Positions 1 to 64,000 are shown, counted from the first letter of the stretch. The stretch is DNA of 64,000 nucleotides from Gammaproteobacteria bacterium (GCA_965116895.1 OZ220729.1:1882122-1946121), one strand, 5' to 3'. The notes: generated from the sequence alone by a model not told the origin. Numbers and translations are program-made.

Positions 1-834
1 ACCCGCAGCCTGGTGACTGCCCTGCGGCGCCCGGAAGTGCGGGGCCAGTGGGGTGAAATGCAACTGCGGCGGCTGGTTGAGATCGCGGGCATGCAGGAGC
101 ATTGCGATTTCGTCGAACAGCCGCAGGGCCCGGAGGGCAGGACCCGGCCCGACATGATTGTCCGGCTGCCCGACGGCGGCCAGCTGGTGGTGGACGCCAA
201 GACGCCTCTGGACGCTTACCTGAGCGCGGTGGAAGCCGACGACGAGGACGCGCGCGCGGCCCTGCTGGCCCAGCACGCCGTCAACGTGGAGGAACAGGTC
301 AAGCGGCTGGCGTCCAAGGAATACTGGGACCAGTTCGAACGCAGCCCGGACTTCGTGGTGATGTTCGTGCCCGGCGACCATTTCCTGGCGGCCGCCGGCG
401 ACCAGCGGCCGGACCTGCTGGAGAAAGCTCTGCGCGCACGCGTGATCCTGGCCACGCCCACCTCGATGATGGCGCTGCTGCGGGTCACGGCCTACGGCTG
501 GCGGCAACTGGCCCTGGCCGAGAACGCCGAGGAAATCTCACGACTGGCCGCAACGCTTCATGAGCGCGTGGCGGTCTTCAGCGGCCACGTCGGACGGCTG
601 GGCAATCAGCTCAATACCGCAATCGGCACCTATAACAGCGCCGTAAGTTCGTTCAAGAGCCGCTTTCTCCCTGCGCTGGACAGAATGAACAAGGCCGGCG
701 TCGAGAAGACCCGGGAAATCGAGGCGCCGGAAGAAGTGGCCACGGCCGCCACGCCGCTGCTGGCGAACGAAAGCTCGCCGGAAGCGGCCTCCGAATCCGA
801 GTCCCCGAAGGAGCCCGTCACGAAACCCCACTAA
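1..834 (+). CDS. rmuC: DNA recombination protein RmuC, C-terminal part (5' end lies outside the window)
   Basis: Frame 1 is open from base 1; the track ORF 13..834 starts at an internal GTG. RmuC-like core (RGQWGEMQLRRLVE, VVDAKTPLDAY, VVMFVPGD) followed by an acidic/Ser-Pro low-complexity tail. Confidence 0.8.
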   Translation, partial: TRSLVTALRRPEVRGQWGEMQLRRLVEIAGMQEHCDFVEQPQGPEGRTRPDMIVRLPDGGQLVVDAKTPLDAYLSAVEADDEDARAALLAQHAVNVEEQVKRLASKEYWDQFERSPDFVVMFVPGDHFLAAAGDQRPDLLEKALRARVILATPTSMMALLRVTAYGWRQLALAENAEEISRLAATLHERVAVFSGHVGRLGNQLNTAIGTYNSAVSSFKSRFLPALDRMNKAGVEKTREIEAPEEVATAATPLLANESSPEAASESESPKEPVTKPH

Positions 835-1613
835 CCCCGGGAGCGAGGACTCGGCTGGGAGCGAGGACGTCTCGTCCTCGCGGAGGGCGGGACGCCCTCG
901 CCTCCAGCGACCAGGTGCTTGGGGTCGATTTCGCGCCACTGGCCGCGGGGCAGGTCGCGCGGCAGGCGCACGGGGCCGTAGCGGACCCGGATCAGGCGGC
1001 TTACCGCATGCCCCTGCGAGCTCCAGAGACGGCGCACCACGCGGTGGCGGCCTTCGCTGAGCGTCGCGCGGTACCAGCGATTGGCCCCGCTGCCGCGCTG
1101 CTCGACCAGCGCGTCGAACCGCGCGGGACCATCTTCGAGCACGACGCCCTCGGTCAGGCGGCGCAACGCCTGCGCGCCCGGCTGGCCCAGGACCCGCACC
1201 AGGTATTCGCGTTCCACTCCGAAGGAGGGATGCATCAGCCGGTGGGCCAGTCCGCCGTCGGTGGTCAGAATCAACAGTCCGCTGGAGTTCAGGTCGAGGC
1301 GGCCGACCGCTACCCAGCGCCGGCCCTTGAGCCGCGGCAGTGCGGCGAATACGGTCGGATGCCGGGCGCGGCTGTCGCGCGTGACGAGCTCGCCCTCCGG
1401 TTTGTTGTATGCGATGACCCGGTGCGCCCCGAGATTGCCTCGCGGCAGCTGCAATATCCGCCCGTCCAGGCGAAACTTCTCGCTGCCGTCAACCTTGAGT
1501 CCCGGCTCTGCCCGGCGCCCGTTGACGCTGAGCCGCCCTGCCGCGATCCAGGCCTCCACTTCGCGGCGGGAGGCCACGCCGGCCGCCGCCAGGTACTTCT
1601 GGACCCGAATCAA
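831..1613 (-). CDS. rluB: 23S rRNA pseudouridine synthase, RluB-like
   Basis: S4 domain at the N-terminus (VQKYLAAAGVASRREVE..GRLSVNG), catalytic motif VGRLDLNSSGLLILTTDG, Arg/Pro-rich C-tail. Start is TTG at 1613, overlapping the scpB stop (TTGA). Confidence 0.85.
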   Translation of the reverse strand: MIRVQKYLAAAGVASRREVEAWIAAGRLSVNGRRAEPGLKVDGSEKFRLDGRILQLPRGNLGAHRVIAYNKPEGELVTRDSRARHPTVFAALPRLKGRRWVAVGRLDLNSSGLLILTTDGGLAHRLMHPSFGVEREYLVRVLGQPGAQALRRLTEGVVLEDGPARFDALVEQRGSGANRWYRATLSEGRHRVVRRLWSSQGHAVSRLIRVRYGPVRLPRDLPRGQWREIDPKHLVAGGEGVPPSARTRRPRSQPSPRSRG

Positions 1614-2263
1614 TCGGGGACTGGGTTGGCTTCGACGGAATCGGGGCCGGCGTCGAAGAGGCCCGCGCCCTGCTCGCCGGCGCCGTCGGCGGCATCGGGA
1701 GACCCGCTGCCCGGAGGAGCGGCGGCGGGAGCATCGTCCGGGGACGCGAATTCGCCGGCCGAGGGCAGATCGTCAAGGCGCTTGAGTCCGAAATAGTCCA
1801 TGAAATCCTTCGTCGTGCCGTAAAGCGCCGGCCGGCCCGGGGTTTCGCGGTGGCCCACCACCTCGATCCAGTTGCGCTCCATGAGCGTGCGCATGATGTG
1901 GCCGCTCAGGCGCACGCCGCGCAATTCCTCGATTTCCGCCCGGGTGATCGGCTGCCGGTAGGCGATGGCCGCCAGGCTCTCCAGCAGCGCGCGGGAAAAC
2001 CTCGGCGGACGGAACCGTTCCAGCTTCGCCAGCCGCTCCGCGGCCGCGCTGCCCGTCTGCACCCGCCAGCCTCCGGCCACTTCCGTGATTTCGATCTCCC
2101 GGCCGGCATAGTCCCGCTCCAGGTCGCCGAGGGCCTTGAGCACATCGTCTTCGCCTACTTTCTCCAGCGGATCGAACAGGTTCAGAAGCTGCGTCATGCT
2201 GAGGGGCCGTCCCGCCCCCAGCAACGCCGCCTCGACCAGGTTGCGCGTATCCGGTGCGTTCAC
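1610..2263 (-). CDS. scpB: Segregation and condensation protein B
   Basis: ScpB-like N-terminus (LVEAALLGAGRPLSMTQL) and winged-helix segment (YRQPITRAEIEELRGV). GTG start overlaps the scpA stop (GTGA). Confidence 0.85.
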   Translation of the reverse strand: MNAPDTRNLVEAALLGAGRPLSMTQLLNLFDPLEKVGEDDVLKALGDLERDYAGREIEITEVAGGWRVQTGSAAAERLAKLERFRPPRFSRALLESLAAIAYRQPITRAEIEELRGVRLSGHIMRTLMERNWIEVVGHRETPGRPALYGTTKDFMDYFGLKRLDDLPSAGEFASPDDAPAAAPPGSGSPDAADGAGEQGAGLFDAGPDSVEANPVPD

Positions 2264-3090
2264 TTGGCGGCGTCCCTGCCTTGGCCGGGACCGCTGACGT
2301 AGATCGGCGCGAACGGTTCATTCTGGACGGCCTGCAGGCCGTTGTCGCGTACCAGTTCCAGCAGCGCCGAAAAGGTAACGGCCGCTCCCATGCGCCCCTC
2401 CGACGGATCGAACAGTTCAGTGAACTCGGTGAACTCGCTGCCCGAGACTTGCTTGAGAATGTCCGACATGCGCTCACGAATGGAAAGCTGTTCGGTCTGC
2501 ACCGCCCACCCCCCGCTGAAGCGCACCCGCTCGATCACGCGGGCGTAGGCCAGCGCCAGCTCGTTGAGCGTCGCCTGGGGCAGTTCGCGCGGCCGCTGGT
2601 CCTCTAGCGCGTCCACACTGGCCTGAAACGCGTCGCGCTCCTGGCGGGGAAGCTCTTCCAGCCCGGCAGCCAGCTGCTTGAGCCGCTCGTATTCCAGCAG
2701 GCGCTCGAAAAGTTTCGCCCGCGGGTCCTCCTCGTCCTCTTCCTCCAGCGGCAGTTGCGGCACCAGCATGCGGGACTTGATCTCCGCCAGGGTGGCGGCC
2801 ATGACGAGGTACTCGCCGGCCAGTTCCAGCTCCATCTCCTGCATCAGTTCGATGTACTGGGCGTATTGCTCGCAGATGTCGGTGATCGGAACGTCCATGA
2901 CGTCCAGGTCATGGCGGCGGATCAGGTACAGCAGCAGGTCCAGCGGTCCCTCGAAGGACTGGAGGAACACGCGCAGCGCCTCCGGCGGTATGAAAAGGTC
3001 GGCGGGCGCCTCCACGTACGGCTCGCCCGAGACGACCGCCAGGCTTGCCGCGGCGGCGGGCTCCTCAAACAGTTGGTGCTTGTCGGCCAT
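2260..3090 (-). CDS. scpA: Segregation and condensation protein A (kleisin)
   Basis: 276 aa with the ScpA hallmark FEGPLDLLLYLIRRHDLDVMDVPI. ATG at 3090. Confidence 0.85.
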   Translation of the reverse strand: MADKHQLFEEPAAAASLAVVSGEPYVEAPADLFIPPEALRVFLQSFEGPLDLLLYLIRRHDLDVMDVPITDICEQYAQYIELMQEMELELAGEYLVMAATLAEIKSRMLVPQLPLEEEDEEDPRAKLFERLLEYERLKQLAAGLEELPRQERDAFQASVDALEDQRPRELPQATLNELALAYARVIERVRFSGGWAVQTEQLSIRERMSDILKQVSGSEFTEFTELFDPSEGRMGAAVTFSALLELVRDNGLQAVQNEPFAPIYVSGPGQGRDAAK

Positions 3091-3096
3091 TGTCGA

Positions 3097-4149
3097 TCAG
3101 TCGGACTCTACTACTATTTTAGGGAATGCCGTCTTCGCTCCGCGGGCCCTGCCCGCCAGGCGCGCGGCCGCCGCCCTGGAAAGCGACCGGTAGTCGCCCC
3201 CTTCGTCCGGTTCCGACGGCGCCACCAGCCGCCCGTCGTCGGTAGCCGCGCGCACGCCCGCCGACAACGGCAGTTGCGCCAGCAGCGGCAAGTCGAATTC
3301 GCCGGCAAGCCGCGCGCCGCCCTCCTCGCCGAACAGCGCTTCGGCATGGCCGCAATGCGGACAGACATAGGCGCTCATGTTCTCCACCACGCCCAGCACC
3401 GGCACGTTCACCTTGCGGAACATGGCGATGCCCTTGCGCGCGTCGGCCACCGCCAGTTCCTGCGGCGTGGTCACGACCACCGCGCCGGCCAGCGGCACGC
3501 GCTGCGAAAGCGTCAGCTGGATGTCGCCGGTGCCCGGCGGCATGTCCACGATGAGGTAATCCAGGTCCTTCCAGCGCGTCTGGCCAAGCAGCTGCATGAG
3601 CGCCTGCGTCACCATCGGGCCGCGCCACACCACCGGGCTGCGGGTATCGACCAGGAAGCCGATGGAACTGGCCTGCAGGCCGTGCGCCCGCAGGGGCTCG
3701 AAGCTCTTGCCGTCGGCGCTGCGCGGCCGTTCGCCCTCCAGGCCCAGCATCCGCGGCACGCTGGGACCGTAAATGTCCGCATCGAGGATTCCGACGGCGG
3801 CGCCGTCCATCGCCAGCCCCACGGCCAGGTTCGCCGCCACGGTGGACTTGCCCACGCCGCCCTTGGCCGAGGCTACCGCGATGATGTTCCTGACCTGCTC
3901 GAGCCTCTGCACCTGCGGCGGCACCGCGTGCGCGGCGATCTCCGTGCGAACCACCACCTCTTCCGCGGACGTGACTTCACGGACCCGTGCGTTCAACTCT
4001 TCCACGAACCCGTCGCAGGGAAAACCCACGGTCAACTCGACGGCGCGGCCTCCGTTGCTCGCGCGAACGCGGCCCCCGGCCTCGCCCAGCGTCAAGCCGC
4101 CGAACGGAGCCTCCACCCCCAAAACCGCCGTTTCCAGGTCCTTAGACAC
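3097..4149 (-). CDS. apbC: Fe-S cluster carrier ATPase Mrp/ApbC
   Basis: Only the last 350 codons of track ORF 3097..4578 look real. GTG at 4149 is preceded by GGAGAA. Motifs AVASAKGGVGKSTVAANLA, DADIYGPS, CPHCG. The upstream extension is antisense to the neighbouring transporter gene. Confidence 0.85.
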   Translation of the reverse strand: MSKDLETAVLGVEAPFGGLTLGEAGGRVRASNGGRAVELTVGFPCDGFVEELNARVREVTSAEEVVVRTEIAAHAVPPQVQRLEQVRNIIAVASAKGGVGKSTVAANLAVGLAMDGAAVGILDADIYGPSVPRMLGLEGERPRSADGKSFEPLRAHGLQASSIGFLVDTRSPVVWRGPMVTQALMQLLGQTRWKDLDYLIVDMPPGTGDIQLTLSQRVPLAGAVVVTTPQELAVADARKGIAMFRKVNVPVLGVVENMSAYVCPHCGHAEALFGEEGGARLAGEFDLPLLAQLPLSAGVRAATDDGRLVAPSEPDEGGDYRSLSRAAAARLAGRARGAKTAFPKIVVESD

Positions 4150-4234
4150 GTGTTCTCCCGAAGAATTGACCTGATTGTAAGTGCCCAACGGCAGGCAAGC
4201 CGCTAGACTGCCGGTAGATTTGCAGGACAACGCA

Positions 4235-5641
4235 ATGAAAGACAGGCATTCGCCGCCGTGCGATTCCGCTCGCGCCGAAGGCGCTCTCCCACGGAGCCTG
4301 CGCATGAACTTCGGCGCCGGCGCAATGGGCATGGCCGTGATCCTGAACACCATGGGCGGCGTCTTCGCCCCGTTCATGACCAACTTCCTGGGGATAGGCG
4401 CGGGAGCGGCGGCCACGCTGCTGCTGGTCTCGAAGCTGTACGACATGGTGACCGACCCCCTGATGGGCGTCGTCAGCGACCGGACGACCACGCGGTGGGG
4501 CCGCCGGCGCCCGTTTCTGCTGCTGGGCGGCGCCATCAGCGCGATCGGGCTCGTACTGGTCTTCAATCCTCCGGACATTGCCGATCAGGCGTGGCTCATC
4601 GCCTATGTGCTGGGATCCCTGCTGGTCACCTATACCGGCTACACGGTTTTCAATATTCCGTACATGGCCATGCCCGCGGAGATGACCGACAGCTACCACG
4701 AACGCACGACGCTGATGTCGCATCGGGTCGTGTTCCTCAATATCGGCGCGCTGATCGCGGTGTCCGCGTTTGCGATAGTCGAATGGCTGGGAAACGATCG
4801 GGCCGCTCACGGAACCATGGCATGGGCGTTCGCGACGCTCATTTTTCTGGGTTCGGCCTATTGCTTCTTCGGCACGGCGCCAGCGCGACAGACTATCCAG
4901 AAGGAGCATGCCTATTCGCTCGGGACGCAAATCCGGAGCGCCTTGACGAACAGGCCGCTGGTGCTCCTGCTTGGGGCCAAGTTCTGCCAGTTGCTGGGGG
5001 TGTCGCTCTCGAGCGCAACGGGCGTGTACTTCAAGGTCGTGATCCTCGGGCTCAGCTACCAGCTCACGACGTTGTATCTCTATACCAGCAGCGTCGTGAT
5101 CATTGCGTTCATTCCCGTCTGGAACATGGCTTCCCGCAGGTACGGAAAGCGGCTGACCTACATGGCGGCCAGCGCCGGCTACGCGCTGGTGACGCTGACC
5201 TGGCTGCTGGCCACGGCGGACGATCCCCTCTCGTACGTGTTCATCCGGGCGGTACTGCTCGGCATCTGCGCCAGCGGCATTCTGGTCCTGGGCGCGGCGC
5301 TGCTGCCGGACGCCGTCGAGTACGACTACCTCAAGACCGGGATGCGCCGCGAAGGCACGCTGTCCTCGTTCTATTCGACCGTGGAAAAGCTGGCGTTTGC
5401 GGTCGGCCCGGCGCTGGCGCTGTATTTCCTTAGCTGGTTCGGCTACCAGGCGGGAACGGAAGGCATGCGGATCGAACAGCCGCAAAGCGCCATCATCGCG
5501 ATCTATATCGGCGCGGGCCTGACGCCGGCCGCGCTGTACGGGCTGAGCCTCGTGTTTCTGTTCAAGTACGACCTTTCGGAAGACAGGCTCAAGGCGCTGC
5601 GCGGCCGCTCTCCGGACACCGTGCCCGGGCCGAGCGGCTAA
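4235..5641 (+). CDS. MFS transporter, glycoside-pentoside-hexuronide (GPH) cation symporter family, copy 1
   Basis: ATG at 4235, in frame within track ORF 4181..5641. GPH signature SKLYDMVTDPLMGVVSDRTTTRWGRRRPFLLLGG. Multiple hydrophobic spans and the ALLPDAVEYDYLKTGMRREG loop. Confidence 0.8.
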   Translation: MKDRHSPPCDSARAEGALPRSLRMNFGAGAMGMAVILNTMGGVFAPFMTNFLGIGAGAAATLLLVSKLYDMVTDPLMGVVSDRTTTRWGRRRPFLLLGGAISAIGLVLVFNPPDIADQAWLIAYVLGSLLVTYTGYTVFNIPYMAMPAEMTDSYHERTTLMSHRVVFLNIGALIAVSAFAIVEWLGNDRAAHGTMAWAFATLIFLGSAYCFFGTAPARQTIQKEHAYSLGTQIRSALTNRPLVLLLGAKFCQLLGVSLSSATGVYFKVVILGLSYQLTTLYLYTSSVVIIAFIPVWNMASRRYGKRLTYMAASAGYALVTLTWLLATADDPLSYVFIRAVLLGICASGILVLGAALLPDAVEYDYLKTGMRREGTLSSFYSTVEKLAFAVGPALALYFLSWFGYQAGTEGMRIEQPQSAIIAIYIGAGLTPAALYGLSLVFLFKYDLSEDRLKALRGRSPDTVPGPSG

Positions 5642-5668
5642 ACTGCCCTTCGCATTCGAGGGAGTCCC

Positions 5669-7081
5669 ATGGAAAACCGGAAAGACGCAAGCCCGTCGCA
5701 CGCGCCTGAAGCGACGGGAGCGGGAGAGGCAGTCTCAAGAGCACTGCGCATCAACTTCGGCGCCGGAGCGCTGGGCATGGCGATCGTACTGAACACGCTG
5801 GCCGGCATTCTTGCGCCGTTCATGACCAACTTTCTGGGCATCGGCGCCGCAACGGTGGCGGCGCTGCTGCTGGCCTCCAAGCTCTACGACATGGTGACGG
5901 ACCCGCTCATGGGCGTACTCAGCGACCGCACCCGAACCCGCTGGGGCCGCCGCCGCCCCTTCCTTTTTCTCGGCGGCATCGTGACCGCCGCGGGCTTCTT
6001 CCTGATCTTCAATCCGCCGCAGCTGGACCATAGCCCCGCCCTGCTCAACGCCTGGGTGCTGGGCGCGCTGCTGCTGACCTACACCGGCTACACGCTGTTC
6101 AACATTCCCTACCTGGCCATGCCCGCCGAGATGACCACCCACTATCACGAACGCACGGCGCTGATGTCGTGGCGCACCGTGTTCATCAACGTGGGCGCGC
6201 TGCTTGCGTTTTTTTCGTTTGCCCTCGTGGAATGGCTGGGCAACGATCGCCAGGCGCACGGCGCCATGGGGCTGATCTACGCCGCGCTGATTGCAGGTGG
6301 CTCAATCTACTGCTTCTTCGGCCTCGCCTCAGCCCGCCAGACCACCGCCGCGCCGCGCGCGAAAACGCCTTCGATCCGGCGCCAGGTCCGCACCATCGCG
6401 GCGAACCGGCCGCTGATGAGCCTGCTGGGCGCCAAGCTGTGCCAACTCCTGGGGCTTGCGGCGTCCGGCGCGGCAGGCGTTTATTTCAAGGTCGTCATTC
6501 TCAAGATGAGTTACACGCAAACGACCTGGTTCCTGGTGGTGAACGTCGCCGTGATCCTGGCCGCCATCCCTCTGTGGAACCGCGTGTCGCGCAGGCACGG
6601 CAAACGGCTCACGTACATGATCGCAACCGGGTGCTTCGCCCTGACTGCCTCCACCTGGCTGCTGGCCACTGCCGCCGATCCGCTGTCGTACATCTTTGCG
6701 CGGGCCGTCTTCCTCGGCTTTTTCGCCAGCGGCGTGATCATAATGGGCGCCGCGCTTCTGCCCGACGCCGTCGAGTATGACTACATCAAAACGGGAATGC
6801 GGCGCGAAGCCACGATGTCCGCGTTCTACGCCACGGTCGAAAAACTGGCGTTCGCCGCCGGCCCGGCCCTGGCGCTGTTGATGCTGAGCGCATTCGGCTA
6901 CCAGTCCGGCACCGAGGGCATGCAGATCGAACAGCCGGAAAGCGCGATCAACGCCATTTACGTGACCGCGGGGCTGGCCCCGGCGCTGCTTTACGGGATG
7001 AGCCTCATATTCCTGGCCAACTACGACCTGACGGAAGAAAAACTCAAGTCGGCGCGCGCCGCAAGCGCCGCGGCCGGCTGA
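5669..7081 (+). CDS. MFS transporter, GPH symporter family, copy 2 (tandem paralog)
   Basis: ATG at 5669 with GAGGGAG upstream. Collinear with copy 1 along its whole length (SKLYDMVTDPLMGVLSDRTRTRWGRRRPFLFLGG; ALLPDAVEYDYIKTGMRREA). Confidence 0.8.
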   Translation: MENRKDASPSHAPEATGAGEAVSRALRINFGAGALGMAIVLNTLAGILAPFMTNFLGIGAATVAALLLASKLYDMVTDPLMGVLSDRTRTRWGRRRPFLFLGGIVTAAGFFLIFNPPQLDHSPALLNAWVLGALLLTYTGYTLFNIPYLAMPAEMTTHYHERTALMSWRTVFINVGALLAFFSFALVEWLGNDRQAHGAMGLIYAALIAGGSIYCFFGLASARQTTAAPRAKTPSIRRQVRTIAANRPLMSLLGAKLCQLLGLAASGAAGVYFKVVILKMSYTQTTWFLVVNVAVILAAIPLWNRVSRRHGKRLTYMIATGCFALTASTWLLATAADPLSYIFARAVFLGFFASGVIIMGAALLPDAVEYDYIKTGMRREATMSAFYATVEKLAFAAGPALALLMLSAFGYQSGTEGMQIEQPESAINAIYVTAGLAPALLYGMSLIFLANYDLTEEKLKSARAASAAAG

Positions 7082-7115
7082 GCGAAGCGCCTCAGGGACA
7101 TCTGGTAAGATCGAA

Positions 7116-7134
7116 GGCCGACGCTTCGTCGGCC
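7116..7134 (+). terminator. Short GC hairpin after the second GPH gene (possible weak terminator or attenuator)
   Basis: ggccgac-gcttc-gtcggcc: a perfect 7-bp stem 35 nt after the stop at 7081. No clear U-tract follows. Confidence 0.25.
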
Positions 7135-7237
7135 CTGGGATCGCGGGACAAGGGGGCCTGACCATGCGGAAACGCAAGCGAACTCAATCACAAAGGCCGC
7201 TGTTCCCGCGGCCGGACTGTCCCGTCCGGAGATTCTT

Positions 7238-9643
7238 ATGAAATTGCCCGCAGCAAATCTGGCTGCGACGGCCACGTTGCTGGCGCTGTTGCCATTCGGA
7301 GCCATCCAGACCCCGGCACTTGCCCAGGAGGCGGTGCTTGAAGAGATCATCGTCACGGCGCGCAAGCGCGAAGAGAATCTGTTCGACATCCCGGTCGCGA
7401 TCACCGCCATTACAGGAGAGCAGATCGAGAATCTCGGTCTCAACGACCTGCAGGACGTGGCGAAGATCGTGCCCGGCCTGACCTTCGACCGCTCGGTCAC
7501 GCAGAATGATTACGCGCCGGCCCTGCGCGGCCTGCAGGCGGAACAGGGCCGCAACAGCGTTGGCCTGCTGATCGACGACATCGATATTTCATCGCAGAAC
7601 GTGCAGGTGGCCGGCGGCGGCAGCCTGGCGCGCCTGCGGCTGGTGGACGTCGAGCGGATCGAGGTCGTAAAGGGGCCGCAGGCGGCCCTCTACGGCCGCT
7701 CCGCATTCGGCGGCGCGGTGAACTACATCACCAAGCGCCCCAGCCTGGACGAATACGATCTGAAGGCCGGGTTAGACGTGCACAGCGAGTCCGGCCACGA
7801 AATTACCGTCTCCGGCGGGGCGCCTGTGATCGAAGACGCGTTCGGCGTGCGGGTCAACGCCTACTACTTCGACGAGCGGGGCTCGTACAAGAACACGGTT
7901 TCCGACGCCTATGTGGGCGGCGGCGACGGGATGGGCATTTCGGCTGCATTCCTGCTCCAGGCAAACGAGAACTTTTCCGTTTACGGGCGGCTGGAATACT
8001 CCGACGAGAGCTACGCGCCACAGGCCGCGTTCGTGATCAACGGCAATACCGACGTAACTCTGGTCGACGGCGCCGAAATCGTACTCAACAGGCCCACCAC
8101 AAGAATCTTTTCCGGACCGCTTGTGGACGGTCCGATCAGGTTCGACATCAATCACCGCACCGGCGAGGACTACAAGGGCATGGACGTCGAGTATTTCCGC
8201 GCCACGGTCATCGCCGACTGGGACGCCGGCGACTTCGGGCTCAAGTCGCTGACCAGTTGGGTGGACTCGAACGACGACATCTTCCAGGACAACGATTTCG
8301 TCAGCGGGTCGGTGAACGGCATGGTGGTCGGCGCATTCCAGGAAACGGAACGGATCAATGACACGGTGCAGTTCAGCCAGGAGGTCCGGATCTTCTCGCA
8401 GGCGGACAGCCGTTTCCAGTGGCTCCTGGGGGCCTTGTACTGGAAGGAAGACGTGGACCAGTTCGGCAGCAACGACACCGGCCTGGCGCTCGGGCCCATC
8501 CTCGATTCCGACGTCCACGCCTTCTACGACACGCGCGACGGTGAGGGCCGCAACGTCAGCCGCTACACGGACCACCAGTCGGTTTTTGCCTGGTCGGAGT
8601 ATGCGCTTACCGAGCAACTGTTCGTTTCCGCCGAAGTCCGCTACACGGACGAGGAGATACAGCACATACTGGACTTCGATCCGCCGTTCAATTTCTTCTT
8701 CGGCGTGATCTCGCTCGGTGGCGTAGCGCCGCCGATACTGAGTTCGTTTGGCCAGGTCACCGGCATTCACTCCGAGACAATCACCGAGAAGTACACGATC
8801 CCCCGGGTCGCGCTAAGCTACCGGCCCGACGACAATCTGAACCTGTACGGGGCCATCGGAAAGGGCGTCAAGCCTTCCGGCTTCCAGGACGGCGCGGTGT
8901 TCTCGCTCGACAGGCCCTTCGACCGTGAATCGCTGTGGTCGTATGAAGTGGGCGCCAAGGCCCTGCTGATGGGCGGCGCGCTGGCCGTCAACACGGCCGC
9001 CTTTTTCCAGGACTACACGGACCAGCAGGTCTCCTCGCAGATCTTCAATGAAGAGGCGCAGCAGTTGCAGCCGGTGATCGAGAATGCCGGCAAATCGACG
9101 GTCTGGGGGCTTGAGTTCGAGGCGAACTGGCGAGCTTCGGAAGAATTGACCCTGTCCGGCGCCTACACCTACATCAACGGGGAGTTCGACAATTTCCGGG
9201 TGGTTTCCACCAGCGCATCGAGGATCGGCGAGAGCGGCTGCGGCGAATTCCTGGACTTCGCCCGGCCCGCCTGTCTCCTGATCAAGGACGGCAATCGGCC
9301 GGCGGACCTGCCCGAGCATCAGCTGAATCTCAACGGCAACTACACCGCCAGCCTTAACGGCAACTGGGACTGGTTTACCGACTTGAGCGCACGCTACACG
9401 TCCGAGCGCTTCGTTTCTTCCGCCAATGTAGCCACGCAAGACGCTTACTGGCGGGTAGACGGCCAGCTCGGGGTCCGCAGCGAGAGCATGCGCGCCGCGC
9501 TTTACGTGGACAACCTGCTGGATGACGACACCGTCACCGACGGCAATCTATACGTGGACTTCTTCAACGGGTTCGCGCCGTCCGGCTTCGGCTACCGTCC
9601 GATCCCGCGAACAGTGGGTCTGCGGGTGAGCTACAGCATGTAG
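7238..9643 (+). CDS. TonB-dependent receptor (TBDR-1)
   Basis: Signal peptide (LLALLPFGAIQTPALAQE), TonB-box/plug region (LEEIIVTARKREENLFDIPVAITAITGEQI), and a long beta-barrel with alternating aromatic/Gly pattern. Confidence 0.85.
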   Translation: MKLPAANLAATATLLALLPFGAIQTPALAQEAVLEEIIVTARKREENLFDIPVAITAITGEQIENLGLNDLQDVAKIVPGLTFDRSVTQNDYAPALRGLQAEQGRNSVGLLIDDIDISSQNVQVAGGGSLARLRLVDVERIEVVKGPQAALYGRSAFGGAVNYITKRPSLDEYDLKAGLDVHSESGHEITVSGGAPVIEDAFGVRVNAYYFDERGSYKNTVSDAYVGGGDGMGISAAFLLQANENFSVYGRLEYSDESYAPQAAFVINGNTDVTLVDGAEIVLNRPTTRIFSGPLVDGPIRFDINHRTGEDYKGMDVEYFRATVIADWDAGDFGLKSLTSWVDSNDDIFQDNDFVSGSVNGMVVGAFQETERINDTVQFSQEVRIFSQADSRFQWLLGALYWKEDVDQFGSNDTGLALGPILDSDVHAFYDTRDGEGRNVSRYTDHQSVFAWSEYALTEQLFVSAEVRYTDEEIQHILDFDPPFNFFFGVISLGGVAPPILSSFGQVTGIHSETITEKYTIPRVALSYRPDDNLNLYGAIGKGVKPSGFQDGAVFSLDRPFDRESLWSYEVGAKALLMGGALAVNTAAFFQDYTDQQVSSQIFNEEAQQLQPVIENAGKSTVWGLEFEANWRASEELTLSGAYTYINGEFDNFRVVSTSASRIGESGCGEFLDFARPACLLIKDGNRPADLPEHQLNLNGNYTASLNGNWDWFTDLSARYTSERFVSSANVATQDAYWRVDGQLGVRSESMRAALYVDNLLDDDTVTDGNLYVDFFNGFAPSGFGYRPIPRTVGLRVSYSM

Positions 9644-9654
9644 CGATCCTCGAC

Positions 9655-10518
9655 GTGCACCCGAAGGTAACGCAGGAAATCATCGACGCCTACAGGGAAA
9701 TAGGCGTGGCCCACGTGCCGGGCGTCTTCCCGGAGGAATGGGTCGAACGCATGACGCAGGTCATCGATTCGGTCGTCGCCGGGCTGCGCGACGGCTCGGT
9801 CGTTTTCGGCCCCCACGAGACCATGCGCGACGTGGAATTCGAGGACCACGACGGCTACGTGCGGCTGGTCAACGCCTACTGGCGAGTGCCGGAGATGCAG
9901 TCGCTGGTCGAGGACTGCGGCTGCGCCGAGATCGTCGCCGACGTGATCGGTTCGGACGAAATGCGCGCCTGGGTGGACGGCACGTTCCTGAAGGAGGGCA
10001 ACAAGGAGGAAACGGCCACGCCCTGGCACAACGACGAGTGCCTGTTCCCGTTCTCGGGCGAGCACAGCCCGTCGATGTGGGTGGCCCTGACCGACATGGG
10101 CCCGGACAATGCGCCCCTGCTGACCCTGGCCGGTTCCAACAGGGACCCGCACCGCTACGTGAGTTCCTGGGCGCTTGACGGCGTGGAAGCGCCACCCAAT
10201 TTCCATCCCTGGTCGGAACTGCTGGAGCGGGTCGCCGCGCCGGATGCGGACATTCGCGTGTGGGAAGCGCGCTCCGGCGACATGCTGATCATCCACCCGA
10301 AGACGATCCACGCCTCCAAACCGCGCACGGCCGGCCATGCGGGCCGCCGCCTCGGGTTCTCGCTGCGCTGGATCGGCAGCGACATCCGCTACCAGTTCAA
10401 TCCGACGGCCCGAAAGAACCCGTTCGAGGGCAGCGAGCTCTTGACGGAGGGCGAACGCATTCCCGATAAGGTCATGCCCGTGACCTGGCGGCGGGCGCCG
10501 CGCAAGAAAGCCGCCTGA
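9655..10518 (+). CDS. Fe(II)/2-oxoglutarate dioxygenase, phytanoyl-CoA dioxygenase (PhyH) family
   Basis: GTG start 12 nt after the TBDR-1 stop. HxD motif in TPWHNDE and a distal His in IIHPKTIHASKPR. Length and layout are typical of the PhyH family. Confidence 0.65.
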   Translation: MHPKVTQEIIDAYREIGVAHVPGVFPEEWVERMTQVIDSVVAGLRDGSVVFGPHETMRDVEFEDHDGYVRLVNAYWRVPEMQSLVEDCGCAEIVADVIGSDEMRAWVDGTFLKEGNKEETATPWHNDECLFPFSGEHSPSMWVALTDMGPDNAPLLTLAGSNRDPHRYVSSWALDGVEAPPNFHPWSELLERVAAPDADIRVWEARSGDMLIIHPKTIHASKPRTAGHAGRRLGFSLRWIGSDIRYQFNPTARKNPFEGSELLTEGERIPDKVMPVTWRRAPRKKAA

Positions 10519-10544
10519 GTGTATTGCCGGCAGAATCGCCCGGC

Positions 10545-11360
10545 ATGACCATCCGCCGCACGCTCGTTGAGACACCATCGGGCTTCGTCCACGTCCGGTC
10601 CGCCGGCTCCGGTTCTCCTATCCTGCTGCTGCACTGGACTCCCGCATCCAGCCGTCAATACGTCCCGGTGCTCGAGAAACTCGGCAATTCAGGATACGCC
10701 GGCTACGCACCGGACAACATGGGTTATGGCCAGTCCGACCCCCGCCCCGCTCCGTGGCTGGTAAAGGACTATGCCGACAACATCGCCGCGGTAATGGACG
10801 GGCTGGGGCTGGAGTCCGCAGCCGTGGTGGGCGGCCACGTGTCTTCCGAATTCGCGGTCGAACTCTCGCTTCGCCATCCCGCGCGCGTAACGCATCTCGT
10901 TCTCGACGGCTGCCCGGTCTGGGACCGCGCTTTTCGCGACGAGGTGCTCAGCGTGTCCCGGCAACCGGCGCCGGACTGGTCGGAGGACGGCGCCCACATC
11001 GCCTGGGTATGGGAGCGGTCGCTGTGGCTGCAGCGCATGTGGGATTCGAAATTCCAGCTGGACGACGCCGGCGCCGCCCTGCTCCGCAACGCGGTCATCG
11101 ACAGCATGCTGGCGCAGCAGATGGACGACGCCACCGAAGCGCTCAGGGAATACGAGATGGGGGACGCGCTAAAGACGGTCCGCGTTCCGACGCTTGCGCT
11201 CACGGCCGAGACGGATCCGTTGAACAACTGTCACGAGAAGGTGCTGGAGTTGGTTGAGGGCTCGGTGGGCCACACTTTCGAGGGTGGTCATCCGCATCAC
11301 TATCCGGAAAAGGCGGGCGAGTACGTGGGCGTTATCCTGGAGTTTCTTCGTCGGGCGTGA
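10545..11360 (+). CDS. Alpha/beta-hydrolase-fold protein with atypical nucleophile elbow (GGHVS)
   Basis: ATG at 10545; the track start 10524 is a TTG. Fold motifs: LLLHWTP (oxyanion region), APDNMGYGQSD, elbow VVGGHVSSEF, C-terminal GGHPH. Homologous to the product of 50345..51298. Confidence 0.65.
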   Translation: MTIRRTLVETPSGFVHVRSAGSGSPILLLHWTPASSRQYVPVLEKLGNSGYAGYAPDNMGYGQSDPRPAPWLVKDYADNIAAVMDGLGLESAAVVGGHVSSEFAVELSLRHPARVTHLVLDGCPVWDRAFRDEVLSVSRQPAPDWSEDGAHIAWVWERSLWLQRMWDSKFQLDDAGAALLRNAVIDSMLAQQMDDATEALREYEMGDALKTVRVPTLALTAETDPLNNCHEKVLELVEGSVGHTFEGGHPHHYPEKAGEYVGVILEFLRRA

Positions 11361-11613
11361 GGGCGGTGATGGTCAGGGCGTGGATGGGGCCCTGCATCAT
11401 TTCGTCCAGGGCAGCGTAAACAAGGCGGTGGCGGGCGAGCGGGGCTAGGCCGTCGAACTGCTCCGCTACGATGCGGACCGAATAGTGCCCCCCGCCGTCG
11501 CGGGCGCCCACATGCCCCACATGAAGGTGCGAATCGTCCTGCACTTCGACATCGCAGGGCGCCAGCGCCTCAAGAAGCCGGGCGCGGATCAGGGACGGGC
11601 GATCGGCGGTCAA
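11332..11613 (-). CDS. BolA-family protein
   Basis: 93 aa with BolA-like core (VEVQDDSHLHVGHVGA..GGHYSVRIVAEQFDG...RHRLVYAAL). TTG start overlaps the yciB stop. The 3' end overlaps the convergent gene by 29 nt. Confidence 0.7.
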   Translation of the reverse strand: MTADRPSLIRARLLEALAPCDVEVQDDSHLHVGHVGARDGGGHYSVRIVAEQFDGLAPLARHRLVYAALDEMMQGPIHALTITALTPDEETPG

Positions 11614-12167
11614 TCGCCTTCAACCGTCTTCATGGACCGGACAATCCAGATTCCCTGCAGCAGGCCGAACACGAGGGTCAGGCTGGTCAAGCCGAAAAGC
11701 TTGAAATAAACCCAGGTGGCTTCGCTGAAGCTGTAGGCCACCCAGATGTTGAGCGCGCCCATCACGACAAAGAACAGCAGCCATGCCCAATCCAGTGCCG
11801 ACGCCGTGCGGGCAGGCACAGCGGAAAAGCCTTCCGCCTGCGACGCCAGGATCGCATGGATCACGCCCTTGCGCTTCCACAGGCGCGCGCCCACAAGCGC
11901 CACGCTCATTGCCCAGTAGAGGACCGTCGGCTTCCACTTGATGAACACGGGGTCCTTCAGCACCACGGTCAGCGTGCCGAACACCAGCACCAGCCCCGCG
12001 GAGGCCAGCGTGATCGGCTTCGGCTTGTAGCGGCCGCCGAGCAGCCACTGCGCGGCAACCTGCACGATCACGGCGCCCATGAGCACCCACACGGCCGGGA
12101 TCAGCCCCCACAGAAGATAGGCCGCGAGGAACGGCACAAGAAAGAAAAAGTCCAGAAAAACCTGCAC
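11610..12167 (-). CDS. yciB: Intracellular septation protein A (YciB/IspZ)
   Basis: 185 aa, GTG start. YciB-like N-terminus (VQVFLDFFFLVPFLAAY) and KDPVFIKWKPTVLYW segment. Five hydrophobic spans. Confidence 0.8.
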   Translation of the reverse strand: MQVFLDFFFLVPFLAAYLLWGLIPAVWVLMGAVIVQVAAQWLLGGRYKPKPITLASAGLVLVFGTLTVVLKDPVFIKWKPTVLYWAMSVALVGARLWKRKGVIHAILASQAEGFSAVPARTASALDWAWLLFFVVMGALNIWVAYSFSEATWVYFKLFGLTSLTLVFGLLQGIWIVRSMKTVEGD

Positions 12168-12226
12168 GGCGGCGCAAATGATAGCGCGCCCGGCGGGCCG
12201 GGAAACGCGCTGACTATAATTCGCCG

Positions 12227-13699
12227 ATGCTCAATTTCTTCCGACATCCGCGGGGCCTGATCACCCTGTTCTTCACGGAGATGTGGGAGCGCATGAGCTA
12301 TTACGGCATGCGCGCCCTGCTCGTGCTGTTCATGGTCGATCAAGTGCAACGGGGCGGCATGGGCCTGACCGACGAGATCGCCACCGCGATATACGGCGTC
12401 TATACGGCAGCCGTGTATCTGGTCGCCCTTCCCGGTGGCTGGATGGCGGACCGGCTTCTGGGCGGCCAGCGGGCGGTCTGGGCGGGCGGCATCATCATCA
12501 TGTGCGGGCACTTCGTGCTCGCCGTTCCGACCGTCGCCGCCTTCTACATGGGGTTGATCCTGGTGGTGCTGGGCACCGGCCTGCTCAAGCCCAACATCAG
12601 CGCCCTGGTCGGGCAACTCTACTCGCCCACGGACCCGCGGCGTGACGGCGGCTTCACGCTGTATTACCTCGGCATCAACGTCGGCGCGTTCCTCGGACCT
12701 CTGGTTTGCGGTTGGCTGGCCGACTACAACTGGCACTACGGCTTCGCCGCCGCCGGCGTGGGCATGCTGTTTGGCCTGATTCAGTTCTATTACACCCGCG
12801 AGTACCTGGGTGAGGCCGGCGCCCGTCCCGAGTCGGCGGCGTCCGCCGCCTACCGCAGGAAAGTCTGGTTCGGCGTGGCGGGCTTCCTGGCCGCAATCGC
12901 CGCCGTATATGCCGGGGCGCTGGCCGGCGCGATCGAACTGAACGCGCGCGCCATCGCCGAAGCGAGCGCGCTCGTGATCGTGATCGTGGCGGCGATCTAT
13001 TTCCTGTTCCTGCTGTTTCTTGGCGGACTCACGCGCGACGAACGACTTCGCGTGATCGGCATCATCGTCCTGTTCTTCGGCGCCGCCATGTTCTGGGCGG
13101 GCTTCGAGCAATCCGGCTCGTCGCTCAACCTGTTCGCCGAGCGCTACACGATCCGCGAGTTCGGCTCCTTCAGCTTCCCGGCCGAGTGGTTCCAGTCGCT
13201 CAATCCCTTCTTCATCATCGTCCTGGGACCGCTGTTCGCGATGCTGTGGACGGCCCTGGCGCGGCGCAATCTCGATCCTTCCACGCCGCTGAAGTTCGCG
13301 TTCGGCCTCATTCAACTCGGCCTGGGGTTCGTGGTAATGATCGGCGCCGCCACGCTGGTGGCCGAGGGCAACCCGGTGCTGCCCACCTGGCTGTTCTTTA
13401 CCTACCTGCTGCACACCACCGGAGAGCTTTGCCTGAGCCCGGTGGGACTTTCCGCCGTAACCCGGCTGGCGCCGAAGAAATACGTGGGCCAGATGATGGG
13501 CATCTGGTTCCTGGGCGCGTCGCTGGGGAGTCTGATTGCCGGCCTGATCGCGGGTGAGTTCGATCCCGAGGCCCTGGGCGACATGCCCGCGCTGTACTGG
13601 CAGATCGTGCTTACGACCGTGGGCAGCGGGCTGATTCTCGCCGTTTTCCTGAAACCACTGAAGAAGTGCATGACGCCTGCGGAGGAAGAAGACAAGTGA
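12227..13699 (+). CDS. Proton-dependent oligopeptide transporter (POT/PTR2 family, DtpT-like)
   Basis: PTR2 signature FFTEMWERMSYYGMRALLVLFM. About 14 hydrophobic spans. 490 aa. Confidence 0.85.
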   Translation: MLNFFRHPRGLITLFFTEMWERMSYYGMRALLVLFMVDQVQRGGMGLTDEIATAIYGVYTAAVYLVALPGGWMADRLLGGQRAVWAGGIIIMCGHFVLAVPTVAAFYMGLILVVLGTGLLKPNISALVGQLYSPTDPRRDGGFTLYYLGINVGAFLGPLVCGWLADYNWHYGFAAAGVGMLFGLIQFYYTREYLGEAGARPESAASAAYRRKVWFGVAGFLAAIAAVYAGALAGAIELNARAIAEASALVIVIVAAIYFLFLLFLGGLTRDERLRVIGIIVLFFGAAMFWAGFEQSGSSLNLFAERYTIREFGSFSFPAEWFQSLNPFFIIVLGPLFAMLWTALARRNLDPSTPLKFAFGLIQLGLGFVVMIGAATLVAEGNPVLPTWLFFTYLLHTTGELCLSPVGLSAVTRLAPKKYVGQMMGIWFLGASLGSLIAGLIAGEFDPEALGDMPALYWQIVLTTVGSGLILAVFLKPLKKCMTPAEEEDK

Positions 13700-15492
13700 T
13701 TACCCGAACCGTCGTCGCGGCGCTGGCCCTGACCCTGCCCGTCAGCGCATCGACCGAGAATACCCCGCTGCAAAGCGCCGAGAATTACGTCAGGGAAACC
13801 AGCGAGCGATACGAGGAACTTCGCCTGGAAGGCGCCGCGGCCGCCTGGGCCTACCAGACCTACATCACTCCGGACACGGCGCTGCTCGCCGCCAGGGCGC
13901 AGGAACGCGGGCTCAAGTTCCAGAGTTCCGCAGTCGAGGGCGCCAAACGCTATGACGGAATCGAGCTGGCCCCGCTGACGCAGCGCGCCATCAACGCGAT
14001 CAAGTGGGGGACGACGCTGCCGGCGCCGGACGACGACGCCAAGCGTCGCGAACTGTCCGAAATCATGACCCGCATGGAAGGCGCCTACGGCAGCGGAAAG
14101 TACTGCCCCGACGGGCCGGAAAGCTGCCGGGATCTGGAGCAGCTCAGCGTGGTCATGGCACACAGCCGCGACTACTACGAACTGCTGGAAGCATGGCGCG
14201 GATGGCGCACCATCTCTCCCCCGATCCGGGCCGATTACCAACGTTTCGTGGAACTGGGCAACGAGGGCGCGCGCGAACTGGGTTTCAACGACATGGGCGA
14301 GTTGTGGCGTTCCGGCTACGACATGCCGGTGGCCGATTTCGGCGACGAAGTGGAGCGGCTCTGGAGCCAGGTGTCGCCGTTGTACGAGCAATTGCACTGT
14401 TACACCGCCGACAGGCTCCGGCAGGCCTACGGCGAGGAAACCGTGCCCCCGGGCGAGCCCATTCCGGCGCACCTTCTGGGCAACATGTGGTCGCAGACCT
14501 GGGGCGAAATCTACGAACTGGCGGAGCCGTACCCTGGCGTGGCGGAACTGAACGTGACCGAGGCGATGCAGGACCAGGACTACAGCGCCGTCTACATGAC
14601 CGAACTTGCGGAGGATTTCTTCGTTTCGCTGGGCATGCCGACGCTGCCGGAGAGTTTCTGGCAGCGTTCGCTGCTGGTGAAACCGCAGGACCGGGAGGTG
14701 GTCTGCCACGCCAGCGCCTGGAGCATGGACGGCAAGGACGACGTGCGGATCAAGATGTGCATCGAGCCCACCCAGGATCACCTGTTCACGATCTATCACG
14801 AACTGGGGCACATCTACTACTTCCTGGCCTACAAGGATCAGCCGATCGTTTTCCAGTCCGGGGCCCACGACGGGTTCCACGAGGCCGTGGGCGACACGGT
14901 CACGCTATCGATGACCGGCGAGTTCCTGAAGAACCTGGGGCTGGTCGAGGAAGTAAAGGACAGTCCCGAGGCGCTGATCAACTCGCAGATGAAGCTGGCG
15001 CTGGACAAGATCGCCTTTCTGCCCTTCGGCAAGCTGATGGACCAGTGGCGCTGGGGCGTGTTCTCGGGCGAGATCGCGCCGGAGGACTACAACGCCGCCT
15101 GGTGGGACCTGCGCACCCGTTACCAGGGCATAAGGCCACCGGTGGAGCGCAGCGAGGCCGATTTCGACCCGGGCGCCAAGTACCACATACCGGGCAATAC
15201 GCCGTACACCCGCTACTTCCTGGCCTTCGTGCTGCAGTTCCAGTTCCAGAGGGCGCTGTGCGACGCCGCCGGATTCGAGGGACCGCTGCACGAGTGCTCG
15301 ATCTACGGCAACAAGGAGGCCGGCGCGCTGTTGTGGAAGATGCTGCAGTCCGGTTCCAGCCGGCCGTGGCAGGACTCGCTGGAAGCCGTCACCGGCCAGC
15401 GCGAAATGGACGCCTCGGCGATCATCGCCTATTTTCAGCCGCTGATGAACTGGCTTGAGACCCGGAACCAGGGCCTTTCCTGCGGCTGGTAA
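13696..15492 (+). CDS. Secreted M2-family peptidyl-dipeptidase (angiotensin-converting-enzyme-like)
   Basis: GTG at 13696 preceded by GGAGGA and overlapping the POT stop (GTGA). Signal peptide [14 protein letters not shown]. Zinc motif [10 protein letters not shown] plus GFHEAVGD, as in ACE-type M2 peptidases. Confidence 0.8.
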
Positions 15493-15509
15493 TCCGGGAT
15501 AATCGCGGC

Positions 15510-17507
15510 ATGGCGCGCAAGATCCTCGTTACCGCGGCGCTGCCGTACGCCAGCGGTCAGATCCATCTCGGCAACCTGCTTGAGATGGTGCAGACCGACA
15601 TCTGGGTCCGCTACCAGCGCCTTTCGGGGGCCGACTGCTCGTTCGTTTGCGCGACCGACGCGCACGGCACGCCCACAATGCTCAAGGCGCGCGAGGAAGG
15701 CGTCGATCCGGAGGAATACGCCGAGTCCTGCCGCGCTGCGCACGTGCGGGACTTCGAGTCCTTCGGAATCCGCTTCGACAACTACTACACGACGCATTCG
15801 CCGGAAAACCGGGAACTGGTGGAGCGCATCTACGGCCGGCTGGTGGAGCGCGGTTTCATCCGCACCCGCACGATCCAGCAGGCCTACGACGAGGAGGCGG
15901 GCATGTTCCTGCCCGACCGCTACGTGCGGGGCGAGTGTCCGTCCTGCGGGGCGGAAGACCAGTACGGCGACAGTTGCGCGGCCTGCGGAGCCACCTACGC
16001 CCCCTCGGAGCTGGTCAACCCGCGTTCGATCCTGAGCGGCCGGCCGCCGGTCACGCGCGAGTCCGAACACAAGTTCTTCAAACTGGGCGAGTTCGAGTCG
16101 CTGCTGAAGACCTGGATGCAGGCCAGCAACCTGGACCGAGGCGCCCGCAACAAGCTGGCCGAATGGTTCAGGGAAGGCCTCAGGGACTGGGACATCACGC
16201 GTGACGAGCCGTACTTCGGCTTCGAGGTGCCGGGCGAGAAGGGCAAGTACTTCTACGTCTGGCTCGATGCCCCGGTGGGCTACATGGCCAGCTTCCGCAA
16301 CCTGTGCGGCGCCGGCGAGGACGGCGAGAGCCGGTTCGAGCGCTATTTCGGGCCGGACAGCGACGCCGAGCTCTACCACTTCATCGGCAAGGACATCCTC
16401 TACTTTCACGCGCTGTTCTGGCCCGCGGTGCTGCTGGGCGCGCGCATGCGCACGCCCAGCGGCGTTTTCGTGCACGGCTTCCTTACCGTGGACGGGCAAA
16501 AGATGTCCAAGTCGAAGGGCACCTTCATTACCGCGGCCGACTACCTGGCGGCCGGCCTGAACCCCGAGTATCTGCGCTACTACTATGCCGCCAAGCTCGG
16601 TCCGGGCCTCGACGACCTCGACCTGCAGCTGGAGGACTTCGCCGCACGGATCAATTCCGACCTGGTGGGCAAGCTCGTGAACATCGCCAGCCGCTGCGCC
16701 AGCTTCGTGCAGCGCGGGTTCGACAACCGTCTCGGACCGCGCCTGCACGACCCGGCCCTGTACGAGGACTTCGTCGCGCAGAGGGAGCAGATCGGCGAGT
16801 ACTACGAATCCCGTTCCTACGGCAAGGCCATGCGGGCGATCATGGCCCTGGCCGACCGCGCCAACGTGTGGATCAACGAGCGCAAGCCCTGGGAACTGGC
16901 CAAGGATCCGGAAAGGCAGGACGAATTGCATGCGATTGTCACGCAGGGAATCAACCTGTTTCGGGTGCTCATGACGTATATCACCCCGGTTCTTCCGCAA
17001 ATCTCCTCGAAGGCCGAGGCGTTTCTGCGCTCCGATCTGAACTGGAATGACGTGGACGAACCCCTGCTTGACGAATCGATTGCCGAATTCAAGCCGCTGG
17101 CCGGCCGAATATCGCTAAAGACGCTCAAGGCGCTGGTGGAAACCAATCGCGAACAGTCTGCCGCCGAAGTCGAGCATTCCGAGCCCATCGACATCGACGA
17201 GTTCCTGCGAACGGACCTGCGGGTGGCGAAGATCGTCAAGGCCGAGCGCGTTGCGGGCGCCAACCGCCTGCTGCGCCTGACCCTGGACGACGGCGGCAAG
17301 GGCCGCACCGTGTTCGCGGGAATAGCCGGTGCTTACGCGCCGGCCATCCTGGTCGGACGCAAGGTCGTCCTGGTCGCCAATCTCAAGCCGCGCAAGATGC
17401 GTTTCGGCGTGTCGGAAGGCATGGTACTGGCCGCCGGCGAGGGAGAGTCGCGGGTCTTCCTGCTTTCTCCGGACGAAGGCGCGGAACCGGGCATGCGCGT
17501 GCGCTAG
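15510..17507 (+). CDS. metG: Methionyl-tRNA synthetase
   Basis: [12 protein letters not shown] (HIGH-type motif), KMSKSKG, four Cys knuckle (CPSCG..CAACG), and a C-terminal Trbp111/EMAP-like tRNA-binding domain ([12 protein letters not shown]). Confidence 0.95.
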
Positions 17508-17511
17508 TGCC

Positions 17512-17916
17512 GTGCAGCCTTCGGTAGCGCGAATCGACGAAGCACTATGCGTGGGCTGCGCACGCTGCCTTCCGGCCTGTCCGGTGGACGCCATTATCGG
17601 CAGCCGCAACTTCACCCATACCATCATTCACGACGAGTGCGTGGGATGCGGTTTGTGCCTGCCGCCCTGCCCCGTGGACTGCATCGCCATCGAACCGCGC
17701 TTTCCCGGCGCGCCCGCCGATGACGAAGATGAAGGCATGCGGCGCGACAAGCTCCGGCGCCTTGGACAAACGGCACGGCGCCGATTCCGCGCACGCCGTC
17801 AAAGGCTGGCGGAGCTGGGGGAGCGGGCTGAAGCACGCGTGTCCGGCGCTCCCCCCGCCACAGCGCCCACGCCCAGCGACCGCGATATCGAGGCCCTGAT
17901 CCGCAGCCTCTCATGA
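17512..17916 (+). CDS. 2x[4Fe-4S] ferredoxin resembling the C-terminal half of RnfB/RsxB
   Basis: GTG at 17512, just after the metG stop; the track ORF start 17329 would overlap metG by about 180 nt. [16 protein letters not shown] and [16 protein letters not shown]. Basic Arg-rich C-tail. Confidence 0.7.
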
Positions 17917-18050
17917 CCCCCTGACCGCCCTGCGCATTCCCTGACGATCATCCGGCGGAGGTTTCGTCGATGAGCCCGTGCCGTTACCAGTCGTTTACCC
18001 CGCGAGGCGTAGGCTCGGAGACAACTTCATGCTCTTCGAGGTTGTTATCG

Positions 18051-20438
18051 ATGCTACATCGGACACTCACTTGTGCCTGCCTTACCCTTTGCGCACTGGC
18101 CGCCTCAACAGTTAACGCATACGCGGACACAGGTGACCTCCTGGTGACCGTAACCAGCGTGGAAAACCGGCCCCTGACAGGCAGCTCAATCACCATTGAG
18201 TCGCGAGCGGGCGACGAACAGAAGGCTGTCACCGATTCGAGCGGACGCGCCGTAATCCGGAACCTGCAGGTGGGTTTGTACCGCGTTACGACCGAGTTGC
18301 AGGGCTTTGTGCGCGTGGTAGAGCCGAGTGTTCGCGTTGTCAGGGGCAAGATCGTGCCCGTGGAGATGGTGCTGCGCCGCAGCAGGTACGAAGCCATCGA
18401 GGAGATTGTGGTCGTCGCCGAGGCCATTCGTCGCGACGCGTACGGCAGCGTCGCTTCGACCTACGTTGATCGGGAACACTTGAGGACGGCCACCGGCGGC
18501 GGCGGCGACGTCCTGCGCGCGCTCGATGGCCTGCCGGGAATGGTGTCCGGCGGCGAATTTTCGAATTTCACTGTTAGAGGGCGTGGGCCGCGCGACAACC
18601 TGATCCTTGTCGACGACTTCCCATTTGACAAGGTCGTCCACTTCGATGACTCCCTGGGCGAGCAGGACGACATCAGCGGCGGCGGCCGGTACTCGATCTT
18701 CGCACCGAACCTGATCGAGGGCGCCGAGTTCTCGCCCGGCGGTTGGAGCGCTGCCTACGGCGGCCGCAACGGATCGCTGCTCAAGCTCGACGTGGCCAAG
18801 GGCAACCCGAGCCCGTCGGCCAGCCTCAGGCTTGACCTGGCCGGTGCCGAACTTGTCTACGACGGCCCGAGCGGTCTGCACGATGAAACATCTCTGATAG
18901 CGACCGCCAGACGCTTCGACTTCGGTCGTTTCTTCGAGACTATCGGCGAGGAGGACATCGGCAGCCCCGTGATGACCGATCTCATCCTCAAGACCCATAC
19001 CCGGATCAATCCCGCCAACGAGTTCGAGTTCCTGTTGCTGTACACGCCGGAGGACTCGGAACGCACGGTGGCGAACGTGCTCCATTCCGTCGATTTTGAA
19101 GACCGCGAACTCCTGAACACCGAACAGGACAGCGCGCTCGTCGGCGTCACGTGGACCCGGCTGTTCGGGAAGGACGGGACTTGGGAGAACCGCGCCTACT
19201 TCCGCGACAGCGAGAAGACCAGCAGGGAGGGCGAGGCGTTCCCCTTCTCCAAACCGGTCTTGCTACCCGAAGACCAGGTGCCGACGCGGGCGGACATCCT
19301 TACTCTGAAGGAGGCCGAGACGGAGATCGGTTTCCGAAGCGACCTGTCGCTGGGCAACCGTTGGGGCCTGTTCGACGCCGGGATCCGCATGGCGGACCTG
19401 GATCTTGAGTTCGAAACGGTGCTCGACGGCGACTGGATCCGCTACGAGTACGATGCCGGCGATCATCGCCGCGAGCCCATGGACCGCTTCATCGTGCTGA
19501 TGCCCCGGTTCACCAACTCGACGTTCGTCCGGAGCGAGTTCCAGTACGCCGCCTACGCCGAACAGGTTTTCGAAGCTCCCCGCTGGGACTTCCGGGTCGG
19601 CGCCCGTTACGAGCACGACGGGTTTTCCGCCGGAGGTCGTGTCTCGCCCCGGCTGTCGGCGAACTTCCGAATCTCTCCGATCACCCGGCTCTCCGCTACC
19701 GCGGGCACCTTCTACCAGTCGCCGCGTTTTCTCGACCGCGCCCGGGCCCCGGAAAACGCCGGTCTACGGAACGAACGCCTGGATCATGTGAGCCTGGGGC
19801 TGGATCGCGAGTTCGGCCGCTGGAACGTGCTCGTCGAAGCCTACTACCGGCGGCTCGACGACCTTATCACCGAAAGCGACGCGGTCACCGGCGTCGCAAC
19901 GAACAACGGCGAGGGCACCGCGTACGGTGTGGACGTCGTCCTGAACCGGCCGTTCCACAACGGCTGGTCGGCGAATGCCGTCTATTCCTACAACGACGCC
20001 ACACGCAACGACAACGACGGCGACGGTAAATACGCCCCCGACTACAACCACCGCCACATTTTCGGTCTCGGCGCGCGCTGGGAAATCAATGAGCGCTGGC
20101 AGGTCGGGTTCCGGTGGAAGTACGCGACGGGGCGGCCACGTGACGCGTTCTCTCTCCATAGCGACGTGCTGGCATCGCTCGGAGGGCCGCTCCGGTACTC
20201 GCAGGAGTTCATCACCAACAACTCGTTGCGCTGGGACGACTTCCATACGCTCAACCTGCGCGTGGACTACCGGCGTCCAGTGGGGCCAGTGGATCTGGTC
20301 GCTTTCCTGGACATACTGAACATCTACGCCAGCCCCCCATCGGACGTGCTCGAGTTCAACCCGGCCACCGGGTCCGTCGTGCCGGACGACGGGGAGCCCT
20401 TCCCGTTGATCGGCATTCGATTCGAGAAGACATGGTAA
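18051..20438 (+). CDS. TonB-dependent receptor with N-terminal carboxypeptidase-regulatory-like domain (TBDR-2)
   Basis: ATG at 18051 gives signal peptide MLHRTLTCACLTLCALAASTVNAYA. CarboxypepD_reg-like beta-sandwich (LLVTVTSVENRPLTGSSITIE..TDSSGRAVIRNLQVGLYRV), then plug and barrel. Ends ..IRFEKTW. Confidence 0.8.
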   Translation: MLHRTLTCACLTLCALAASTVNAYADTGDLLVTVTSVENRPLTGSSITIESRAGDEQKAVTDSSGRAVIRNLQVGLYRVTTELQGFVRVVEPSVRVVRGKIVPVEMVLRRSRYEAIEEIVVVAEAIRRDAYGSVASTYVDREHLRTATGGGGDVLRALDGLPGMVSGGEFSNFTVRGRGPRDNLILVDDFPFDKVVHFDDSLGEQDDISGGGRYSIFAPNLIEGAEFSPGGWSAAYGGRNGSLLKLDVAKGNPSPSASLRLDLAGAELVYDGPSGLHDETSLIATARRFDFGRFFETIGEEDIGSPVMTDLILKTHTRINPANEFEFLLLYTPEDSERTVANVLHSVDFEDRELLNTEQDSALVGVTWTRLFGKDGTWENRAYFRDSEKTSREGEAFPFSKPVLLPEDQVPTRADILTLKEAETEIGFRSDLSLGNRWGLFDAGIRMADLDLEFETVLDGDWIRYEYDAGDHRREPMDRFIVLMPRFTNSTFVRSEFQYAAYAEQVFEAPRWDFRVGARYEHDGFSAGGRVSPRLSANFRISPITRLSATAGTFYQSPRFLDRARAPENAGLRNERLDHVSLGLDREFGRWNVLVEAYYRRLDDLITESDAVTGVATNNGEGTAYGVDVVLNRPFHNGWSANAVYSYNDATRNDNDGDGKYAPDYNHRHIFGLGARWEINERWQVGFRWKYATGRPRDAFSLHSDVLASLGGPLRYSQEFITNNSLRWDDFHTLNLRVDYRRPVGPVDLVAFLDILNIYASPPSDVLEFNPATGSVVPDDGEPFPLIGIRFEKTW

Positions 20439-20506
20439 CGAAACCGGCTTTCGCCGCTGCGCGTTTTGGACGACAATTCCGCACGTAAGATCCGAATCCC
20501 GCCCAC

Positions 20507-21184
20507 ATGAAGATCCTGACCCTGCTGGTGGAGGACAGCCTGTCGCTGGCCAAAACCGTGGTCGAATACCTGGCGCTCGAGAACATCGACTGCGACTACG
20601 CGGCCAACGGCGCGGCCGGTCTGCAACTGGCGCTGAGGAACCCATACCAGGCCATTCTGCTCGACGTGAACCTGCCGAAGATGAACGGCCTGGAGGTATG
20701 CGAGGCCTTGCGCCGCCGCGGGCTCGACGTGCCGGTCCTGATGCTGACCGCACGCGATACGCTGACCGACAAGCTGGCGGGTTTCGATGCCGGTACCGAC
20801 GACTATCTGGTGAAGCCGTTTCAAATGGCGGAACTCGCAGCCCGGATCAAGGCGCTGGCCAACCGGCGCAGCGCCCAGGCGAAACTGCTCAGGGTCGGCG
20901 ATCTGGAACTGGACCTGTCGACCAGAACCGCAACCCGTGCCGGTCTCAGACTCGGTCTCACGCCGACGGGCTGGACCATTCTTGAGTTCCTGATGCGCAA
21001 CGCGCCCAATGTCGTCAGCCGCACGGCGCTCGAGCAGGCGCTTTGGGACGACGACCAGCCGGAAACGGATGCGCTCAAGGTTCACCTCTATCGCTTGCGC
21101 CAGGAGGTCGACAAACCCTTCCCCGTCGCGATGATTCGAACCCTCGCCAATCACGGTGTCGCAATCCGGGCCCCCGGTGACTGA
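20507..21184 (+). CDS. OmpR-family response regulator
   Basis: Receiver domain (ILLDVNLPKMNGLEV, LMLTARD, KPF) plus a winged-helix output domain (LTPTGWTILEFLMRN...VHLYRLRQEVD). Confidence 0.9.
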   Translation: MKILTLLVEDSLSLAKTVVEYLALENIDCDYAANGAAGLQLALRNPYQAILLDVNLPKMNGLEVCEALRRRGLDVPVLMLTARDTLTDKLAGFDAGTDDYLVKPFQMAELAARIKALANRRSAQAKLLRVGDLELDLSTRTATRAGLRLGLTPTGWTILEFLMRNAPNVVSRTALEQALWDDDQPETDALKVHLYRLRQEVDKPFPVAMIRTLANHGVAIRAPGD

Positions 21185-22514
21185 CAAGGACGCGCAGTCG
21201 CCCAGCTTGCGCCGCTTCCTGTTGCGGTGGATAGTCGTTGGCGGCTTGGCGCTGGTGCTCTGCTACACGGTCCTGCTCGAATTCTATTTGGACCGCGGTA
21301 TCGAACTGCTGGCAAGGAACTCCCTTGAGCAAGTCGCGTCCGAATACGCCGGCCTGTACGCGGTAGACGCCGACGCGCCGTTACCGGCCGAAGCGAAAAT
21401 CGCCGCCTATCGATTGATCGAGGACGTGCCCGAAGCAATCCGCCAACTCTTTCCACCCGCGGAGTACCGACATGGCGAACTCAAGGCAGCCGAACACTTC
21501 GATAAGCGGGGGCGAGCCCTGCCCGCTTTGGGCGGCATCTTGCCGGCATGCGAACAGACGCCCTGCGAAGTGCTCTTTTTCTACAGCCATCGGCTGAACG
21601 AGCACGACTGGCTCTACCTGCTACAGGGTGTGGCCGTCAGCGAGGATCAAGACGCCGCATACGATCTCATCGAGACCCGCGCCATTGTGCTTGGCGCCTT
21701 TTTTGCCGCAGCGTTGACGGTGCTTGCCGTAGTGTTGATCAACCGCGTCGGTCGACCGGTGGAGCAATTGGCGCGCTGGGCCGATACCCTCGATGCGGGG
21801 ACGCTCGGGAGTCCGCCCGGATTCCGGTTTCGAGAACTGAACGCGGTGGCGGCCAAACTTCAGCACGCCTTCCGGCGACTGACGGAGGGCCTCGCGGAGG
21901 AAAAACGTTTCCTGCGGCACGCAAGCCACGAACTACGTACGCCTCTTTCGGTGATTTCAGGCAACCTTGAGATCCTGGAGAAGATCGACGGCCTGCCCCC
22001 GCGCAACGACACGAAAGCCGAGGCTCTCAGCAGGCTGTCGGCCGCAGTAACCGATATGCGGCAACTGTCCGAGACCCTGCTCTGGCTTCATCGGCCTTCG
22101 AAACGCCTTCTCGAACCGCAAACCGTCGATTTGCACGCGCTCGTCGTGAAGCTTGTCGAGGAGAATCGTTATCTGCTCGTTGGCAAGGCGGTTACCGTGG
22201 AAGTGACCGGTGAGGCTGCCTCCCGGGTGATCGCTCCCCGCACTCCCTGTCGAATCGTGATTGCCAACCTCGTCCGCAACGCCTTCCAGTACACTCACGC
22301 CGGCCGGATCGAGCTCCACATCGGCGCCGGAGAGATCACCATTCAGAACTCGAACGCGCCGGACGTCGACAACCAGGTTACGGATACGGCCGAAGACTAC
22401 GGGTTCGGCCTCGGTCTGCAGCTGGTCGAGCGGATTTGCGCGCGACTCGGGTGGGCGTTTGCGTGGACCCCTTCCGCCGCCGGACGGTGCGCTACCGTCC
22501 GGTTCCGGGACTAA
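21156..22514 (+). CDS. Sensor histidine kinase (two TM segments, unassigned periplasmic domain)
   Basis: H-box RHASHELRTPLSVISG and G-box GFGLGLQLV. TM spans at FLLRWIVVGGLALVL and AIVLGAFFAAALTVLAVVL. Start uncertain: GTG 21156, GTG 21177 or TTG 21207, all overlapping or abutting the regulator stop. Confidence 0.85.
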   Translation: MSQSGPPVTDKDAQSPSLRRFLLRWIVVGGLALVLCYTVLLEFYLDRGIELLARNSLEQVASEYAGLYAVDADAPLPAEAKIAAYRLIEDVPEAIRQLFPPAEYRHGELKAAEHFDKRGRALPALGGILPACEQTPCEVLFFYSHRLNEHDWLYLLQGVAVSEDQDAAYDLIETRAIVLGAFFAAALTVLAVVLINRVGRPVEQLARWADTLDAGTLGSPPGFRFRELNAVAAKLQHAFRRLTEGLAEEKRFLRHASHELRTPLSVISGNLEILEKIDGLPPRNDTKAEALSRLSAAVTDMRQLSETLLWLHRPSKRLLEPQTVDLHALVVKLVEENRYLLVGKAVTVEVTGEAASRVIAPRTPCRIVIANLVRNAFQYTHAGRIELHIGAGEITIQNSNAPDVDNQVTDTAEDYGFGLGLQLVERICARLGWAFAWTPSAAGRCATVRFRD

Positions 22515-22527
22515 CCTCGGCGCGAAG

Positions 22528-23787
22528 CTAGGAGGCGGCTTCGAGCTGCTCTTCGGTCGCGTAGCTGCTGATCTGCCAGGCGGAGATCATCGGCATGCTG
22601 CGGAACATCACCAGCACCAGGAAGAACCAGGAGGCCAGCGCGGAAATCGCAATCAGCCACTCCCTGGAATCGGTGAACGGCACATGCGCCGGTTCCAGTA
22701 TCGGCATGACGTTCAGATAGCGGTTGATCCAGAAACCCACCACGATGAACCCGGACAGCACCAGCATGGCCGGCCATGTGCGCTTGACCCAGGCCGCGAG
22801 TCCGCACAGCAGCGGGATGAAGAACATGCCGCTGACCATGATCCAGAAAAACGGCTGGTAGTGCCCGTACATCTGAAGCGAGACCACCCCGTACTCGTAG
22901 TCCAGGTTGCCGAACCAGGACACGAAGAACTGGGCCCAGAACATGTAGAGCCATAACAGGCTGAAGGACGTGATCAGGATGCCCATCTGCTTGAGACGGC
23001 CGGCGTCGAACCACTCCTTCAGGCCCTCGCAGCGCCACAGCACCGCGCTCATCAGGAGGATCGCGGCCGCTCCGGCCAGGTTGATGCCCTGGATGTAGTA
23101 GAGGGGGTAAACGCTGCTGTGGTAGTGCGAGATCAGCGTCATCCCGAAATCCCAGGCGATGAAGGAGTTCGACATGACGTAGAAGAACAGGATGAAGAAG
23201 GACGAGAAATACAGGCGCCGCTGCAGCGTGAACATATCGACCCGCGCGCGCCAGGACGCCAGCCAGCGCCAGCAGGCGCGGCACACGGGATTGCCGCTTT
23301 CGGCCAGTTCGTCGCGGACGTCCGGCAGCAGCCCCCAGAGGAAATACAGCAACGACAGGCCGTAGAAGGCCGCCAGCGCAATGAGGTTGCGCCACAGCAG
23401 CAGGTTCTCGTTCAGCCACGGACTCAAATGCCCGTGGTCGCCCTCTTGCAGCCAGTAGAACAGGGACTCCCGCCCGCAGGAGAAGATCAGGGCGAAGCCG
23501 ATAAAGGCGAACGGCAGGAACGCCAGCGTCATCACTTCGCCAAGGCGGTAGAAGACCCCCGAAAACTCTGCCTTGCACAGGCGCATGACCGCGGTAAAAC
23601 AGATGCCCGCCTGGCTCAGGCCCAGCACGAACATCCACATGACCAGCGCGAACGCCCAGGGAAAATCGCCGTCGGCGCCGGCCATCCAGAGCAGCGCGAA
23701 GGAAACGGCCGCGAGTCCCGCGAGCAGGCCGATCGTGGCCATGAACGCCTTCGCGCCCAGCGCACCCGTGCCGCCGCCGACGCTCAT
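22528..23787 (-). CDS. actF: Alternative complex III subunit ActF (NrfD-like membrane subunit)
   Basis: 419 aa polytopic membrane protein, last gene of the act operon. ATG overlaps the actE stop (ATGA). Confidence 0.7.
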   Translation of the reverse strand: MSVGGGTGALGAKAFMATIGLLAGLAAVSFALLWMAGADGDFPWAFALVMWMFVLGLSQAGICFTAVMRLCKAEFSGVFYRLGEVMTLAFLPFAFIGFALIFSCGRESLFYWLQEGDHGHLSPWLNENLLLWRNLIALAAFYGLSLLYFLWGLLPDVRDELAESGNPVCRACWRWLASWRARVDMFTLQRRLYFSSFFILFFYVMSNSFIAWDFGMTLISHYHSSVYPLYYIQGINLAGAAAILLMSAVLWRCEGLKEWFDAGRLKQMGILITSFSLLWLYMFWAQFFVSWFGNLDYEYGVVSLQMYGHYQPFFWIMVSGMFFIPLLCGLAAWVKRTWPAMLVLSGFIVVGFWINRYLNVMPILEPAHVPFTDSREWLIAISALASWFFLVLVMFRSMPMISAWQISSYATEEQLEAAS

Positions 23788-24359
23788 TCCGCCGCCGTCT
23801 CGCCGCCGGACTCGGCCTCGGCGGCGTCCGCCACTTTCGCGGCTTCCTCAATCAGGCCGGTACGCAGGTACCGCACGATGCGCCAGCGGTCTTCGCTCGA
23901 CATCGCGAAACGGTAGCTGGGCATGATCACGCCGCCGTGCGTGATCGTGTAGTAAAGCTGTCCGTCGGTCTGCTGCTGCACGTAGGGCAAGGTCAGGTCC
24001 ATGGGCTGCGGGTTGTACTTGAGTCCCACGCTGCCGTCGCCGGCGCCCGCCACGCCGTGGCATACGCGGCAGTAAATGTCGTACATTTCCGCCGCGCGGC
24101 CATCGTCCGGATCTTCCGCGGCAAGCGGATTGCTCAGCTGCTCTCCGGCCTTCAGCCGCGCGCGCACCAGCTCCGCGAGATCGGCCGGCCCGTCCAGTTC
24201 GCCGCCGTCGGCAGGGACGGATTCCGCCGGCAATTCGACCGTTGTCTCCTGCGTCTTGACACTCACCTGGTCCTTCATGTCGTCGTTCCACGGCAATGCG
24301 CCGGCCACGCCCGACACGACCAGCGTGGCGGTGAGCAGGGCGATAGCGACGCGGCTCAT
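23784..24359 (-). CDS. actE: Alternative complex III subunit ActE (monohaem cytochrome c)
   Basis: Real start is ATG at 24359 (MSRVAIALLTATLVVSG signal/anchor), not the track start at 24647. Single CRVCHG haem motif. Overlaps the actD stop (ATGA). Confidence 0.75.
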   Translation of the reverse strand: MSRVAIALLTATLVVSGVAGALPWNDDMKDQVSVKTQETTVELPAESVPADGGELDGPADLAELVRARLKAGEQLSNPLAAEDPDDGRAAEMYDIYCRVCHGVAGAGDGSVGLKYNPQPMDLTLPYVQQQTDGQLYYTITHGGVIMPSYRFAMSSEDRWRIVRYLRTGLIEEAAKVADAAEAESGGETAAE

Positions 24360-24850
24360 TCCGACTGCTCCCGCTCGATCGACTCGGCGCCCGCGGCGCG
24401 CAGGATCTCCTCGGCCTCGGGCGCGCCGGGCCCGGCCACCGAAATCACGAAGCGGTCCACGTTGCTGGAGGCCCGGTAAGTGCGGTCCCGCCACGCCGGC
24501 AAGCGGGCCACGACGAAGAAGCCCAGCAGCGTCATCAGCGTGCCCAGCAGGATGGTGCTCTCGTAGGTAATCAGCAGGTACGGAGGCAGCGCGATCACGG
24601 GCCGCCCCGCGGTCGGCAGGATGAAGCGCGTGGCGGTCCACACGCACAGCGTGAATCCGCCGATGGCGCCCAGGATGCCTCCGAGCAGCGTGAACACCCG
24701 CACCATGGACTTGCCCAGCCCCAGCGCTTCGTCGGCCCCGTGCAGCGGGATCGGAGAATACAGATCCACTCCGGCAACGCCCTTCTCGCGCAGGGCACGG
24801 GCGGCGTCCAGCGCGGCGTCTTCGTGCGCGAATGAGGCCAGCAGCGTCAT
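24356..24850 (-). CDS. actD: Alternative complex III subunit ActD (DUF3341-like)
   Basis: 164 aa: soluble N-domain (LASFAHEDAALDAARALREKG) plus two TM helices. The position between the NrfD-like and cytochrome c genes is characteristic. Confidence 0.7.
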   Translation of the reverse strand: MTLLASFAHEDAALDAARALREKGVAGVDLYSPIPLHGADEALGLGKSMVRVFTLLGGILGAIGGFTLCVWTATRFILPTAGRPVIALPPYLLITYESTILLGTLMTLLGFFVVARLPAWRDRTYRASSNVDRFVISVAGPGAPEAEEILRAAGAESIEREQSE

Positions 24851-26205
24851 CAGTGGGCCTCCCTCTTGCGCAAGGGGTTGAGCGTCTCCTTGACCTCGTA
24901 GATGGAAACGGCCGGGAATATCTTCACGAACAGCAGGAACAGCGTCGTGAAGATGGCAAACGAGCCGACCGTGATCGAGATTTCAACCAGGCTCGGGAAG
25001 TAGGTTCCGAACACGTCCGGCAGGAACTTGCGCGGCAGCGAACTGGCGACGATCACGAAGCGCTCGGTCAGCATGCCGATATTGATCAGGATGGAGATCA
25101 CCAGCATCAGGTTCCAGTTGGTCCGGATGCGGCGCGAGAACAGAACCAGCGGAACCACGGCGCAGAACAGGATCATCTCCCAGTACAGCCACCAGAACGG
25201 GCCCTCCCAGATCCTGTAGAGGATTGCCTCGTATTCGAAGCTCGTGCCGCTGTACCAGCCGCTGAAGTTCTCGCAAATGTTGATGTACGTCCAGATGAGC
25301 GAAAGCACCAGCAGCAGCTTGGAGAGGTTGTCGATGTGCAATTGCCCGATGTAGCGGCCGAAACCCATGAATTTCCGCAGCATCCACATTACGGTCACGA
25401 TCCCCGCCGTGCCCGAGTAGATCGCCCCGCACACGAAGTAAGGCGCGAAAATGGTGTGGTGCAGGCCGGGAACCGTGGACATGGCGAAGTCCCACGACAC
25501 GATGGAATGCACCGAAACCGCCAGCGGGATCACGAGCACGGCGAAGAACGTATAGGCCCAGCCCAGCGTGTGCCACTCGTGGGCGGTGCCGCGCCAGCCG
25601 AAGCACATGACCGCGTAGACCTTTCGGCGCAACCCGGTGGAGCGGTCGCGCACCGCGGCGAAGTCCGGCAGCGATCCCATGTAGATGAACACGCTGCTGG
25701 CCGTCAGGTAGGTCAGGATCGCCATCACGTCGAACATCAGCGGCGAGCGGAAGTTCGGCCACAGCTCCATCGGATTGGGGAAGGGGAAGGTCCAGTGAAC
25801 GAACCACACCCGTCCCACGTGCACCATGACGAACATGGCCGCAGTCATCAGCGAGAACAGCGTCATCGCCTCCGCACTTCGGTAGATCGACTTGCGCCAG
25901 TCCGACTGCGTGATATGCAGTACCGCGGAGAGCAGCGTTCCCGAGTGGCTCAGCCCGATCCAGAAAATGAAGTTGGACAGGTAGGTGCCCCACATGGCAT
26001 TGCGGTTCATGCCCGCGGCGCCCACGCCCACGATGATCTGGTAGATCCACGGCGCGACAAAGAACAGCAGCGCCGTGCCGGCGGATATGCCGAGCGTCAC
26101 CCAGTAGCGCCAGGTGGTGGTGGTGAGCGCGTTGATGACGTCGTTGTTGACCTCCGAGTAACTCGGCTGGCCGTGGTCGAACATGAGTTCCCGGGTGGCG
26201 GACAT
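24850..26205 (-). CDS. actC: Alternative complex III subunit ActC (NrfD/PsrC-like quinol-interacting membrane subunit)
   Basis: ATG at 26205, 2 nt after the actB2 stop; the track start 26241 would overlap. About 10 hydrophobic spans, NrfD-like. Confidence 0.8.
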   Translation of the reverse strand: MSATRELMFDHGQPSYSEVNNDVINALTTTTWRYWVTLGISAGTALLFFVAPWIYQIIVGVGAAGMNRNAMWGTYLSNFIFWIGLSHSGTLLSAVLHITQSDWRKSIYRSAEAMTLFSLMTAAMFVMVHVGRVWFVHWTFPFPNPMELWPNFRSPLMFDVMAILTYLTASSVFIYMGSLPDFAAVRDRSTGLRRKVYAVMCFGWRGTAHEWHTLGWAYTFFAVLVIPLAVSVHSIVSWDFAMSTVPGLHHTIFAPYFVCGAIYSGTAGIVTVMWMLRKFMGFGRYIGQLHIDNLSKLLLVLSLIWTYINICENFSGWYSGTSFEYEAILYRIWEGPFWWLYWEMILFCAVVPLVLFSRRIRTNWNLMLVISILINIGMLTERFVIVASSLPRKFLPDVFGTYFPSLVEISITVGSFAIFTTLFLLFVKIFPAVSIYEVKETLNPLRKREAH

Positions 26206-26207
26206 GG

Positions 26208-27056
26208 TCAGGTCACCGCCTCGCTCGCCTGTTCCGGCCACATGACCGGGCTTGCCGCGTGGCTATCGGACTCGTCGCCGTGATGGTCGTCATCGTCGTG
26301 GCCGGCTGCCGGTTCCCGCGCGTTCTTGAGGTAGACGACGCTGGGATGGGTATTCAGCTCTTCCAGCACCTTGTAGGCCCGCGGGTCCTGGAGCTTGCGC
26401 GAAACGGCGCTGTCGGGGTCGTTGCGGTCGCCGAACACGATCGCGTCGGTCGGGCAGGCCTGGGCGCAGGCCGGCTGGGCCTCGCCGTCGGCCACCCGGC
26501 GGTCCTCGTCGCGCGCCAGGTCCTTGGCGCGGTTGATGCGCTGCACGCAGAACGTGCACTTTTCCATCACGCCCTTCTCGCGCACGGTCACGTCCGGGTT
26601 GAGTTGCTGCTCCAGCGGCTCGTCCCAGGTGTAGGTGAACCAGTTGAAGAACCGAACCTCGTAGGGGCAGTAGACGGCGCAGGTCCGCGTTCCGATGCAG
26701 CGGTTGTAGACCTGCGCGTTGAGGCCGTCCTGGTTGTGATAGGTGGCGAACACCGGGCAGGCGATTTCGCAGGGCGCCTCGTCGCAGTGCTGGCACAGCA
26801 TCGGAATGAAGTTCAGCCGCGCGTCGGGATACTCGCCGTCCCAATAGCGCTCGATGCGCAGCCACTTCATCTCGCGGCCCTGCCGCATCCTCTTTTCGCC
26901 CACGATGGGCAGGTTGTTTTCCGCCTGGCAGGCCACCACGCAGGCCTCGCAGCCCGTGCACCGGTCGAGGTCCACGGCCATGGTCCAGTGGTATTCGAAT
27001 TCCGTGTAGTAGCCGGCGGTGCGGTACTCGCGCAATTTGTCCCTTATCGTGCTCAT
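26208..27056 (-). CDS. actB2: Alternative complex III subunit ActB2 (4Fe-4S cluster protein)
   Basis: Cys clusters CTGCEACVVACQ, CQHCDEAPCEIACP, CIGTRTCAVYCP, CTFCVQR, CAQACP. His/Asp-rich C-tail. Confidence 0.85.
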   Translation of the reverse strand: MSTIRDKLREYRTAGYYTEFEYHWTMAVDLDRCTGCEACVVACQAENNLPIVGEKRMRQGREMKWLRIERYWDGEYPDARLNFIPMLCQHCDEAPCEIACPVFATYHNQDGLNAQVYNRCIGTRTCAVYCPYEVRFFNWFTYTWDEPLEQQLNPDVTVREKGVMEKCTFCVQRINRAKDLARDEDRRVADGEAQPACAQACPTDAIVFGDRNDPDSAVSRKLQDPRAYKVLEELNTHPSVVYLKNAREPAAGHDDDDHHGDESDSHAASPVMWPEQASEAVT

Positions 27057-27060
27057 CGTC

Positions 27061-29247
27061 CTAGTGCTCGTCGTCCGGTCCGAGAATCTGCCGGCCCAGC
27101 GTGCGGCTGACGCCGCTGGTCCTTGTCATGCGTACGCGTTCGCCGGTCTTGCGCAGCGCCACGCGGGTGGCGGCCCAGGCCAGCGCCCCCGTGGATCCGT
27201 CGCTTTCCGCCGCGAGCAGCGAGGCCGGGTTCACCCCGCGCCCCTGCGCGTAACGACCATTGGCCTGGTGCCCCTGCCCCAGCGGCATGGCAATCACGTC
27301 GGGACGCACGCCCGGATACCGCAGCGCCGGCGCGGTCACCGTTCCGGCCTGCGAGCTCACTTCCACGACGTCGCCGTCCTTGAGGTCCAGCTCATCCGCG
27401 GTCGCCGGGTTCACTTCCACCCAGCTTCCGTAGGCAACGCTGGTCTGCGGGTCCGGCAGTTCCTGTATCCAGGGCAGCCTGGCGCCCTTGCCCTCGCGCA
27501 ATCCCGGCGTCTGAAAGGGGTGCAGCACGAAGGGATACTCGGATGCGTCGCCCGCAAACCGCGGCTCTGAAGGCGCCGCGGGAGCCGGGGCATCGGACGA
27601 GAACTCATCGGCCATTCCCTCCGCCAGGTCGGCAACCCAGACGCCCTGCTGCTGCACCTGCCGGAAACCGGCGTCGAAATCGTCCTCAATGCCGAGGTTC
27701 TTCCATGCAGTCGCCCACTCGGATCGGGTATAGGCTTCGGCGTCTTCATGGGGCAGCGCCTCGGCAAGAGCGCCGCCGGACCGTTGCGCAAGCTGCAGGA
27801 GGATATCGGTAACCGACAGCGTGTCATACAGGCGCCTTTGCACCGGCTGCTGCAAGGTGACCGACAGCTTCCCGTTTCCGGGAAGTGAAATGTCGTCGTC
27901 CCAGGTCTCGAAAAAAGTGTCCGTAGCCAGGATCCAGTCGGCCGCACTCGCCGTATCGCTGGGAAAGCTGTCCAGCGCCACAACCAGTTCGGCCCGGTCC
28001 AGGGCGCCGCGCAAGCCCAGGGAGTCCGGCAGATCGTGCAGCGGATCCACGCCCGCCACGATGACCAGCGACACTTCGCCGTTGGCCGCCTCGGCCACGA
28101 ATTTCTCTATCTCGCTCAGCGTGGAGAATCGGGGCGCGTGCGCCAGGTTGGGCCTGACGGTGGTCCCGGCGGCGCCCAGAATGCGGTTCAGCGCGGCCAC
28201 GCAGGTCAGCGCTTCGGTCGCGTTCACGCCCGCGCCCGCTGCTCCGCCTCCCAGGACCAGGGGTGTCCTGGCGGCGGCCAGCCGCTCGGCCAGCGCGCGC
28301 AATCGTTCGGCGGGCAGGTCCGCCAGCGCCGCGGCCTCGTCAAGGCTCAGGGCGCCGGACAGGCCTTCCCGGCCTGCCGGTCCCTCGTCCGCACCGCCCC
28401 GGCCATGCAACTCCGCGGCCAGCGCCAGCGCCAGCGCGCCTTCGGTGCCCGGCCGCGCGGGCAGCCACTCGTCCGCATTGGCGCCGGTCAGCGACATGCG
28501 CGGTTCGACCTGCACGAGGTATCCGCGATGGCCGTCGCCGCCCTGGCGAAACTCGCCGTAGGCCTTGGAATAGCCCACCGGCGAGCGCCATGCGCCGAGA
28601 AAGTCGGCGCCGAAGGAAACGACCAGGTCGGCTGATCCGATGTCGTAGTGAGGAAGGCCATTGAAGCCGTACATCGCCTTCGCGGCCGCCAGCTCGGTTG
28701 CCGGCGTGTCCAGCCCCAGACGCAGCACGTTCGCGCCCAGCGCTTCCCGGAACTTGTCCAGCGCCTCCTCGCCGGAACTGAGCAGGCCGCCGGTGAGGAT
28801 CCAGGTGCGGCTACCCATCCCCGCGGACTGCATCGCCCCCAGGCGCGGCGCGATGGCCTCAAGGGCCTCGTCCCAGGAAGATTCCACAAAGCCGCCTTCC
28901 CCGTCGGACCGCATGGGCGCACGCAGCCGGTCGGGGTTGTACAAGGCGTTGAGGCTGGCCTGGCCCAGCGCGCAGGTGCCGCCCCGGCTGACCGGATGAT
29001 TGGGATTGCCCTCGATCTTCTTGGCCCTGCCCTCGCGCACCCGAACCGAAATGCCGCAGCCGGCCGGGCACATGCGGCACAGGGTGTTGTACCAGGTGTC
29101 CATGCCCGGGGAGAAATCCTCGGGTGGAATATGCGTGGAGAGCAGCGTTTCCAGCGGACGCTGGTTCACTTCTCCGAGCAGAAGGCCGGTCCCGACGCCG
29201 ACTCCGCCGCCGGCCAGGTACTTGAATATGTCCCTGCGGTTCAGCAT
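27061..29247 (-). CDS. actB1: Alternative complex III subunit ActB1 (molybdopterin-oxidoreductase-like, Tat signal)
   Basis: Twin-arginine signal MLNRRDIFKYLAGGGVGVG. N-terminal Fe-S motif CRMCPAGCG. 728 aa with an MopB-like fold. Confidence 0.8.
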   Translation of the reverse strand: MLNRRDIFKYLAGGGVGVGTGLLLGEVNQRPLETLLSTHIPPEDFSPGMDTWYNTLCRMCPAGCGISVRVREGRAKKIEGNPNHPVSRGGTCALGQASLNALYNPDRLRAPMRSDGEGGFVESSWDEALEAIAPRLGAMQSAGMGSRTWILTGGLLSSGEEALDKFREALGANVLRLGLDTPATELAAAKAMYGFNGLPHYDIGSADLVVSFGADFLGAWRSPVGYSKAYGEFRQGGDGHRGYLVQVEPRMSLTGANADEWLPARPGTEGALALALAAELHGRGGADEGPAGREGLSGALSLDEAAALADLPAERLRALAERLAAARTPLVLGGGAAGAGVNATEALTCVAALNRILGAAGTTVRPNLAHAPRFSTLSEIEKFVAEAANGEVSLVIVAGVDPLHDLPDSLGLRGALDRAELVVALDSFPSDTASAADWILATDTFFETWDDDISLPGNGKLSVTLQQPVQRRLYDTLSVTDILLQLAQRSGGALAEALPHEDAEAYTRSEWATAWKNLGIEDDFDAGFRQVQQQGVWVADLAEGMADEFSSDAPAPAAPSEPRFAGDASEYPFVLHPFQTPGLREGKGARLPWIQELPDPQTSVAYGSWVEVNPATADELDLKDGDVVEVSSQAGTVTAPALRYPGVRPDVIAMPLGQGHQANGRYAQGRGVNPASLLAAESDGSTGALAWAATRVALRKTGERVRMTRTSGVSRTLGRQILGPDDEH

Positions 29248-29251
29248 GGCG

Positions 29252-29821
29252 TCAGTAGTGGCAGGTGAGGCAGTCGCGGCCGTTGGCCACGTCTTCCTCG
29301 GTGTGGCAATCGATGCACCAGGGCATGCGAAGGTTCTCGTTCAGATCGACGCGCCGCGTAACGCGAGCCATTTCCTCCACGGGTCCGTGGCAGGTCTGGC
29401 ATTCAACCCCGCCGCGGATATGCGGCTTGTGCCGGAAATGGACGAAATCCGGCGTATCGTGGACCTTCACCCAGGGGATGCCTTCTCCGCGCTCCCAGTA
29501 GTCGAAAAGCTTGACCACGTCGGGCTTGTCGCGAACCTCGGTGAGGCCCTTGTGGCAGCCCACGCAGGTCTCTACGCTGGGCACGCCAGCCGTCGCCGAG
29601 CGGCCGGCCCAGGAGTGGCAGTACTCGCAGGGAATCTCGTTTTCGCCGGCGTGAACCTCGTGGCTGAATTCGATCGGCTGGACCGGCGTGTAGTCGTTCA
29701 GCATGGCGCCGTGGGCCCAATGTCCGATGTAAGCACCGACAATCCCCAGCGCGGCAACAATCAAGCCCTTGATTACCGGCCGCGCGGCCTCGAAAACACC
29801 AATGGACACGAACAACTCCAA
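29252..29821 (-). CDS. actA: Alternative complex III subunit ActA (pentahaem cytochrome c)
   Basis: Five CxxCH motifs (CEYCH, CVGCH, CQTCH, CIDCH, CLTCH) after an N-terminal membrane anchor. Start is TTG 29821 or GTG 29809. Confidence 0.8.
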   Translation of the reverse strand: MELFVSIGVFEAARPVIKGLIVAALGIVGAYIGHWAHGAMLNDYTPVQPIEFSHEVHAGENEIPCEYCHSWAGRSATAGVPSVETCVGCHKGLTEVRDKPDVVKLFDYWERGEGIPWVKVHDTPDFVHFRHKPHIRGGVECQTCHGPVEEMARVTRRVDLNENLRMPWCIDCHTEEDVANGRDCLTCHY

Positions 29822-29922
29822 CCCTTGACGGCGCGCGATTATAGACGGTTACAGCCCGTCTGCCCACCTTTCCGACCGCAGCGCATATTCAAGCGCAATG
29901 CCTGCTGGACTAAACTGCGATC

Positions 29923-31455
29923 ATGCTGCAACACCGATTCATCGAAAGGGTCAGGAAACACCCGAACAAGACAGCCATCAGGGACAGGGCCACCCATCGG
30001 GATGTGACCTACTCACGGGCCCTGCTCGGCGCGCTTGTTCTGGCGCGGCGCTTCCGGAAAATGGAGCGAGGCCGCATCGGCATCATGTTGCCCACCTCGT
30101 CCGGTGGAGCCCTGGCTGTCGTGGGTGCGCTGATGGGCGGGTTGACACCCGTAATGATCAACTATTCGACCGGCGCCGCGAAAAACTGCGCGTACGCACA
30201 AGCCCAATGTGATTTCCGAACCATCGTCACGGCCCGCGCATTGGTGGAACGGGTCGGCTGCGAGGAACTGCCGGACATGGTGTTCATGGAGGACATCATG
30301 GCCGGACTGGGTCGCTACGAAAAGCTGCTGGCCTATCTCAAGTCCAGGCTGCCGCCGGGGTGGCTGAAGCGCATTACAGGCACTGGTGGCCTGGACAGTC
30401 CCGCCGTAATACTGTTTACCAGCGGCAGTGAGAAAGACCCCAAGGGTGTCCAGCTTACTCAGCGAAACATCCTGTCCAATATAGATTCCTTCTCCGACAT
30501 GATGGACATCCGCGGGATGGATCACATGCTGGCTGTGCTTCCCTACTTTCATGTGTTTGGCCTGACAATCCATCTCTGGACTCCCCTGTGTCTGGGAATG
30601 ACGGCCATTACCTACCCCAACCCTCTTGATTTCAAGGTCATCGCCAGACTCATCAGGGAAGAAAAACCCCAGCTGCTTGTCGGCACTCCACTGTTCCTGG
30701 AAGGATATGCAAGACAGTCCCGGCCGGGAGATTTCGCCAGTGTGAAACTGACCGTTGCGGGCGCCGACAAATGTCCCGATTCCCTCAGGCAACTCTACCG
30801 TGAGAAGCACAAGCTGGAGATTTTCGAAGGTTACGGCGCCACCGAGACTTCACCCGTTATCTCGGTGAACCCAAGGGACGGAAATCGCCCCGGCAGCATC
30901 GGCGTGCCGATACCGGGCACCCGGGTACGAATCGAGAACATCGACAACGGGGAGGACTGTGCGCCGGGCGAGATCGGCAGGATCATGGTGAAAGGCGAAG
31001 GGGTCATGTCCGGTTACCTGAATGACATGGCGGAGTCCCACCTGCGATTGAAGTCAGGCTGGTATGACACCGGCGATCTCGGGGTTCTCGATGAGGATGG
31101 CTATCTGTGGCACAAGGGTCGTCTCAAGCGATTCGTCAAGATAGGCGGCGAGATGGTCTCCCTGGTGAACGTGGAAGAGGCACTCAAGGAGGTAATCGGG
31201 GAAGACGTGGAGTGTTGCGCCGTGGAATTGCCGGATGCCAGGCGAGGTTCACGAATCATTGCAGTCACCAGCAGGCAGATCGATGAACGGGACGTGGCCA
31301 GGAGACTCACGGAACAGCTGCCCAACCTGGCGCTGCCGAAAAAGTACGTCGTGGTGAAGGAGTTCCCCGCCATGGGAAGCGGCAAGACTGATTTTCGCAC
31401 TCTCACCGACATTGTGCGCCGGCAGGAAGTCAACTCCCGGCGAGGACGCGCCTAG
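29923..31455 (+). CDS. AMP-dependent synthetase/ligase resembling the acyl-ACP synthetase domain of Aas
   Basis: AMP-binding motif ILFTSGSEKDPKGVQLTQRN, GYGATETSP, YDTGDLG. N-terminal region (LPTSSGGALAVVGALMGGLTPVMINYSTGA) recalls Aas-type enzymes. No acyltransferase domain. Confidence 0.75.
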   Translation: MLQHRFIERVRKHPNKTAIRDRATHRDVTYSRALLGALVLARRFRKMERGRIGIMLPTSSGGALAVVGALMGGLTPVMINYSTGAAKNCAYAQAQCDFRTIVTARALVERVGCEELPDMVFMEDIMAGLGRYEKLLAYLKSRLPPGWLKRITGTGGLDSPAVILFTSGSEKDPKGVQLTQRNILSNIDSFSDMMDIRGMDHMLAVLPYFHVFGLTIHLWTPLCLGMTAITYPNPLDFKVIARLIREEKPQLLVGTPLFLEGYARQSRPGDFASVKLTVAGADKCPDSLRQLYREKHKLEIFEGYGATETSPVISVNPRDGNRPGSIGVPIPGTRVRIENIDNGEDCAPGEIGRIMVKGEGVMSGYLNDMAESHLRLKSGWYDTGDLGVLDEDGYLWHKGRLKRFVKIGGEMVSLVNVEEALKEVIGEDVECCAVELPDARRGSRIIAVTSRQIDERDVARRLTEQLPNLALPKKYVVVKEFPAMGSGKTDFRTLTDIVRRQEVNSRRGRA

Positions 31456-32870
31456 AGAACGACCAGCGGGTCGTCCATCGTCGCCAGCGGCTCGAAACCG
31501 TCCTTCGTAACGACAATCAGATCTTCAAGGTGCGCGCCGCCCCAGCCGATCTCCAAAGACGGCATGTCGATGGTCAGCGTCATGTTCTCCCGGAACGTCA
31601 GGTCGTCCGAAACCATGAACGGCAAACCGTCCCGGTACGGCTGGTCGGTATGCTGCAGTCCCACGGAATGCGGCGAGGCGCCGAAGGTGGCTTTGGCCAG
31701 CGCCGCGTTCGCCTTGTTCATGGCCTCGCCCGCATGCGCCCGCAGTTCCGAGTACTTGAGGCCCGGACGAATCACGTCCAGCGCCGCCTCGTAGCCCTTT
31801 CGGATGATGCCCACCCGGTCGAGCACGTCCTTGCGGGGCTCGCCCAGGCACCAGGTGCGGCCGAAGTCGCCGTGGTAGTAGTTGATCTGGCACACCGCGT
31901 CGACCATCATCGGGCGTCCCGGCACGACCTCGCCGTCGGCGAACCCGCCGATCGTGCCCATCGCGATCCAGATCGCCTTCGCGCCGCGCTTGGCCGCTTC
32001 CTCAAGGAAGAGCTGGTCCGTGTCCGCCTTCGTCATCCCCGCTTCGACTTGTCGAAGCATCGCCATGCAGGCGTCCTGATTGGCCCGCGCCGCGGCGCGC
32101 ATGTGCCCGAGTTCCACCTCGGACTTGATCATCCGGATCTTGCGGAAGGTGTTGTCGCCGGGCACGCACCGGATCGTGTCCTGGCCCAGTGTCTCCAGAA
32201 TGTGCGCGATGCTCATGTCGTCCACCGCGACCCGGCCCTTCGCCAGCCCGGCTTCCTCCAGCGCGCGCACCAGCGCCCATTCCGGCGTGGCCGCCTTGCG
32301 GTTCTCGAAGCGGCGCTCCATTTCGACCCAGCCGCGTTCGATGTCCGTCAGGCTTTCTTCGCGAATCGGCCGGCTGAACCCGCCACGCGCTTCCGGTGGC
32401 CGGTTCCAGGTATCGGGGTCGCGGTACTGCTCCCACGCCACCGGCGCGCCGTACGGGATGATCTCGGGGTACTCCCGCTCGGCGTTGGCGATGAACCAGA
32501 GGTCGGTCGAGGCCACGACCAGGAACGAGGGCTTGCCGGGGTCGCGCGGCATGACCGCGAAGCTGGGAATGGCCCTGAGTTTCTGCACCTCGTACGAGAA
32601 GTAGTTGCCCAGGTAGAACACGTTGACCGGGTTGAGCGCGACGATCCCGTCGACGCCCTCCTGTTCCATCACCTCGTAGGCGCGCGGCCTGTTGACCAGG
32701 CTGCGCCCGTCGAAGTCCTCGCCCGGGACCGGTCCGGGAGCGATCAGCCCCCAGTTGGCGTGCGCCTGTTGCGCGCCCAGCATGCCGGCGCCCAGCGCAA
32801 ATGCCGCCCCGCCGGCAATCCCGGCAAAGAAGTCCCGGCGCTCGATGTGATAGGGATCGGGCTTCGTCAT
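31452..32870 (-). CDS. M24-family metallopeptidase/creatinase-like protein with Tat signal
   Basis: Real start is ATG at 32870 (MTKPDPYHIERRDFFAGIAGGAAFALGAGMLGAQQAHA); the upstream 168 codons of the track ORF are not credible. Creatinase_N-like N-domain plus pita-bread C-domain (VDAVCQINYYHGDFGRTW, PHSVGLQH, AHLEDLIVVT). ATGA overlap with the upstream gene. Confidence 0.75.
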   Translation of the reverse strand: MTKPDPYHIERRDFFAGIAGGAAFALGAGMLGAQQAHANWGLIAPGPVPGEDFDGRSLVNRPRAYEVMEQEGVDGIVALNPVNVFYLGNYFSYEVQKLRAIPSFAVMPRDPGKPSFLVVASTDLWFIANAEREYPEIIPYGAPVAWEQYRDPDTWNRPPEARGGFSRPIREESLTDIERGWVEMERRFENRKAATPEWALVRALEEAGLAKGRVAVDDMSIAHILETLGQDTIRCVPGDNTFRKIRMIKSEVELGHMRAAARANQDACMAMLRQVEAGMTKADTDQLFLEEAAKRGAKAIWIAMGTIGGFADGEVVPGRPMMVDAVCQINYYHGDFGRTWCLGEPRKDVLDRVGIIRKGYEAALDVIRPGLKYSELRAHAGEAMNKANAALAKATFGASPHSVGLQHTDQPYRDGLPFMVSDDLTFRENMTLTIDMPSLEIGWGGAHLEDLIVVTKDGFEPLATMDDPLVVL

Positions 32871-34195
32871 AGCGTGCCCTCCTTGAAAATGTCGTGAATT
32901 CCGTCGGCCAGGCGGTCCACCTGGTCCTCGGTGTTGTAGTGGTGGGTCGAGGCGCGCACCGTATTCAGGCCGTAGTCGGTCTCCCGCACCCAGACGCGGT
33001 TGCGCCGCCAGAGCGTATCGACCACCGCAATCCGGTCGAAGCCTTCCAGCGCGAAACCGGTCAGCCCGCAGCACAGTTCCGGGTTCTCCGAGGCGTACAG
33101 CGTCACTCCGGGAATCTCCCTGAGCCTTTCCCGCAGCCTTGCGGCCAGTGCCCGGACGCGTTCCTCGATGCGGCCGCGGCCGATGGCGTTCTGGAACTCT
33201 AGCGCCGCAAGCGTTGCCAGCAGCAACGGGCCGGCGCGCTGGCTCAGGCGGTCGTAGCGCTGCGCGCCGGTCTCCTCGTCGTCCCAGCCCATCGACGCCA
33301 CGGTCGGCCAGACCCTGTCCTGCGACTCGCGCCGCATATAGAGAAAGCCCGTCCCGACCGGCGCGCCCGCCCACTTGTAGGGGCTGGAGGCATAGAAGTC
33401 GACGCCCAGGTCCTGCATGTCCAGGTCGATCATCCCGATCGCGTGCGCGCCATCGACCAGCGTAAGGATGCCGCGGGGACGGGCCAGGCCCGCGAGCTGC
33501 CCCACCGGCAGCATGCAGCCGGTAGGAAACGTGACGTGACTGACGCTGATCACGCGGGTGCGGGGAGTGATGGCGTCCTCGAAGAGGCTCAGTAGTTCCG
33601 CCGGGTCCGAGACCGGAATCGGAAACGGCAGCTCCTTCACGACCACGCCGTGACGTTTCGCCTTGATTTTCCAGGGCTCCAGCCCGCCGGGATGCTCATG
33701 GAAGGTGCACAGCACCTCGTCGCCGGCCTTGAGGTCGAGACCATTGGCGATGAAACTCATTCCCTCGGTCGTATTCCGGGTCAATGCGACCTCGCCGGGG
33801 GCGGCGTTGACGAAGGCGGCCAGTTCCTGCCGCAATTCGTCCTCGGCCTCCACCTGGCGCGCGTTCTCGCGGCCGGGATCGGCGGCCAGCGACCGGTAGC
33901 CGTCCACCACGGCGTAAAACACGGGCTTTGGCATCGGACCAAGCGTGCCGCTGTTCATGTAGGCCAACTCGTCCGAGATCAGGAACTCGCGGCGCACTTT
34001 CGACCAGAAATCCTCTTCCGGCAGCGCCCGGGCCTCCTCCATCGAGGCGATCGACGCCCGGGCGTCGGCCCTGGACGCCCCGCCGGCCACGAACATGCCG
34101 GCCGACCCTGCCGCGACCGCGCCGAGAAACCGGCGGCGCGAAACACCGGCCGCGGTCCCCGGCTCCAGTACCGTTCCACGCAAGGGCTCCGGCAT
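32867..34195 (-). CDS. Class V aminotransferase-fold PLP enzyme (isopenicillin-N-epimerase/cysteine-desulfurase-like) with Tat signal
   Basis: ATG at 34195 preceded by GGGGAGG. Twin-arginine signal GVSRRRFLGAVAAGSAGMFVAGGASRADA. Fold-type I motifs (ALTRNTTEG, VDGAHAIG, ASSPYKW with the candidate PLP lysine). Confidence 0.75.
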   Translation of the reverse strand: MPEPLRGTVLEPGTAAGVSRRRFLGAVAAGSAGMFVAGGASRADARASIASMEEARALPEEDFWSKVRREFLISDELAYMNSGTLGPMPKPVFYAVVDGYRSLAADPGRENARQVEAEDELRQELAAFVNAAPGEVALTRNTTEGMSFIANGLDLKAGDEVLCTFHEHPGGLEPWKIKAKRHGVVVKELPFPIPVSDPAELLSLFEDAITPRTRVISVSHVTFPTGCMLPVGQLAGLARPRGILTLVDGAHAIGMIDLDMQDLGVDFYASSPYKWAGAPVGTGFLYMRRESQDRVWPTVASMGWDDEETGAQRYDRLSQRAGPLLLATLAALEFQNAIGRGRIEERVRALAARLRERLREIPGVTLYASENPELCCGLTGFALEGFDRIAVVDTLWRRNRVWVRETDYGLNTVRASTHHYNTEDQVDRLADGIHDIFKEGTL

Positions 34196-34300
34196 CGGCG
34201 CGCCTCCCCGAAATCGACGAAAGACCATAATAGACTACGCCGCTGATGCGGCCCCCGGAGGGACAGGCTGATACTTCCGCTGAAACCACACGCCCGAAAG

Positions 34301-35827
34301 TTGCGGCTTGCCCGAACCGCGTTTTGTTCGGCGGTCATTCTTGGAATCGCCACGATTTGCGAAGCGCCCCGGGCCTTCGCGGAGGAAACGCCGCTTCGCG
34401 TGGCGGTGACGCTCATGCCGGCCAGCTTCGGCGACCCTTTCCGGACCCTGGGCGTCCCGGGGGATTGGGTCTGGCGCCAGATCTTCGACCCGCTCACCGA
34501 AAGCGACGATGAAGGACGCATTGTTCCGCTGCTGGCCGAAAGCTTCGAGAATCTCGATCCCCACACCTGGCGTTTCGAGCTTCGCGAAGGCGTGCGCTAT
34601 GCCAACGGCCGGCCCTTCAACGCCTTCTCGGCAAAAGAAGTCTTCGACTGGCTGATCAGCGACGAGGGCCAGGCGACGGTCGTAGGCTGGGAGATACGCC
34701 GGGTCAGCAAGGTCGAGGCGCCCGATCCCCGCACGCTGATCTTCACCACCTGGGAACCGGACCCGGTCCTGCCCAACCGGCTGACTTCCGCGATGATGGT
34801 CGAGCCGCAGGCCTGGCGCGAACTGGGCCGGCAGGGTTTTTCGCGAACCCCTGTGGGCACGGGTTCGTACCTGCTCACGGACTGGCAGAACCGCAACGGA
34901 GCGGTGGTGCTCACGGCCAACCCGTACGCCTGGCGGCCGCCCGGAATTTCGCGGGCGGAGATCTATCCGCTGCGCGATCACGCCTCGCGTTTGCAGGCGG
35001 CCCTGTCCGGCCAGCTGGACATCATCATGTCCCTGCGCCCCGAGCAACTCGACATTTTTCACCGCCGCGGCTTTACGGTCCACGCCGATATCCTGCGGCA
35101 GATCCTCGCCTTCGCCTTCGACGTGACCGGGCATCCCGATTCGCCGATCGCGGACGTGCGCGTGCGCCAGGCGCTCAACTACGCCATTGACCGAAGGGCC
35201 ATCTCGGAAGACATCCTTCAGGGCTTTGCGCCGCCGGCCAGCCAGGGATCGGCGCCCAACGTGTTCGGCCACAATCCGCGGATCAAGCCCTATCCCCACG
35301 ATCCGGAGAAGGCCCGAGCGCTGCTCGCCGAGGCAGGCTACCCGCAGGGTTTCTCCACCGAGGTGCAGGTCGTGACCGGCACCTATCCCAACGACCTGGA
35401 AATCTTCGCCAAGCTGCAGCAGGACCTGGCGGCGGTGGGCGTTGACATGGCGTTCCGCAGGGTGCTGTTCTCCGACTGGATCCGCCAGTTCTTCCAGGGC
35501 GCGTGGCGCACCGAACTCTTCACTCTCGCCTGGAACACCGCGCCGCACAACGACGCATTGCGGCCCATGGAGCAGTATTCCTGCCTCAAGACCCGCCCGT
35601 TCTTCTGCGACGAAGGGCTGCGCGGAAAACTCGTGGCTGCCGGCCGGGAAATGGACACACGGCGAAGGGAGGCCCTGCTCCAGGAGCTGGCCCTCGACTA
35701 CCGGCAGCGCGCCGTCAGCCTGCTGCTGCTGGAGTACGGCCACATGTGGGTGGTGGCGCCCGGCTTGAGCGGGTTCCGCGTGCGCACCCGGGCTCCGCAG
35801 CTCTACCGCGTAGAGCGGGTCGAATGA
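34301..35827 (+). CDS. ABC transporter substrate-binding protein, family 5 (peptide/nickel/opine type)
   Basis: TTG start. Signal peptide (AFCSAVILGIATICEAPRAFA). SBP_bac_5-like length and motifs (RFELREGVRYANGRPF, GTGSYLLTDW). Confidence 0.8.
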   Translation: MRLARTAFCSAVILGIATICEAPRAFAEETPLRVAVTLMPASFGDPFRTLGVPGDWVWRQIFDPLTESDDEGRIVPLLAESFENLDPHTWRFELREGVRYANGRPFNAFSAKEVFDWLISDEGQATVVGWEIRRVSKVEAPDPRTLIFTTWEPDPVLPNRLTSAMMVEPQAWRELGRQGFSRTPVGTGSYLLTDWQNRNGAVVLTANPYAWRPPGISRAEIYPLRDHASRLQAALSGQLDIIMSLRPEQLDIFHRRGFTVHADILRQILAFAFDVTGHPDSPIADVRVRQALNYAIDRRAISEDILQGFAPPASQGSAPNVFGHNPRIKPYPHDPEKARALLAEAGYPQGFSTEVQVVTGTYPNDLEIFAKLQQDLAAVGVDMAFRRVLFSDWIRQFFQGAWRTELFTLAWNTAPHNDALRPMEQYSCLKTRPFFCDEGLRGKLVAAGREMDTRRREALLQELALDYRQRAVSLLLLEYGHMWVVAPGLSGFRVRTRAPQLYRVERVE

Positions 35828-36750
35828 TTCTTCCCGGTCTGGCGCAACGCGCCGTACGGCTGCTGATCCTGCTGCTGGGGGTGAACGCGCTGCTTTTCGT
35901 TGCGCTTGGCCTGGCCGGCGATCCGGCGCTGATGCTGGCCGGAGAGGACCCGACGCCGGAACTGCTTGAACGGATACGCGCCGAATACGGCCTCGACCTC
36001 CCGGCCTGGCAACGGTACCTCGTCCAGCTTGGGCGCATGGCACAACTCGACTTCGGCGTCTCGATCTATACCGGGCAACCGGCCCTGGTCATGGCGCTGG
36101 AACAACTGCCGGGCACGCTGCTGATGGCGGTACTCAGCATGGCCCTGACCCTGGTCACGGCCATCCCCGCCGGCGTCTGGATCGGCCAGCGTCCCGAGGC
36201 CGCTTCGCGCCGGTTCGGCGCCGCGCTGACTGCCGTGGCCCAGGGCATCCCCGGTTTCGTCATGGCGCTGGTGCTGATCCAGGTCTTCGTGGTGCGGCTC
36301 GGCTGGCTGCCCTCGCTCGGTTACTCGCAGCCGGCCGCCTGGATACTTCCGAGCATTTCGCTGGGTTTCTTCCTCGCGCCGAAACTGTGCCGCGTGGTCA
36401 GCGCCGGCGTTGCCGAGGCGATGCAGGAGGACTACATACGCACCGCCCGCGCCAACGGCGCGTCGATGCGGTTCATCCTCTGGAGAGAAGCGCTGCCTGC
36501 CGCCCTGCCGGCGGCGGTCGCGCTGGTGGGCACCCAATTCGCGTTCCTGGTTTCCGGCGTCGTGCTGATCGAGACCCTGTTCCTGTGGCCGGGCATCGGT
36601 CTGCTGCTGCTGTACTCGGCCCAGAACCTGGACTTTCCGGTGCTTCAGGCGATCTGCTTTGTCGTGGCGATCCTTGTGTTCCTGGTGAACAGCCTGGCGG
36701 ACGCCCTGTTGCGCCTGATGGACCCGAGGCTGAGGCCGGCAGCGCAATGA
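35824..36750 (+). CDS. ABC transporter permease (DppB/OppB-like)
   Basis: ATG at 35824 overlapping the SBP stop (ATGA). N-terminus MILPGLAQRAVRLLILLLGV and EAA-loop region (DYIRTARANGAS). Confidence 0.85.
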   Translation: MILPGLAQRAVRLLILLLGVNALLFVALGLAGDPALMLAGEDPTPELLERIRAEYGLDLPAWQRYLVQLGRMAQLDFGVSIYTGQPALVMALEQLPGTLLMAVLSMALTLVTAIPAGVWIGQRPEAASRRFGAALTAVAQGIPGFVMALVLIQVFVVRLGWLPSLGYSQPAAWILPSISLGFFLAPKLCRVVSAGVAEAMQEDYIRTARANGASMRFILWREALPAALPAAVALVGTQFAFLVSGVVLIETLFLWPGIGLLLLYSAQNLDFPVLQAICFVVAILVFLVNSLADALLRLMDPRLRPAAQ

Positions 36751-37592
36751 AAACGGAACAGGCTTTGCGCCGGATGCTGGCGCCGCTCAAGGCGTCGCCC
36801 CAACTGGCGCTGGGCGCGGCGGCGCTGCTGGGCTGGGTGCTGCTGCTGGCGCTGGGCGGGCTGCTGCAGACGCACGACCCGCAATTGGGCGACCTGGCGG
36901 AACGCTTTGCACCGGCGGGTGCCGCGGGCCACCTGCTGGGGACCGACAACCTGGGGCGGGACCTCTGGTCGCGGGTACTTTCGGGTCTTCCATGGTCGGT
37001 GGGCGTCGCAACCGTTTCCTGCATCCTGGCGCTGCTGCTGGGCGGCACGCTGGGCATGTGCGCCGCGCAGTTCCCGGGCCACCCTCGCACCGCCATCAAT
37101 CAACTGGTCGACGCCACGCTGTCCTTTCCGGGGCTGGTCGCGGCGATCATCATCGTGGCGATAGCGGGCCGGGGATTCTGGCCGCTCAGCATCACCTTGG
37201 GACTGCTGAGCTGGCCGGTTTTCGCCCGCGTAGTCTACGCCGAGAGCCTGCGCCTGCTGGCCGAAGACTACGTGACGGCGGCCCGGATCATGGCGGTGAG
37301 CACGCCGCGCATTCTGCTGGGCCACCTGCTGCCGGGGCTGCGCCCGGTGCTTGCGGTGGTATTCACGTTTCATTTCGCCGACATGCTGGTGGCGGAAAGC
37401 GCCCTCTCCTTCCTGGGTCTGGGAGCGCCGCTGGGCGTTCCCACCTGGGGCTCGCTGTTGCAGGAATCGCGCGACTTCCTGATCGTCGCGCCCTGGCTGA
37501 TGATCGTGCCCGCCACCGCCATCGCCCTGCTGGTCGTTTCCATCCACCTGCTGGGAGACGGCCTGAGCGCACTGGATCGGGCTCGCAGATGA
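36747..37592 (+). CDS. ABC transporter permease (DppC/OppC-like)
   Basis: ATG at 36747 overlapping the previous stop (ATGA). HLLGTDNLGRDLWSRVL motif, EDYVTAARIMAVS EAA loop. Confidence 0.85.
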   Translation: MKTEQALRRMLAPLKASPQLALGAAALLGWVLLLALGGLLQTHDPQLGDLAERFAPAGAAGHLLGTDNLGRDLWSRVLSGLPWSVGVATVSCILALLLGGTLGMCAAQFPGHPRTAINQLVDATLSFPGLVAAIIIVAIAGRGFWPLSITLGLLSWPVFARVVYAESLRLLAEDYVTAARIMAVSTPRILLGHLLPGLRPVLAVVFTFHFADMLVAESALSFLGLGAPLGVPTWGSLLQESRDFLIVAPWLMIVPATAIALLVVSIHLLGDGLSALDRARR

Positions 37593-39160
37593 ACGCTTCC
37601 GCCTCCCTTCTGCGAATACGCGAGCTGTGCGTGGATTTTCCCCGCGCCGGCAGGGTCCTGCACGGCGTATCGCTGGATGCGGCCGAGGGAGAAGTCGTGG
37701 GCCTGGTCGGTGAGTCGGGCGCCGGCAAGACGCTGGCGGCGCTGGCCATTCTGGGCCTCGTGCCCACGCCGGGACGCATCGCCGGCGGCAAGGTGTTCGT
37801 CAGGGACAGGGAGCTGACCCAACTCGATGAAGAAGCCCTGCGGCCATTGCGCGGCCGGCTCGCCGGATTCGTCTTTCAGGATCCCCTGAAATCACTCAAC
37901 CCGGTCCGCCCGATCGGTTCCGCGCTGGTCGAAAGCGCCATGCGCCATACCGGGCTGACGCGCCAAGAGGCGCGGATGAGAGCGATCGAAGCCCTGCGCT
38001 CGGTCGAACTGCCCAAACCGGAATCGGCCCTGCGCGCCTACCCGCACCAGTTCTCGGGCGGCCAGCGTCAGCGCATCATGATCGCCCTGGCGCTGATAAA
38101 CCAGCCGCCGCTGCTCATCGCCGACGAGCCCACGACGGCGCTGGACGCCGCGGTGCAGTCACGGATCCTTGATCTGCTCAAACGCCGCGCAAAGCGCCAC
38201 ACGCTGCTGATGATCACCCACGACCTGGCGCTGGCCGCCCGTTTCTGCGACCGCCTCTACGTCATGCACGGCGGGCGGGTGGTGGAGCATGGGCCGGCCC
38301 GCGAACTGTTCTCCAGGCCCCGCCACGAATACACCCGCTCGCTGCTGGACGCGATGCCGGGAAAACGGGCGGCCGCTCGCGGGCGCGTCGGCCGCCCGAA
38401 ATCGCGGGAGGCCCTGGTCGCCCTGCGCGGCCTTACGGTCCGCTACCGGGGGGCGCGGCAACCGGCCGTAGAAAACGTCGATTTCTCGATTGGGGCCAAC
38501 GAAACCGTGTGCCTGGTGGGAGAGTCCGGATCGGGCAAGACCACGATTGCGCGCGCGCTGGCGGGCGTAATCAGGGTAGAACCCGAACAACTCCGATTCC
38601 CGGCGCTGAACGACGAATTGCCGGGCGCGACGGTTCGCGCGCGCCATCTGCAGATGGTTTTCCAGGACCCCTATTCCAGTCTCAACCCGCGGTGGCCCGT
38701 GGAACGCATCGTCGCCGAACCGATCCGCACCCACCGCCTGTGCGCCCGTGCGGAGCAAAAGGCCCGAGTGGCCGCTCTCCTGGGCCGCGTCGGCCTGGAT
38801 CCGGAGCAGATGGACCGGCGCCCGGCGGCTTTCTCCGGGGGCCAGCGCCAGCGAATCGCCCTGGCGCGCGCGCTGGCGATGAATCCGCGCCTGCTGCTGG
38901 CCGATGAAGCGCTCTCCGCGCTGGACATTCGCACCCAGGCCCGGATCCTGGCGCTGCTTCGGGACATCCGCGAAGAACGCAGACTGGCGCTGCTGCTCAT
39001 AACGCACGACCTGGCGCTGGCCGCGGAAATCGGCGACCGCGTGATCGTGCTCCGCCGCGGAAGGATCGTCGAACAGGGGCCCGCGTCCAGGGTCATGAAC
39101 GCGCCCCGGCACGAATACACCCGCGAACTGCTCGCCGCCCAGGCGCGCTGGCGCCCGTAG
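37589..39160 (+). CDS. ABC transporter ATP-binding protein, fused double ATPase (DppD/DppF-like)
   Basis: ATG at 37589 (ATGA overlap). Two Walker A motifs (GESGAGKT, GESGSGKTT) and two signature motifs (FSGGQRQRI twice). Confidence 0.9.
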   Translation: MNASASLLRIRELCVDFPRAGRVLHGVSLDAAEGEVVGLVGESGAGKTLAALAILGLVPTPGRIAGGKVFVRDRELTQLDEEALRPLRGRLAGFVFQDPLKSLNPVRPIGSALVESAMRHTGLTRQEARMRAIEALRSVELPKPESALRAYPHQFSGGQRQRIMIALALINQPPLLIADEPTTALDAAVQSRILDLLKRRAKRHTLLMITHDLALAARFCDRLYVMHGGRVVEHGPARELFSRPRHEYTRSLLDAMPGKRAAARGRVGRPKSREALVALRGLTVRYRGARQPAVENVDFSIGANETVCLVGESGSGKTTIARALAGVIRVEPEQLRFPALNDELPGATVRARHLQMVFQDPYSSLNPRWPVERIVAEPIRTHRLCARAEQKARVAALLGRVGLDPEQMDRRPAAFSGGQRQRIALARALAMNPRLLLADEALSALDIRTQARILALLRDIREERRLALLLITHDLALAAEIGDRVIVLRRGRIVEQGPASRVMNAPRHEYTRELLAAQARWRP

Positions 39161-39204
39161 AGTCCTTTCGCTCCCGGGACGGCCGGCATGTACACTCCGC
39201 GCCT

Positions 39205-40698
39205 GTGAAACGTCGAGAACTGCTTAAAGGCGCGGGCGCCGGCCTGACCCTGGCGATCCCGGCCGTGCGGGCCGGCACACTGCTGGAATCGCAGTGGGAT
39301 TTCATCGTCGTGGGCGCGGGCACCGCGGGACTGCCCGCCGCCATCCACGCCTCCAGGCGCGGCGCGAAGGTCCTGATGCTGGAAGCGGCCGACGCGCTGG
39401 GCGGCACGCTGACCATGGCCTCGGGTCAGGTCAGCGCGGCCGGGACACGGCTGCAGGAAGCCAGGGGCATCGCCGATTCGCCGGACCGACACTTCGAGGA
39501 CATCATGGAGATCACCTTTGGCGAGGCGGACCCGAAGATCGTTCGGCGCACCGTGGACCTCGCGCCGGACACGCTGAACTGGCTGCTGGACAAGGGGCTG
39601 GTTCCGCTACCCGGTCACCCGGTGACAGGAGCGGCGCCGGGGCGCGCAGGTTACAGCGTTCCGCGTTATTTCTGGGCCGAGGAGGCCGGCAAGGCGATCC
39701 TCAAGGTGGTGCTCGAGGAGCTTGAGCGCGAAATGCCGCAAGGCAATATCGCGATCCGCCTCGACACCCGGGTGACCGGGCTGCTGACGTCCGATTCGGG
39801 CGCGGTGGAAGGCGTTCGCGCGGAGAGCGGCGACGAGGAATGGACTTTCCGCGGGCGCCACATCCTGCTCACCAGCGGCGGCTACGCCATGAACCCGGAC
39901 ATGTTCGAGCTGCTGACCGGCCATCCGGCCTACGCCGCCGGTTCCTGGCCGCATTCCATGGGCGACGGCCTGGACCTGGCCGTTTCCGTAGGCGGCTGGC
40001 TGCGCGGCCAGCACCTTCATCGAGCCGGCACCGGCTCCATCCTTACCAGGGCGGCATTTCCCGCCAAGGTCTACGCGCGTTTCGCGACGGTCCCTCAGGA
40101 ACGTCTGCCCTGGGAAATCTGGGTCAACGATTCGGGGCAGCGTTTCATTCGCGAGGACGAACCGCTGGTGCGCCCACGGGCTCGCGCCGTGCTCGCACTG
40201 CCGCGCCTTCGCTACGTCATCGTTTTCGACGAGAACATCTTCAACAGCGCACCGCCCGGGTTGCCACAGTTCAGCCGGGAGGAGTTTCTCGCCCACTGCG
40301 AGAACCATCCCATGTTCGCCCGCGCCGACAGCCTGGCCGAGCTGGCGGCGGCAGCGGACGTGGACGCAGCGGGACTGACGCAGACCGTCCGCGACTACAA
40401 CGATGCGGTGGCCGGCGGCGAAGACCCGCTCGGGCGGCGGCATCTGCCCGCGCCCATCGCCGAGCCGCCCTTCTACGCCATCACGCACCTGGGCAGTTCG
40501 GCCACGTCGTCGGCCGGCGTGGTGGTGAACGACGCGCACCAGGTCGTGCGCGGGAACCAGGAGCCGGTGCCGGGGCTCTACGCCGCCGGCGAAGTCCTCG
40601 GGTCCGGCACCACGCTGGGCTCCACGTTCGCGCCCGGAATGATGCTCACTCCGGCACTCTCCATCGGCCGCTGGCTAGGCATGACCCTGCCCATCTGA
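39205..40698 (+). CDS. FAD-dependent oxidoreductase (FAD_binding_2, fumarate-reductase/KstD-like) with Tat signal
   Basis: GTG start. Twin-arginine signal VKRRELLKGAGAGLTLAIPAVRA. Dinucleotide fold DFIVVGAGTAGLPAAIHASRRGAKVLMLEA. C-terminal LYAAGEVLGSG motif. Confidence 0.8.
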   Translation: MKRRELLKGAGAGLTLAIPAVRAGTLLESQWDFIVVGAGTAGLPAAIHASRRGAKVLMLEAADALGGTLTMASGQVSAAGTRLQEARGIADSPDRHFEDIMEITFGEADPKIVRRTVDLAPDTLNWLLDKGLVPLPGHPVTGAAPGRAGYSVPRYFWAEEAGKAILKVVLEELEREMPQGNIAIRLDTRVTGLLTSDSGAVEGVRAESGDEEWTFRGRHILLTSGGYAMNPDMFELLTGHPAYAAGSWPHSMGDGLDLAVSVGGWLRGQHLHRAGTGSILTRAAFPAKVYARFATVPQERLPWEIWVNDSGQRFIREDEPLVRPRARAVLALPRLRYVIVFDENIFNSAPPGLPQFSREEFLAHCENHPMFARADSLAELAAAADVDAAGLTQTVRDYNDAVAGGEDPLGRRHLPAPIAEPPFYAITHLGSSATSSAGVVVNDAHQVVRGNQEPVPGLYAAGEVLGSGTTLGSTFAPGMMLTPALSIGRWLGMTLPI

Positions 40699-40734
40699 CC
40701 CCATGGGGCGGGCTTAAGCGCCCTTCTCCCGGGA

Positions 40735-42924
40735 TCAGAAGATGTAGGTTGCGGTAGCTCCGATCTGCCGCGGGTCCGCCAGCGGATACTGGAAGGCGCG
40801 AACGAATCCCGAGGTGCGGGCGCTGTCGCCGCGCGGCAGGATGTTCTTGAAGTCCACGAAGCGGATCACCGTGGAAGGCGTGCGGTCGTCCGTCAGGTTG
40901 CGCACGAACAGCCCCAGCTGCCATTGCCCCACGTCCAGCCCAAGCTTCACATTGATCAGGTTCTGATCGCCGCTGTGGGCATGGTTGAAGATCTGCGCGT
41001 ACTTGCGGCTGGCGTATGCGTAGTCGGCGCGGATGTAGGCGGTATTGGCGCCCACCGGCCACTCGTAGCGGGCGAAGGCGTTGGCCATGTGCTTCGACGC
41101 GTTGGGCGTCTGGTTGCCGGCCACCGACGGATTGCCGCCGGTAAATACGGCCTGTTCCCGGAACTCGTCAAACTCCACGAATGTGGCGTCGTTCAGCGCG
41201 TAGCCGAAGCCGGCGGTGAACTGCTCATTGAAGATATGCGCCACTTCCAGCTCCAGACCCTTGCCCTCGGTTTCACCGGCATTGGTTACGTACGACACCG
41301 GGCGGCCGTCGCTGAGCAGGCCGGTGGTGGTGAGCTGCTGCTTGGTCCAGTCGATGAAATACACGGCCACGTTCAAGGTCGTGCGGCCATCGTTCAGCGT
41401 GTTCTTGGTGCCCACCTCGACGTTGAAGGATTCTTCCTCCTCCGCAAACCGCAGCGAAGGATCCAGTAACGGGTTGGCGTTGATGAAGCCGGGCTTGTTA
41501 CCCACGGCCACCGTCCCGTAAATCATCCGGCCGTCGGCGTATTTCCAGTCCAGCGTGGCGCGCGGCGACCAGGTCTTGAAGGTGTTCTCGATCAGAGGCA
41601 GCGTGGGGCGCGCGGGCGGATTGTCGTTGCCGATCTTGTCCGATGCATAACGCAGTTCCAGCGTGCCGGTAACGGTATCGGAAAAGTCGCGCGCGACCGA
41701 TCCGAACACGGCCCAGTTGTCGGTGCGGGCCTCGCCCTGATCGACGGTGCGGCCGTTGAGGCGGTCCTCGCGAAAGTCCCGGCGGCTCTGATACAGGTAC
41801 ACCCCGCCCAGCAGCCGGGTGGCGGACACCAGGTCGGTGCTGATCAGCAACTCGGTGGACCACTCGCGGCGGTCGCTCACCGCGATGCGATTGAAGGTTC
41901 CGCCCAGTGCGGTCGAGTTGGACGTGATGTCCACGTCATAACCGTAGGTGGAATCGGCATTGAAATAGCCGGTGTTGGACCGCACGGTGAAGCCGCCCAG
42001 GTCCCATTCAAGCTGCGCCGATGCGCGCCAGGCCGTCTTGTCGAGTCCGATATCGTCGCCGAACAGGTCCAGGTTCTGCTCGGTGCTGTCCAGTTCCGCA
42101 ACCTCGCCGCAGTAGTACTGCCGCGCGATTTCCAGGAAACAGTTGTTGTAGCTGCGGTCCTGCAGGGTTACCGCGGCCGCGCCGTCGTCGTCACTGCCGT
42201 AGCCCAGATTGAATCGGGCCGTGAAGCTGTCCGAGGGCCGCAGCTCCACGGACAGGTTCAGGTTGATCGACTCCTCGTCGCCCACAAGCTGGTTGTCCAG
42301 CGTGTTTCGATAGAAGCCGCCGTAGGTGTAGTAGCGCACGTGGGCCATGTAGAAGGCGGTGTCCTGCGCCAGGGGTCCGCGCGAAAGAAGGCTGATTTCG
42401 CCCTCCTCGTGCTCCGCCACGCGCAGCGAAAACTTGTTTTCGGGCTCGTTGGTGCCCGTCTTGGTGATCAGGTTGATGGCGCCGGCGAAGGTGGCCCGGC
42501 CGAACAGCGCCGCCTGGGGGCCCTTGATCACTTCCACCCGTTCGACGATATCGAACGGAAACGACAGGATCGAATCGTTGTAGAGCACGCCGTCCACGAA
42601 GATGGAAGCGTTGGCGCCGCCGAGGATCTGCGACTGGCCGCGGATGACCGGCCGGCTGCCTCCTCCCTGCACGCCGTAGCGGTTCAGTTTCTCGAACGAG
42701 AAGCCCGGCGTGAACTGGCTGATGTCCATCACGTCGGACAGGCCCCGCTCGCTGATCTCGGCCGCCGTGAAGGCGCTGATCGTGAGCGGCACGTCCTGGA
42801 TCCGCTCTTCCTGCTTGCGCGCGGTAACCACGACTTCCTCGATCTCGCCGGCTTCCTGTTGCGCCAGGGCCGGCGGCGCGGTCAGGGCAAACGCGCAGGC
42901 AAGAATGGTGATTCGAATCCTCAT
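40735..42924 (-). CDS. TonB-dependent receptor (TBDR-3)
   Basis: ATG at 42924 gives MRIRITILACAFALTAPPALAQQE. Plug EIEEVVVTARKQEERIQDVPLTISAF. Ends ..GATATYIF. Confidence 0.85.
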   Translation of the reverse strand: MRIRITILACAFALTAPPALAQQEAGEIEEVVVTARKQEERIQDVPLTISAFTAAEISERGLSDVMDISQFTPGFSFEKLNRYGVQGGGSRPVIRGQSQILGGANASIFVDGVLYNDSILSFPFDIVERVEVIKGPQAALFGRATFAGAINLITKTGTNEPENKFSLRVAEHEEGEISLLSRGPLAQDTAFYMAHVRYYTYGGFYRNTLDNQLVGDEESINLNLSVELRPSDSFTARFNLGYGSDDDGAAAVTLQDRSYNNCFLEIARQYYCGEVAELDSTEQNLDLFGDDIGLDKTAWRASAQLEWDLGGFTVRSNTGYFNADSTYGYDVDITSNSTALGGTFNRIAVSDRREWSTELLISTDLVSATRLLGGVYLYQSRRDFREDRLNGRTVDQGEARTDNWAVFGSVARDFSDTVTGTLELRYASDKIGNDNPPARPTLPLIENTFKTWSPRATLDWKYADGRMIYGTVAVGNKPGFINANPLLDPSLRFAEEEESFNVEVGTKNTLNDGRTTLNVAVYFIDWTKQQLTTTGLLSDGRPVSYVTNAGETEGKGLELEVAHIFNEQFTAGFGYALNDATFVEFDEFREQAVFTGGNPSVAGNQTPNASKHMANAFARYEWPVGANTAYIRADYAYASRKYAQIFNHAHSGDQNLINVKLGLDVGQWQLGLFVRNLTDDRTPSTVIRFVDFKNILPRGDSARTSGFVRAFQYPLADPRQIGATATYIF

Positions 42925-43000
42925 GAGCAATACTCCGGATGCTGGAAAACGACGCAATATACCCAAAAAGGCGCCGGCGAGCCACTATGGCGTCGAGGCG

Positions 43001-43294
43001 CTAGTCGTCGCCTTCCCGCAGCACGAAGTAGATCCGATCGATGAATTCCCTGCGCTCCCGATCGAGCGCGGCGCGCTCGTCCTCGCTGAATTCGTAGGCT
43101 TCCACGGCGGCGGTGCTTATGCCCGCCTTGCCGAGCGCTTCGACGGCCGCCAGGCGCTCCCTGACCGCCCAAAGCTCCTGCGCCAGGCCCATCGTGATGG
43201 ACACCAGTTCATCGACGCCCTGAACGTCGAAGAACCGCGGCTGCTTGCCGCGGGTCAGGTCCCTCAGCCGAGTCTCCGGGGAATCCTTGGACAA
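43001..43294 (-). CDS. Small hypothetical protein (64-97 aa, start uncertain)
   Basis: Coding-like codon usage between the methyltransferase stop (43305) and TBDR-3. Candidate starts are TTG 43294, GTG 43207 and ATG 43195. Sequence ..FFDVQGVDELVSITMGLAQELWAVRERLAAVEALG..EFSEDERAALDRERREFIDRIYFVLREGDD is predicted helical and I recognise no family. Confidence 0.4.
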   Translation of the reverse strand: MSKDSPETRLRDLTRGKQPRFFDVQGVDELVSITMGLAQELWAVRERLAAVEALGKAGISTAAVEAYEFSEDERAALDRERREFIDRIYFVLREGDD

Positions 43295-43304
43295 GGGCCC
43301 CGCC

Positions 43305-44504
43305 CTACTTCCAGGCTCCGAAGCAATACCAGCGGATCGACGGCACCAGGCGCCCGGTGTTCTCGTCCACGGTGATATCGTCCCGCGATACGTAAGCCTG
43401 CAGTTCCTCCTCGCCGTTGCGGGCAAGGCTGGGCACGATGAATTCCACGAAGTTCGACTCGTCGAATCCGCCCGCCGTGCAGCAGTCGATCGGACGCATG
43501 TCGCGGAACGCCTTGTAATAGGGCTCCTGGTTGTAGTAGCTGTCCCAGTCGAAGTAGAAACTCTCGTACGGCACGGTGTGGCAGTTCGGGGGCAGTTCCA
43601 TGTGCAGCATCAGCCCGCCGGGACGCAGCAGCCGGTATGCCTCGCGGAACACCGCCCGCACTTTCTTGGGCGGCAATTCGTGCAGGAACATCGACGACCA
43701 GACGATGTCGAAACCGGGCTCGCCGTCGAAATCGCATTGCGAGGCGTCCATTTGCCGGTAATGAACCCGCGCGCCCAGCACTTCGGCGCGGGCGTGGGCG
43801 TAACGCAGCATTGGCGCCGCGACGTCCACGGCATGGACCTCGGCTTCGGGAAACGTGCGCGCCCAGGGCAAGGTATTCGAGCCGATCGAGCATCCCATGT
43901 CGAGGATGCGGCGCGGGCGAAATTCCGGAAATTTCAGCGAAATGAAGCGCGCGATGCTGCTGCCGATGTCGTCGCGCTCGCTGCCGAACAGCCCCATGCT
44001 GAACACGGCGCCGCCGTTGTCGTACAGCGCGCCCGCGGCCACGTCGTCGTCGCCGTATTCCGTGTGGTAGCAGCCCGGCATCAGGTGCACGTCGTGGTTG
44101 GCCACGTACGGCGGCGTTTCCAGGTCCGGGTCGAGCGTAATCGAACCGCCTTGTCCGCCTCCGTTGGCGTCCACGCCGGCGACCCTGCGGTTCAGGTCTT
44201 CCAGGTTGCGTTCGATGGTGGGGATGACCGATCGCCAGACGAGTTTCTGGCAGTTCACCCGCATGGCCGAATAGAAGCGGTAGGAACTCTCGCCCCGCAT
44301 CGCCCTGTGAACTTCCGCGCCGTCGGCGGGCTCCCGGCCGTTTTTGCGAACGAGTTCCGGTTTCACCTTAGTGTGGTATGCGGAGCGCATTCCGTTCGCC
44401 AGGTCCCCCAGGATGTGGCGGCGTATGTCGGAGACGAAACGCTGGCGCGACAACTCGTCCCGGGTGGGCTTGATCCGCAGGTCGTGGCGTACGTGGTCGG
44501 TCAT
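43305..44504 (-). CDS. Class I SAM-dependent methyltransferase with ~170-aa N-terminal extension
   Basis: SAM motif I ILDMGCSIGSNTL, post-I AVDVAAPML, motif IIVWSSMFLHELP, LLRPGGLML. The N-terminal region is unassigned. Confidence 0.75.
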   Translation of the reverse strand: MTDHVRHDLRIKPTRDELSRQRFVSDIRRHILGDLANGMRSAYHTKVKPELVRKNGREPADGAEVHRAMRGESSYRFYSAMRVNCQKLVWRSVIPTIERNLEDLNRRVAGVDANGGGQGGSITLDPDLETPPYVANHDVHLMPGCYHTEYGDDDVAAGALYDNGGAVFSMGLFGSERDDIGSSIARFISLKFPEFRPRRILDMGCSIGSNTLPWARTFPEAEVHAVDVAAPMLRYAHARAEVLGARVHYRQMDASQCDFDGEPGFDIVWSSMFLHELPPKKVRAVFREAYRLLRPGGLMLHMELPPNCHTVPYESFYFDWDSYYNQEPYYKAFRDMRPIDCCTAGGFDESNFVEFIVPSLARNGEEELQAYVSRDDITVDENTGRLVPSIRWYCFGAWK

Positions 44505-44647
44505 TACGGCAGTCCTCCCTTGCCCGGAATCATACTACGCGGCCGTTTTGTGCGGCCACGTCGTTGAACTTCAGCGATGGCGCGCGGAATTCCGTTTAGA
44601 CTTAGCGCCCCGCCGGTCGGAGAGACCGGGAAACTGAGGGGTACTTG

Positions 44648-45658
44648 GTGAGCGAGGAAATCATTGCGCCGGACGGATCGCCCTTGCGGGCCGCCGTTAT
44701 CGGCTGCCGCGACGTCGAAAAGTCACTGGCCTTCTACCGGGACCGCATCGGCCTGTCGGTGCTTGCCGACGAGGTCCTGGGCGGCCCGGCCTTTCGCAGC
44801 TTCTGGAACCTGAACGGCGGAGCCTCCGCCCGAGCCGTCCTGCTGGGGCAAGGCGACGAGGGGGTCGGGCAGGTCCTTCTGCTCGACTTTCATCTGCCCG
44901 AAGGCAGCGCCAGTCCCGTGGAAATCCGCGATCGCAGCATTGTCCGGGCCTATGGATGCTTCAATCTCAATTTCTATACTGCCGACATTCACCGCGATTT
45001 CGAGGGCTTGAAGAAAGACGGCTACGTCCTCTGGTCCGATCCCGTCCAGCACTTTTTCGGGGACGACGTGGGCGATCCCATAGAAGGCATTTTCGAAGGT
45101 CCCGACCGCGTGCCGATCAACCTGGTGGAACTCGCCACCCGCGACACGGCGACGCGCGTGGGCCAGATGCGCGCCTACGTCGAGCAGCGCGGCTATACCG
45201 ATGCCGGCTTCACGCCCATCGTGACCAGTTCGCATGGCGTGGATTCGAGCGAACGCGCGATGGCCTTTTACGAACAGGTCCTGAACATGAAGCCGCTGAT
45301 CGACGAGGTCCTGGGCACGCCGGAGTCCAACCGCCTGCTGAACCTGCCCGAGGACGCGAAGACCCGCGTCGTGTTCATGCAGGGCAACCACATGTTCGGC
45401 AAGGTGGTGCTGAGCCAGCCGCTGAATTACGAGTGCGAGTCCCTGATCGAGCGGGCCAAACCCCCGAACGTCGGTTACCTGGCACAAACCTTCGCGGTCG
45501 GCGACCTGGAGGAGGCGGCCGGCAGGTGCAGCGCGCTGAAAGCGGAGGTCCTGAGCAAGCCCCAGGAAACTCCATGGCCCGGTTCGGGCAGCGTTTCCGC
45601 GATGCTGGTGCGGAACCCCGGCAGCGGAGCGCTGCAGATATTGATGGAGGATGCGTAA
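44648..45658 (+). CDS. Two-domain VOC (glyoxalase/bleomycin-resistance/extradiol-dioxygenase) family protein 1
   Basis: GTG 44648 lies 6 nt after GAGGGG; TTG 44645 is also possible. Repeated beta-alpha-beta-beta-beta modules (LRAAVIGCRDVEKSLAFYRDRIGL.. and IVTSSHGVDSSERAMAFYEQVLNM..). Confidence 0.65.
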   Translation: MSEEIIAPDGSPLRAAVIGCRDVEKSLAFYRDRIGLSVLADEVLGGPAFRSFWNLNGGASARAVLLGQGDEGVGQVLLLDFHLPEGSASPVEIRDRSIVRAYGCFNLNFYTADIHRDFEGLKKDGYVLWSDPVQHFFGDDVGDPIEGIFEGPDRVPINLVELATRDTATRVGQMRAYVEQRGYTDAGFTPIVTSSHGVDSSERAMAFYEQVLNMKPLIDEVLGTPESNRLLNLPEDAKTRVVFMQGNHMFGKVVLSQPLNYECESLIERAKPPNVGYLAQTFAVGDLEEAAGRCSALKAEVLSKPQETPWPGSGSVSAMLVRNPGSGALQILMEDA

Positions 45659-46614
45659 TGAGCGTTTACGGCATGACTTCGGTGACCGTCGGCGTAAGCG
45701 ACATCGATGAGTCGCTGGGACTCTTTCGCGACGTGATTGGACTGCAGGTGGAGAGCGACGGCGAGGCGCCGCGCGCGCTCCTCGATGCCTGGGGCCTGCC
45801 GCAGCACGTAACGGCGCGGCTGGTCGAACTGTCCTGCCGCGGCTATCCCGCCGGGCATCTGCGCCTGGCGCAGTATTCGCCCGCCGTGACCGAGGCCGTG
45901 CGGCTGGATCATGGAGCTGGCGCGGTCGATGGTTCCACCGACATCGGCCCCAAGGCGATCGATTTCTATGTTCCGACGCCAATGAGCGCCGCCGTCGAAG
46001 CGATCACCGGTGCCGGATACACTTTCCGCTCCGAGCCGATCCGCTACGAATTGGGCGATATCGAAAGCGAGGAGTGCCTGTTTACGGGGCCCGACGGCGT
46101 GCCCGCCCTGCTGATGATCGGCCATAGACACCCGCCGGAGGCGATGCGCGCCCTGCCGGCCGGCGTCCGTTTTTCCGAAATCGCCACGACGTCCGTCATA
46201 TGCGCGGATCCCGAAGCGGCGCGTGCGTTGTATTGCGACGCACTGGGACTGGAATCCGGTACCGACGCCTGGGTGGCGGAAGAAAACCTGGATCTGGCAC
46301 GCCGCCTCACCGGCGTCCCGAGCTGCACGGGCATGTATTTCCTGCTGGTCCGCGCACCGGGCGAGCCCAGCGGCAAGCTCCTGTTCGTGCATTTCGCCGG
46401 CGTCCCGAGCAAGCGGCTCACCGGGAGAATGCGACCCGGAAAGCTGGGCGTGAACCTCTTCAGTTACAGGGCAAGCGACCTGGACGCCACGCTGGCGAAG
46501 GCCTGCGAATCCGGCGGAACTCTCCTGCGCGGGCCAACGCAAGTGGGCGGAACGCGCGTGGCGCTGCTGCTGGGCGCCAACGAGGAATTGCTGGAGCTGA
46601 CCGAAGGGGACTGA
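45658..46614 (+). CDS. Two-domain VOC family protein 2
   Basis: ATG at 45658 overlapping the previous TAA (TAATG). MTSVTVGVSDIDESLGLFRDVIGL.. and a second module IATTSVICADPEAARALYCDALGL... The track ORF 44956..46614 is an out-of-gene extension. Confidence 0.65.
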   Translation: MSVYGMTSVTVGVSDIDESLGLFRDVIGLQVESDGEAPRALLDAWGLPQHVTARLVELSCRGYPAGHLRLAQYSPAVTEAVRLDHGAGAVDGSTDIGPKAIDFYVPTPMSAAVEAITGAGYTFRSEPIRYELGDIESEECLFTGPDGVPALLMIGHRHPPEAMRALPAGVRFSEIATTSVICADPEAARALYCDALGLESGTDAWVAEENLDLARRLTGVPSCTGMYFLLVRAPGEPSGKLLFVHFAGVPSKRLTGRMRPGKLGVNLFSYRASDLDATLAKACESGGTLLRGPTQVGGTRVALLLGANEELLELTEGD

Positions 46615-46615
46615 G

Positions 46616-47464
46616 TTGTCGACGGAAACCCGCCGGGGCGGTCCGGTCGATCTGCGCCGGCTGGAGTCCGAGGCAATACTCATCCTGCGCAAAGCGGTCG
46701 AGGCGTTTCGCCGGCCGGTGCTGCTGTTCTCGGCCGGCAAGGACTCGGCGGTGATGTTGCGCCTCGCCCAGAAGGCATTCGCGCCTTCGCTGCCTCCGTT
46801 TCCTCTGCTGCATGTGGACACGAACTGGAAGTTCCCGGAGGCCTATGAGTACCGGGACCGGACCGCGAACGAAGCGGGCATGAAGCTGATCGTCCACGTC
46901 AACCGGGAAGGACTTGCGCGCGGAATCGGGCCGTTCAGCCACGGCGCGGAGACCCATGTCCGTGTCATGAAGAGCGAGGCTCTGCAAGAGGCCCTGGAGC
47001 GCTACGGTTTTGACGTCATGATCGACGGGGCGCGGGGCGACGAGGAGCGATTCAGAGGCGACTCGCGACGCTCCGACACGCCCTCCGGCGGCGGCGGGGC
47101 GGCGCGCGCGTTCCCGCTGCGCAACTGGACCGAGCTTGATGTGTGGCGCTACGTTCAGGCGGAAGACATCCCGCTGCCGACGCTCTACTTTGCCGCGCCG
47201 CGGCTGGTGGTGCGGCGGGACGGACTGCTGATCGTCAGGGCCGACGAGCGAATGACGCTGGCGAACGACGAGAAGGCCACGATGCGCACGGTGCGGTTCC
47301 GCACGCTGGGGTGCTGGCCGCTGACGGGCGCCGTGGAATCGGATGCGGCGGACGTTGCAGGCGTTCTGCGCGAACTTCGCCGCGCCCGGACTCCCGAGCG
47401 GTCGTGGCGCGCCATCGACCGGCCGGCCGCCGAAGCGGCCGGAAAGCGGGAGCCGCGCCCTTGA
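46616..47464 (+). CDS. CysD-like PP-loop ATP pyrophosphatase (sulfate adenylyltransferase subunit 2 homolog) lacking an internal conserved segment
   Basis: TTG start after GAAGGGGA. PP-loop LLFSAGKDSAVML, PFPLLHVDTNWKF, VRFRTLGCWPLTGAVES. The region between GARGDEE and FPLRNWTE is about 20 residues shorter than canonical CysD (comparison from memory). Confidence 0.7.
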   Translation: MSTETRRGGPVDLRRLESEAILILRKAVEAFRRPVLLFSAGKDSAVMLRLAQKAFAPSLPPFPLLHVDTNWKFPEAYEYRDRTANEAGMKLIVHVNREGLARGIGPFSHGAETHVRVMKSEALQEALERYGFDVMIDGARGDEERFRGDSRRSDTPSGGGGAARAFPLRNWTELDVWRYVQAEDIPLPTLYFAAPRLVVRRDGLLIVRADERMTLANDEKATMRTVRFRTLGCWPLTGAVESDAADVAGVLRELRRARTPERSWRAIDRPAAEAAGKREPRP

Positions 47465-48048
47465 ACGCGCGAGACCCAGGCCCTGCCCCCGCCGGGAGGG
47501 GAAGGCGTCTGCACGAAGCCCGAAAGCCCTGCATTCTCTGGTTGACCGGCTTGCCCGCCGCGGGAAAGACGACCCTCGCCCGGGAAATCGCCCGCAGGCT
47601 TGAAACGCTTAGCGTCCGCGCCTTCGTGCTGGACGGCGACGACCTCCGCCTGGGTCTCAACAGCGACCTCGGGTTCAGCCGCGCGGCCCGCGACGAGAGC
47701 GTTCGCCGAGCCGGCCACGCCGCCAAACTCCTTCTCGACGCCGGAACGATCGCGGTGGCTGCCCTGATCTCGCCCTTCCGCGACCACCGCCAGCGGATCC
47801 GCGAACTGGCCGGCCCCGACCGGTTCGTGGAGATCTTCGTCGACGCGCCGCTTCATGTGTGCGAACGGCGCGATCCGAAGGGGCTTTACGCCAGCGCGCG
47901 GGCCGGCGATATCCAGGACGTCACCGGCATCGATTCACCCTACGAACCGCCTGAAAATCCGGATATCCGGCTGCGGTCTGCGGAAAGCCCACCGGACGAA
48001 CTGGCGGGCCAGGTGATCCGCTACCTTAAGGAAAGGGAATACATATAG
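47461..48048 (+). CDS. cysC: Adenylylsulfate (APS) kinase
   Basis: TTG at 47461 overlapping the previous stop (TTGA). P-loop LWLTGLPAAGKTTLA, LDGDDLRLGLNSDLGFS, ISPFRDHR, VCERRDPKGLY, GIDSPYEPPENPD. Confidence 0.85.
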   Translation: MNARDPGPAPAGRGRRLHEARKPCILWLTGLPAAGKTTLAREIARRLETLSVRAFVLDGDDLRLGLNSDLGFSRAARDESVRRAGHAAKLLLDAGTIAVAALISPFRDHRQRIRELAGPDRFVEIFVDAPLHVCERRDPKGLYASARAGDIQDVTGIDSPYEPPENPDIRLRSAESPPDELAGQVIRYLKEREYI

Positions 48049-48054
48049 AGCGCC

Positions 48055-48164
48055 GCGTCCTGGTTCGCCCCATGCCGCGGCGGAGCGTCGGCGGCAGGAG
48101 CCGCCGCCGAGCCCCAGGGATGGGTTCATGCGTCTCCGACGCGGCATGGGGCGAACCAGGACGC
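48055..48164. terminator. Perfect 25-bp inverted repeat with ~60-nt spacer (contains an inner GC hairpin); putative bidirectional terminator or REP-like element
   Basis: 48055-48079 gcgtcctggttcgccccatgccgcg is the exact reverse complement of 48140-48164. Inner hairpin cggcggc-agga-gccgccg. It sits between convergent cysC and TBDR-4 and touches the TBDR-4 stop codon. Confidence 0.5.
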
Positions 48165-50236
48165 TAGAAGCGTTTGCGTACCCGCAGCATGAAGTGCATT
48201 GCCTGCTCGGTCCTGCGCTCTTCCACCGCGGTAATGGCGCCGCCGGAACGGCCGTCTCCGTATAGGTCGCGGGTTCGCGTGCGGCGCGCAGGCGTAAAGT
48301 TCATGATCTCGAAACGAACGGAGAGGTCCTCACCGAAAGTCCGGTCCCACCAGATATTCATCGGCAGGGGGGCTTCCCGAATGAGCCGCTCCTCCGAAAT
48401 GCGATAGACGCGCTCCTGGAAACCGATGAATCCGTCAAGACCCAGCACTGAATTCCATCGCGGCAATTCCCAGGTGAGGCCGATGAACCCCACAAACGAA
48501 TCGCGGCCCGATCGCCGCCGTGTCTCCCCGGTAAATGGATCTGTGATCCGGGAATCGAAGTGCACGGTGCGCGACCGCCACGTCGCTCCTTTCCAACCCA
48601 ACGGGTCCAGGGGAAAATTCGTCACCAGTATCCACCTGCCGCGGGTCGCGTTGCCGGCGTTGCCCCGCGCGTCGAAACCCAGGCCGACCGGAACGAAATC
48701 CAGCGCGCTGTCCAGCCGGTAACGGGTGTAGGTCAGGATGGCCGAGCCCCTTCCCCAGAACCTGCGTTCGAATTGCAGTTCGTACTCGGCTGATTCTTCC
48801 GGTTCCAGGTCGGCATTACCGGCGGCCAGAATGTCCCACTCCAGGTTCGGCGATGCGGCGAACGAGTAAAAATTGAGTTGCCCCACGACTTTCTCCACGC
48901 GCAGCCGGACATCGGTCACGCTGTTGATCGACCAGGTCGCCGTCAGGCGCGGCTTGAGGTAGTCGAAGTGCTTGACGAGATTGGCGTCGCCGCTTTGCGT
49001 GAGGGTGGATTTCTCGAACGCCAGGCCGGCTTCGAACGACAGGTTGGGCCGGACCCGGTAAATGGCCTTGGCGAACGCCTGATAGCGGTCTTCCGCTACC
49101 GTGACGTTGTCATTCGGCAGCTCGAGTGGGACGTCGCCCACGCTGACCTCGACGAGACTGTCCAGCTCGTTGAATGCGGCCTCGGCCCCGAACTCCAGGC
49201 TCAGGGGATCGGACAGGTCCCACCGGTATATTGCTCGCGCCGCGGTCTCGGTCCAGTCGAAATCGTCGTCCGCGAGGGTCTCCAGGGAACCGACTTGCAG
49301 ATACGAGTCGCTGCCCAGGGACTCCAGCCGGTGGAGCAATTTGGCGTTCAGGCGCCGATTCCCGGCCAGGTTGATCGCGACGTCCGAACCCACCTCGAAT
49401 ACGTCGTTCCCCCGCTCGATGTCCACGAGCTGATCGTACGGCTCGCCGCCCGCAGTCCGGTACTCGCCGAGCCGGTCAAGAAGCAGCGTCGACGTCTTGG
49501 CCGTAAGGTTCAGCCCCAAATCGAAACGGTCCCATGCGTAATTGCCGCTGGCCGTGGCGTGCACACTCCTGGTCCAGTCGTCAATATCGAACCGGCCGGT
49601 CAGCGAGGACTGGGGATCCACGGCCGTAAGGGTGTACGGTCCCTCTCCCGTTCCCCATTCGAATTGTTCGTTCTCGTAGACAAGGCTCGCATCGAAATTG
49701 AAGCGCCCCGAACTCCTTGAGTACTCGGCACGCGCGGTTCCGCCGAAGTCACGGTCATTGTCGGTGTACTTCTTGAATGCCGCTTCGGTGATCAGCGTCG
49801 ATTTGCCGCCCGCCTTGCGAACGACGTTGACGACGACCTGGCGGCCCATCGTGTCGAAGTCCGCGACGTCCGCGCGTATCACTTCCACCTGCTCGATGAC
49901 CGCAAAAGGAATGGCGGTGAGCACCTCCTGCAGGGTGTTGGCCTTTATGGTCGGCCAGCGGCCGTCGATGAGCACGTTTCCGGCGGCGCTCTCAAGGCCG
50001 CGCATGTCGTTGTTTCCGCGCTCGAAGATGAATCCCGGCGTGCGGTTGATCACGTCCATTGCGCTGACCGGTTCGCCGTCCGCGTAGAAAGCCGCCGGGA
50101 AGACCGTGATGCCGGTGTTCTCCGCAGCGGCCGGCCGCTCCTGTGCAAGGCACGCAATGGCGAGCGCCGCCTGCGCGAAGACAATCCCGGCAACCCGCGC
50201 GATGTGACCAATGCCCTGTTTCACGACCACTACCAT
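48164..50236 (-). CDS. TonB-dependent receptor (TBDR-4)
   Basis: Only the last 690 codons of track ORF 48164..51370 are credible. ATG 50236, signal peptide ARVAGIVFAQAALAIACLAQE, plug (MDVINRTPGFIFERGNNDMRGLESAAGNVLIDG), barrel ending ..MLRVRKRF. Confidence 0.75.
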   Translation of the reverse strand: MVVVVKQGIGHIARVAGIVFAQAALAIACLAQERPAAAENTGITVFPAAFYADGEPVSAMDVINRTPGFIFERGNNDMRGLESAAGNVLIDGRWPTIKANTLQEVLTAIPFAVIEQVEVIRADVADFDTMGRQVVVNVVRKAGGKSTLITEAAFKKYTDNDRDFGGTARAEYSRSSGRFNFDASLVYENEQFEWGTGEGPYTLTAVDPQSSLTGRFDIDDWTRSVHATASGNYAWDRFDLGLNLTAKTSTLLLDRLGEYRTAGGEPYDQLVDIERGNDVFEVGSDVAINLAGNRRLNAKLLHRLESLGSDSYLQVGSLETLADDDFDWTETAARAIYRWDLSDPLSLEFGAEAAFNELDSLVEVSVGDVPLELPNDNVTVAEDRYQAFAKAIYRVRPNLSFEAGLAFEKSTLTQSGDANLVKHFDYLKPRLTATWSINSVTDVRLRVEKVVGQLNFYSFAASPNLEWDILAAGNADLEPEESAEYELQFERRFWGRGSAILTYTRYRLDSALDFVPVGLGFDARGNAGNATRGRWILVTNFPLDPLGWKGATWRSRTVHFDSRITDPFTGETRRRSGRDSFVGFIGLTWELPRWNSVLGLDGFIGFQERVYRISEERLIREAPLPMNIWWDRTFGEDLSVRFEIMNFTPARRTRTRDLYGDGRSGGAITAVEERRTEQAMHFMLRVRKRF

Positions 50237-50344
50237 ACTCGCTATATCGCCGGGCGGGAAATCATTTCCAGGACATCCGGCTGCCTGATAAGATTCGCCC
50301 GGTTGCGCCCGGAGGATTCCGAACGACGCGTCAGGGGGAATAGA

Positions 50345-51298
50345 GTGCGGGAAAACAAAATACGAATTCATCGGCGGCGGCTGGTCCAGACAATGCTGGC
50401 CGCACCGCTGGCATACGTCTGGGCGCGGACAGGCGCGGACCAGGCGTTTTCTGCATCCGAATCGGCGCCGTCGGCGGCCGCGCGACGGATCCGCCGGCGC
50501 TACGTGGACGGGCGCTTCGGCCAGGTGCATGTGCATATTGCCGAAGCCCTGGATGAAACCGCACGGCGCACGCCGTTGATGTGCTTTCATCCCACGGCCT
50601 TGTCGGGGGACTTCTATCGCGATTACATGCTGGCGATGAGTCTCGACCGGCGGGTCATGGCGATGGATACGCCGGGCTACGGCCGATCGGATCCGCCGCC
50701 TGAACCGCAGCCGATGAGCGAACTGGCCGGCGCCGCGGCCGACACGCTGGTCGCGCTCGGCTACGGGGCGGATGGCGAAGGCGCCGTGGACGTGATCGGC
50801 TACCACACGGGAACCTTCATCGCTGCGGAACTGGCCATTGTCCGGCCGGATCTGGTGCGCCGCCTGGTGCTGCCCGGCATCCCCTACCGCGTCGGCGAGG
50901 AGCGCGAGGCGCTGTACGAGCAGTACGCCCGGCCCAGTGAGCTCAAGGAAGACGGCTCGAACGCGATGGAAGTGTGGCGCTTCTGGGTGACCGACCGACA
51001 CCCGGATGTTTCGTTGCAACGCGGCGCTTCGCACTTTGTCGATCACCTGCAGTCGGGCCCCTACGCGTGGTGGGCGTATCACAGCGTGTTCAGCTACCCG
51101 GCCGAAGAACGTCTTCCTCTGGTGCGGCAGCCCGTTCTGGTGCCCAACACGCACGGCAATCTCAATGAACCGTCCCGCGAAGCCGCGAAGCTGCTGAATG
51201 ATGTGCGGGTGGTGGAAATGCCTGACCTGAGCCACGGCGCATTCGATGTCGGCGCGGACCGGCTGGCCGACGTTTCCCGCGAATTTCTGGATCAATGA
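50345..51298 (+). CDS. Alpha/beta-hydrolase-fold protein with atypical nucleophile elbow (GYHTG), possibly exported
   Basis: GTG 50345 after GGGGGA (alternative ATG 50393). N-terminal extension IHRRRLVQTMLAAPLAYVWA looks signal-like. Core is homologous to 10545..11360 (MDTPGYGRSDPPPEP; VIGYHTGTFIAAELAIVRPDLVRRLVLPG). Confidence 0.65.
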   Translation: MRENKIRIHRRRLVQTMLAAPLAYVWARTGADQAFSASESAPSAAARRIRRRYVDGRFGQVHVHIAEALDETARRTPLMCFHPTALSGDFYRDYMLAMSLDRRVMAMDTPGYGRSDPPPEPQPMSELAGAAADTLVALGYGADGEGAVDVIGYHTGTFIAAELAIVRPDLVRRLVLPGIPYRVGEEREALYEQYARPSELKEDGSNAMEVWRFWVTDRHPDVSLQRGASHFVDHLQSGPYAWWAYHSVFSYPAEERLPLVRQPVLVPNTHGNLNEPSREAAKLLNDVRVVEMPDLSHGAFDVGADRLADVSREFLDQ

Positions 51299-52116
51299 AC
51301 ATGAATTTTGAGCGAGTCGCAAAACTGGGCGCGGAGGTTTCGGGCGTTGAGCTGACGCCGGACCTTGCACAGGATGTCATCGACGAGATAGAACAAGGAA
51401 TACTGGAACACAGAGTTCTGTTTTTCCGGGACCAGGAACTGAACGGAGAAGAACTCGTCGACTTTTCCCGCCGCTTTGGCGAGAGCTTCGTCCAGCCGGC
51501 GCTGGCGCACAAGTACCAGGAACTGCTGTTTCTGGAGAACGACAAAAGCAAGCCGCCCACGCTCAACACCTTTCACCAGGACATGACCGGCCTGGCGCAA
51601 CCCCCGGCGCTGCACATGCTGCACGCGCTGATCGTGCCCGATGGGGGCGGCGACACCATGTGGGCCTGCAACTACAGCGCCTACGAATCCCTCTCGGACG
51701 AAATGAAGCGGATACTCGGCAGCCTGACGTGCACCCACACCATACTCGGGTACTACGAACCGATCGTAAGGAACTGGGAGAACGCCGAGGAGACGCTGAA
51801 GGAGTTCAGGGAGATATTCCCGCCGGTGTCGCATCCGCTGGTGAGGACCCACCCGCAAACCGGCCGCAAGTCACTGTTCGTCAACCGCTTCTTCACCAAT
51901 TTCATCAACGGTTTCACTCCCCAGGAAAGCGAAAACCTGCTTCAGTTCCTGTACAAGCACATCGAAACGCCCGAATTCTGCGTGCGGCTGCGCTGGCGTC
52001 CCGGCACCCTGGCGATCTGGGACAACCGCTGCACCTCCCACTACGCGCTGGCCGACTACTGGCCGCAGCACCGCAAGATGCAGCGCGCCTCGGTCTCGGG
52101 CGACACGCCCTTCTAG
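51295..52116 (+). CDS. Fe(II)/2-oxoglutarate dioxygenase, TauD/TfdA family
   Basis: ATG overlapping the previous stop (ATGA). HxD in TFHQDMTG, GGGDTMWA, distal His in RCTSHYA. 273 aa. Confidence 0.8.
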   Translation: MNMNFERVAKLGAEVSGVELTPDLAQDVIDEIEQGILEHRVLFFRDQELNGEELVDFSRRFGESFVQPALAHKYQELLFLENDKSKPPTLNTFHQDMTGLAQPPALHMLHALIVPDGGGDTMWACNYSAYESLSDEMKRILGSLTCTHTILGYYEPIVRNWENAEETLKEFREIFPPVSHPLVRTHPQTGRKSLFVNRFFTNFINGFTPQESENLLQFLYKHIETPEFCVRLRWRPGTLAIWDNRCTSHYALADYWPQHRKMQRASVSGDTPF

Positions 52117-53651
52117 CCCAATTCCTCGCGCAGGCCCTTGACGAGGCCGACGCACATGCACAGCAGCACAAGAGTAAAGGGCAGGCCCACCGAAAGCGTC
52201 AGCGCCTGCAGCGAGGCCATGCCGCCGCCCAGCATCAGCGCCATCGCGGCGAGGCCGGCCAGCAGGCACCAGAAGGCGCGTTGCTGAACCGGCGCGTCCA
52301 TCTTCCCGCCGGCCGTAATGGTGTCCACTACCAATGATCCCGAGTCGGCCGAGGTGACAAAGAAGATCGTGATCAGGAGCACGCTGACGGCCGAGACGAT
52401 TCCGGTCATCGGCAAAGGCTCCAGCATCTTGAACAAGGCCAGTTCGGGCACCGATTCCGCCACCCCGGTATAACCGCCGGAGAAGTACTGGTCCAGCGCG
52501 GCGCCGCCGAACGTCGCCATCCACAGGATTCCGATGATCGTCGGGACGATCAGCACCCAGGTGATGAATTCGCGCACGGTGCGCCCAAAACTGATGCGCG
52601 CGATGAACATGCCCACGAACGGCGCCCAGGCGACCCACCAGGCCCAGTAGAAGGTTGACCAGTCGCGCACGAAAGCCACGTCCTCGCGGCCGATCCAGTT
52701 GCTCAGTGCCGGCAGGTAATAGACATAATCGACGCCCGCGTTGGCGATCGTCGCGAGAATCACCAGCGTGGGTCCCGCGACCAGGACGAACAGCCACAAC
52801 AGGGCCGCAAGCACCATGTTGATCCAGCTCAGGCGCTTGACGCCCTTGTCCAGCCCGGCGATGACGGACGCCAACGCGATGCCGATGATGACCATGATCA
52901 GAACGGCCCTGGTGGCGACGGTCGCGGGAATCCCGAACAGGTATTGCAGTCCGCCGGCGATCTGTTCGGCGCCGAAGCCCAGCGACACCGCCAGCCCGAA
53001 CAGGGTCGCCAGCACCGCCACGATGTCCACGGCGTGACCGAAGGGCCCCCAGACCGACTTGCCGATCAGCGGGAAGAAACCGGAGCGCATCGTCAGCGGC
53101 ATGCCGCGATTGAAACAGAAGAATGCCAGCGACAGGCCCGCGACGGCGTATATGGCCCAGGCGTGCAGCCCCCAATGCAGGATCGCCGCGGACATGCCGA
53201 CGGCCCGCGCGGTCGCGGTGTCGGCGGGATCGACGCCGAGCGGCGGCGCCAGGGTGTGGGTCACGGGCTCAAGGACGCCGAAGAACATCAGGCCGATGCC
53301 CACACCCGCCGCGAACAGCATGGCCAGCCACGCGGAATAGCCGTACTGGGGCGCCGCGTCCCGTCCCCCGAGGCGAATCCGTCCCAACGGAGACAGCGCG
53401 AGGCCGAGGCAGAACAGGACGAAGAGGTTCGACGCGGCGAAGTAGAACCAGTCGAACGTCGTGGTCGTCCAGACCCTCAGATCAGCGAACAGCGTCGCCG
53501 CCTGCTGCCGGAACAGCAAGGTTCCGATCACCAGTATGACCACCAGCGCGGCGGAAACGATGAAGACCGGATTGTGGATGTCGAGCCCAAGGAAGCGGAT
53601 ATTCTGCTCGCCGATCTTGTGGCCGATATCGGGCGCCGCCTTGGAGTTCAT
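52113..53651 (-). CDS. BCCT-family (betaine/carnitine/choline) transporter
   Basis: ATG at 53651 (MNSKAAPDIGHKIGEQNIRFLGLDIHNPVF). BCCT-like core including the Trp-rich segment FYWAWWVAWAPFVGMFIARIS. The track extension to 53903 is not credible. Confidence 0.85.
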   Translation of the reverse strand: MNSKAAPDIGHKIGEQNIRFLGLDIHNPVFIVSAALVVILVIGTLLFRQQAATLFADLRVWTTTTFDWFYFAASNLFVLFCLGLALSPLGRIRLGGRDAAPQYGYSAWLAMLFAAGVGIGLMFFGVLEPVTHTLAPPLGVDPADTATARAVGMSAAILHWGLHAWAIYAVAGLSLAFFCFNRGMPLTMRSGFFPLIGKSVWGPFGHAVDIVAVLATLFGLAVSLGFGAEQIAGGLQYLFGIPATVATRAVLIMVIIGIALASVIAGLDKGVKRLSWINMVLAALLWLFVLVAGPTLVILATIANAGVDYVYYLPALSNWIGREDVAFVRDWSTFYWAWWVAWAPFVGMFIARISFGRTVREFITWVLIVPTIIGILWMATFGGAALDQYFSGGYTGVAESVPELALFKMLEPLPMTGIVSAVSVLLITIFFVTSADSGSLVVDTITAGGKMDAPVQQRAFWCLLAGLAAMALMLGGGMASLQALTLSVGLPFTLVLLCMCVGLVKGLREELG

Positions 53652-55618
53652 ATCGCGAAGCGCCGCCGCACGTCTTCGCCAAGCGCATCCCTGAGCGGGT
53701 CGAGCCAGGATTCGTAGTTGCGCCAGTAGTCCAGTCCCGCCTTGAAAATCGGCTGGCGGACCTGCTCCGAACTCGGGGTGCGCACCGCCCTTTCCGTGCG
53801 GTGAAAGCTCAGGCACCCCGGTTCGAAGTCGAGTCCGCAGTGGTCGAGAATCCGGCGCACCTGGGTTTCGAGGTCGCCCACCACTTCCTCGTACTGGACG
53901 CACAGCACCTTGCCGGGAAGCACCGTGTCCCAGTGGTCCATGAGTTCCACGTAATCGCGATAGTACTGTCCGAGGTCCGCCAGGTCGTAGGTGAATTGCT
54001 GGCCTTCGGCGAAGAGCTGCTTGTAGCCGCTGAAGCCGCAGGCCATGGGGTGCCGCCTGGCGTCGATGATCTTCGCATTGGGCAGCATCAGGTGAATCAG
54101 TCCGATGTGGCGGAAGTTGTTCGGCATCTTGTCGACGAAAAACGGAGCGTCCTGGCGGTGAATCCGGGTGTCGTCGATGTACTGCTGCCCGAACTGTCGC
54201 AGTTCCTCATCCGACAGTGTCGCCAGGATCTCGGGATAGTCCGGTTCGGGCCCGCTACGCCCGCGCCGTCGCAACTGCTGCGCCAGCGACAGGACGTTCG
54301 GCAGTTCCAGGGTTCCGTCCACCCGCGAATGGGATGAAAGAATCTGTTCCAGCAGAGTTGATCCGGCGCGCGGCAGCCCGACAACGAAAATCGGATCGCC
54401 GGCGGAATGCCCCGCCTCCGCGCCGCGCGACAACATACCGGCGACGCACACCCGATGCTGGGCGCGCAGTTCCTCCGTCATCTTGTCCGCGTCGTAGCGG
54501 CTCGCAGCCTTCTTCGAGCGGTTGCCCTGCTCGTAGAACCGGAACGAGGTCTCGAAGTCTTCGCGGTCCTCGTAGGCCTTGCCCAGGGCGAAGTTCAGAT
54601 GCACGCGGTCGGCATGGGACAGATCATTCTTCCCGGCCTGCGCATGCATCCGCTCGAGTTCGCGGTCGCTGAACGAATAGACCTTCAGGTTGGACAGCGA
54701 ATACCAGGCTTCGCCGTGGCGTGGCTGGCTCGCGAGCGCCGCCCGGTAGGAGGCGACAGCCTCGTCGTACTGGCCGTGGGTCTTGAGCGCATGGCCCTTC
54801 GAGGTAAGCGTGACCGGGTCGCCCGGAATCTTCTCCAGCACCCTGTCGAAAAGACCCAGCGCCTCCTCGTAGTCGCCGGTCTGCATGCATTCGATCGCGT
54901 AGATCGACTGGAACTGCGGATTGCCGGGCGAGGTCTCAAGCAGCAGCCTGGCCTGCTCGAGGGCCTTTTCGAATTTCTGGCGCTTCCTGAGCGCCTGGAT
55001 GTAGTCCATGTGCACCCGCACGTTCTTCGGATCGAACTGGTGCGCCGACTCGAGCAGGAATTCTGCGTCCGCCAGGACCCCGAAGCGGATGCCGATGTCG
55101 GCCAGCAGCCGCATGGCTTCCACGTGGTGCGGCACTTTCCTGAGAAACTTGCGGCACAGGTCCTCCGCCTTGAGCAGCTTGCCCTGGCTCATGAGGTCGA
55201 GGACGATGACGAGCGGCCGCGGCAACTGCTCAAAGTGGTCAATCTGGGCTTTCGCTTGCGCAGCCTCCCGGAGGCGCCCGCTCCGGGCCAGGATGTTCAG
55301 TTGCCCCCTCCAGCTCGCCACCAGCGCCGGGTTGAACCGGCACGCCTGCGCATACGCCCGCAACGCCTGGGCCGGACGGCCCATGTCGCGGTACGCGTGG
55401 CCCTCCTCCTGGTGTGCCCGGCCGTTCTCGGGCGCGAGGGCTTTCAGCCTGGCGAGCTGCGCCAGCGCCGCATCGAACTCGCCACGGTAGCGGCGGCAGA
55501 CCGCGCTCATGTACAGCGCGTCGGTGTTTTCCGGCTCGTCCCTGAGGATGTCATAGAGGTCGGCCAGCGCTTCGTCAAACTGCTTCCCGACGATCCTGGC
55601 CTGAATGGCATCCAGCAC
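53648..55618 (-). CDS. TPR-repeat protein fused to a PAPS-type sulfotransferase domain
   Basis: GTG start. The N-terminal ~380 aa are TPR-like repeats. The C-terminal domain has a 5'-PSB-like loop VVGLPRAGSTLLEQILSSHS and a Sulfotransfer-type core (FVDKMPNNF, RHPMACGFS). The stop overlaps the BCCT start (ATGA). Confidence 0.8.
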   Translation of the reverse strand: MLDAIQARIVGKQFDEALADLYDILRDEPENTDALYMSAVCRRYRGEFDAALAQLARLKALAPENGRAHQEEGHAYRDMGRPAQALRAYAQACRFNPALVASWRGQLNILARSGRLREAAQAKAQIDHFEQLPRPLVIVLDLMSQGKLLKAEDLCRKFLRKVPHHVEAMRLLADIGIRFGVLADAEFLLESAHQFDPKNVRVHMDYIQALRKRQKFEKALEQARLLLETSPGNPQFQSIYAIECMQTGDYEEALGLFDRVLEKIPGDPVTLTSKGHALKTHGQYDEAVASYRAALASQPRHGEAWYSLSNLKVYSFSDRELERMHAQAGKNDLSHADRVHLNFALGKAYEDREDFETSFRFYEQGNRSKKAASRYDADKMTEELRAQHRVCVAGMLSRGAEAGHSAGDPIFVVGLPRAGSTLLEQILSSHSRVDGTLELPNVLSLAQQLRRRGRSGPEPDYPEILATLSDEELRQFGQQYIDDTRIHRQDAPFFVDKMPNNFRHIGLIHLMLPNAKIIDARRHPMACGFSGYKQLFAEGQQFTYDLADLGQYYRDYVELMDHWDTVLPGKVLCVQYEEVVGDLETQVRRILDHCGLDFEPGCLSFHRTERAVRTPSSEQVRQPIFKAGLDYWRNYESWLDPLRDALGEDVRRRFAI

Positions 55619-55690
55619 GGCTTTGGCGCCGCCCCGGGGGCGGTAATCACCTCGGGAGCCGGGACCTCCGGCATGGCCGGACGCGACAAC

Positions 55691-55712
55691 GGCGTCCTCC
55701 GGGGAGGACGCC
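55691..55712 (-). terminator. GC-rich palindromic hairpin downstream of TBDR-5 (possible terminator or attenuator)
   Basis: ggcgtcctcc-gg-ggaggacgcc: 10-nt arms that are exact reverse complements, 32 nt after the TBDR-5 stop. It is followed on the minus strand by gttgtcg. Confidence 0.4.
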
Positions 55713-55743
55713 GTGTCCGTTCGTGTTGCCGTATCCGGGTCGG

Positions 55744-58371
55744 TCAGAAGTTCACGCTCGCGCGTACGCCGAATGTCCTGGGTTGCGCATACGTGACGTG
55801 CTTGGTGTCGAAGACGAATGAGCGCGACACCTCGGCCCGTTCATCGGTCAGGTTGCTGCCGAAAAGCGTCACCGACCAGTTGTCGCTGGCCACGCCCGCC
55901 GTCAGGCCGAGCATCGTCCAGCTATCGATCCGGTCGCGGTTGATGGTAATGATGTCGCTGTACGAATCCGCGGACCAGGTAATCATGGGCATGACGTGCG
56001 CCGTCCACCCATTGGCCTGCAGGGTCCACTCGTAGCGCGCCCGCAGATTGCCCTGGTTGCCCGGGGCGAACGCAAGCTCGTCCCCCTCGCGCACATCGTT
56101 GGTGGGGGTGATCTTCCGCGTGATCTCGGAGTCCAGCAAGGACAGCGCGCCGGCGATCGTGAGCCCGTCGATGCCGGGGGGCAGCCAGACGAAGTCCGCC
56201 TCCAGACCCCTCACCCTCGCGTCCGCCGCATTGTCCGAGAAGAACAGGTTGACGATGCTGGTATCGAAGATCGTGGTCTGCAGATTGTCGATATCGACGT
56301 TGAACAGCGCCGCGTTAATGCGGAAGGCGTTACCGAAATCGGCTTTCATGCCCACTTCGACATTGACGACTTCGTCGGTTTGCAGCTCAAAGGGAACCAC
56401 GAAACCGCTGCCATCCGCGCTCGGGCGCCCGCCCGGGCGATTCAACAGGCCCGGCCGGAAGCCCTCCGACAGCGTGACGTAGTAGAGGTGCTCCGGCTGC
56501 GGCCGCCACCCGAGCGTCGCCTTGAAGATCGTGCCGTCGGCTACCGCCTTGTCGGGCGCGCCCACGGCGTTGCCGGGCATGAACTGCTGCGAAATGTTGG
56601 TGCCGAAGCGCTGCCCGTCAGTTCTGTTTGCGCCGAAATTCCCGAACGACGAGTTGGCGCTGCCCTCGAGGTCCACCTCGATCTCGTAATTGCGCGCGCC
56701 CAGCGTCAGCGTGAACTGCTCGGTGAGGTCGAAGTCCAGTTCGCCGAAAACGCCGAACTGATCATCCGTGCGCCGGATGTCGTTGCGGAAGATGACCCCG
56801 ATGTCGCCGCCGTGGCGATCCGGACCGAATGGCCCCGGGTAGGTGTAGTAACCGGGGCCGGCGCCGAACGCACTTCCGGCAGGATTACCGGGAGCCGCTC
56901 CAGGATTGGTCAGCGGGTAGTTCGGCGCGAACCCCGGATGCCCGTTCCACGAGATGGCCCAAACGGAACCCGGATAGATGAAGTCGTTGACCTCGATGAG
57001 TTCCAGTTCGCTTGTAAACACACCGCCCTGGAGCCGCCACCGCCTCGACTGGTCCGTGGTGAAGCGGATTTCATGCGTCTGGACGTCGAGCCTGTTGAGG
57101 CTGTCCACGTACATTTGCGGCGGGTGACACCTCGTGCCTGCACGGGGAATGCCCGGAGGACTGTTGAATGACGTATACGTCGCGTAGTAATCGCAGATGT
57201 AGTAAGGCAGGTACTGACCCACGAACAGGTAGTCGGAGTAGTCCACGATCTGGTCCGACTCGCGGTCCGTGAACGCGCCTGCGTAGATGACGTCCAGCCC
57301 CGCCAGCCGTCCCGTGAGCGTCACGGCCGTGTTGTCGAAAGTGTCGAAGATGCCTTCATTCACGAAGCGGTTGACTTCCAGTTCGCCGACATCGGGATCG
57401 GCGAAGAACACACCGTCCGCCTCGGTATCCTGGGTCGTATGCGCAACCAGCAGACTCCAGTCGTCGGTGATGTCCCATTTCGCCGAGATCCGGCCGCCGC
57501 TGTAGGTGACTTCGTTGATGTCTTCGTCGGCTATCGCGCTGTTGTCGACCTCAAAGAACGTGATATTGGAAAGATCCACTCCCGCCTGGAATCCGGCGCG
57601 ATAGGAGGCGACGGGGACTCCGTTCTTGCGAACCGCACCCGCGGGCCGGAACCGTGCACTCTCCTCGGCGGTCCTCGTAGCGGCCACATTGTCGATCCAG
57701 CCGCCCTTGCTGTCGTGGTAGAAGACGCCGCGCAAACCGAAGTTGTCGCTTAAGGGAACGTTCAGCATGACTTCGATGCTCTCACCCCCGTCGCCGCCGC
57801 TGATCGTGTTCGCGCCGAGCTTCGCATTGCCGTAAAACTCGTTCAGGTCCGGCTTGTTCGTGATCAGGCGGACGTTGCCGGCCTGCGAACTGGCCCCGAA
57901 CAACGTGCCCTGGGGACCCGAGAGCACTTCGATGCGCGCCAGGTCCGCGGCGTAAACGTCGAGATTGCGGCCCGGATGCGCCAGCGGCTGTTCATCCAGG
58001 TAAAAGGCGACGTTGGGCGCCAGGCCGGCCACGCCGGCCACAGTCAGGTTCGGCGTCGTGGAAGCCACGCCGCGAATGTAGATGGTGTTCTGGCCCGGTC
58101 CGCTGCCGCCGGCTGTCACGTTCGGCAGCTGCAGCACGTAGTCCGCGAAATTGGTGACCCCGAGTTCGGTGATCTCGCGCGTGTCCAGGGCGGTCACGGC
58201 AAGAGGAACATCCTGCAGCGATTCCTGGACGCGCCTCGCGGTAACCACGATCTCGTCGAGCACCCGCCCGCCGGCAGCCTCCTGCGCCGACGCCGCGACC
58301 GGCGCGCCGACAATCGCAGCGGCTACCGCAGCGGACAATACGCTTTGTTTCGTTGGTACATTAATCGCCAT
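55744..58371 (-). CDS. TonB-dependent receptor (TBDR-5)
   Basis: ATG 58371 after GGGAGA. Signal MAINVPTKQSVLSAAVAAAIVGAPVAASAQE, plug LDEIVVTARRVQESLQDVPLAVTAL, ends ..GVRASVNF. Confidence 0.85.
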   Translation of the reverse strand: MAINVPTKQSVLSAAVAAAIVGAPVAASAQEAAGGRVLDEIVVTARRVQESLQDVPLAVTALDTREITELGVTNFADYVLQLPNVTAGGSGPGQNTIYIRGVASTTPNLTVAGVAGLAPNVAFYLDEQPLAHPGRNLDVYAADLARIEVLSGPQGTLFGASSQAGNVRLITNKPDLNEFYGNAKLGANTISGGDGGESIEVMLNVPLSDNFGLRGVFYHDSKGGWIDNVAATRTAEESARFRPAGAVRKNGVPVASYRAGFQAGVDLSNITFFEVDNSAIADEDINEVTYSGGRISAKWDITDDWSLLVAHTTQDTEADGVFFADPDVGELEVNRFVNEGIFDTFDNTAVTLTGRLAGLDVIYAGAFTDRESDQIVDYSDYLFVGQYLPYYICDYYATYTSFNSPPGIPRAGTRCHPPQMYVDSLNRLDVQTHEIRFTTDQSRRWRLQGGVFTSELELIEVNDFIYPGSVWAISWNGHPGFAPNYPLTNPGAAPGNPAGSAFGAGPGYYTYPGPFGPDRHGGDIGVIFRNDIRRTDDQFGVFGELDFDLTEQFTLTLGARNYEIEVDLEGSANSSFGNFGANRTDGQRFGTNISQQFMPGNAVGAPDKAVADGTIFKATLGWRPQPEHLYYVTLSEGFRPGLLNRPGGRPSADGSGFVVPFELQTDEVVNVEVGMKADFGNAFRINAALFNVDIDNLQTTIFDTSIVNLFFSDNAADARVRGLEADFVWLPPGIDGLTIAGALSLLDSEITRKITPTNDVREGDELAFAPGNQGNLRARYEWTLQANGWTAHVMPMITWSADSYSDIITINRDRIDSWTMLGLTAGVASDNWSVTLFGSNLTDERAEVSRSFVFDTKHVTYAQPRTFGVRASVNF

Positions 58372-58442
58372 AGTCCCCAATCTCCCGGCGGCTCAATGCT
58401 GAGCCAACTCCCATACTGTAACCCATAGATTTTGCCGGCCGA

Positions 58443-59984
58443 TTATCGCCCCATGGCAGCCCGGGACAGAAGGATCGGGAACCCGGACCGCACGCCAGCG
58501 TCGATCTCGTCGCTGACGTGGCGCGGCGCCGGATCGGCGAGGACTTCCCGCTTCTTTTCGGCAGCCCGATTCAGCAGCGCCGGCTTGCCTTTTTCTTCCC
58601 AGACGGTCGGGCTGTCCCGGTCGCTGAAGTCGGGGTATATGTACTCGCTTTGCATCACCTGCAGGGTACTCCCCGAACCCAGGTAATGCCCTTCGCCGCC
58701 GGCGCAGATCTGCTCGATCTCGGCGAAGCTCAGCGTCTCCGGGCTCACTTCGATCCCCCGTGTAACGCGCCCGACGGCGCCAAGAACGTCGTTGTCCAGC
58801 AAGAGGCTCTCCGGGCAGGTCCCCAGCAGGCTGGCGTACATGCCGGCGGATTCATAAACGATGTTCGCCCCGGACAAGGCGGCCGCCAGCACGGTTGCCG
58901 CGCGTTCCGCCCCGGCCTGAAAGTCGGGGAACTTGGCGTCGGTCATGCCGCAGGCGGTGCCGAAGGGAAGGTCGAAGTGGAGGCCGAGCTGGGCGCAGGC
59001 GGCGGACAGCAGACCTTGCTCGGGCGAGCCGCCGCTCATCGCCCCGGTGCGCAGATCCGAAACAAACGGCCAGGCGCCGAGAATCGCCGGCGCGCCGGGT
59101 TTGATCGCGTTGACATAGACCAGCCCACCGAGACACTCCGCCCAGGCTTGGGAAACCGCCCCGGCCAGATAGGCGGGGGTCGTTGCGCCGGCCTGCCCCG
59201 CCGACAGCAGCAGCACCGGCATGCCGCCCTCTACGGCCACGCGCAGGCACTCGAGGGCGTCGGTGGCGAACTTCATCGGCGGCACCACAAAACAGTTGGA
59301 CTGGCTGACGAAGGGACGCGCCCGCCACTCGGCCTCGCCGCCGGCGATCAGATGCAGCATCTCGAGGCTCTGCTCCACGTGCCCGGGCAGCGTCCAACTC
59401 GAACCGACGTGCTTGCTGGTGCCCATCACCGAGCAGTAGAGGGTATTGATGTCCATTTCGTAGTTGTCGCGAATGTCCCGGGGCACGCAGGTGCGCTGGA
59501 ACATGTGAATGTGCTCGCAGGTGTCGACGATACGCGCCATGTCGTACAGATCCTGCGCCAGCGAATCCCGGTAAAGGTTGTTTTCCGTGTCGGCCACCAT
59601 GACCGCGGCGCCGGCGGTGGAGAAGTGCACTCTGGCGCCGCTCAGATCGAGGTCTCTGCGCGGATCCTGCCCATGGAGCACCAGATTCCGCCGGGCCAGT
59701 TCGAGGGTTCGCTCGACCAGGCTTGGGGGCATGCGCAGGCGCCCGTCCTCGCCGAGCACGGCGCCGACCGCCGTGCAGGTCTCGATGCAGTGAGGCGTGG
59801 CGTCGGCGAATCCCACCCTGTCGAGAATCTCGAAGGCATTGTCCGCTATGGCCGTAACGCCGTCGGCGGACAAGGGCCGGTACTGTCCTCCGGCATGCCC
59901 CGGCCGAACCGGCTTGATCGCTTCGGCAAGCGGCGCGGCGCGCTCGGCCCTTCTGGCCCGTCTACCGCCCGATCGTCGAGGCAT
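58443..59984 (-). CDS. MttB-superfamily methyltransferase, non-pyrrolysine type (quaternary-amine:corrinoid methyltransferase-like)
   Basis: 513 aa uninterrupted ORF with no in-frame TAG. MttB-like TIM-barrel segments (FEILDRVGF, HFSTAGAAVMV, PVLLLSAGQAGATTPAYLAG, SGANIVYESAGM). Confidence 0.8.
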   Translation of the reverse strand: MPRRSGGRRARRAERAAPLAEAIKPVRPGHAGGQYRPLSADGVTAIADNAFEILDRVGFADATPHCIETCTAVGAVLGEDGRLRMPPSLVERTLELARRNLVLHGQDPRRDLDLSGARVHFSTAGAAVMVADTENNLYRDSLAQDLYDMARIVDTCEHIHMFQRTCVPRDIRDNYEMDINTLYCSVMGTSKHVGSSWTLPGHVEQSLEMLHLIAGGEAEWRARPFVSQSNCFVVPPMKFATDALECLRVAVEGGMPVLLLSAGQAGATTPAYLAGAVSQAWAECLGGLVYVNAIKPGAPAILGAWPFVSDLRTGAMSGGSPEQGLLSAACAQLGLHFDLPFGTACGMTDAKFPDFQAGAERAATVLAAALSGANIVYESAGMYASLLGTCPESLLLDNDVLGAVGRVTRGIEVSPETLSFAEIEQICAGGEGHYLGSGSTLQVMQSEYIYPDFSDRDSPTVWEEKGKPALLNRAAEKKREVLADPAPRHVSDEIDAGVRSGFPILLSRAAMGR

Positions 59985-60043
59985 GGCTGCTCTCCGTTAC
60001 ATGCGAGTTGAAAGACGCCGAAAGCATAGCTTGTTCCCGGGGG

Positions 60044-60943
60044 TCAGCCCCGACGGCGACGGCGGCCCCGACGGGCCCCGCGAGCCCCGGCCGGCGCACC
60101 GGGTTCGCGGTACTTGCCGATCCAGCGCGCGCAATCGGGATCCTTGCCCATCATGACATCGGCGCCGAGGACCGCCTGCACGACCTCGACGTGCAGCGGA
60201 TTGGTGATCGCCGAAGTCATGCCGGCGCCGATCGCCATGGTAAGGAATGCGCTGTTGATGCCGTTGCGATTCGGCAGGCCGAAACTCACATTGGACGCGC
60301 CGCAGGTGGTATTGACCTTCAGTTCCCCGCGCAACCGCCTGACCAGGTGCATGACCTGTTTGCCGGCGGCGTTGATCGCGCCGATCGGCATGACCAGAGG
60401 ATCGACCACGACATCGCTCGGGGAAATGCCGTGGTCCTGCGCCCGTTCGACGATTTTTCTGGCCACTTCGAAGCGCACGTCCGGATCCTCGGAAATGCCG
60501 GATTCATCGTTGGAGATGGCCACCACCGCGGCGCCGTGCCGGGCTACCAGCGGCAGCACAGTCTCCAGCCTGTCCTCTTCGCCCGTGACCGAGTTGACCA
60601 GCGCCTTGCCCCGATAGACCGCCAGTCCGGATTCCAGCGCGGCGACGATGGACGAATCGATAGACAGCGGCACATCGGTTACCGACTGCACCAGCCTGAT
60701 GGCCTCGGCCAGCATGGCGGGTTCGTCCGCCAGCGGGATTCCGGCGTTCACGTCCAGCATGTGGGCGCCCGCCTCAACCTGGGCGAGGGCGTCCGCGACC
60801 ACGCGATCGTAGTTGCCCGCCTTCATTTCCTCCGCAAGGATTTTCCGCCCGGTGGGGTTGATACGCTCGCCTATGATCACGAAGGGCCGGTCGAAACCGA
60901 TCACGACCTCCCGGCTGGCGGAGGCGACTACCGTGTCCGTCAT
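60044..60943 (-). CDS. Pterin-binding methyltransferase (methyltetrahydrofolate:corrinoid methyltransferase, MetH/AcsE/MtrH-like)
   Basis: FVIIGERINPTGRK, GAHMLDVNAG, PLSIDSS, ALVNSV, CGASNVSFGLP: the pterin-binding (DHPS-like) barrel signature. Confidence 0.8.
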   Translation of the reverse strand: MTDTVVASASREVVIGFDRPFVIIGERINPTGRKILAEEMKAGNYDRVVADALAQVEAGAHMLDVNAGIPLADEPAMLAEAIRLVQSVTDVPLSIDSSIVAALESGLAVYRGKALVNSVTGEEDRLETVLPLVARHGAAVVAISNDESGISEDPDVRFEVARKIVERAQDHGISPSDVVVDPLVMPIGAINAAGKQVMHLVRRLRGELKVNTTCGASNVSFGLPNRNGINSAFLTMAIGAGMTSAITNPLHVEVVQAVLGADVMMGKDPDCARWIGKYREPGAPAGARGARRGRRRRRG

Positions 60944-60958
60944 GCCTCGGCCACCGGC

Positions 60959-61279
60959 TTACGCATCCGGCGTCTCCTCCAGACCGTGATTGCGAATGAG
61001 CGCCAGCAGGCTCTCATCCGAGTATCGCGCTTCGATCCCGGCCGCAAGCCTTTCGGCGACCGCCTGCAGATCGTCCGCCGCGGCATCCGACCCGGGCCTG
61101 ATCGGTTCCCGCGCCCATTCGCTGAGATAGGCATCGGCGCTTTGCTTCTTCGCCCGCATGGCGGCGCGATCGATGGCGTTCTGGAAGCGCCCGCTCAACC
61201 GCGCCCTTGCGCGCAGCCTGCCCTTCCTGACAATCACCTGTGCGGGAATGTCGCGCCACTTCACCAGGACGGCGTTCAT
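60959..61279 (-). CDS. Small conserved protein often found in corrinoid-methyltransferase clusters (tentatively the family annotated 'virulence factor'); function unknown
   Basis: ATG 61279 (MNAVLVKWRDIPAQVIVRKG...) or ATG 61318. The family assignment is from memory of the WRDIPAQV-type N-terminus and is tentative. Confidence 0.45.
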   Translation of the reverse strand: MNAVLVKWRDIPAQVIVRKGRLRARARLSGRFQNAIDRAAMRAKKQSADAYLSEWAREPIRPGSDAAADDLQAVAERLAAGIEARYSDESLLALIRNHGLEETPDA

Positions 61280-61333
61280 GGCGTCAGCCCGCTTCCTCCC
61301 GGCGGACCCGAATCCCATTCGGAGCGACCCGCG

Positions 61334-62059
<726 letters not shown>

Positions 62060-62072
62060 GCCAACTACCTCC

Positions 62073-62107
62073 AACCACCGAACTTCAGCCTCGAAAGTTC
62101 AGTGGTT
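62073..62107. promoter_or_regulatory. Imperfect 13-bp inverted repeat in the divergent corrinoid-operon / DMGDH intergenic region (candidate operator or 5'-UTR hairpin)
   Basis: aaccacCgaactt (62073-62085) and aagttcAgtggtt (62095-62107) match at 12 of 13 positions, with a 9-nt spacer. It starts 14 nt upstream of the corrinoid-protein ATG. Confidence 0.3.
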
Positions 62108-62245
62108 CCAGGACGGGATCCCGGCCGATCCTGCGGCCCACGGCGGCATATTAGCAGTCATGAATCGACATCCGCAATGGAAAAACGCGACTATTGCAAG
62201 TGAGCGCCAACTTCCGTGAGAATCGCTTCAGGCCCGGAGGGCGCC

Positions 62246-64000
62246 ATGCAGAAACAGGCTCGAATTGTCATCGTCGGCGGCGGCATCATGGGCGTCGGCC
62301 TGCTGTATCACCTGGCGGCCGAGGGATGCGCCGACGTCCTGCTGATCGAGAAGGGCGAGTTGACTTCGGGCTCGACCTGGCACGCGGCCGGTCAATGCCC
62401 CAACCTGGTCGGCGACTACAACCTCGCCAAGATCCACGAATACAGCATTTCCCTGTACAGGAAACTGGAGCACCTGACCGGACAGTCGGTCACCTGGCAC
62501 GACTGCGGCAGCGTCCGCTTTGCCCTCACCGAGCAGGACCTGGACTGGTTCCGCTACCTGCGCGGGATCGCCGCGAATGTCGGTTACCACATGGAGATCG
62601 TGGACGTTGCAAAGATCGGCAAGCTGAATCCCTTTGTCTCGACCGAAGGCGTGCTGGCCGGCGCCTGGACCCGCAACGACGGCCATGCCGACCCGTTCGG
62701 GCTGACCCAGGCGATGGCGAAGGGAGCGCGCAGCCTCGGCGCCGGGATCGTGCGGCACAACCGGGTGATCGGGATTGAATCCATGCGCGGCGGAGAGTGG
62801 AAAGTGATGACCGAGCAGGGGCCGGTCATCGCCGAAACCGTTGTCAACGCAGCCGGCTGCTTCGCCCGGCAAGTGGCGGGGATGGTGGGAGCGGATCTTC
62901 CGATCTGCAACATCAAGCACCACTATCTCGTCTCCGGCCCGGTGCCGGAACTGGCCGGCAGAAGTGAAGAACTCCCCGTAACCCGCGACCCCTATGCCTC
63001 CGTCTACCTGCGCCAGGAGCAGGAGTCCGGCCTGATCGGCATCTACGAGTCCGAAGGGCTCAGCGAAGCCTGGCAGCCGGGCGGACTGCCGCCCTGGGAG
63101 TCCGACAGCGAGCTGTTCGAGGACGAACTCGAGCGCCTGATGCCCTGGCTGGAGCGGGCCATGGAGCGCATGCCGATCTTCGAACCGGCTGGCATCAAGC
63201 GGATCGTCAATGGCGCCATCTCCCACAGCCCCGACGGTCTGCCGCTGCTCGGCCCGGTGGCGGGCCTGAGCAATTTCTGGCTGTGCTGCGGCTCGTCGTT
63301 CGGCATTGCCCAGGGCGCCGGCTGCGGCAAGTACCTGGCCCAGTGGATGTTGCATGGCGATTCCGAAATCAACATGACCGGGTTCGATCCGCGGCGATTC
63401 GGAGTGTTTGCCGATGCCGGCTACATGAGCGCCAGGGGGCGCCAGGACTATGCCAGGACCTACGTCACTCCGCCTCCGGGGGAAGAACTGCCGGCGGCCC
63501 GCCGATGCCGGACCAGCCCCCTCTATGACAAGCTCAAGGCCCAGGGTTGTGTCTACACCGACACCTTCGGCTGGGAGCGGCCCAAGTGGTTCTCTCCCGA
63601 CGGCCGCGAGGAGCAATACAGCTTTCGACATAACAACGTGTTCGAGCTGGTGCGCGAAGAGTGCCTGGCCGTGCGCGAGCGGGTCGGCCTCCTGGACCTC
63701 TCCGGGTTCTCCAAGTACGACGTGACGGGTCCCGATGCCAGCACGATGCTGAATCGACTCTGCGCCAACCGTGTGCCGACAGCGGGCCGCATCGCGCTCA
63801 CCCACCTGCTGTCCGAGGGCGGGCGCATCGGCGCCGAAATGACCATCACCCGGCTGGACGACGAGACCTTCTACGTGCTTTCCGCCGCCGGCGCCGAACT
63901 GCGCGATCTCGACCACCTGACACAGGGCCGGCTCCCCACGGAGCAGACGCATGTGGCCAATGTCACCGACCGGCGGGGGGTCCTGGTGCTGGCCGGACCG
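62246..64000 (+). CDS. FAD-dependent dimethylglycine/sarcosine dehydrogenase-like protein with GcvT-type folate-binding domain (3' end outside the window)
   Basis: Not in the ORF track because it has no stop in the window. ATG 62246 is followed by 585 open codons to base 64000. MQKQARIVIVGGGIMGVGLLYHLA (dinucleotide fold), SGSTWHAAGQ (covalent-FAD His context of the DMGDH/SARDH family), and the later GcvT-like region (SPLYDKLKAQGCVYTDTFGWERPKWF, LLDLSGFSKYDV). Confidence 0.85.
   Translation, partial: MQKQARIVIVGGGIMGVGLLYHLAAEGCADVLLIEKGELTSGSTWHAAGQCPNLVGDYNLAKIHEYSISLYRKLEHLTGQSVTWHDCGSVRFALTEQDLDWFRYLRGIAANVGYHMEIVDVAKIGKLNPFVSTEGVLAGAWTRNDGHADPFGLTQAMAKGARSLGAGIVRHNRVIGIESMRGGEWKVMTEQGPVIAETVVNAAGCFARQVAGMVGADLPICNIKHHYLVSGPVPELAGRSEELPVTRDPYASVYLRQEQESGLIGIYESEGLSEAWQPGGLPPWESDSELFEDELERLMPWLERAMERMPIFEPAGIKRIVNGAISHSPDGLPLLGPVAGLSNFWLCCGSSFGIAQGAGCGKYLAQWMLHGDSEINMTGFDPRRFGVFADAGYMSARGRQDYARTYVTPPPGEELPAARRCRTSPLYDKLKAQGCVYTDTFGWERPKWFSPDGREEQYSFRHNNVFELVREECLAVRERVGLLDLSGFSKYDVTGPDASTMLNRLCANRVPTAGRIALTHLLSEGGRIGAEMTITRLDDETFYVLSAAGAELRDLDHLTQGRLPTEQTHVANVTDRRGVLVLAGP

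What the first reader, a model, noticed from the sequence alone, without database searches (positions are those of the whole stretch)
58443..64000. Corrinoid-dependent (MttB-family) demethylation module plus DMG-dehydrogenase in an apparently aerobic organism, with no reductive activase in sight
- **Minus strand:** corrinoid protein (DxHxxG), a small unassigned protein, a pterin-binding methyl-THF methyltransferase, and a non-Pyl MttB-superfamily methyltransferase with no in-frame TAG.
- **Divergent gene:** a DMGDH/SARDH-like flavoprotein (STWHAAG).
- **Established:** non-Pyl MttB members demethylate glycine betaine, proline betaine, carnitine or gamma-butyrobetaine (MtgB, MtpB, MtcB, MtyB) in anaerobes. 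They use a corrinoid protein, a methyl-THF-forming MT2 and an ATP-dependent RamA-type reductive activase. Dimethylglycine, the product of betaine demethylation, is the DMGDH substrate.
- **Inference:** the locus encodes betaine to DMG to sarcosine with methyl transfer to THF. The host also encodes ACIII and several O2-dependent dioxygenases, so it is presumably aerobic. No RamA-like gene lies between 58443 and 62245. The only unexplained gene is the ~106-aa protein at 60959-61279. How Co(I) is maintained and what the true substrate is remain open.
Basis: partly seen in the sequence, partly recalled or inferred. Interest (0 to 1): 0.6.

Follow-up and report, generated by a model that had tools for sequence, protein, structure and literature searches.

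The report
Cobalamin betaine-demethylase operon missing its activase
This is a vitamin-B12-dependent methyl-removal operon of a kind described in aerobic marine bacteria in 2025, here in a sponge-type gammaproteobacterium whose copy has cleanly lost the two genes thought to keep B12 active but kept a small unstudied partner protein.

Summary
In detail: mtgC-like corrinoid protein, a 106-aa protein, a pterin-binding methyl-THF methyltransferase and a non-Pyl MttB-family gene lie on the minus strand, divergent from a DMGDH-like gene. No RamA or DUF1638 occurs anywhere in the 64 kb.

The headline is no longer new. Cobalamin-dependent MtgBCD betaine demethylation in aerobic marine bacteria, often beside DMGDH and reactivated by RamA-like plus DUF1638 proteins, was published in 2025 (PMC12478193; also PMC5764234).

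Three points go beyond that.
- **Activase loss.** Sister genomes carry mtgC-DUF1638-PF13769-mtgD-ramA-mttB. The window is collinear with them except for two clean deletions that remove exactly DUF1638 and ramA. The remaining genes are under purifying selection.
- **The small protein.** It is Pfam PF13769 ("Virulence_fact"). It is a near-universal member of this cassette and is fused to RamA in at least 22 protein clusters. I found no paper naming the accession PF13769.
- **The MttB.** It belongs to a clade with Gly/Gly/Glu/Leu in place of the four experimentally defined glycine-betaine-binding residues of MtgB. The substrate therefore rests on context (DMGDH pair, BCCT transporter), not homology.

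Whether the activase is encoded elsewhere in this genome could not be tested.

The parts
61334..62074 (-). mtgC-like corrinoid (cobalamin-binding) protein. The likely start is the ATG at 62059.
   Evidence: PF02607 + PF02310 and a DxHxxG motif (GDIHDIG). NCBIfam MtgC, MtbC and MetH B12-domain models hit but fall below their cut-offs. Identity to sister loci is 90-95%.
61280..61333 (-). mtgC-PF13769 intergenic region holding the junction of the DUF1638 deletion.
   Evidence: The window is collinear with L010 except that L010:5971-6558, the DUF1638 gene, is missing. The DUF1638 3' end and stop codon (GGCTGA) survive 4 nt upstream of the PF13769 ATG. The junction is shared with L092, L002 and L014.
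60959..61279 (-). PF13769 ('Virulence_fact') small protein, 106 aa. It is a conserved accessory of the cobalamin methyltransferase/activase cassette.
   Evidence: Pfam E=1e-19. In metagenomic loci with enough flank, DUF1638 lies directly upstream in 65/67, mtgD within 3 kb downstream in 32/32, and ramA within 4.5 kb downstream in 21/26. It is fused to the N-terminus of RamA in at least 22 protein clusters. The AlphaFold2 model has pLDDT 88 and no PDB fold match. dN/dS is 0.15-0.41.
60044..60943 (-). mtgD-like methylcobalamin:tetrahydrofolate methyltransferase (pterin-binding).
   Evidence: PF00809. NF005719 scores 357.6 bits against a cut-off of 259. dN/dS is 0.05-0.14.
59985..60043 (-). mtgD-mttB intergenic region holding the junction of the ramA deletion.
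   Evidence: L010:7845-9887, the whole ramA gene, is absent. The flanks are collinear at about 88% identity. The junction is shared with L092, L093, L001, L003 and L006.
58443..59984 (-). Non-pyrrolysine MttB-superfamily methyltransferase, called 'class B' in this report. It is the predicted substrate:corrinoid methyltransferase.
   Evidence: PF06253, E=3e-108. It is equidistant from D. hafniense MtgB and M. barkeri MttB structures (E about 1e-53). Identity is 55% to S. meliloti LZK74_28410 and 25-29% to MtgB-like proteins. It has G125/G342/E378/L386 at the MtgB glycine-betaine-binding columns, a pattern invariant in 80/80 orthologues.
62075..62245 (.). Divergent intergenic region between mtgC and the DMGDH gene; presumed shared control region.
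   Evidence: There is no consensus sigma-70 match and no riboswitch at Rfam gathering threshold.
62246..64000 (+). Dimethylglycine-dehydrogenase-family flavoprotein, N-terminal 585 aa; the gene runs off the window.
   Evidence: DAO + FAO_M + GCV_T. 461 bits, E=4e-137, to rat DMGDH. The full length is 804 aa in L092, followed by an 818-aa paralogue.
55744..58380 (-). TonB-dependent receptor directly downstream of mttB on the same strand.
   Evidence: Plug + TonB_dep_Rec_b-barrel. It sits next to class-B mttB in many sister loci.
53648..55618 (-). TPR-repeat / sulfotransferase-domain protein.
   Evidence: Sulfotransfer_3, E=1.5e-51, plus TPR repeats. It is syntenic with the TonB-dependent receptor and the BCCT gene in sister loci.
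52113..53651 (-). BCCT-family (betaine/carnitine/choline) transporter. Its start overlaps the stop of the upstream gene.
   Evidence: PF02028, E=2e-166. The start was placed and from the 512-aa gene call in L092.

Best explanation
The locus is an aerobic-type, cobalamin-dependent quaternary-amine demethylation operon of the MtgBCD kind.

**Proposed pathway (all steps inferred)**
1. A BCCT transporter imports the substrate, most likely glycine betaine.
2. The MttB-family enzyme passes one N-methyl group to Co(I) on the MtgC-like corrinoid protein.
3. The MtgD-like enzyme passes it on to tetrahydrofolate.
4. The divergently encoded DMGDH and its paralogue just past the window end remove the other two methyl groups as methylene-THF.
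5. A formate dehydrogenase nearby completes C1 oxidation.

**Origin of this operon (shown by sequence comparison)**
- It derives from a fuller cassette, mtgC-DUF1638-PF13769-mtgD-ramA-mttB.
- Two old, clean deletions removed exactly DUF1638 and ramA, the genes implicated in ATP-dependent Co(II) to Co(I) reactivation.

**Inferred consequences**
- Reactivation is supplied in trans by a RamA-type activase encoded elsewhere in the genome.
- The retained 106-aa PF13769 protein is a cofactor-less accessory of that activase/corrinoid module. It may act as a docking or adaptor subunit at the [2Fe-2S] electron-entry end of RamA.
For: **Gene identities:**

**Published precedent**
- RamA and DUF1638 are induced there.
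- The clusters sit beside downstream demethylation genes in marine Alpha-, Gamma- and Deltaproteobacteria (PMC12478193).
- RamA-like and DUF1638 proteins are genetically required for the split methionine synthase of P. inhibens (PMC5764234).

**Full cassette in sister genomes**
- L005, L007, L010-L013 and L029-L037 carry the full cassette. Pfam confirms Fer2 + RACo domains and DUF1638.

**Deletions**
- The window is collinear with L010 except for the DUF1638 and ramA genes. A DUF1638 stop-codon scar remains.
- Both junctions are shared among several genomes.

**Selection**
- dN/dS is 0.05-0.41 for all five genes at dS 0.16-0.75, so the system is still in use.

**Substrate context**
- Class-B mttB lies within 10 kb of the DMGDH gene, its paralogue or both in most of the 80 sister loci. 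The TBDR-TPR/sulfotransferase-BCCT trio is often adjacent.
- An aldehyde dehydrogenase and a formate dehydrogenase lie beyond the window end in the contig that is about 96% identical.

**PF13769**
- Cassette statistics in 80 metagenomic loci.
- The same cassette occurs in Azoarcus, Sinorhizobium and Terrarubrum and in four divergent contigs.
- There are 22 fusion clusters with RamA.
- No Cys or His is conserved.
Against: - No RamA or DUF1638 was seen anywhere in 64 kb.
- Five chromosome-scale relatives lack operonic ramA (contigs of 3,529,867; 3,390,704; 2,952,370; 2,571,329; and 3,471,662 bp). None appears among the contigs carrying the 120 best RamA clusters or their listed members. Relatives with operonic ramA do appear there. 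That listing is incomplete and stops near 65% identity.
- The MttB here lacks all four glycine-betaine-binding residues of D. hafniense MtgB. These include R312, reported as conserved in all characterised acidic-quaternary-amine members (PMC13080624).
- A second, MtgB-like paralogue ('class A', keeping Y/R/H) exists in related genomes.
- No metF2-type gene for methyl-THF oxidation lies in the operon.
- The role of PF13769 rests only on gene order and fusion. Nothing here is experimental.
Confidence: 0.6

Rival explanations
1. The machinery is the same, but the MttB substrate is not glycine betaine. It could be another methylated amine, possibly a non-acidic one such as choline, a methylamine or a sponge-derived betaine. 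The active site lacks the carboxylate-binding Arg/His and has a Glu there instead.
For: - G/G/E/L replace Y97/R312/H348/F356, and this pattern is invariant in 80/80 orthologues.
- R312 is reported as conserved in all characterised members, whose substrates are all acidic. In D. hafniense MtgB, R312L abolished detectable activity, H348E left only a trace at very high glycine betaine, and F356L raised the Km several hundred-fold (PMC13080624).
- Related genomes also carry an MtgB-like class-A paralogue beside the core cassette.
- The closest R. pomeroyi paralogue (46% identity) sits with an aminotransferase and a TPP enzyme, not in an obvious betaine context.
- BCCT transporters also carry choline and carnitine.
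Against: - Class-B mttB is the paralogue that sits beside the DMGDH gene and its paralogue across the sister loci.
- The neighbouring flavoprotein matches mammalian DMGDH at E=4e-137.
- The S. meliloti 55% homologue also neighbours a DMGDH-like gene.
- R. pomeroyi induces two different MttB-family proteins on betaine, so a second active-site solution for betaine is plausible.
Confidence: 0.3
2. The lineage has truly lost RamA and DUF1638. It keeps cobalamin in the Co(I) state by another route, for example a different reductase or flavodoxin with SAM-type repair, or protection involving PF13769.
For: - Both reactivation genes were excised cleanly and long ago. The rest of the operon stays under purifying selection.
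- No closely related RamA was found on five chromosome-scale relatives lacking operonic ramA.
- PF13769 was retained.
Against: - The absence check is indirect and incomplete. Clusters show limited members, and the list stops at about 65% identity.
- In R. pomeroyi and P. inhibens the activase genes are unlinked from some of the core genes (mtgD in both; mtgC as well in the case of ramA), so unlinked activase genes have precedent.
- L001, L003 and L006 keep DUF1638 without operonic ramA. DUF1638 and RamA co-occur almost perfectly across Alphaproteobacteria, which predicts a ramA elsewhere.
- Every characterised system of this kind needs an activase.
Confidence: 0.1
3. The mtgC, PF13769 and mtgD genes mainly serve as the core of a split cobalamin-dependent methionine synthase. 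The mttB and DMGDH association would then be secondary.
For: - MtgC and MtgD are dual-function in R. pomeroyi.
- The cassette occurs without any mttB in several loci (L086, L090). PF13769 also sits next to an S-methyltransferase (MtgE-type) gene in L088.
Against: - No homocysteine-binding (PF02574) gene was found among the window ORFs scanned.
- In this lineage mtgC, PF13769 and mtgD are transcriptionally packed with mttB and flanked by a betaine-type transporter and the DMGDH pair.
- This rival is not exclusive of the best explanation.
Confidence: 0.15
4. The operon is a decaying remnant, inactive since it lost its activase genes.
For: Both reactivation genes are lost. In some relatives mtgD is also absent from the locus (L009, L017).
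Against: - All ORFs are intact.
- dN/dS is 0.05-0.41 (0.09-0.18 against other compact-layout genomes) at dS 0.16-0.75.
- The layout is conserved in at least six genomes or contigs.
Confidence: 0.04

Closest known systems
MtgBCD glycine-betaine demethylase / split methionine synthase of aerobic marine bacteria (Ruegeria pomeroyi DSS-3; Mausz et al., PNAS 2025, PMC12478193; also Hammer et al., bioRxiv 10.64898/2025.12.19.695462)
   Same: - It has the same three modules: a PF06253 methyltransferase, a B12-binding protein and a pterin-binding methyltransferase.
- The host is aerobic.
- It is co-located with DMG/sarcosine demethylation genes and a BCCT transporter.
- Reactivation is proposed to use RamA plus DUF1638.
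   Different: - This operon has lost ramA and DUF1638.
- It carries PF13769, which neither paper's main text mentions.
- Orthology of this MttB to the betaine-induced SPO2108/SPO2134 could not be tested.
- No metF2 or mtgE lies nearby.
Split methionine synthase with RamA-like and DUF1638 reactivation proteins of Phaeobacter inhibens (Price et al., PLoS Genet 2018, PMC5764234)
   Same: It has the same MtgC- and MtgD-type core. It also shows that the activase genes can be unlinked from core genes, which is the model for in-trans reactivation proposed here.
   Different: That system was defined for methionine synthesis. No MttB, DMGDH or PF13769 was discussed there.
MtgB/MtgC/MtgA of Desulfitobacterium hafniense and related MttB-superfamily enzymes of anaerobes (MtpB, MtcB, MtyB, MthB) (PMC13080624; PMC8604678; PMC12155760)
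   Same: The superfamily is the same (PF06253, TIM barrel, no pyrrolysine), and so is the three-component methyl-transfer logic ending on THF.
   Different: - Identity to D. hafniense MtgB is only 29%.
- All four glycine-betaine-binding residues are replaced by G/G/E/L.
- The host is aerobic.
- The corrinoid protein scores below the NCBIfam MtgC cut-offs.
RamA / RACo ATP-dependent reductive activases of corrinoid proteins (PF00111 + PF17650 + PF17651 + PF14574)
   Same: Sister operons encode exactly this architecture between mtgD and mttB. PF13769 is fused to its N-terminus in a Hyphomicrobiales-like clade.
   Different: The gene is absent from the window. The PF13769 N-terminal module is not part of the described RamA or RACo enzymes.
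Mammalian dimethylglycine dehydrogenase (PDB 4P9S, 4PAA, 5L46)
   Same: The domain order is the same: DAO, FAO_M, then the GCV_T folate-binding domain. The flavin-site motif is STWHAAG, and the match is E=4e-137.
   Different: This protein is bacterial and truncated by the window end. DMG versus sarcosine specificity was not resolved, and a 34-35%-identical paralogue follows it.

Membership tests
MttB superfamily (PF06253 / COG5598) | Full-length match to the MTTB profile | tested here: met
   E=3.1e-108 over residues 4-497. PDB relatives 9YCE/2QNE and 7XCL match at E about 1e-53.
Pyrrolysine-dependent trimethylamine methyltransferase MttB (TIGR02369) | In-frame UAG (Pyl) codon and a score above the equivalog cut-off | tested here: not met
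   The ORF has no internal stop. TIGR02369 scores 311 bits against a cut-off of 525. A marginal Rfam PYLIS_3 hit (39.1 bits against 38) lies in the homologous coding stretch, but no UAG is present.
MtgB glycine betaine:corrinoid methyltransferase (D. hafniense type) | Glycine-betaine-binding residues Y97, R312, H348 and F356 (PMC13080624) | tested here: not met
   The aligned residues are G125, G342, E378 and L386 in both the phmmer and MAFFT alignments. The pattern is identical in 80/80 orthologues. Identity to D. hafniense MtgB is 29%.
MtgB glycine betaine:corrinoid methyltransferase (aerobic R. pomeroyi type, SPO2108/SPO2134) | Orthology to the betaine-induced paralogues | not testable with these tools
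   The R. pomeroyi chromosomal sequences could not be retrieved. Only the megaplasmid paralogue was available, at 46% identity.
Methyltransferase-cognate corrinoid protein (MtgC/MtbC/MetH B12 module) | B12-binding cap plus Rossmann-like B12 domain with the DxHxxG base-off/His-on motif | tested here: met
   PF02607 and PF02310 both hit, and the motif is GDIHDIG. The NCBIfam anaerobe MtgC 'exception' models score 196 and 171 bits against cut-offs of 370 and 310, so it is not those exact equivalogs.
Methyl-THF:corrinoid methyltransferase (MtgD / MtgA / AcsE-like) | Pterin-binding TIM barrel scoring above the curated cut-off | tested here: met
   PF00809, E=2.9e-31. NF005719 scores 357.6 bits against a cut-off of 259.
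RamA / RACo reductive activase | Fer2 or Fer4 domain plus RACo linker, middle and ASKHA domains, encoded in or near the cluster | tested here: not met
   None is present in the 64-kb window (Pfam scans). It is present between mtgD and mttB in sister operons. Presence elsewhere in the source genome is not testable.
DUF1638 (PF07796) reactivation-associated protein | PF07796 gene next to mtgC | tested here: not met
   It is absent from the window. It has been deleted, leaving a stop-codon scar. In the metagenomic loci it lies directly upstream of PF13769 in 65/67 with enough flank.
PF13769 'Virulence_fact' | Profile match above the gathering score, with the conserved WRDIPxQ and RFQxAIDxAAM motifs | tested here: met
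   70.7 bits against a cut-off of 25. The invariant residues are W8, P12, L28, F32, D37, A40 and Y51. The family name reflects annotation only; no paper naming the accession PF13769 was found.
Dimethylglycine / sarcosine dehydrogenase family | DAO + FAO_M + GCV_T domain order, a flavinylation-site His motif and close similarity to characterised DMGDH | tested here: met
   All three domains are present. The motif is STWHAAG. The match to rat DMGDH is 461 bits. DMG versus sarcosine specificity was not tested, and the C-terminus lies outside the window.

The most novel reading that the evidence does not exclude
In this Foliamicus-like lineage the cobalamin methyltransferase system works under oxic conditions with no RamA and no DUF1638 anywhere in the genome. 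Co(I) would then be regenerated or protected by an undescribed route in which the retained PF13769 protein takes part.

A more modest component is much more likely, at about 0.6. It is that PF13769 is a so-far unrecognised subunit or adaptor of RamA-type activases throughout aerobic Proteobacteria.
Probability: 0.1. Interest if true: 0.75.

Novelty: new member of a known kind. Interest (0 to 1): 0.4.

Why it matters
Cobalamin-dependent betaine demethylation was recently recognised as a major route of N-osmolyte turnover in the oxic ocean. It ties vitamin B12 demand to carbon and nitrogen cycling. This locus extends that route to uncultured gammaproteobacteria whose closest relatives appear, from their MAG names, to come from sponge metagenomes.

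It also points to three testable gaps in the published model:
- **A missing part.** A fourth conserved small protein, PF13769, travels with the core cassette and is fused to the activase in some bacteria. I found no paper naming the accession PF13769.
- **A natural knockout.** One lineage has excised both presumed reactivation genes yet keeps the rest under selection. That makes it a good place to ask how Co(I) is maintained in air.
- **An unassigned enzyme clade.** A large MttB clade sits beside DMGDH genes but lacks the only experimentally defined betaine-binding site. Annotating such genes as betaine methyltransferases in ocean surveys may therefore be premature.

Tried and rejected
- **Source contig.** Exact-sequence look-ups of the window's MttB and MtgD found nothing.
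- **Contig-length test for trans-encoded RamA.** I matched contig lengths between operons lacking ramA and RamA protein clusters. No match was found for five chromosome-scale contigs. Cluster listings are partial and the hit list stops near 65% identity, so I treat this as inconclusive rather than as absence.
- **Other PF13769 fusions.** Ten longer family members showed no further informative domain. One carries an Aldedh fragment and looks like a chimera or mis-call. P0179, with 1,642 aa and 10 matched stretches, is a spurious repeat match.
- **Cobalamin riboswitch or other RNA element.** None was found at Rfam gathering thresholds. The single hit, PYLIS_3, is best explained by coding-sequence homology.
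- **Promoter and terminator scan.** It was uninformative in this 65% GC DNA: 0 promoter-like sites, and fewer terminator-like sites than in shuffled sequence.
- **Orthology to R. pomeroyi MtgB1/MtgB2.** The sequences were not obtainable, and the Ticak 2014 paper is not held.
- **Literature.** A search for the accession 'PF13769' returned no papers. Neither MtgBCD paper's main text contains the word 'virulence'.
- **Decay hypothesis.** Rejected on dN/dS.

Full report
**1. What is in the sequence**

The minus strand between 58443 and 62074 carries four tightly spaced genes.
- A corrinoid protein at 61334-62074 has the B12-binding cap and B12-binding domains and the motif GDIHDIG.
- A 106-aa protein lies at 60959-61279.
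- A pterin-binding methyltransferase lies at 60044-60943. NCBIfam NF005719 (methyl-THF:corrinoid methyltransferase) scores 357.6 bits against a cut-off of 259.
- A 513-aa MttB-family protein lies at 58443-59984 (PF06253, E=3e-108). It has no internal stop codon.

Gaps between these genes are 15-59 bp as ORFs, or 54 bp before the small gene if it starts at 61279.

A flavoprotein gene starts divergently at 62246 and runs off the window.
- It has DAO, FAO_M and GCV_T domains and the motif STWHAAG.
- It matches rat and human dimethylglycine dehydrogenase at E=4e-137.

**2. Wider context in the window**

More genes follow on the same strand downstream of mttB.
- A TonB-dependent receptor lies at 55744-58380.
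- A TPR/sulfotransferase protein lies at 53648-55618.
- A BCCT betaine/carnitine/choline transporter lies at 52113-53651.

Elsewhere the window encodes an alternative complex III (ActA, B, C, D). It also encodes TauD, PhyH and glyoxalase-family dioxygenases. These fit an aerobic lifestyle.

No RamA or DUF1638 homologue exists anywhere in the 64 kb.
- tblastn with a sister genome's proteins gave only chance-level fragments.
- The best RamA fragment is a reading-frame artefact of the query over the mtgD 3' end.
- The Pfam scans found none either.

An Rfam scan found no cobalamin riboswitch.

**3. Who it is**

The closest loci in the species-representative genome collection encode MttB at 77-92% amino-acid identity. 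They belong to uncultured Gammaproteobacteria.
- The named groups are Candidatus Foliamicus, Rariloculaceae, Azotimanducaceae and Pseudohongiella.
- Many of the isolate names look like sponge-metagenome bins. That is my reading of the names, not a tested fact.

An ENA contig, L092, is about 96% identical in DNA over 12 kb and has the same gene order. It shows what lies past the window end:
- the rest of the DMGDH gene (804 aa);
- an 818-aa paralogue;
- an aldehyde dehydrogenase;
- FdhD and FdsD;
- a formate dehydrogenase alpha subunit.

**4. It is a known kind of system**

Mausz et al. (PNAS 2025, PMC12478193) reported the following.
- Aerobic Ruegeria pomeroyi needs a cobalamin-binding MtgC and a pterin-binding MtgD to grow on glycine betaine.
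- PF06253 proteins, RamA and a DUF1638 protein are induced on betaine.
- In marine Alpha-, Gamma- and Deltaproteobacteria these genes often sit together with the later demethylation genes.

Price et al. (2018, PMC5764234) had already shown genetically that a RamA-like protein and a DUF1638 protein are required for the related split methionine synthase of Phaeobacter inhibens. Some of those genes are unlinked from one another.

One is a corrinoid-dependent MttB module in an aerobe. The other is how Co(I) is maintained.

**5. Why the activase is missing here**

I classified the 80 sister loci by tblastn and confirmed the key domains with Pfam.
- The full layout is DMGDH2-DMGDH | mtgC-DUF1638-PF13769-mtgD-ramA-mttB, followed in L010 by TBDR, TPR/sulfotransferase and BCCT.
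- It occurs in L005, L007, L010-L013, L029-L032, L036 and L037. L034 and L054 carry the same operon on contigs truncated on the DMGDH side.
- L001, L003 and L006 lack ramA only.
- The window, L002, L004, L014, L092 and L093 lack both ramA and DUF1638.

DNA alignment shows the window is collinear with L010 at about 88-90% identity. Two segments are the exception.
- L010:5971-6558 is the DUF1638 gene.
- L010:7845-9887 is the ramA gene.

At the first junction the last bases and stop codon of DUF1638 (GGCTGA) survive just upstream of the PF13769 start codon. The compact state is therefore derived by deletion.

Both junctions are shared by several genomes. Those genomes differ from the window by dS of about 0.3-0.5, so the deletions are old.

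All five genes have dN/dS of 0.05-0.41. The system has remained in use since the deletions.

**6. Is the activase elsewhere?**

I tried an indirect test.
- Chromosome-scale contigs of relatives with operonic ramA appear among the contigs that carry the best RamA protein clusters.
- The five chromosome-scale contigs without operonic ramA do not appear.
- However, the cluster listings are incomplete and the hit list ends near 65% identity. A more divergent RamA would be missed.

I therefore keep in-trans reactivation as the most likely answer, for two reasons.
- Unlinked activase genes have precedent in roseobacters.
- L001, L003 and L006 retain DUF1638, whose phyletic pattern tracks RamA.

I assign about 10% to genuine loss.

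**7. The small protein**

It is Pfam PF13769, 'Virulence_fact' (E=1e-19). A full-text search for that accession returned no papers. Neither MtgBCD paper's main text contains the word 'virulence'.

Its genomic context is very constant.
- In Azoarcus sp. KH32C the order is corrinoid protein, DUF1638, PF13769, MTHFR_C, MetF, MtgD, then an ASKHA (RamA-type) protein, next to betaine ABC-transporter genes.
- In Sinorhizobium meliloti the same set lies next to an MttB-family gene.
- Four divergent family members looked up individually sit in mtgC-DUF1638-PF13769-mtgD-ramA or partial versions of it. One sits next to a homocysteine-type S-methyltransferase.

I also scanned 80 metagenomic loci using HMMs built from the collected sequences. 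Counts are for loci with enough flank.
- DUF1638 is directly upstream of PF13769 in 65 of 67.
- mtgC is within 1.5 kb upstream in 40 of 47.
- MTHFR_C or MetF is directly downstream in 32 of 45.
- mtgD is within 3 kb downstream in 32 of 32.
- ramA is within 4.5 kb downstream in 21 of 26.

The strongest evidence is a gene fusion.
- In Terrarubrum flagellatum, PF13769 is fused to the N-terminus of a complete RamA-type activase (Fer2 + RACo linker, middle and ASKHA domains; 760 aa).
- At least 22 distinct 90%-identity clusters share this architecture, down to 59% identity and from four data sources.

The family has about 644 clusters at 50% identity and is mostly stand-alone at about 100 aa. It has no conserved Cys or His. 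The AlphaFold2 model is confident (pLDDT 88) with topology β-β-β-α-α-β-α-α, and it has no significant PDB fold match.

My inference, not shown, is that it is a cofactor-less accessory of the activase/corrinoid module. In the fusions it sits next to the [2Fe-2S] electron-entry domain. Its retention here suggests that its partner still exists, or that it also acts on MtgC or MtgD.

**8. The substrate**

The MttB here is about equally distant from D. hafniense MtgB and from Pyl-MttB (E about 1e-53).

Picking et al. (JBC 2026, PMC13080624) defined the betaine site of MtgB by structure and mutagenesis.
- Y97 and F356 hold the quaternary nitrogen.
- R312 and H348 hold the carboxylate.
- They state that R312 is conserved in all characterised members, whose substrates are all acidic.

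In the window protein these columns are G125, G342, E378 and L386. The pattern is identical in all 80 orthologues.

I call this clade 'class B'.
- It is 55% identical to S. meliloti LZK74_28410, which also lies near a DMGDH-like gene.
- It is 46% identical to an R. pomeroyi megaplasmid paralogue.

A different 'class A' paralogue sits beside the core cassette in Rariloculaceae and Pseudohongiella loci.
- It is 46% identical to D. hafniense MtgB.
- It keeps Tyr, Arg and His at those columns.

Homology therefore does not support calling the window enzyme a betaine methyltransferase. Context does support it.
- Class B is the paralogue that lies within 10 kb of the DMGDH gene, its paralogue or both in most sister loci.
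- It is often accompanied by its own mtgC copy and the TBDR-TPR/sulfotransferase-BCCT trio.

I put glycine betaine at roughly 0.6. The main alternative is another methylated amine, possibly a non-acidic one.

**9. Verdict**

- The missing activase is a lineage-specific deletion from a canonical cassette.
- The worthwhile residue is threefold: PF13769 as an undescribed cassette and activase partner, the natural double deletion, and the unassigned class-B active site.
- I rate the finding a new member of a known kind, with moderate interest.

Noticed in passing
window 58847-58946 (-): Rfam PYLIS_3 (the pyrrolysine insertion sequence of mttB) matches just above its gathering score, 39.1 bits against 38. 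The match lies inside this non-Pyl mttB homologue, starting one codon after Gly346, and there is no UAG. It most likely reflects coding-sequence homology rather than a functional element.
   Followed up: partly
window 52113-58380 (-); also L002, L003, L006, L010, L014, L019, L022, L051 and others: A trio of TonB-dependent receptor, TPR/sulfotransferase protein and BCCT transporter travels with class-B mttB in many sister loci, in either orientation. The roles of the receptor and the sulfotransferase-domain protein in a betaine pathway are unexplained.
   Followed up: partly
L008, L016, L018-L020, L022, L025, L035, L051, L055, L058, L061-L064, L066: Related genomes carry a second MttB paralogue ('class A'). 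It is 46% identical to D. hafniense MtgB and keeps Tyr, Arg and His of the betaine site. It sits beside the mtgC-DUF1638-PF13769-mtgD-ramA cassette, while class B sits by the DMGDH genes. This suggests two substrate modules sharing one core.
   Followed up: partly
L005 and L023 (both from OZ253475.1): One Foliamicus chromosome has two class-B loci. One is the full operon with ramA. The other holds only mtgC, mttB and a TonB-dependent receptor. So one activase may serve several corrinoid proteins in these genomes.
   Followed up: no
P0547 (992 aa) in the RamA cluster of P0413; 300-aa MtgD-like members in the cluster of P0408: MtgD-length proteins and a 992-aa protein are clustered together with RamA sequences. 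This hints at mtgD-ramA read-through or fusion gene calls in some assemblies.
   Followed up: no
window 13666-15492 (+), next to 12227-13699 (+): There is a full-length Peptidase_M2 (angiotensin-converting-enzyme family) homologue, E=8e-222. It lies directly downstream of a POT-family peptide transporter.
   Followed up: no
window 46616-48048 (+) and 51295-52116 (+): A PAPS-reductase-domain protein and an APS-kinase-domain protein lie a few kb from the sulfotransferase-domain gene. A TauD-family dioxygenase is divergent from the BCCT gene. Together they hint at a sulfur or sulfonate theme next to the betaine module.
   Followed up: no
window 48164-51370 (-): This is an unusually long (1,068 aa) TonB-dependent-receptor-like protein. 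Its Plug domain starts only at residue ~421, leaving a ~420-aa N-terminal region with no Pfam match.
   Followed up: no
L161 and L165 (metagenome contigs): Two unrelated metagenomic loci also have PF13769 without DUF1638 upstream and without ramA downstream. The compact state may therefore have arisen more than once.
   Followed up: no
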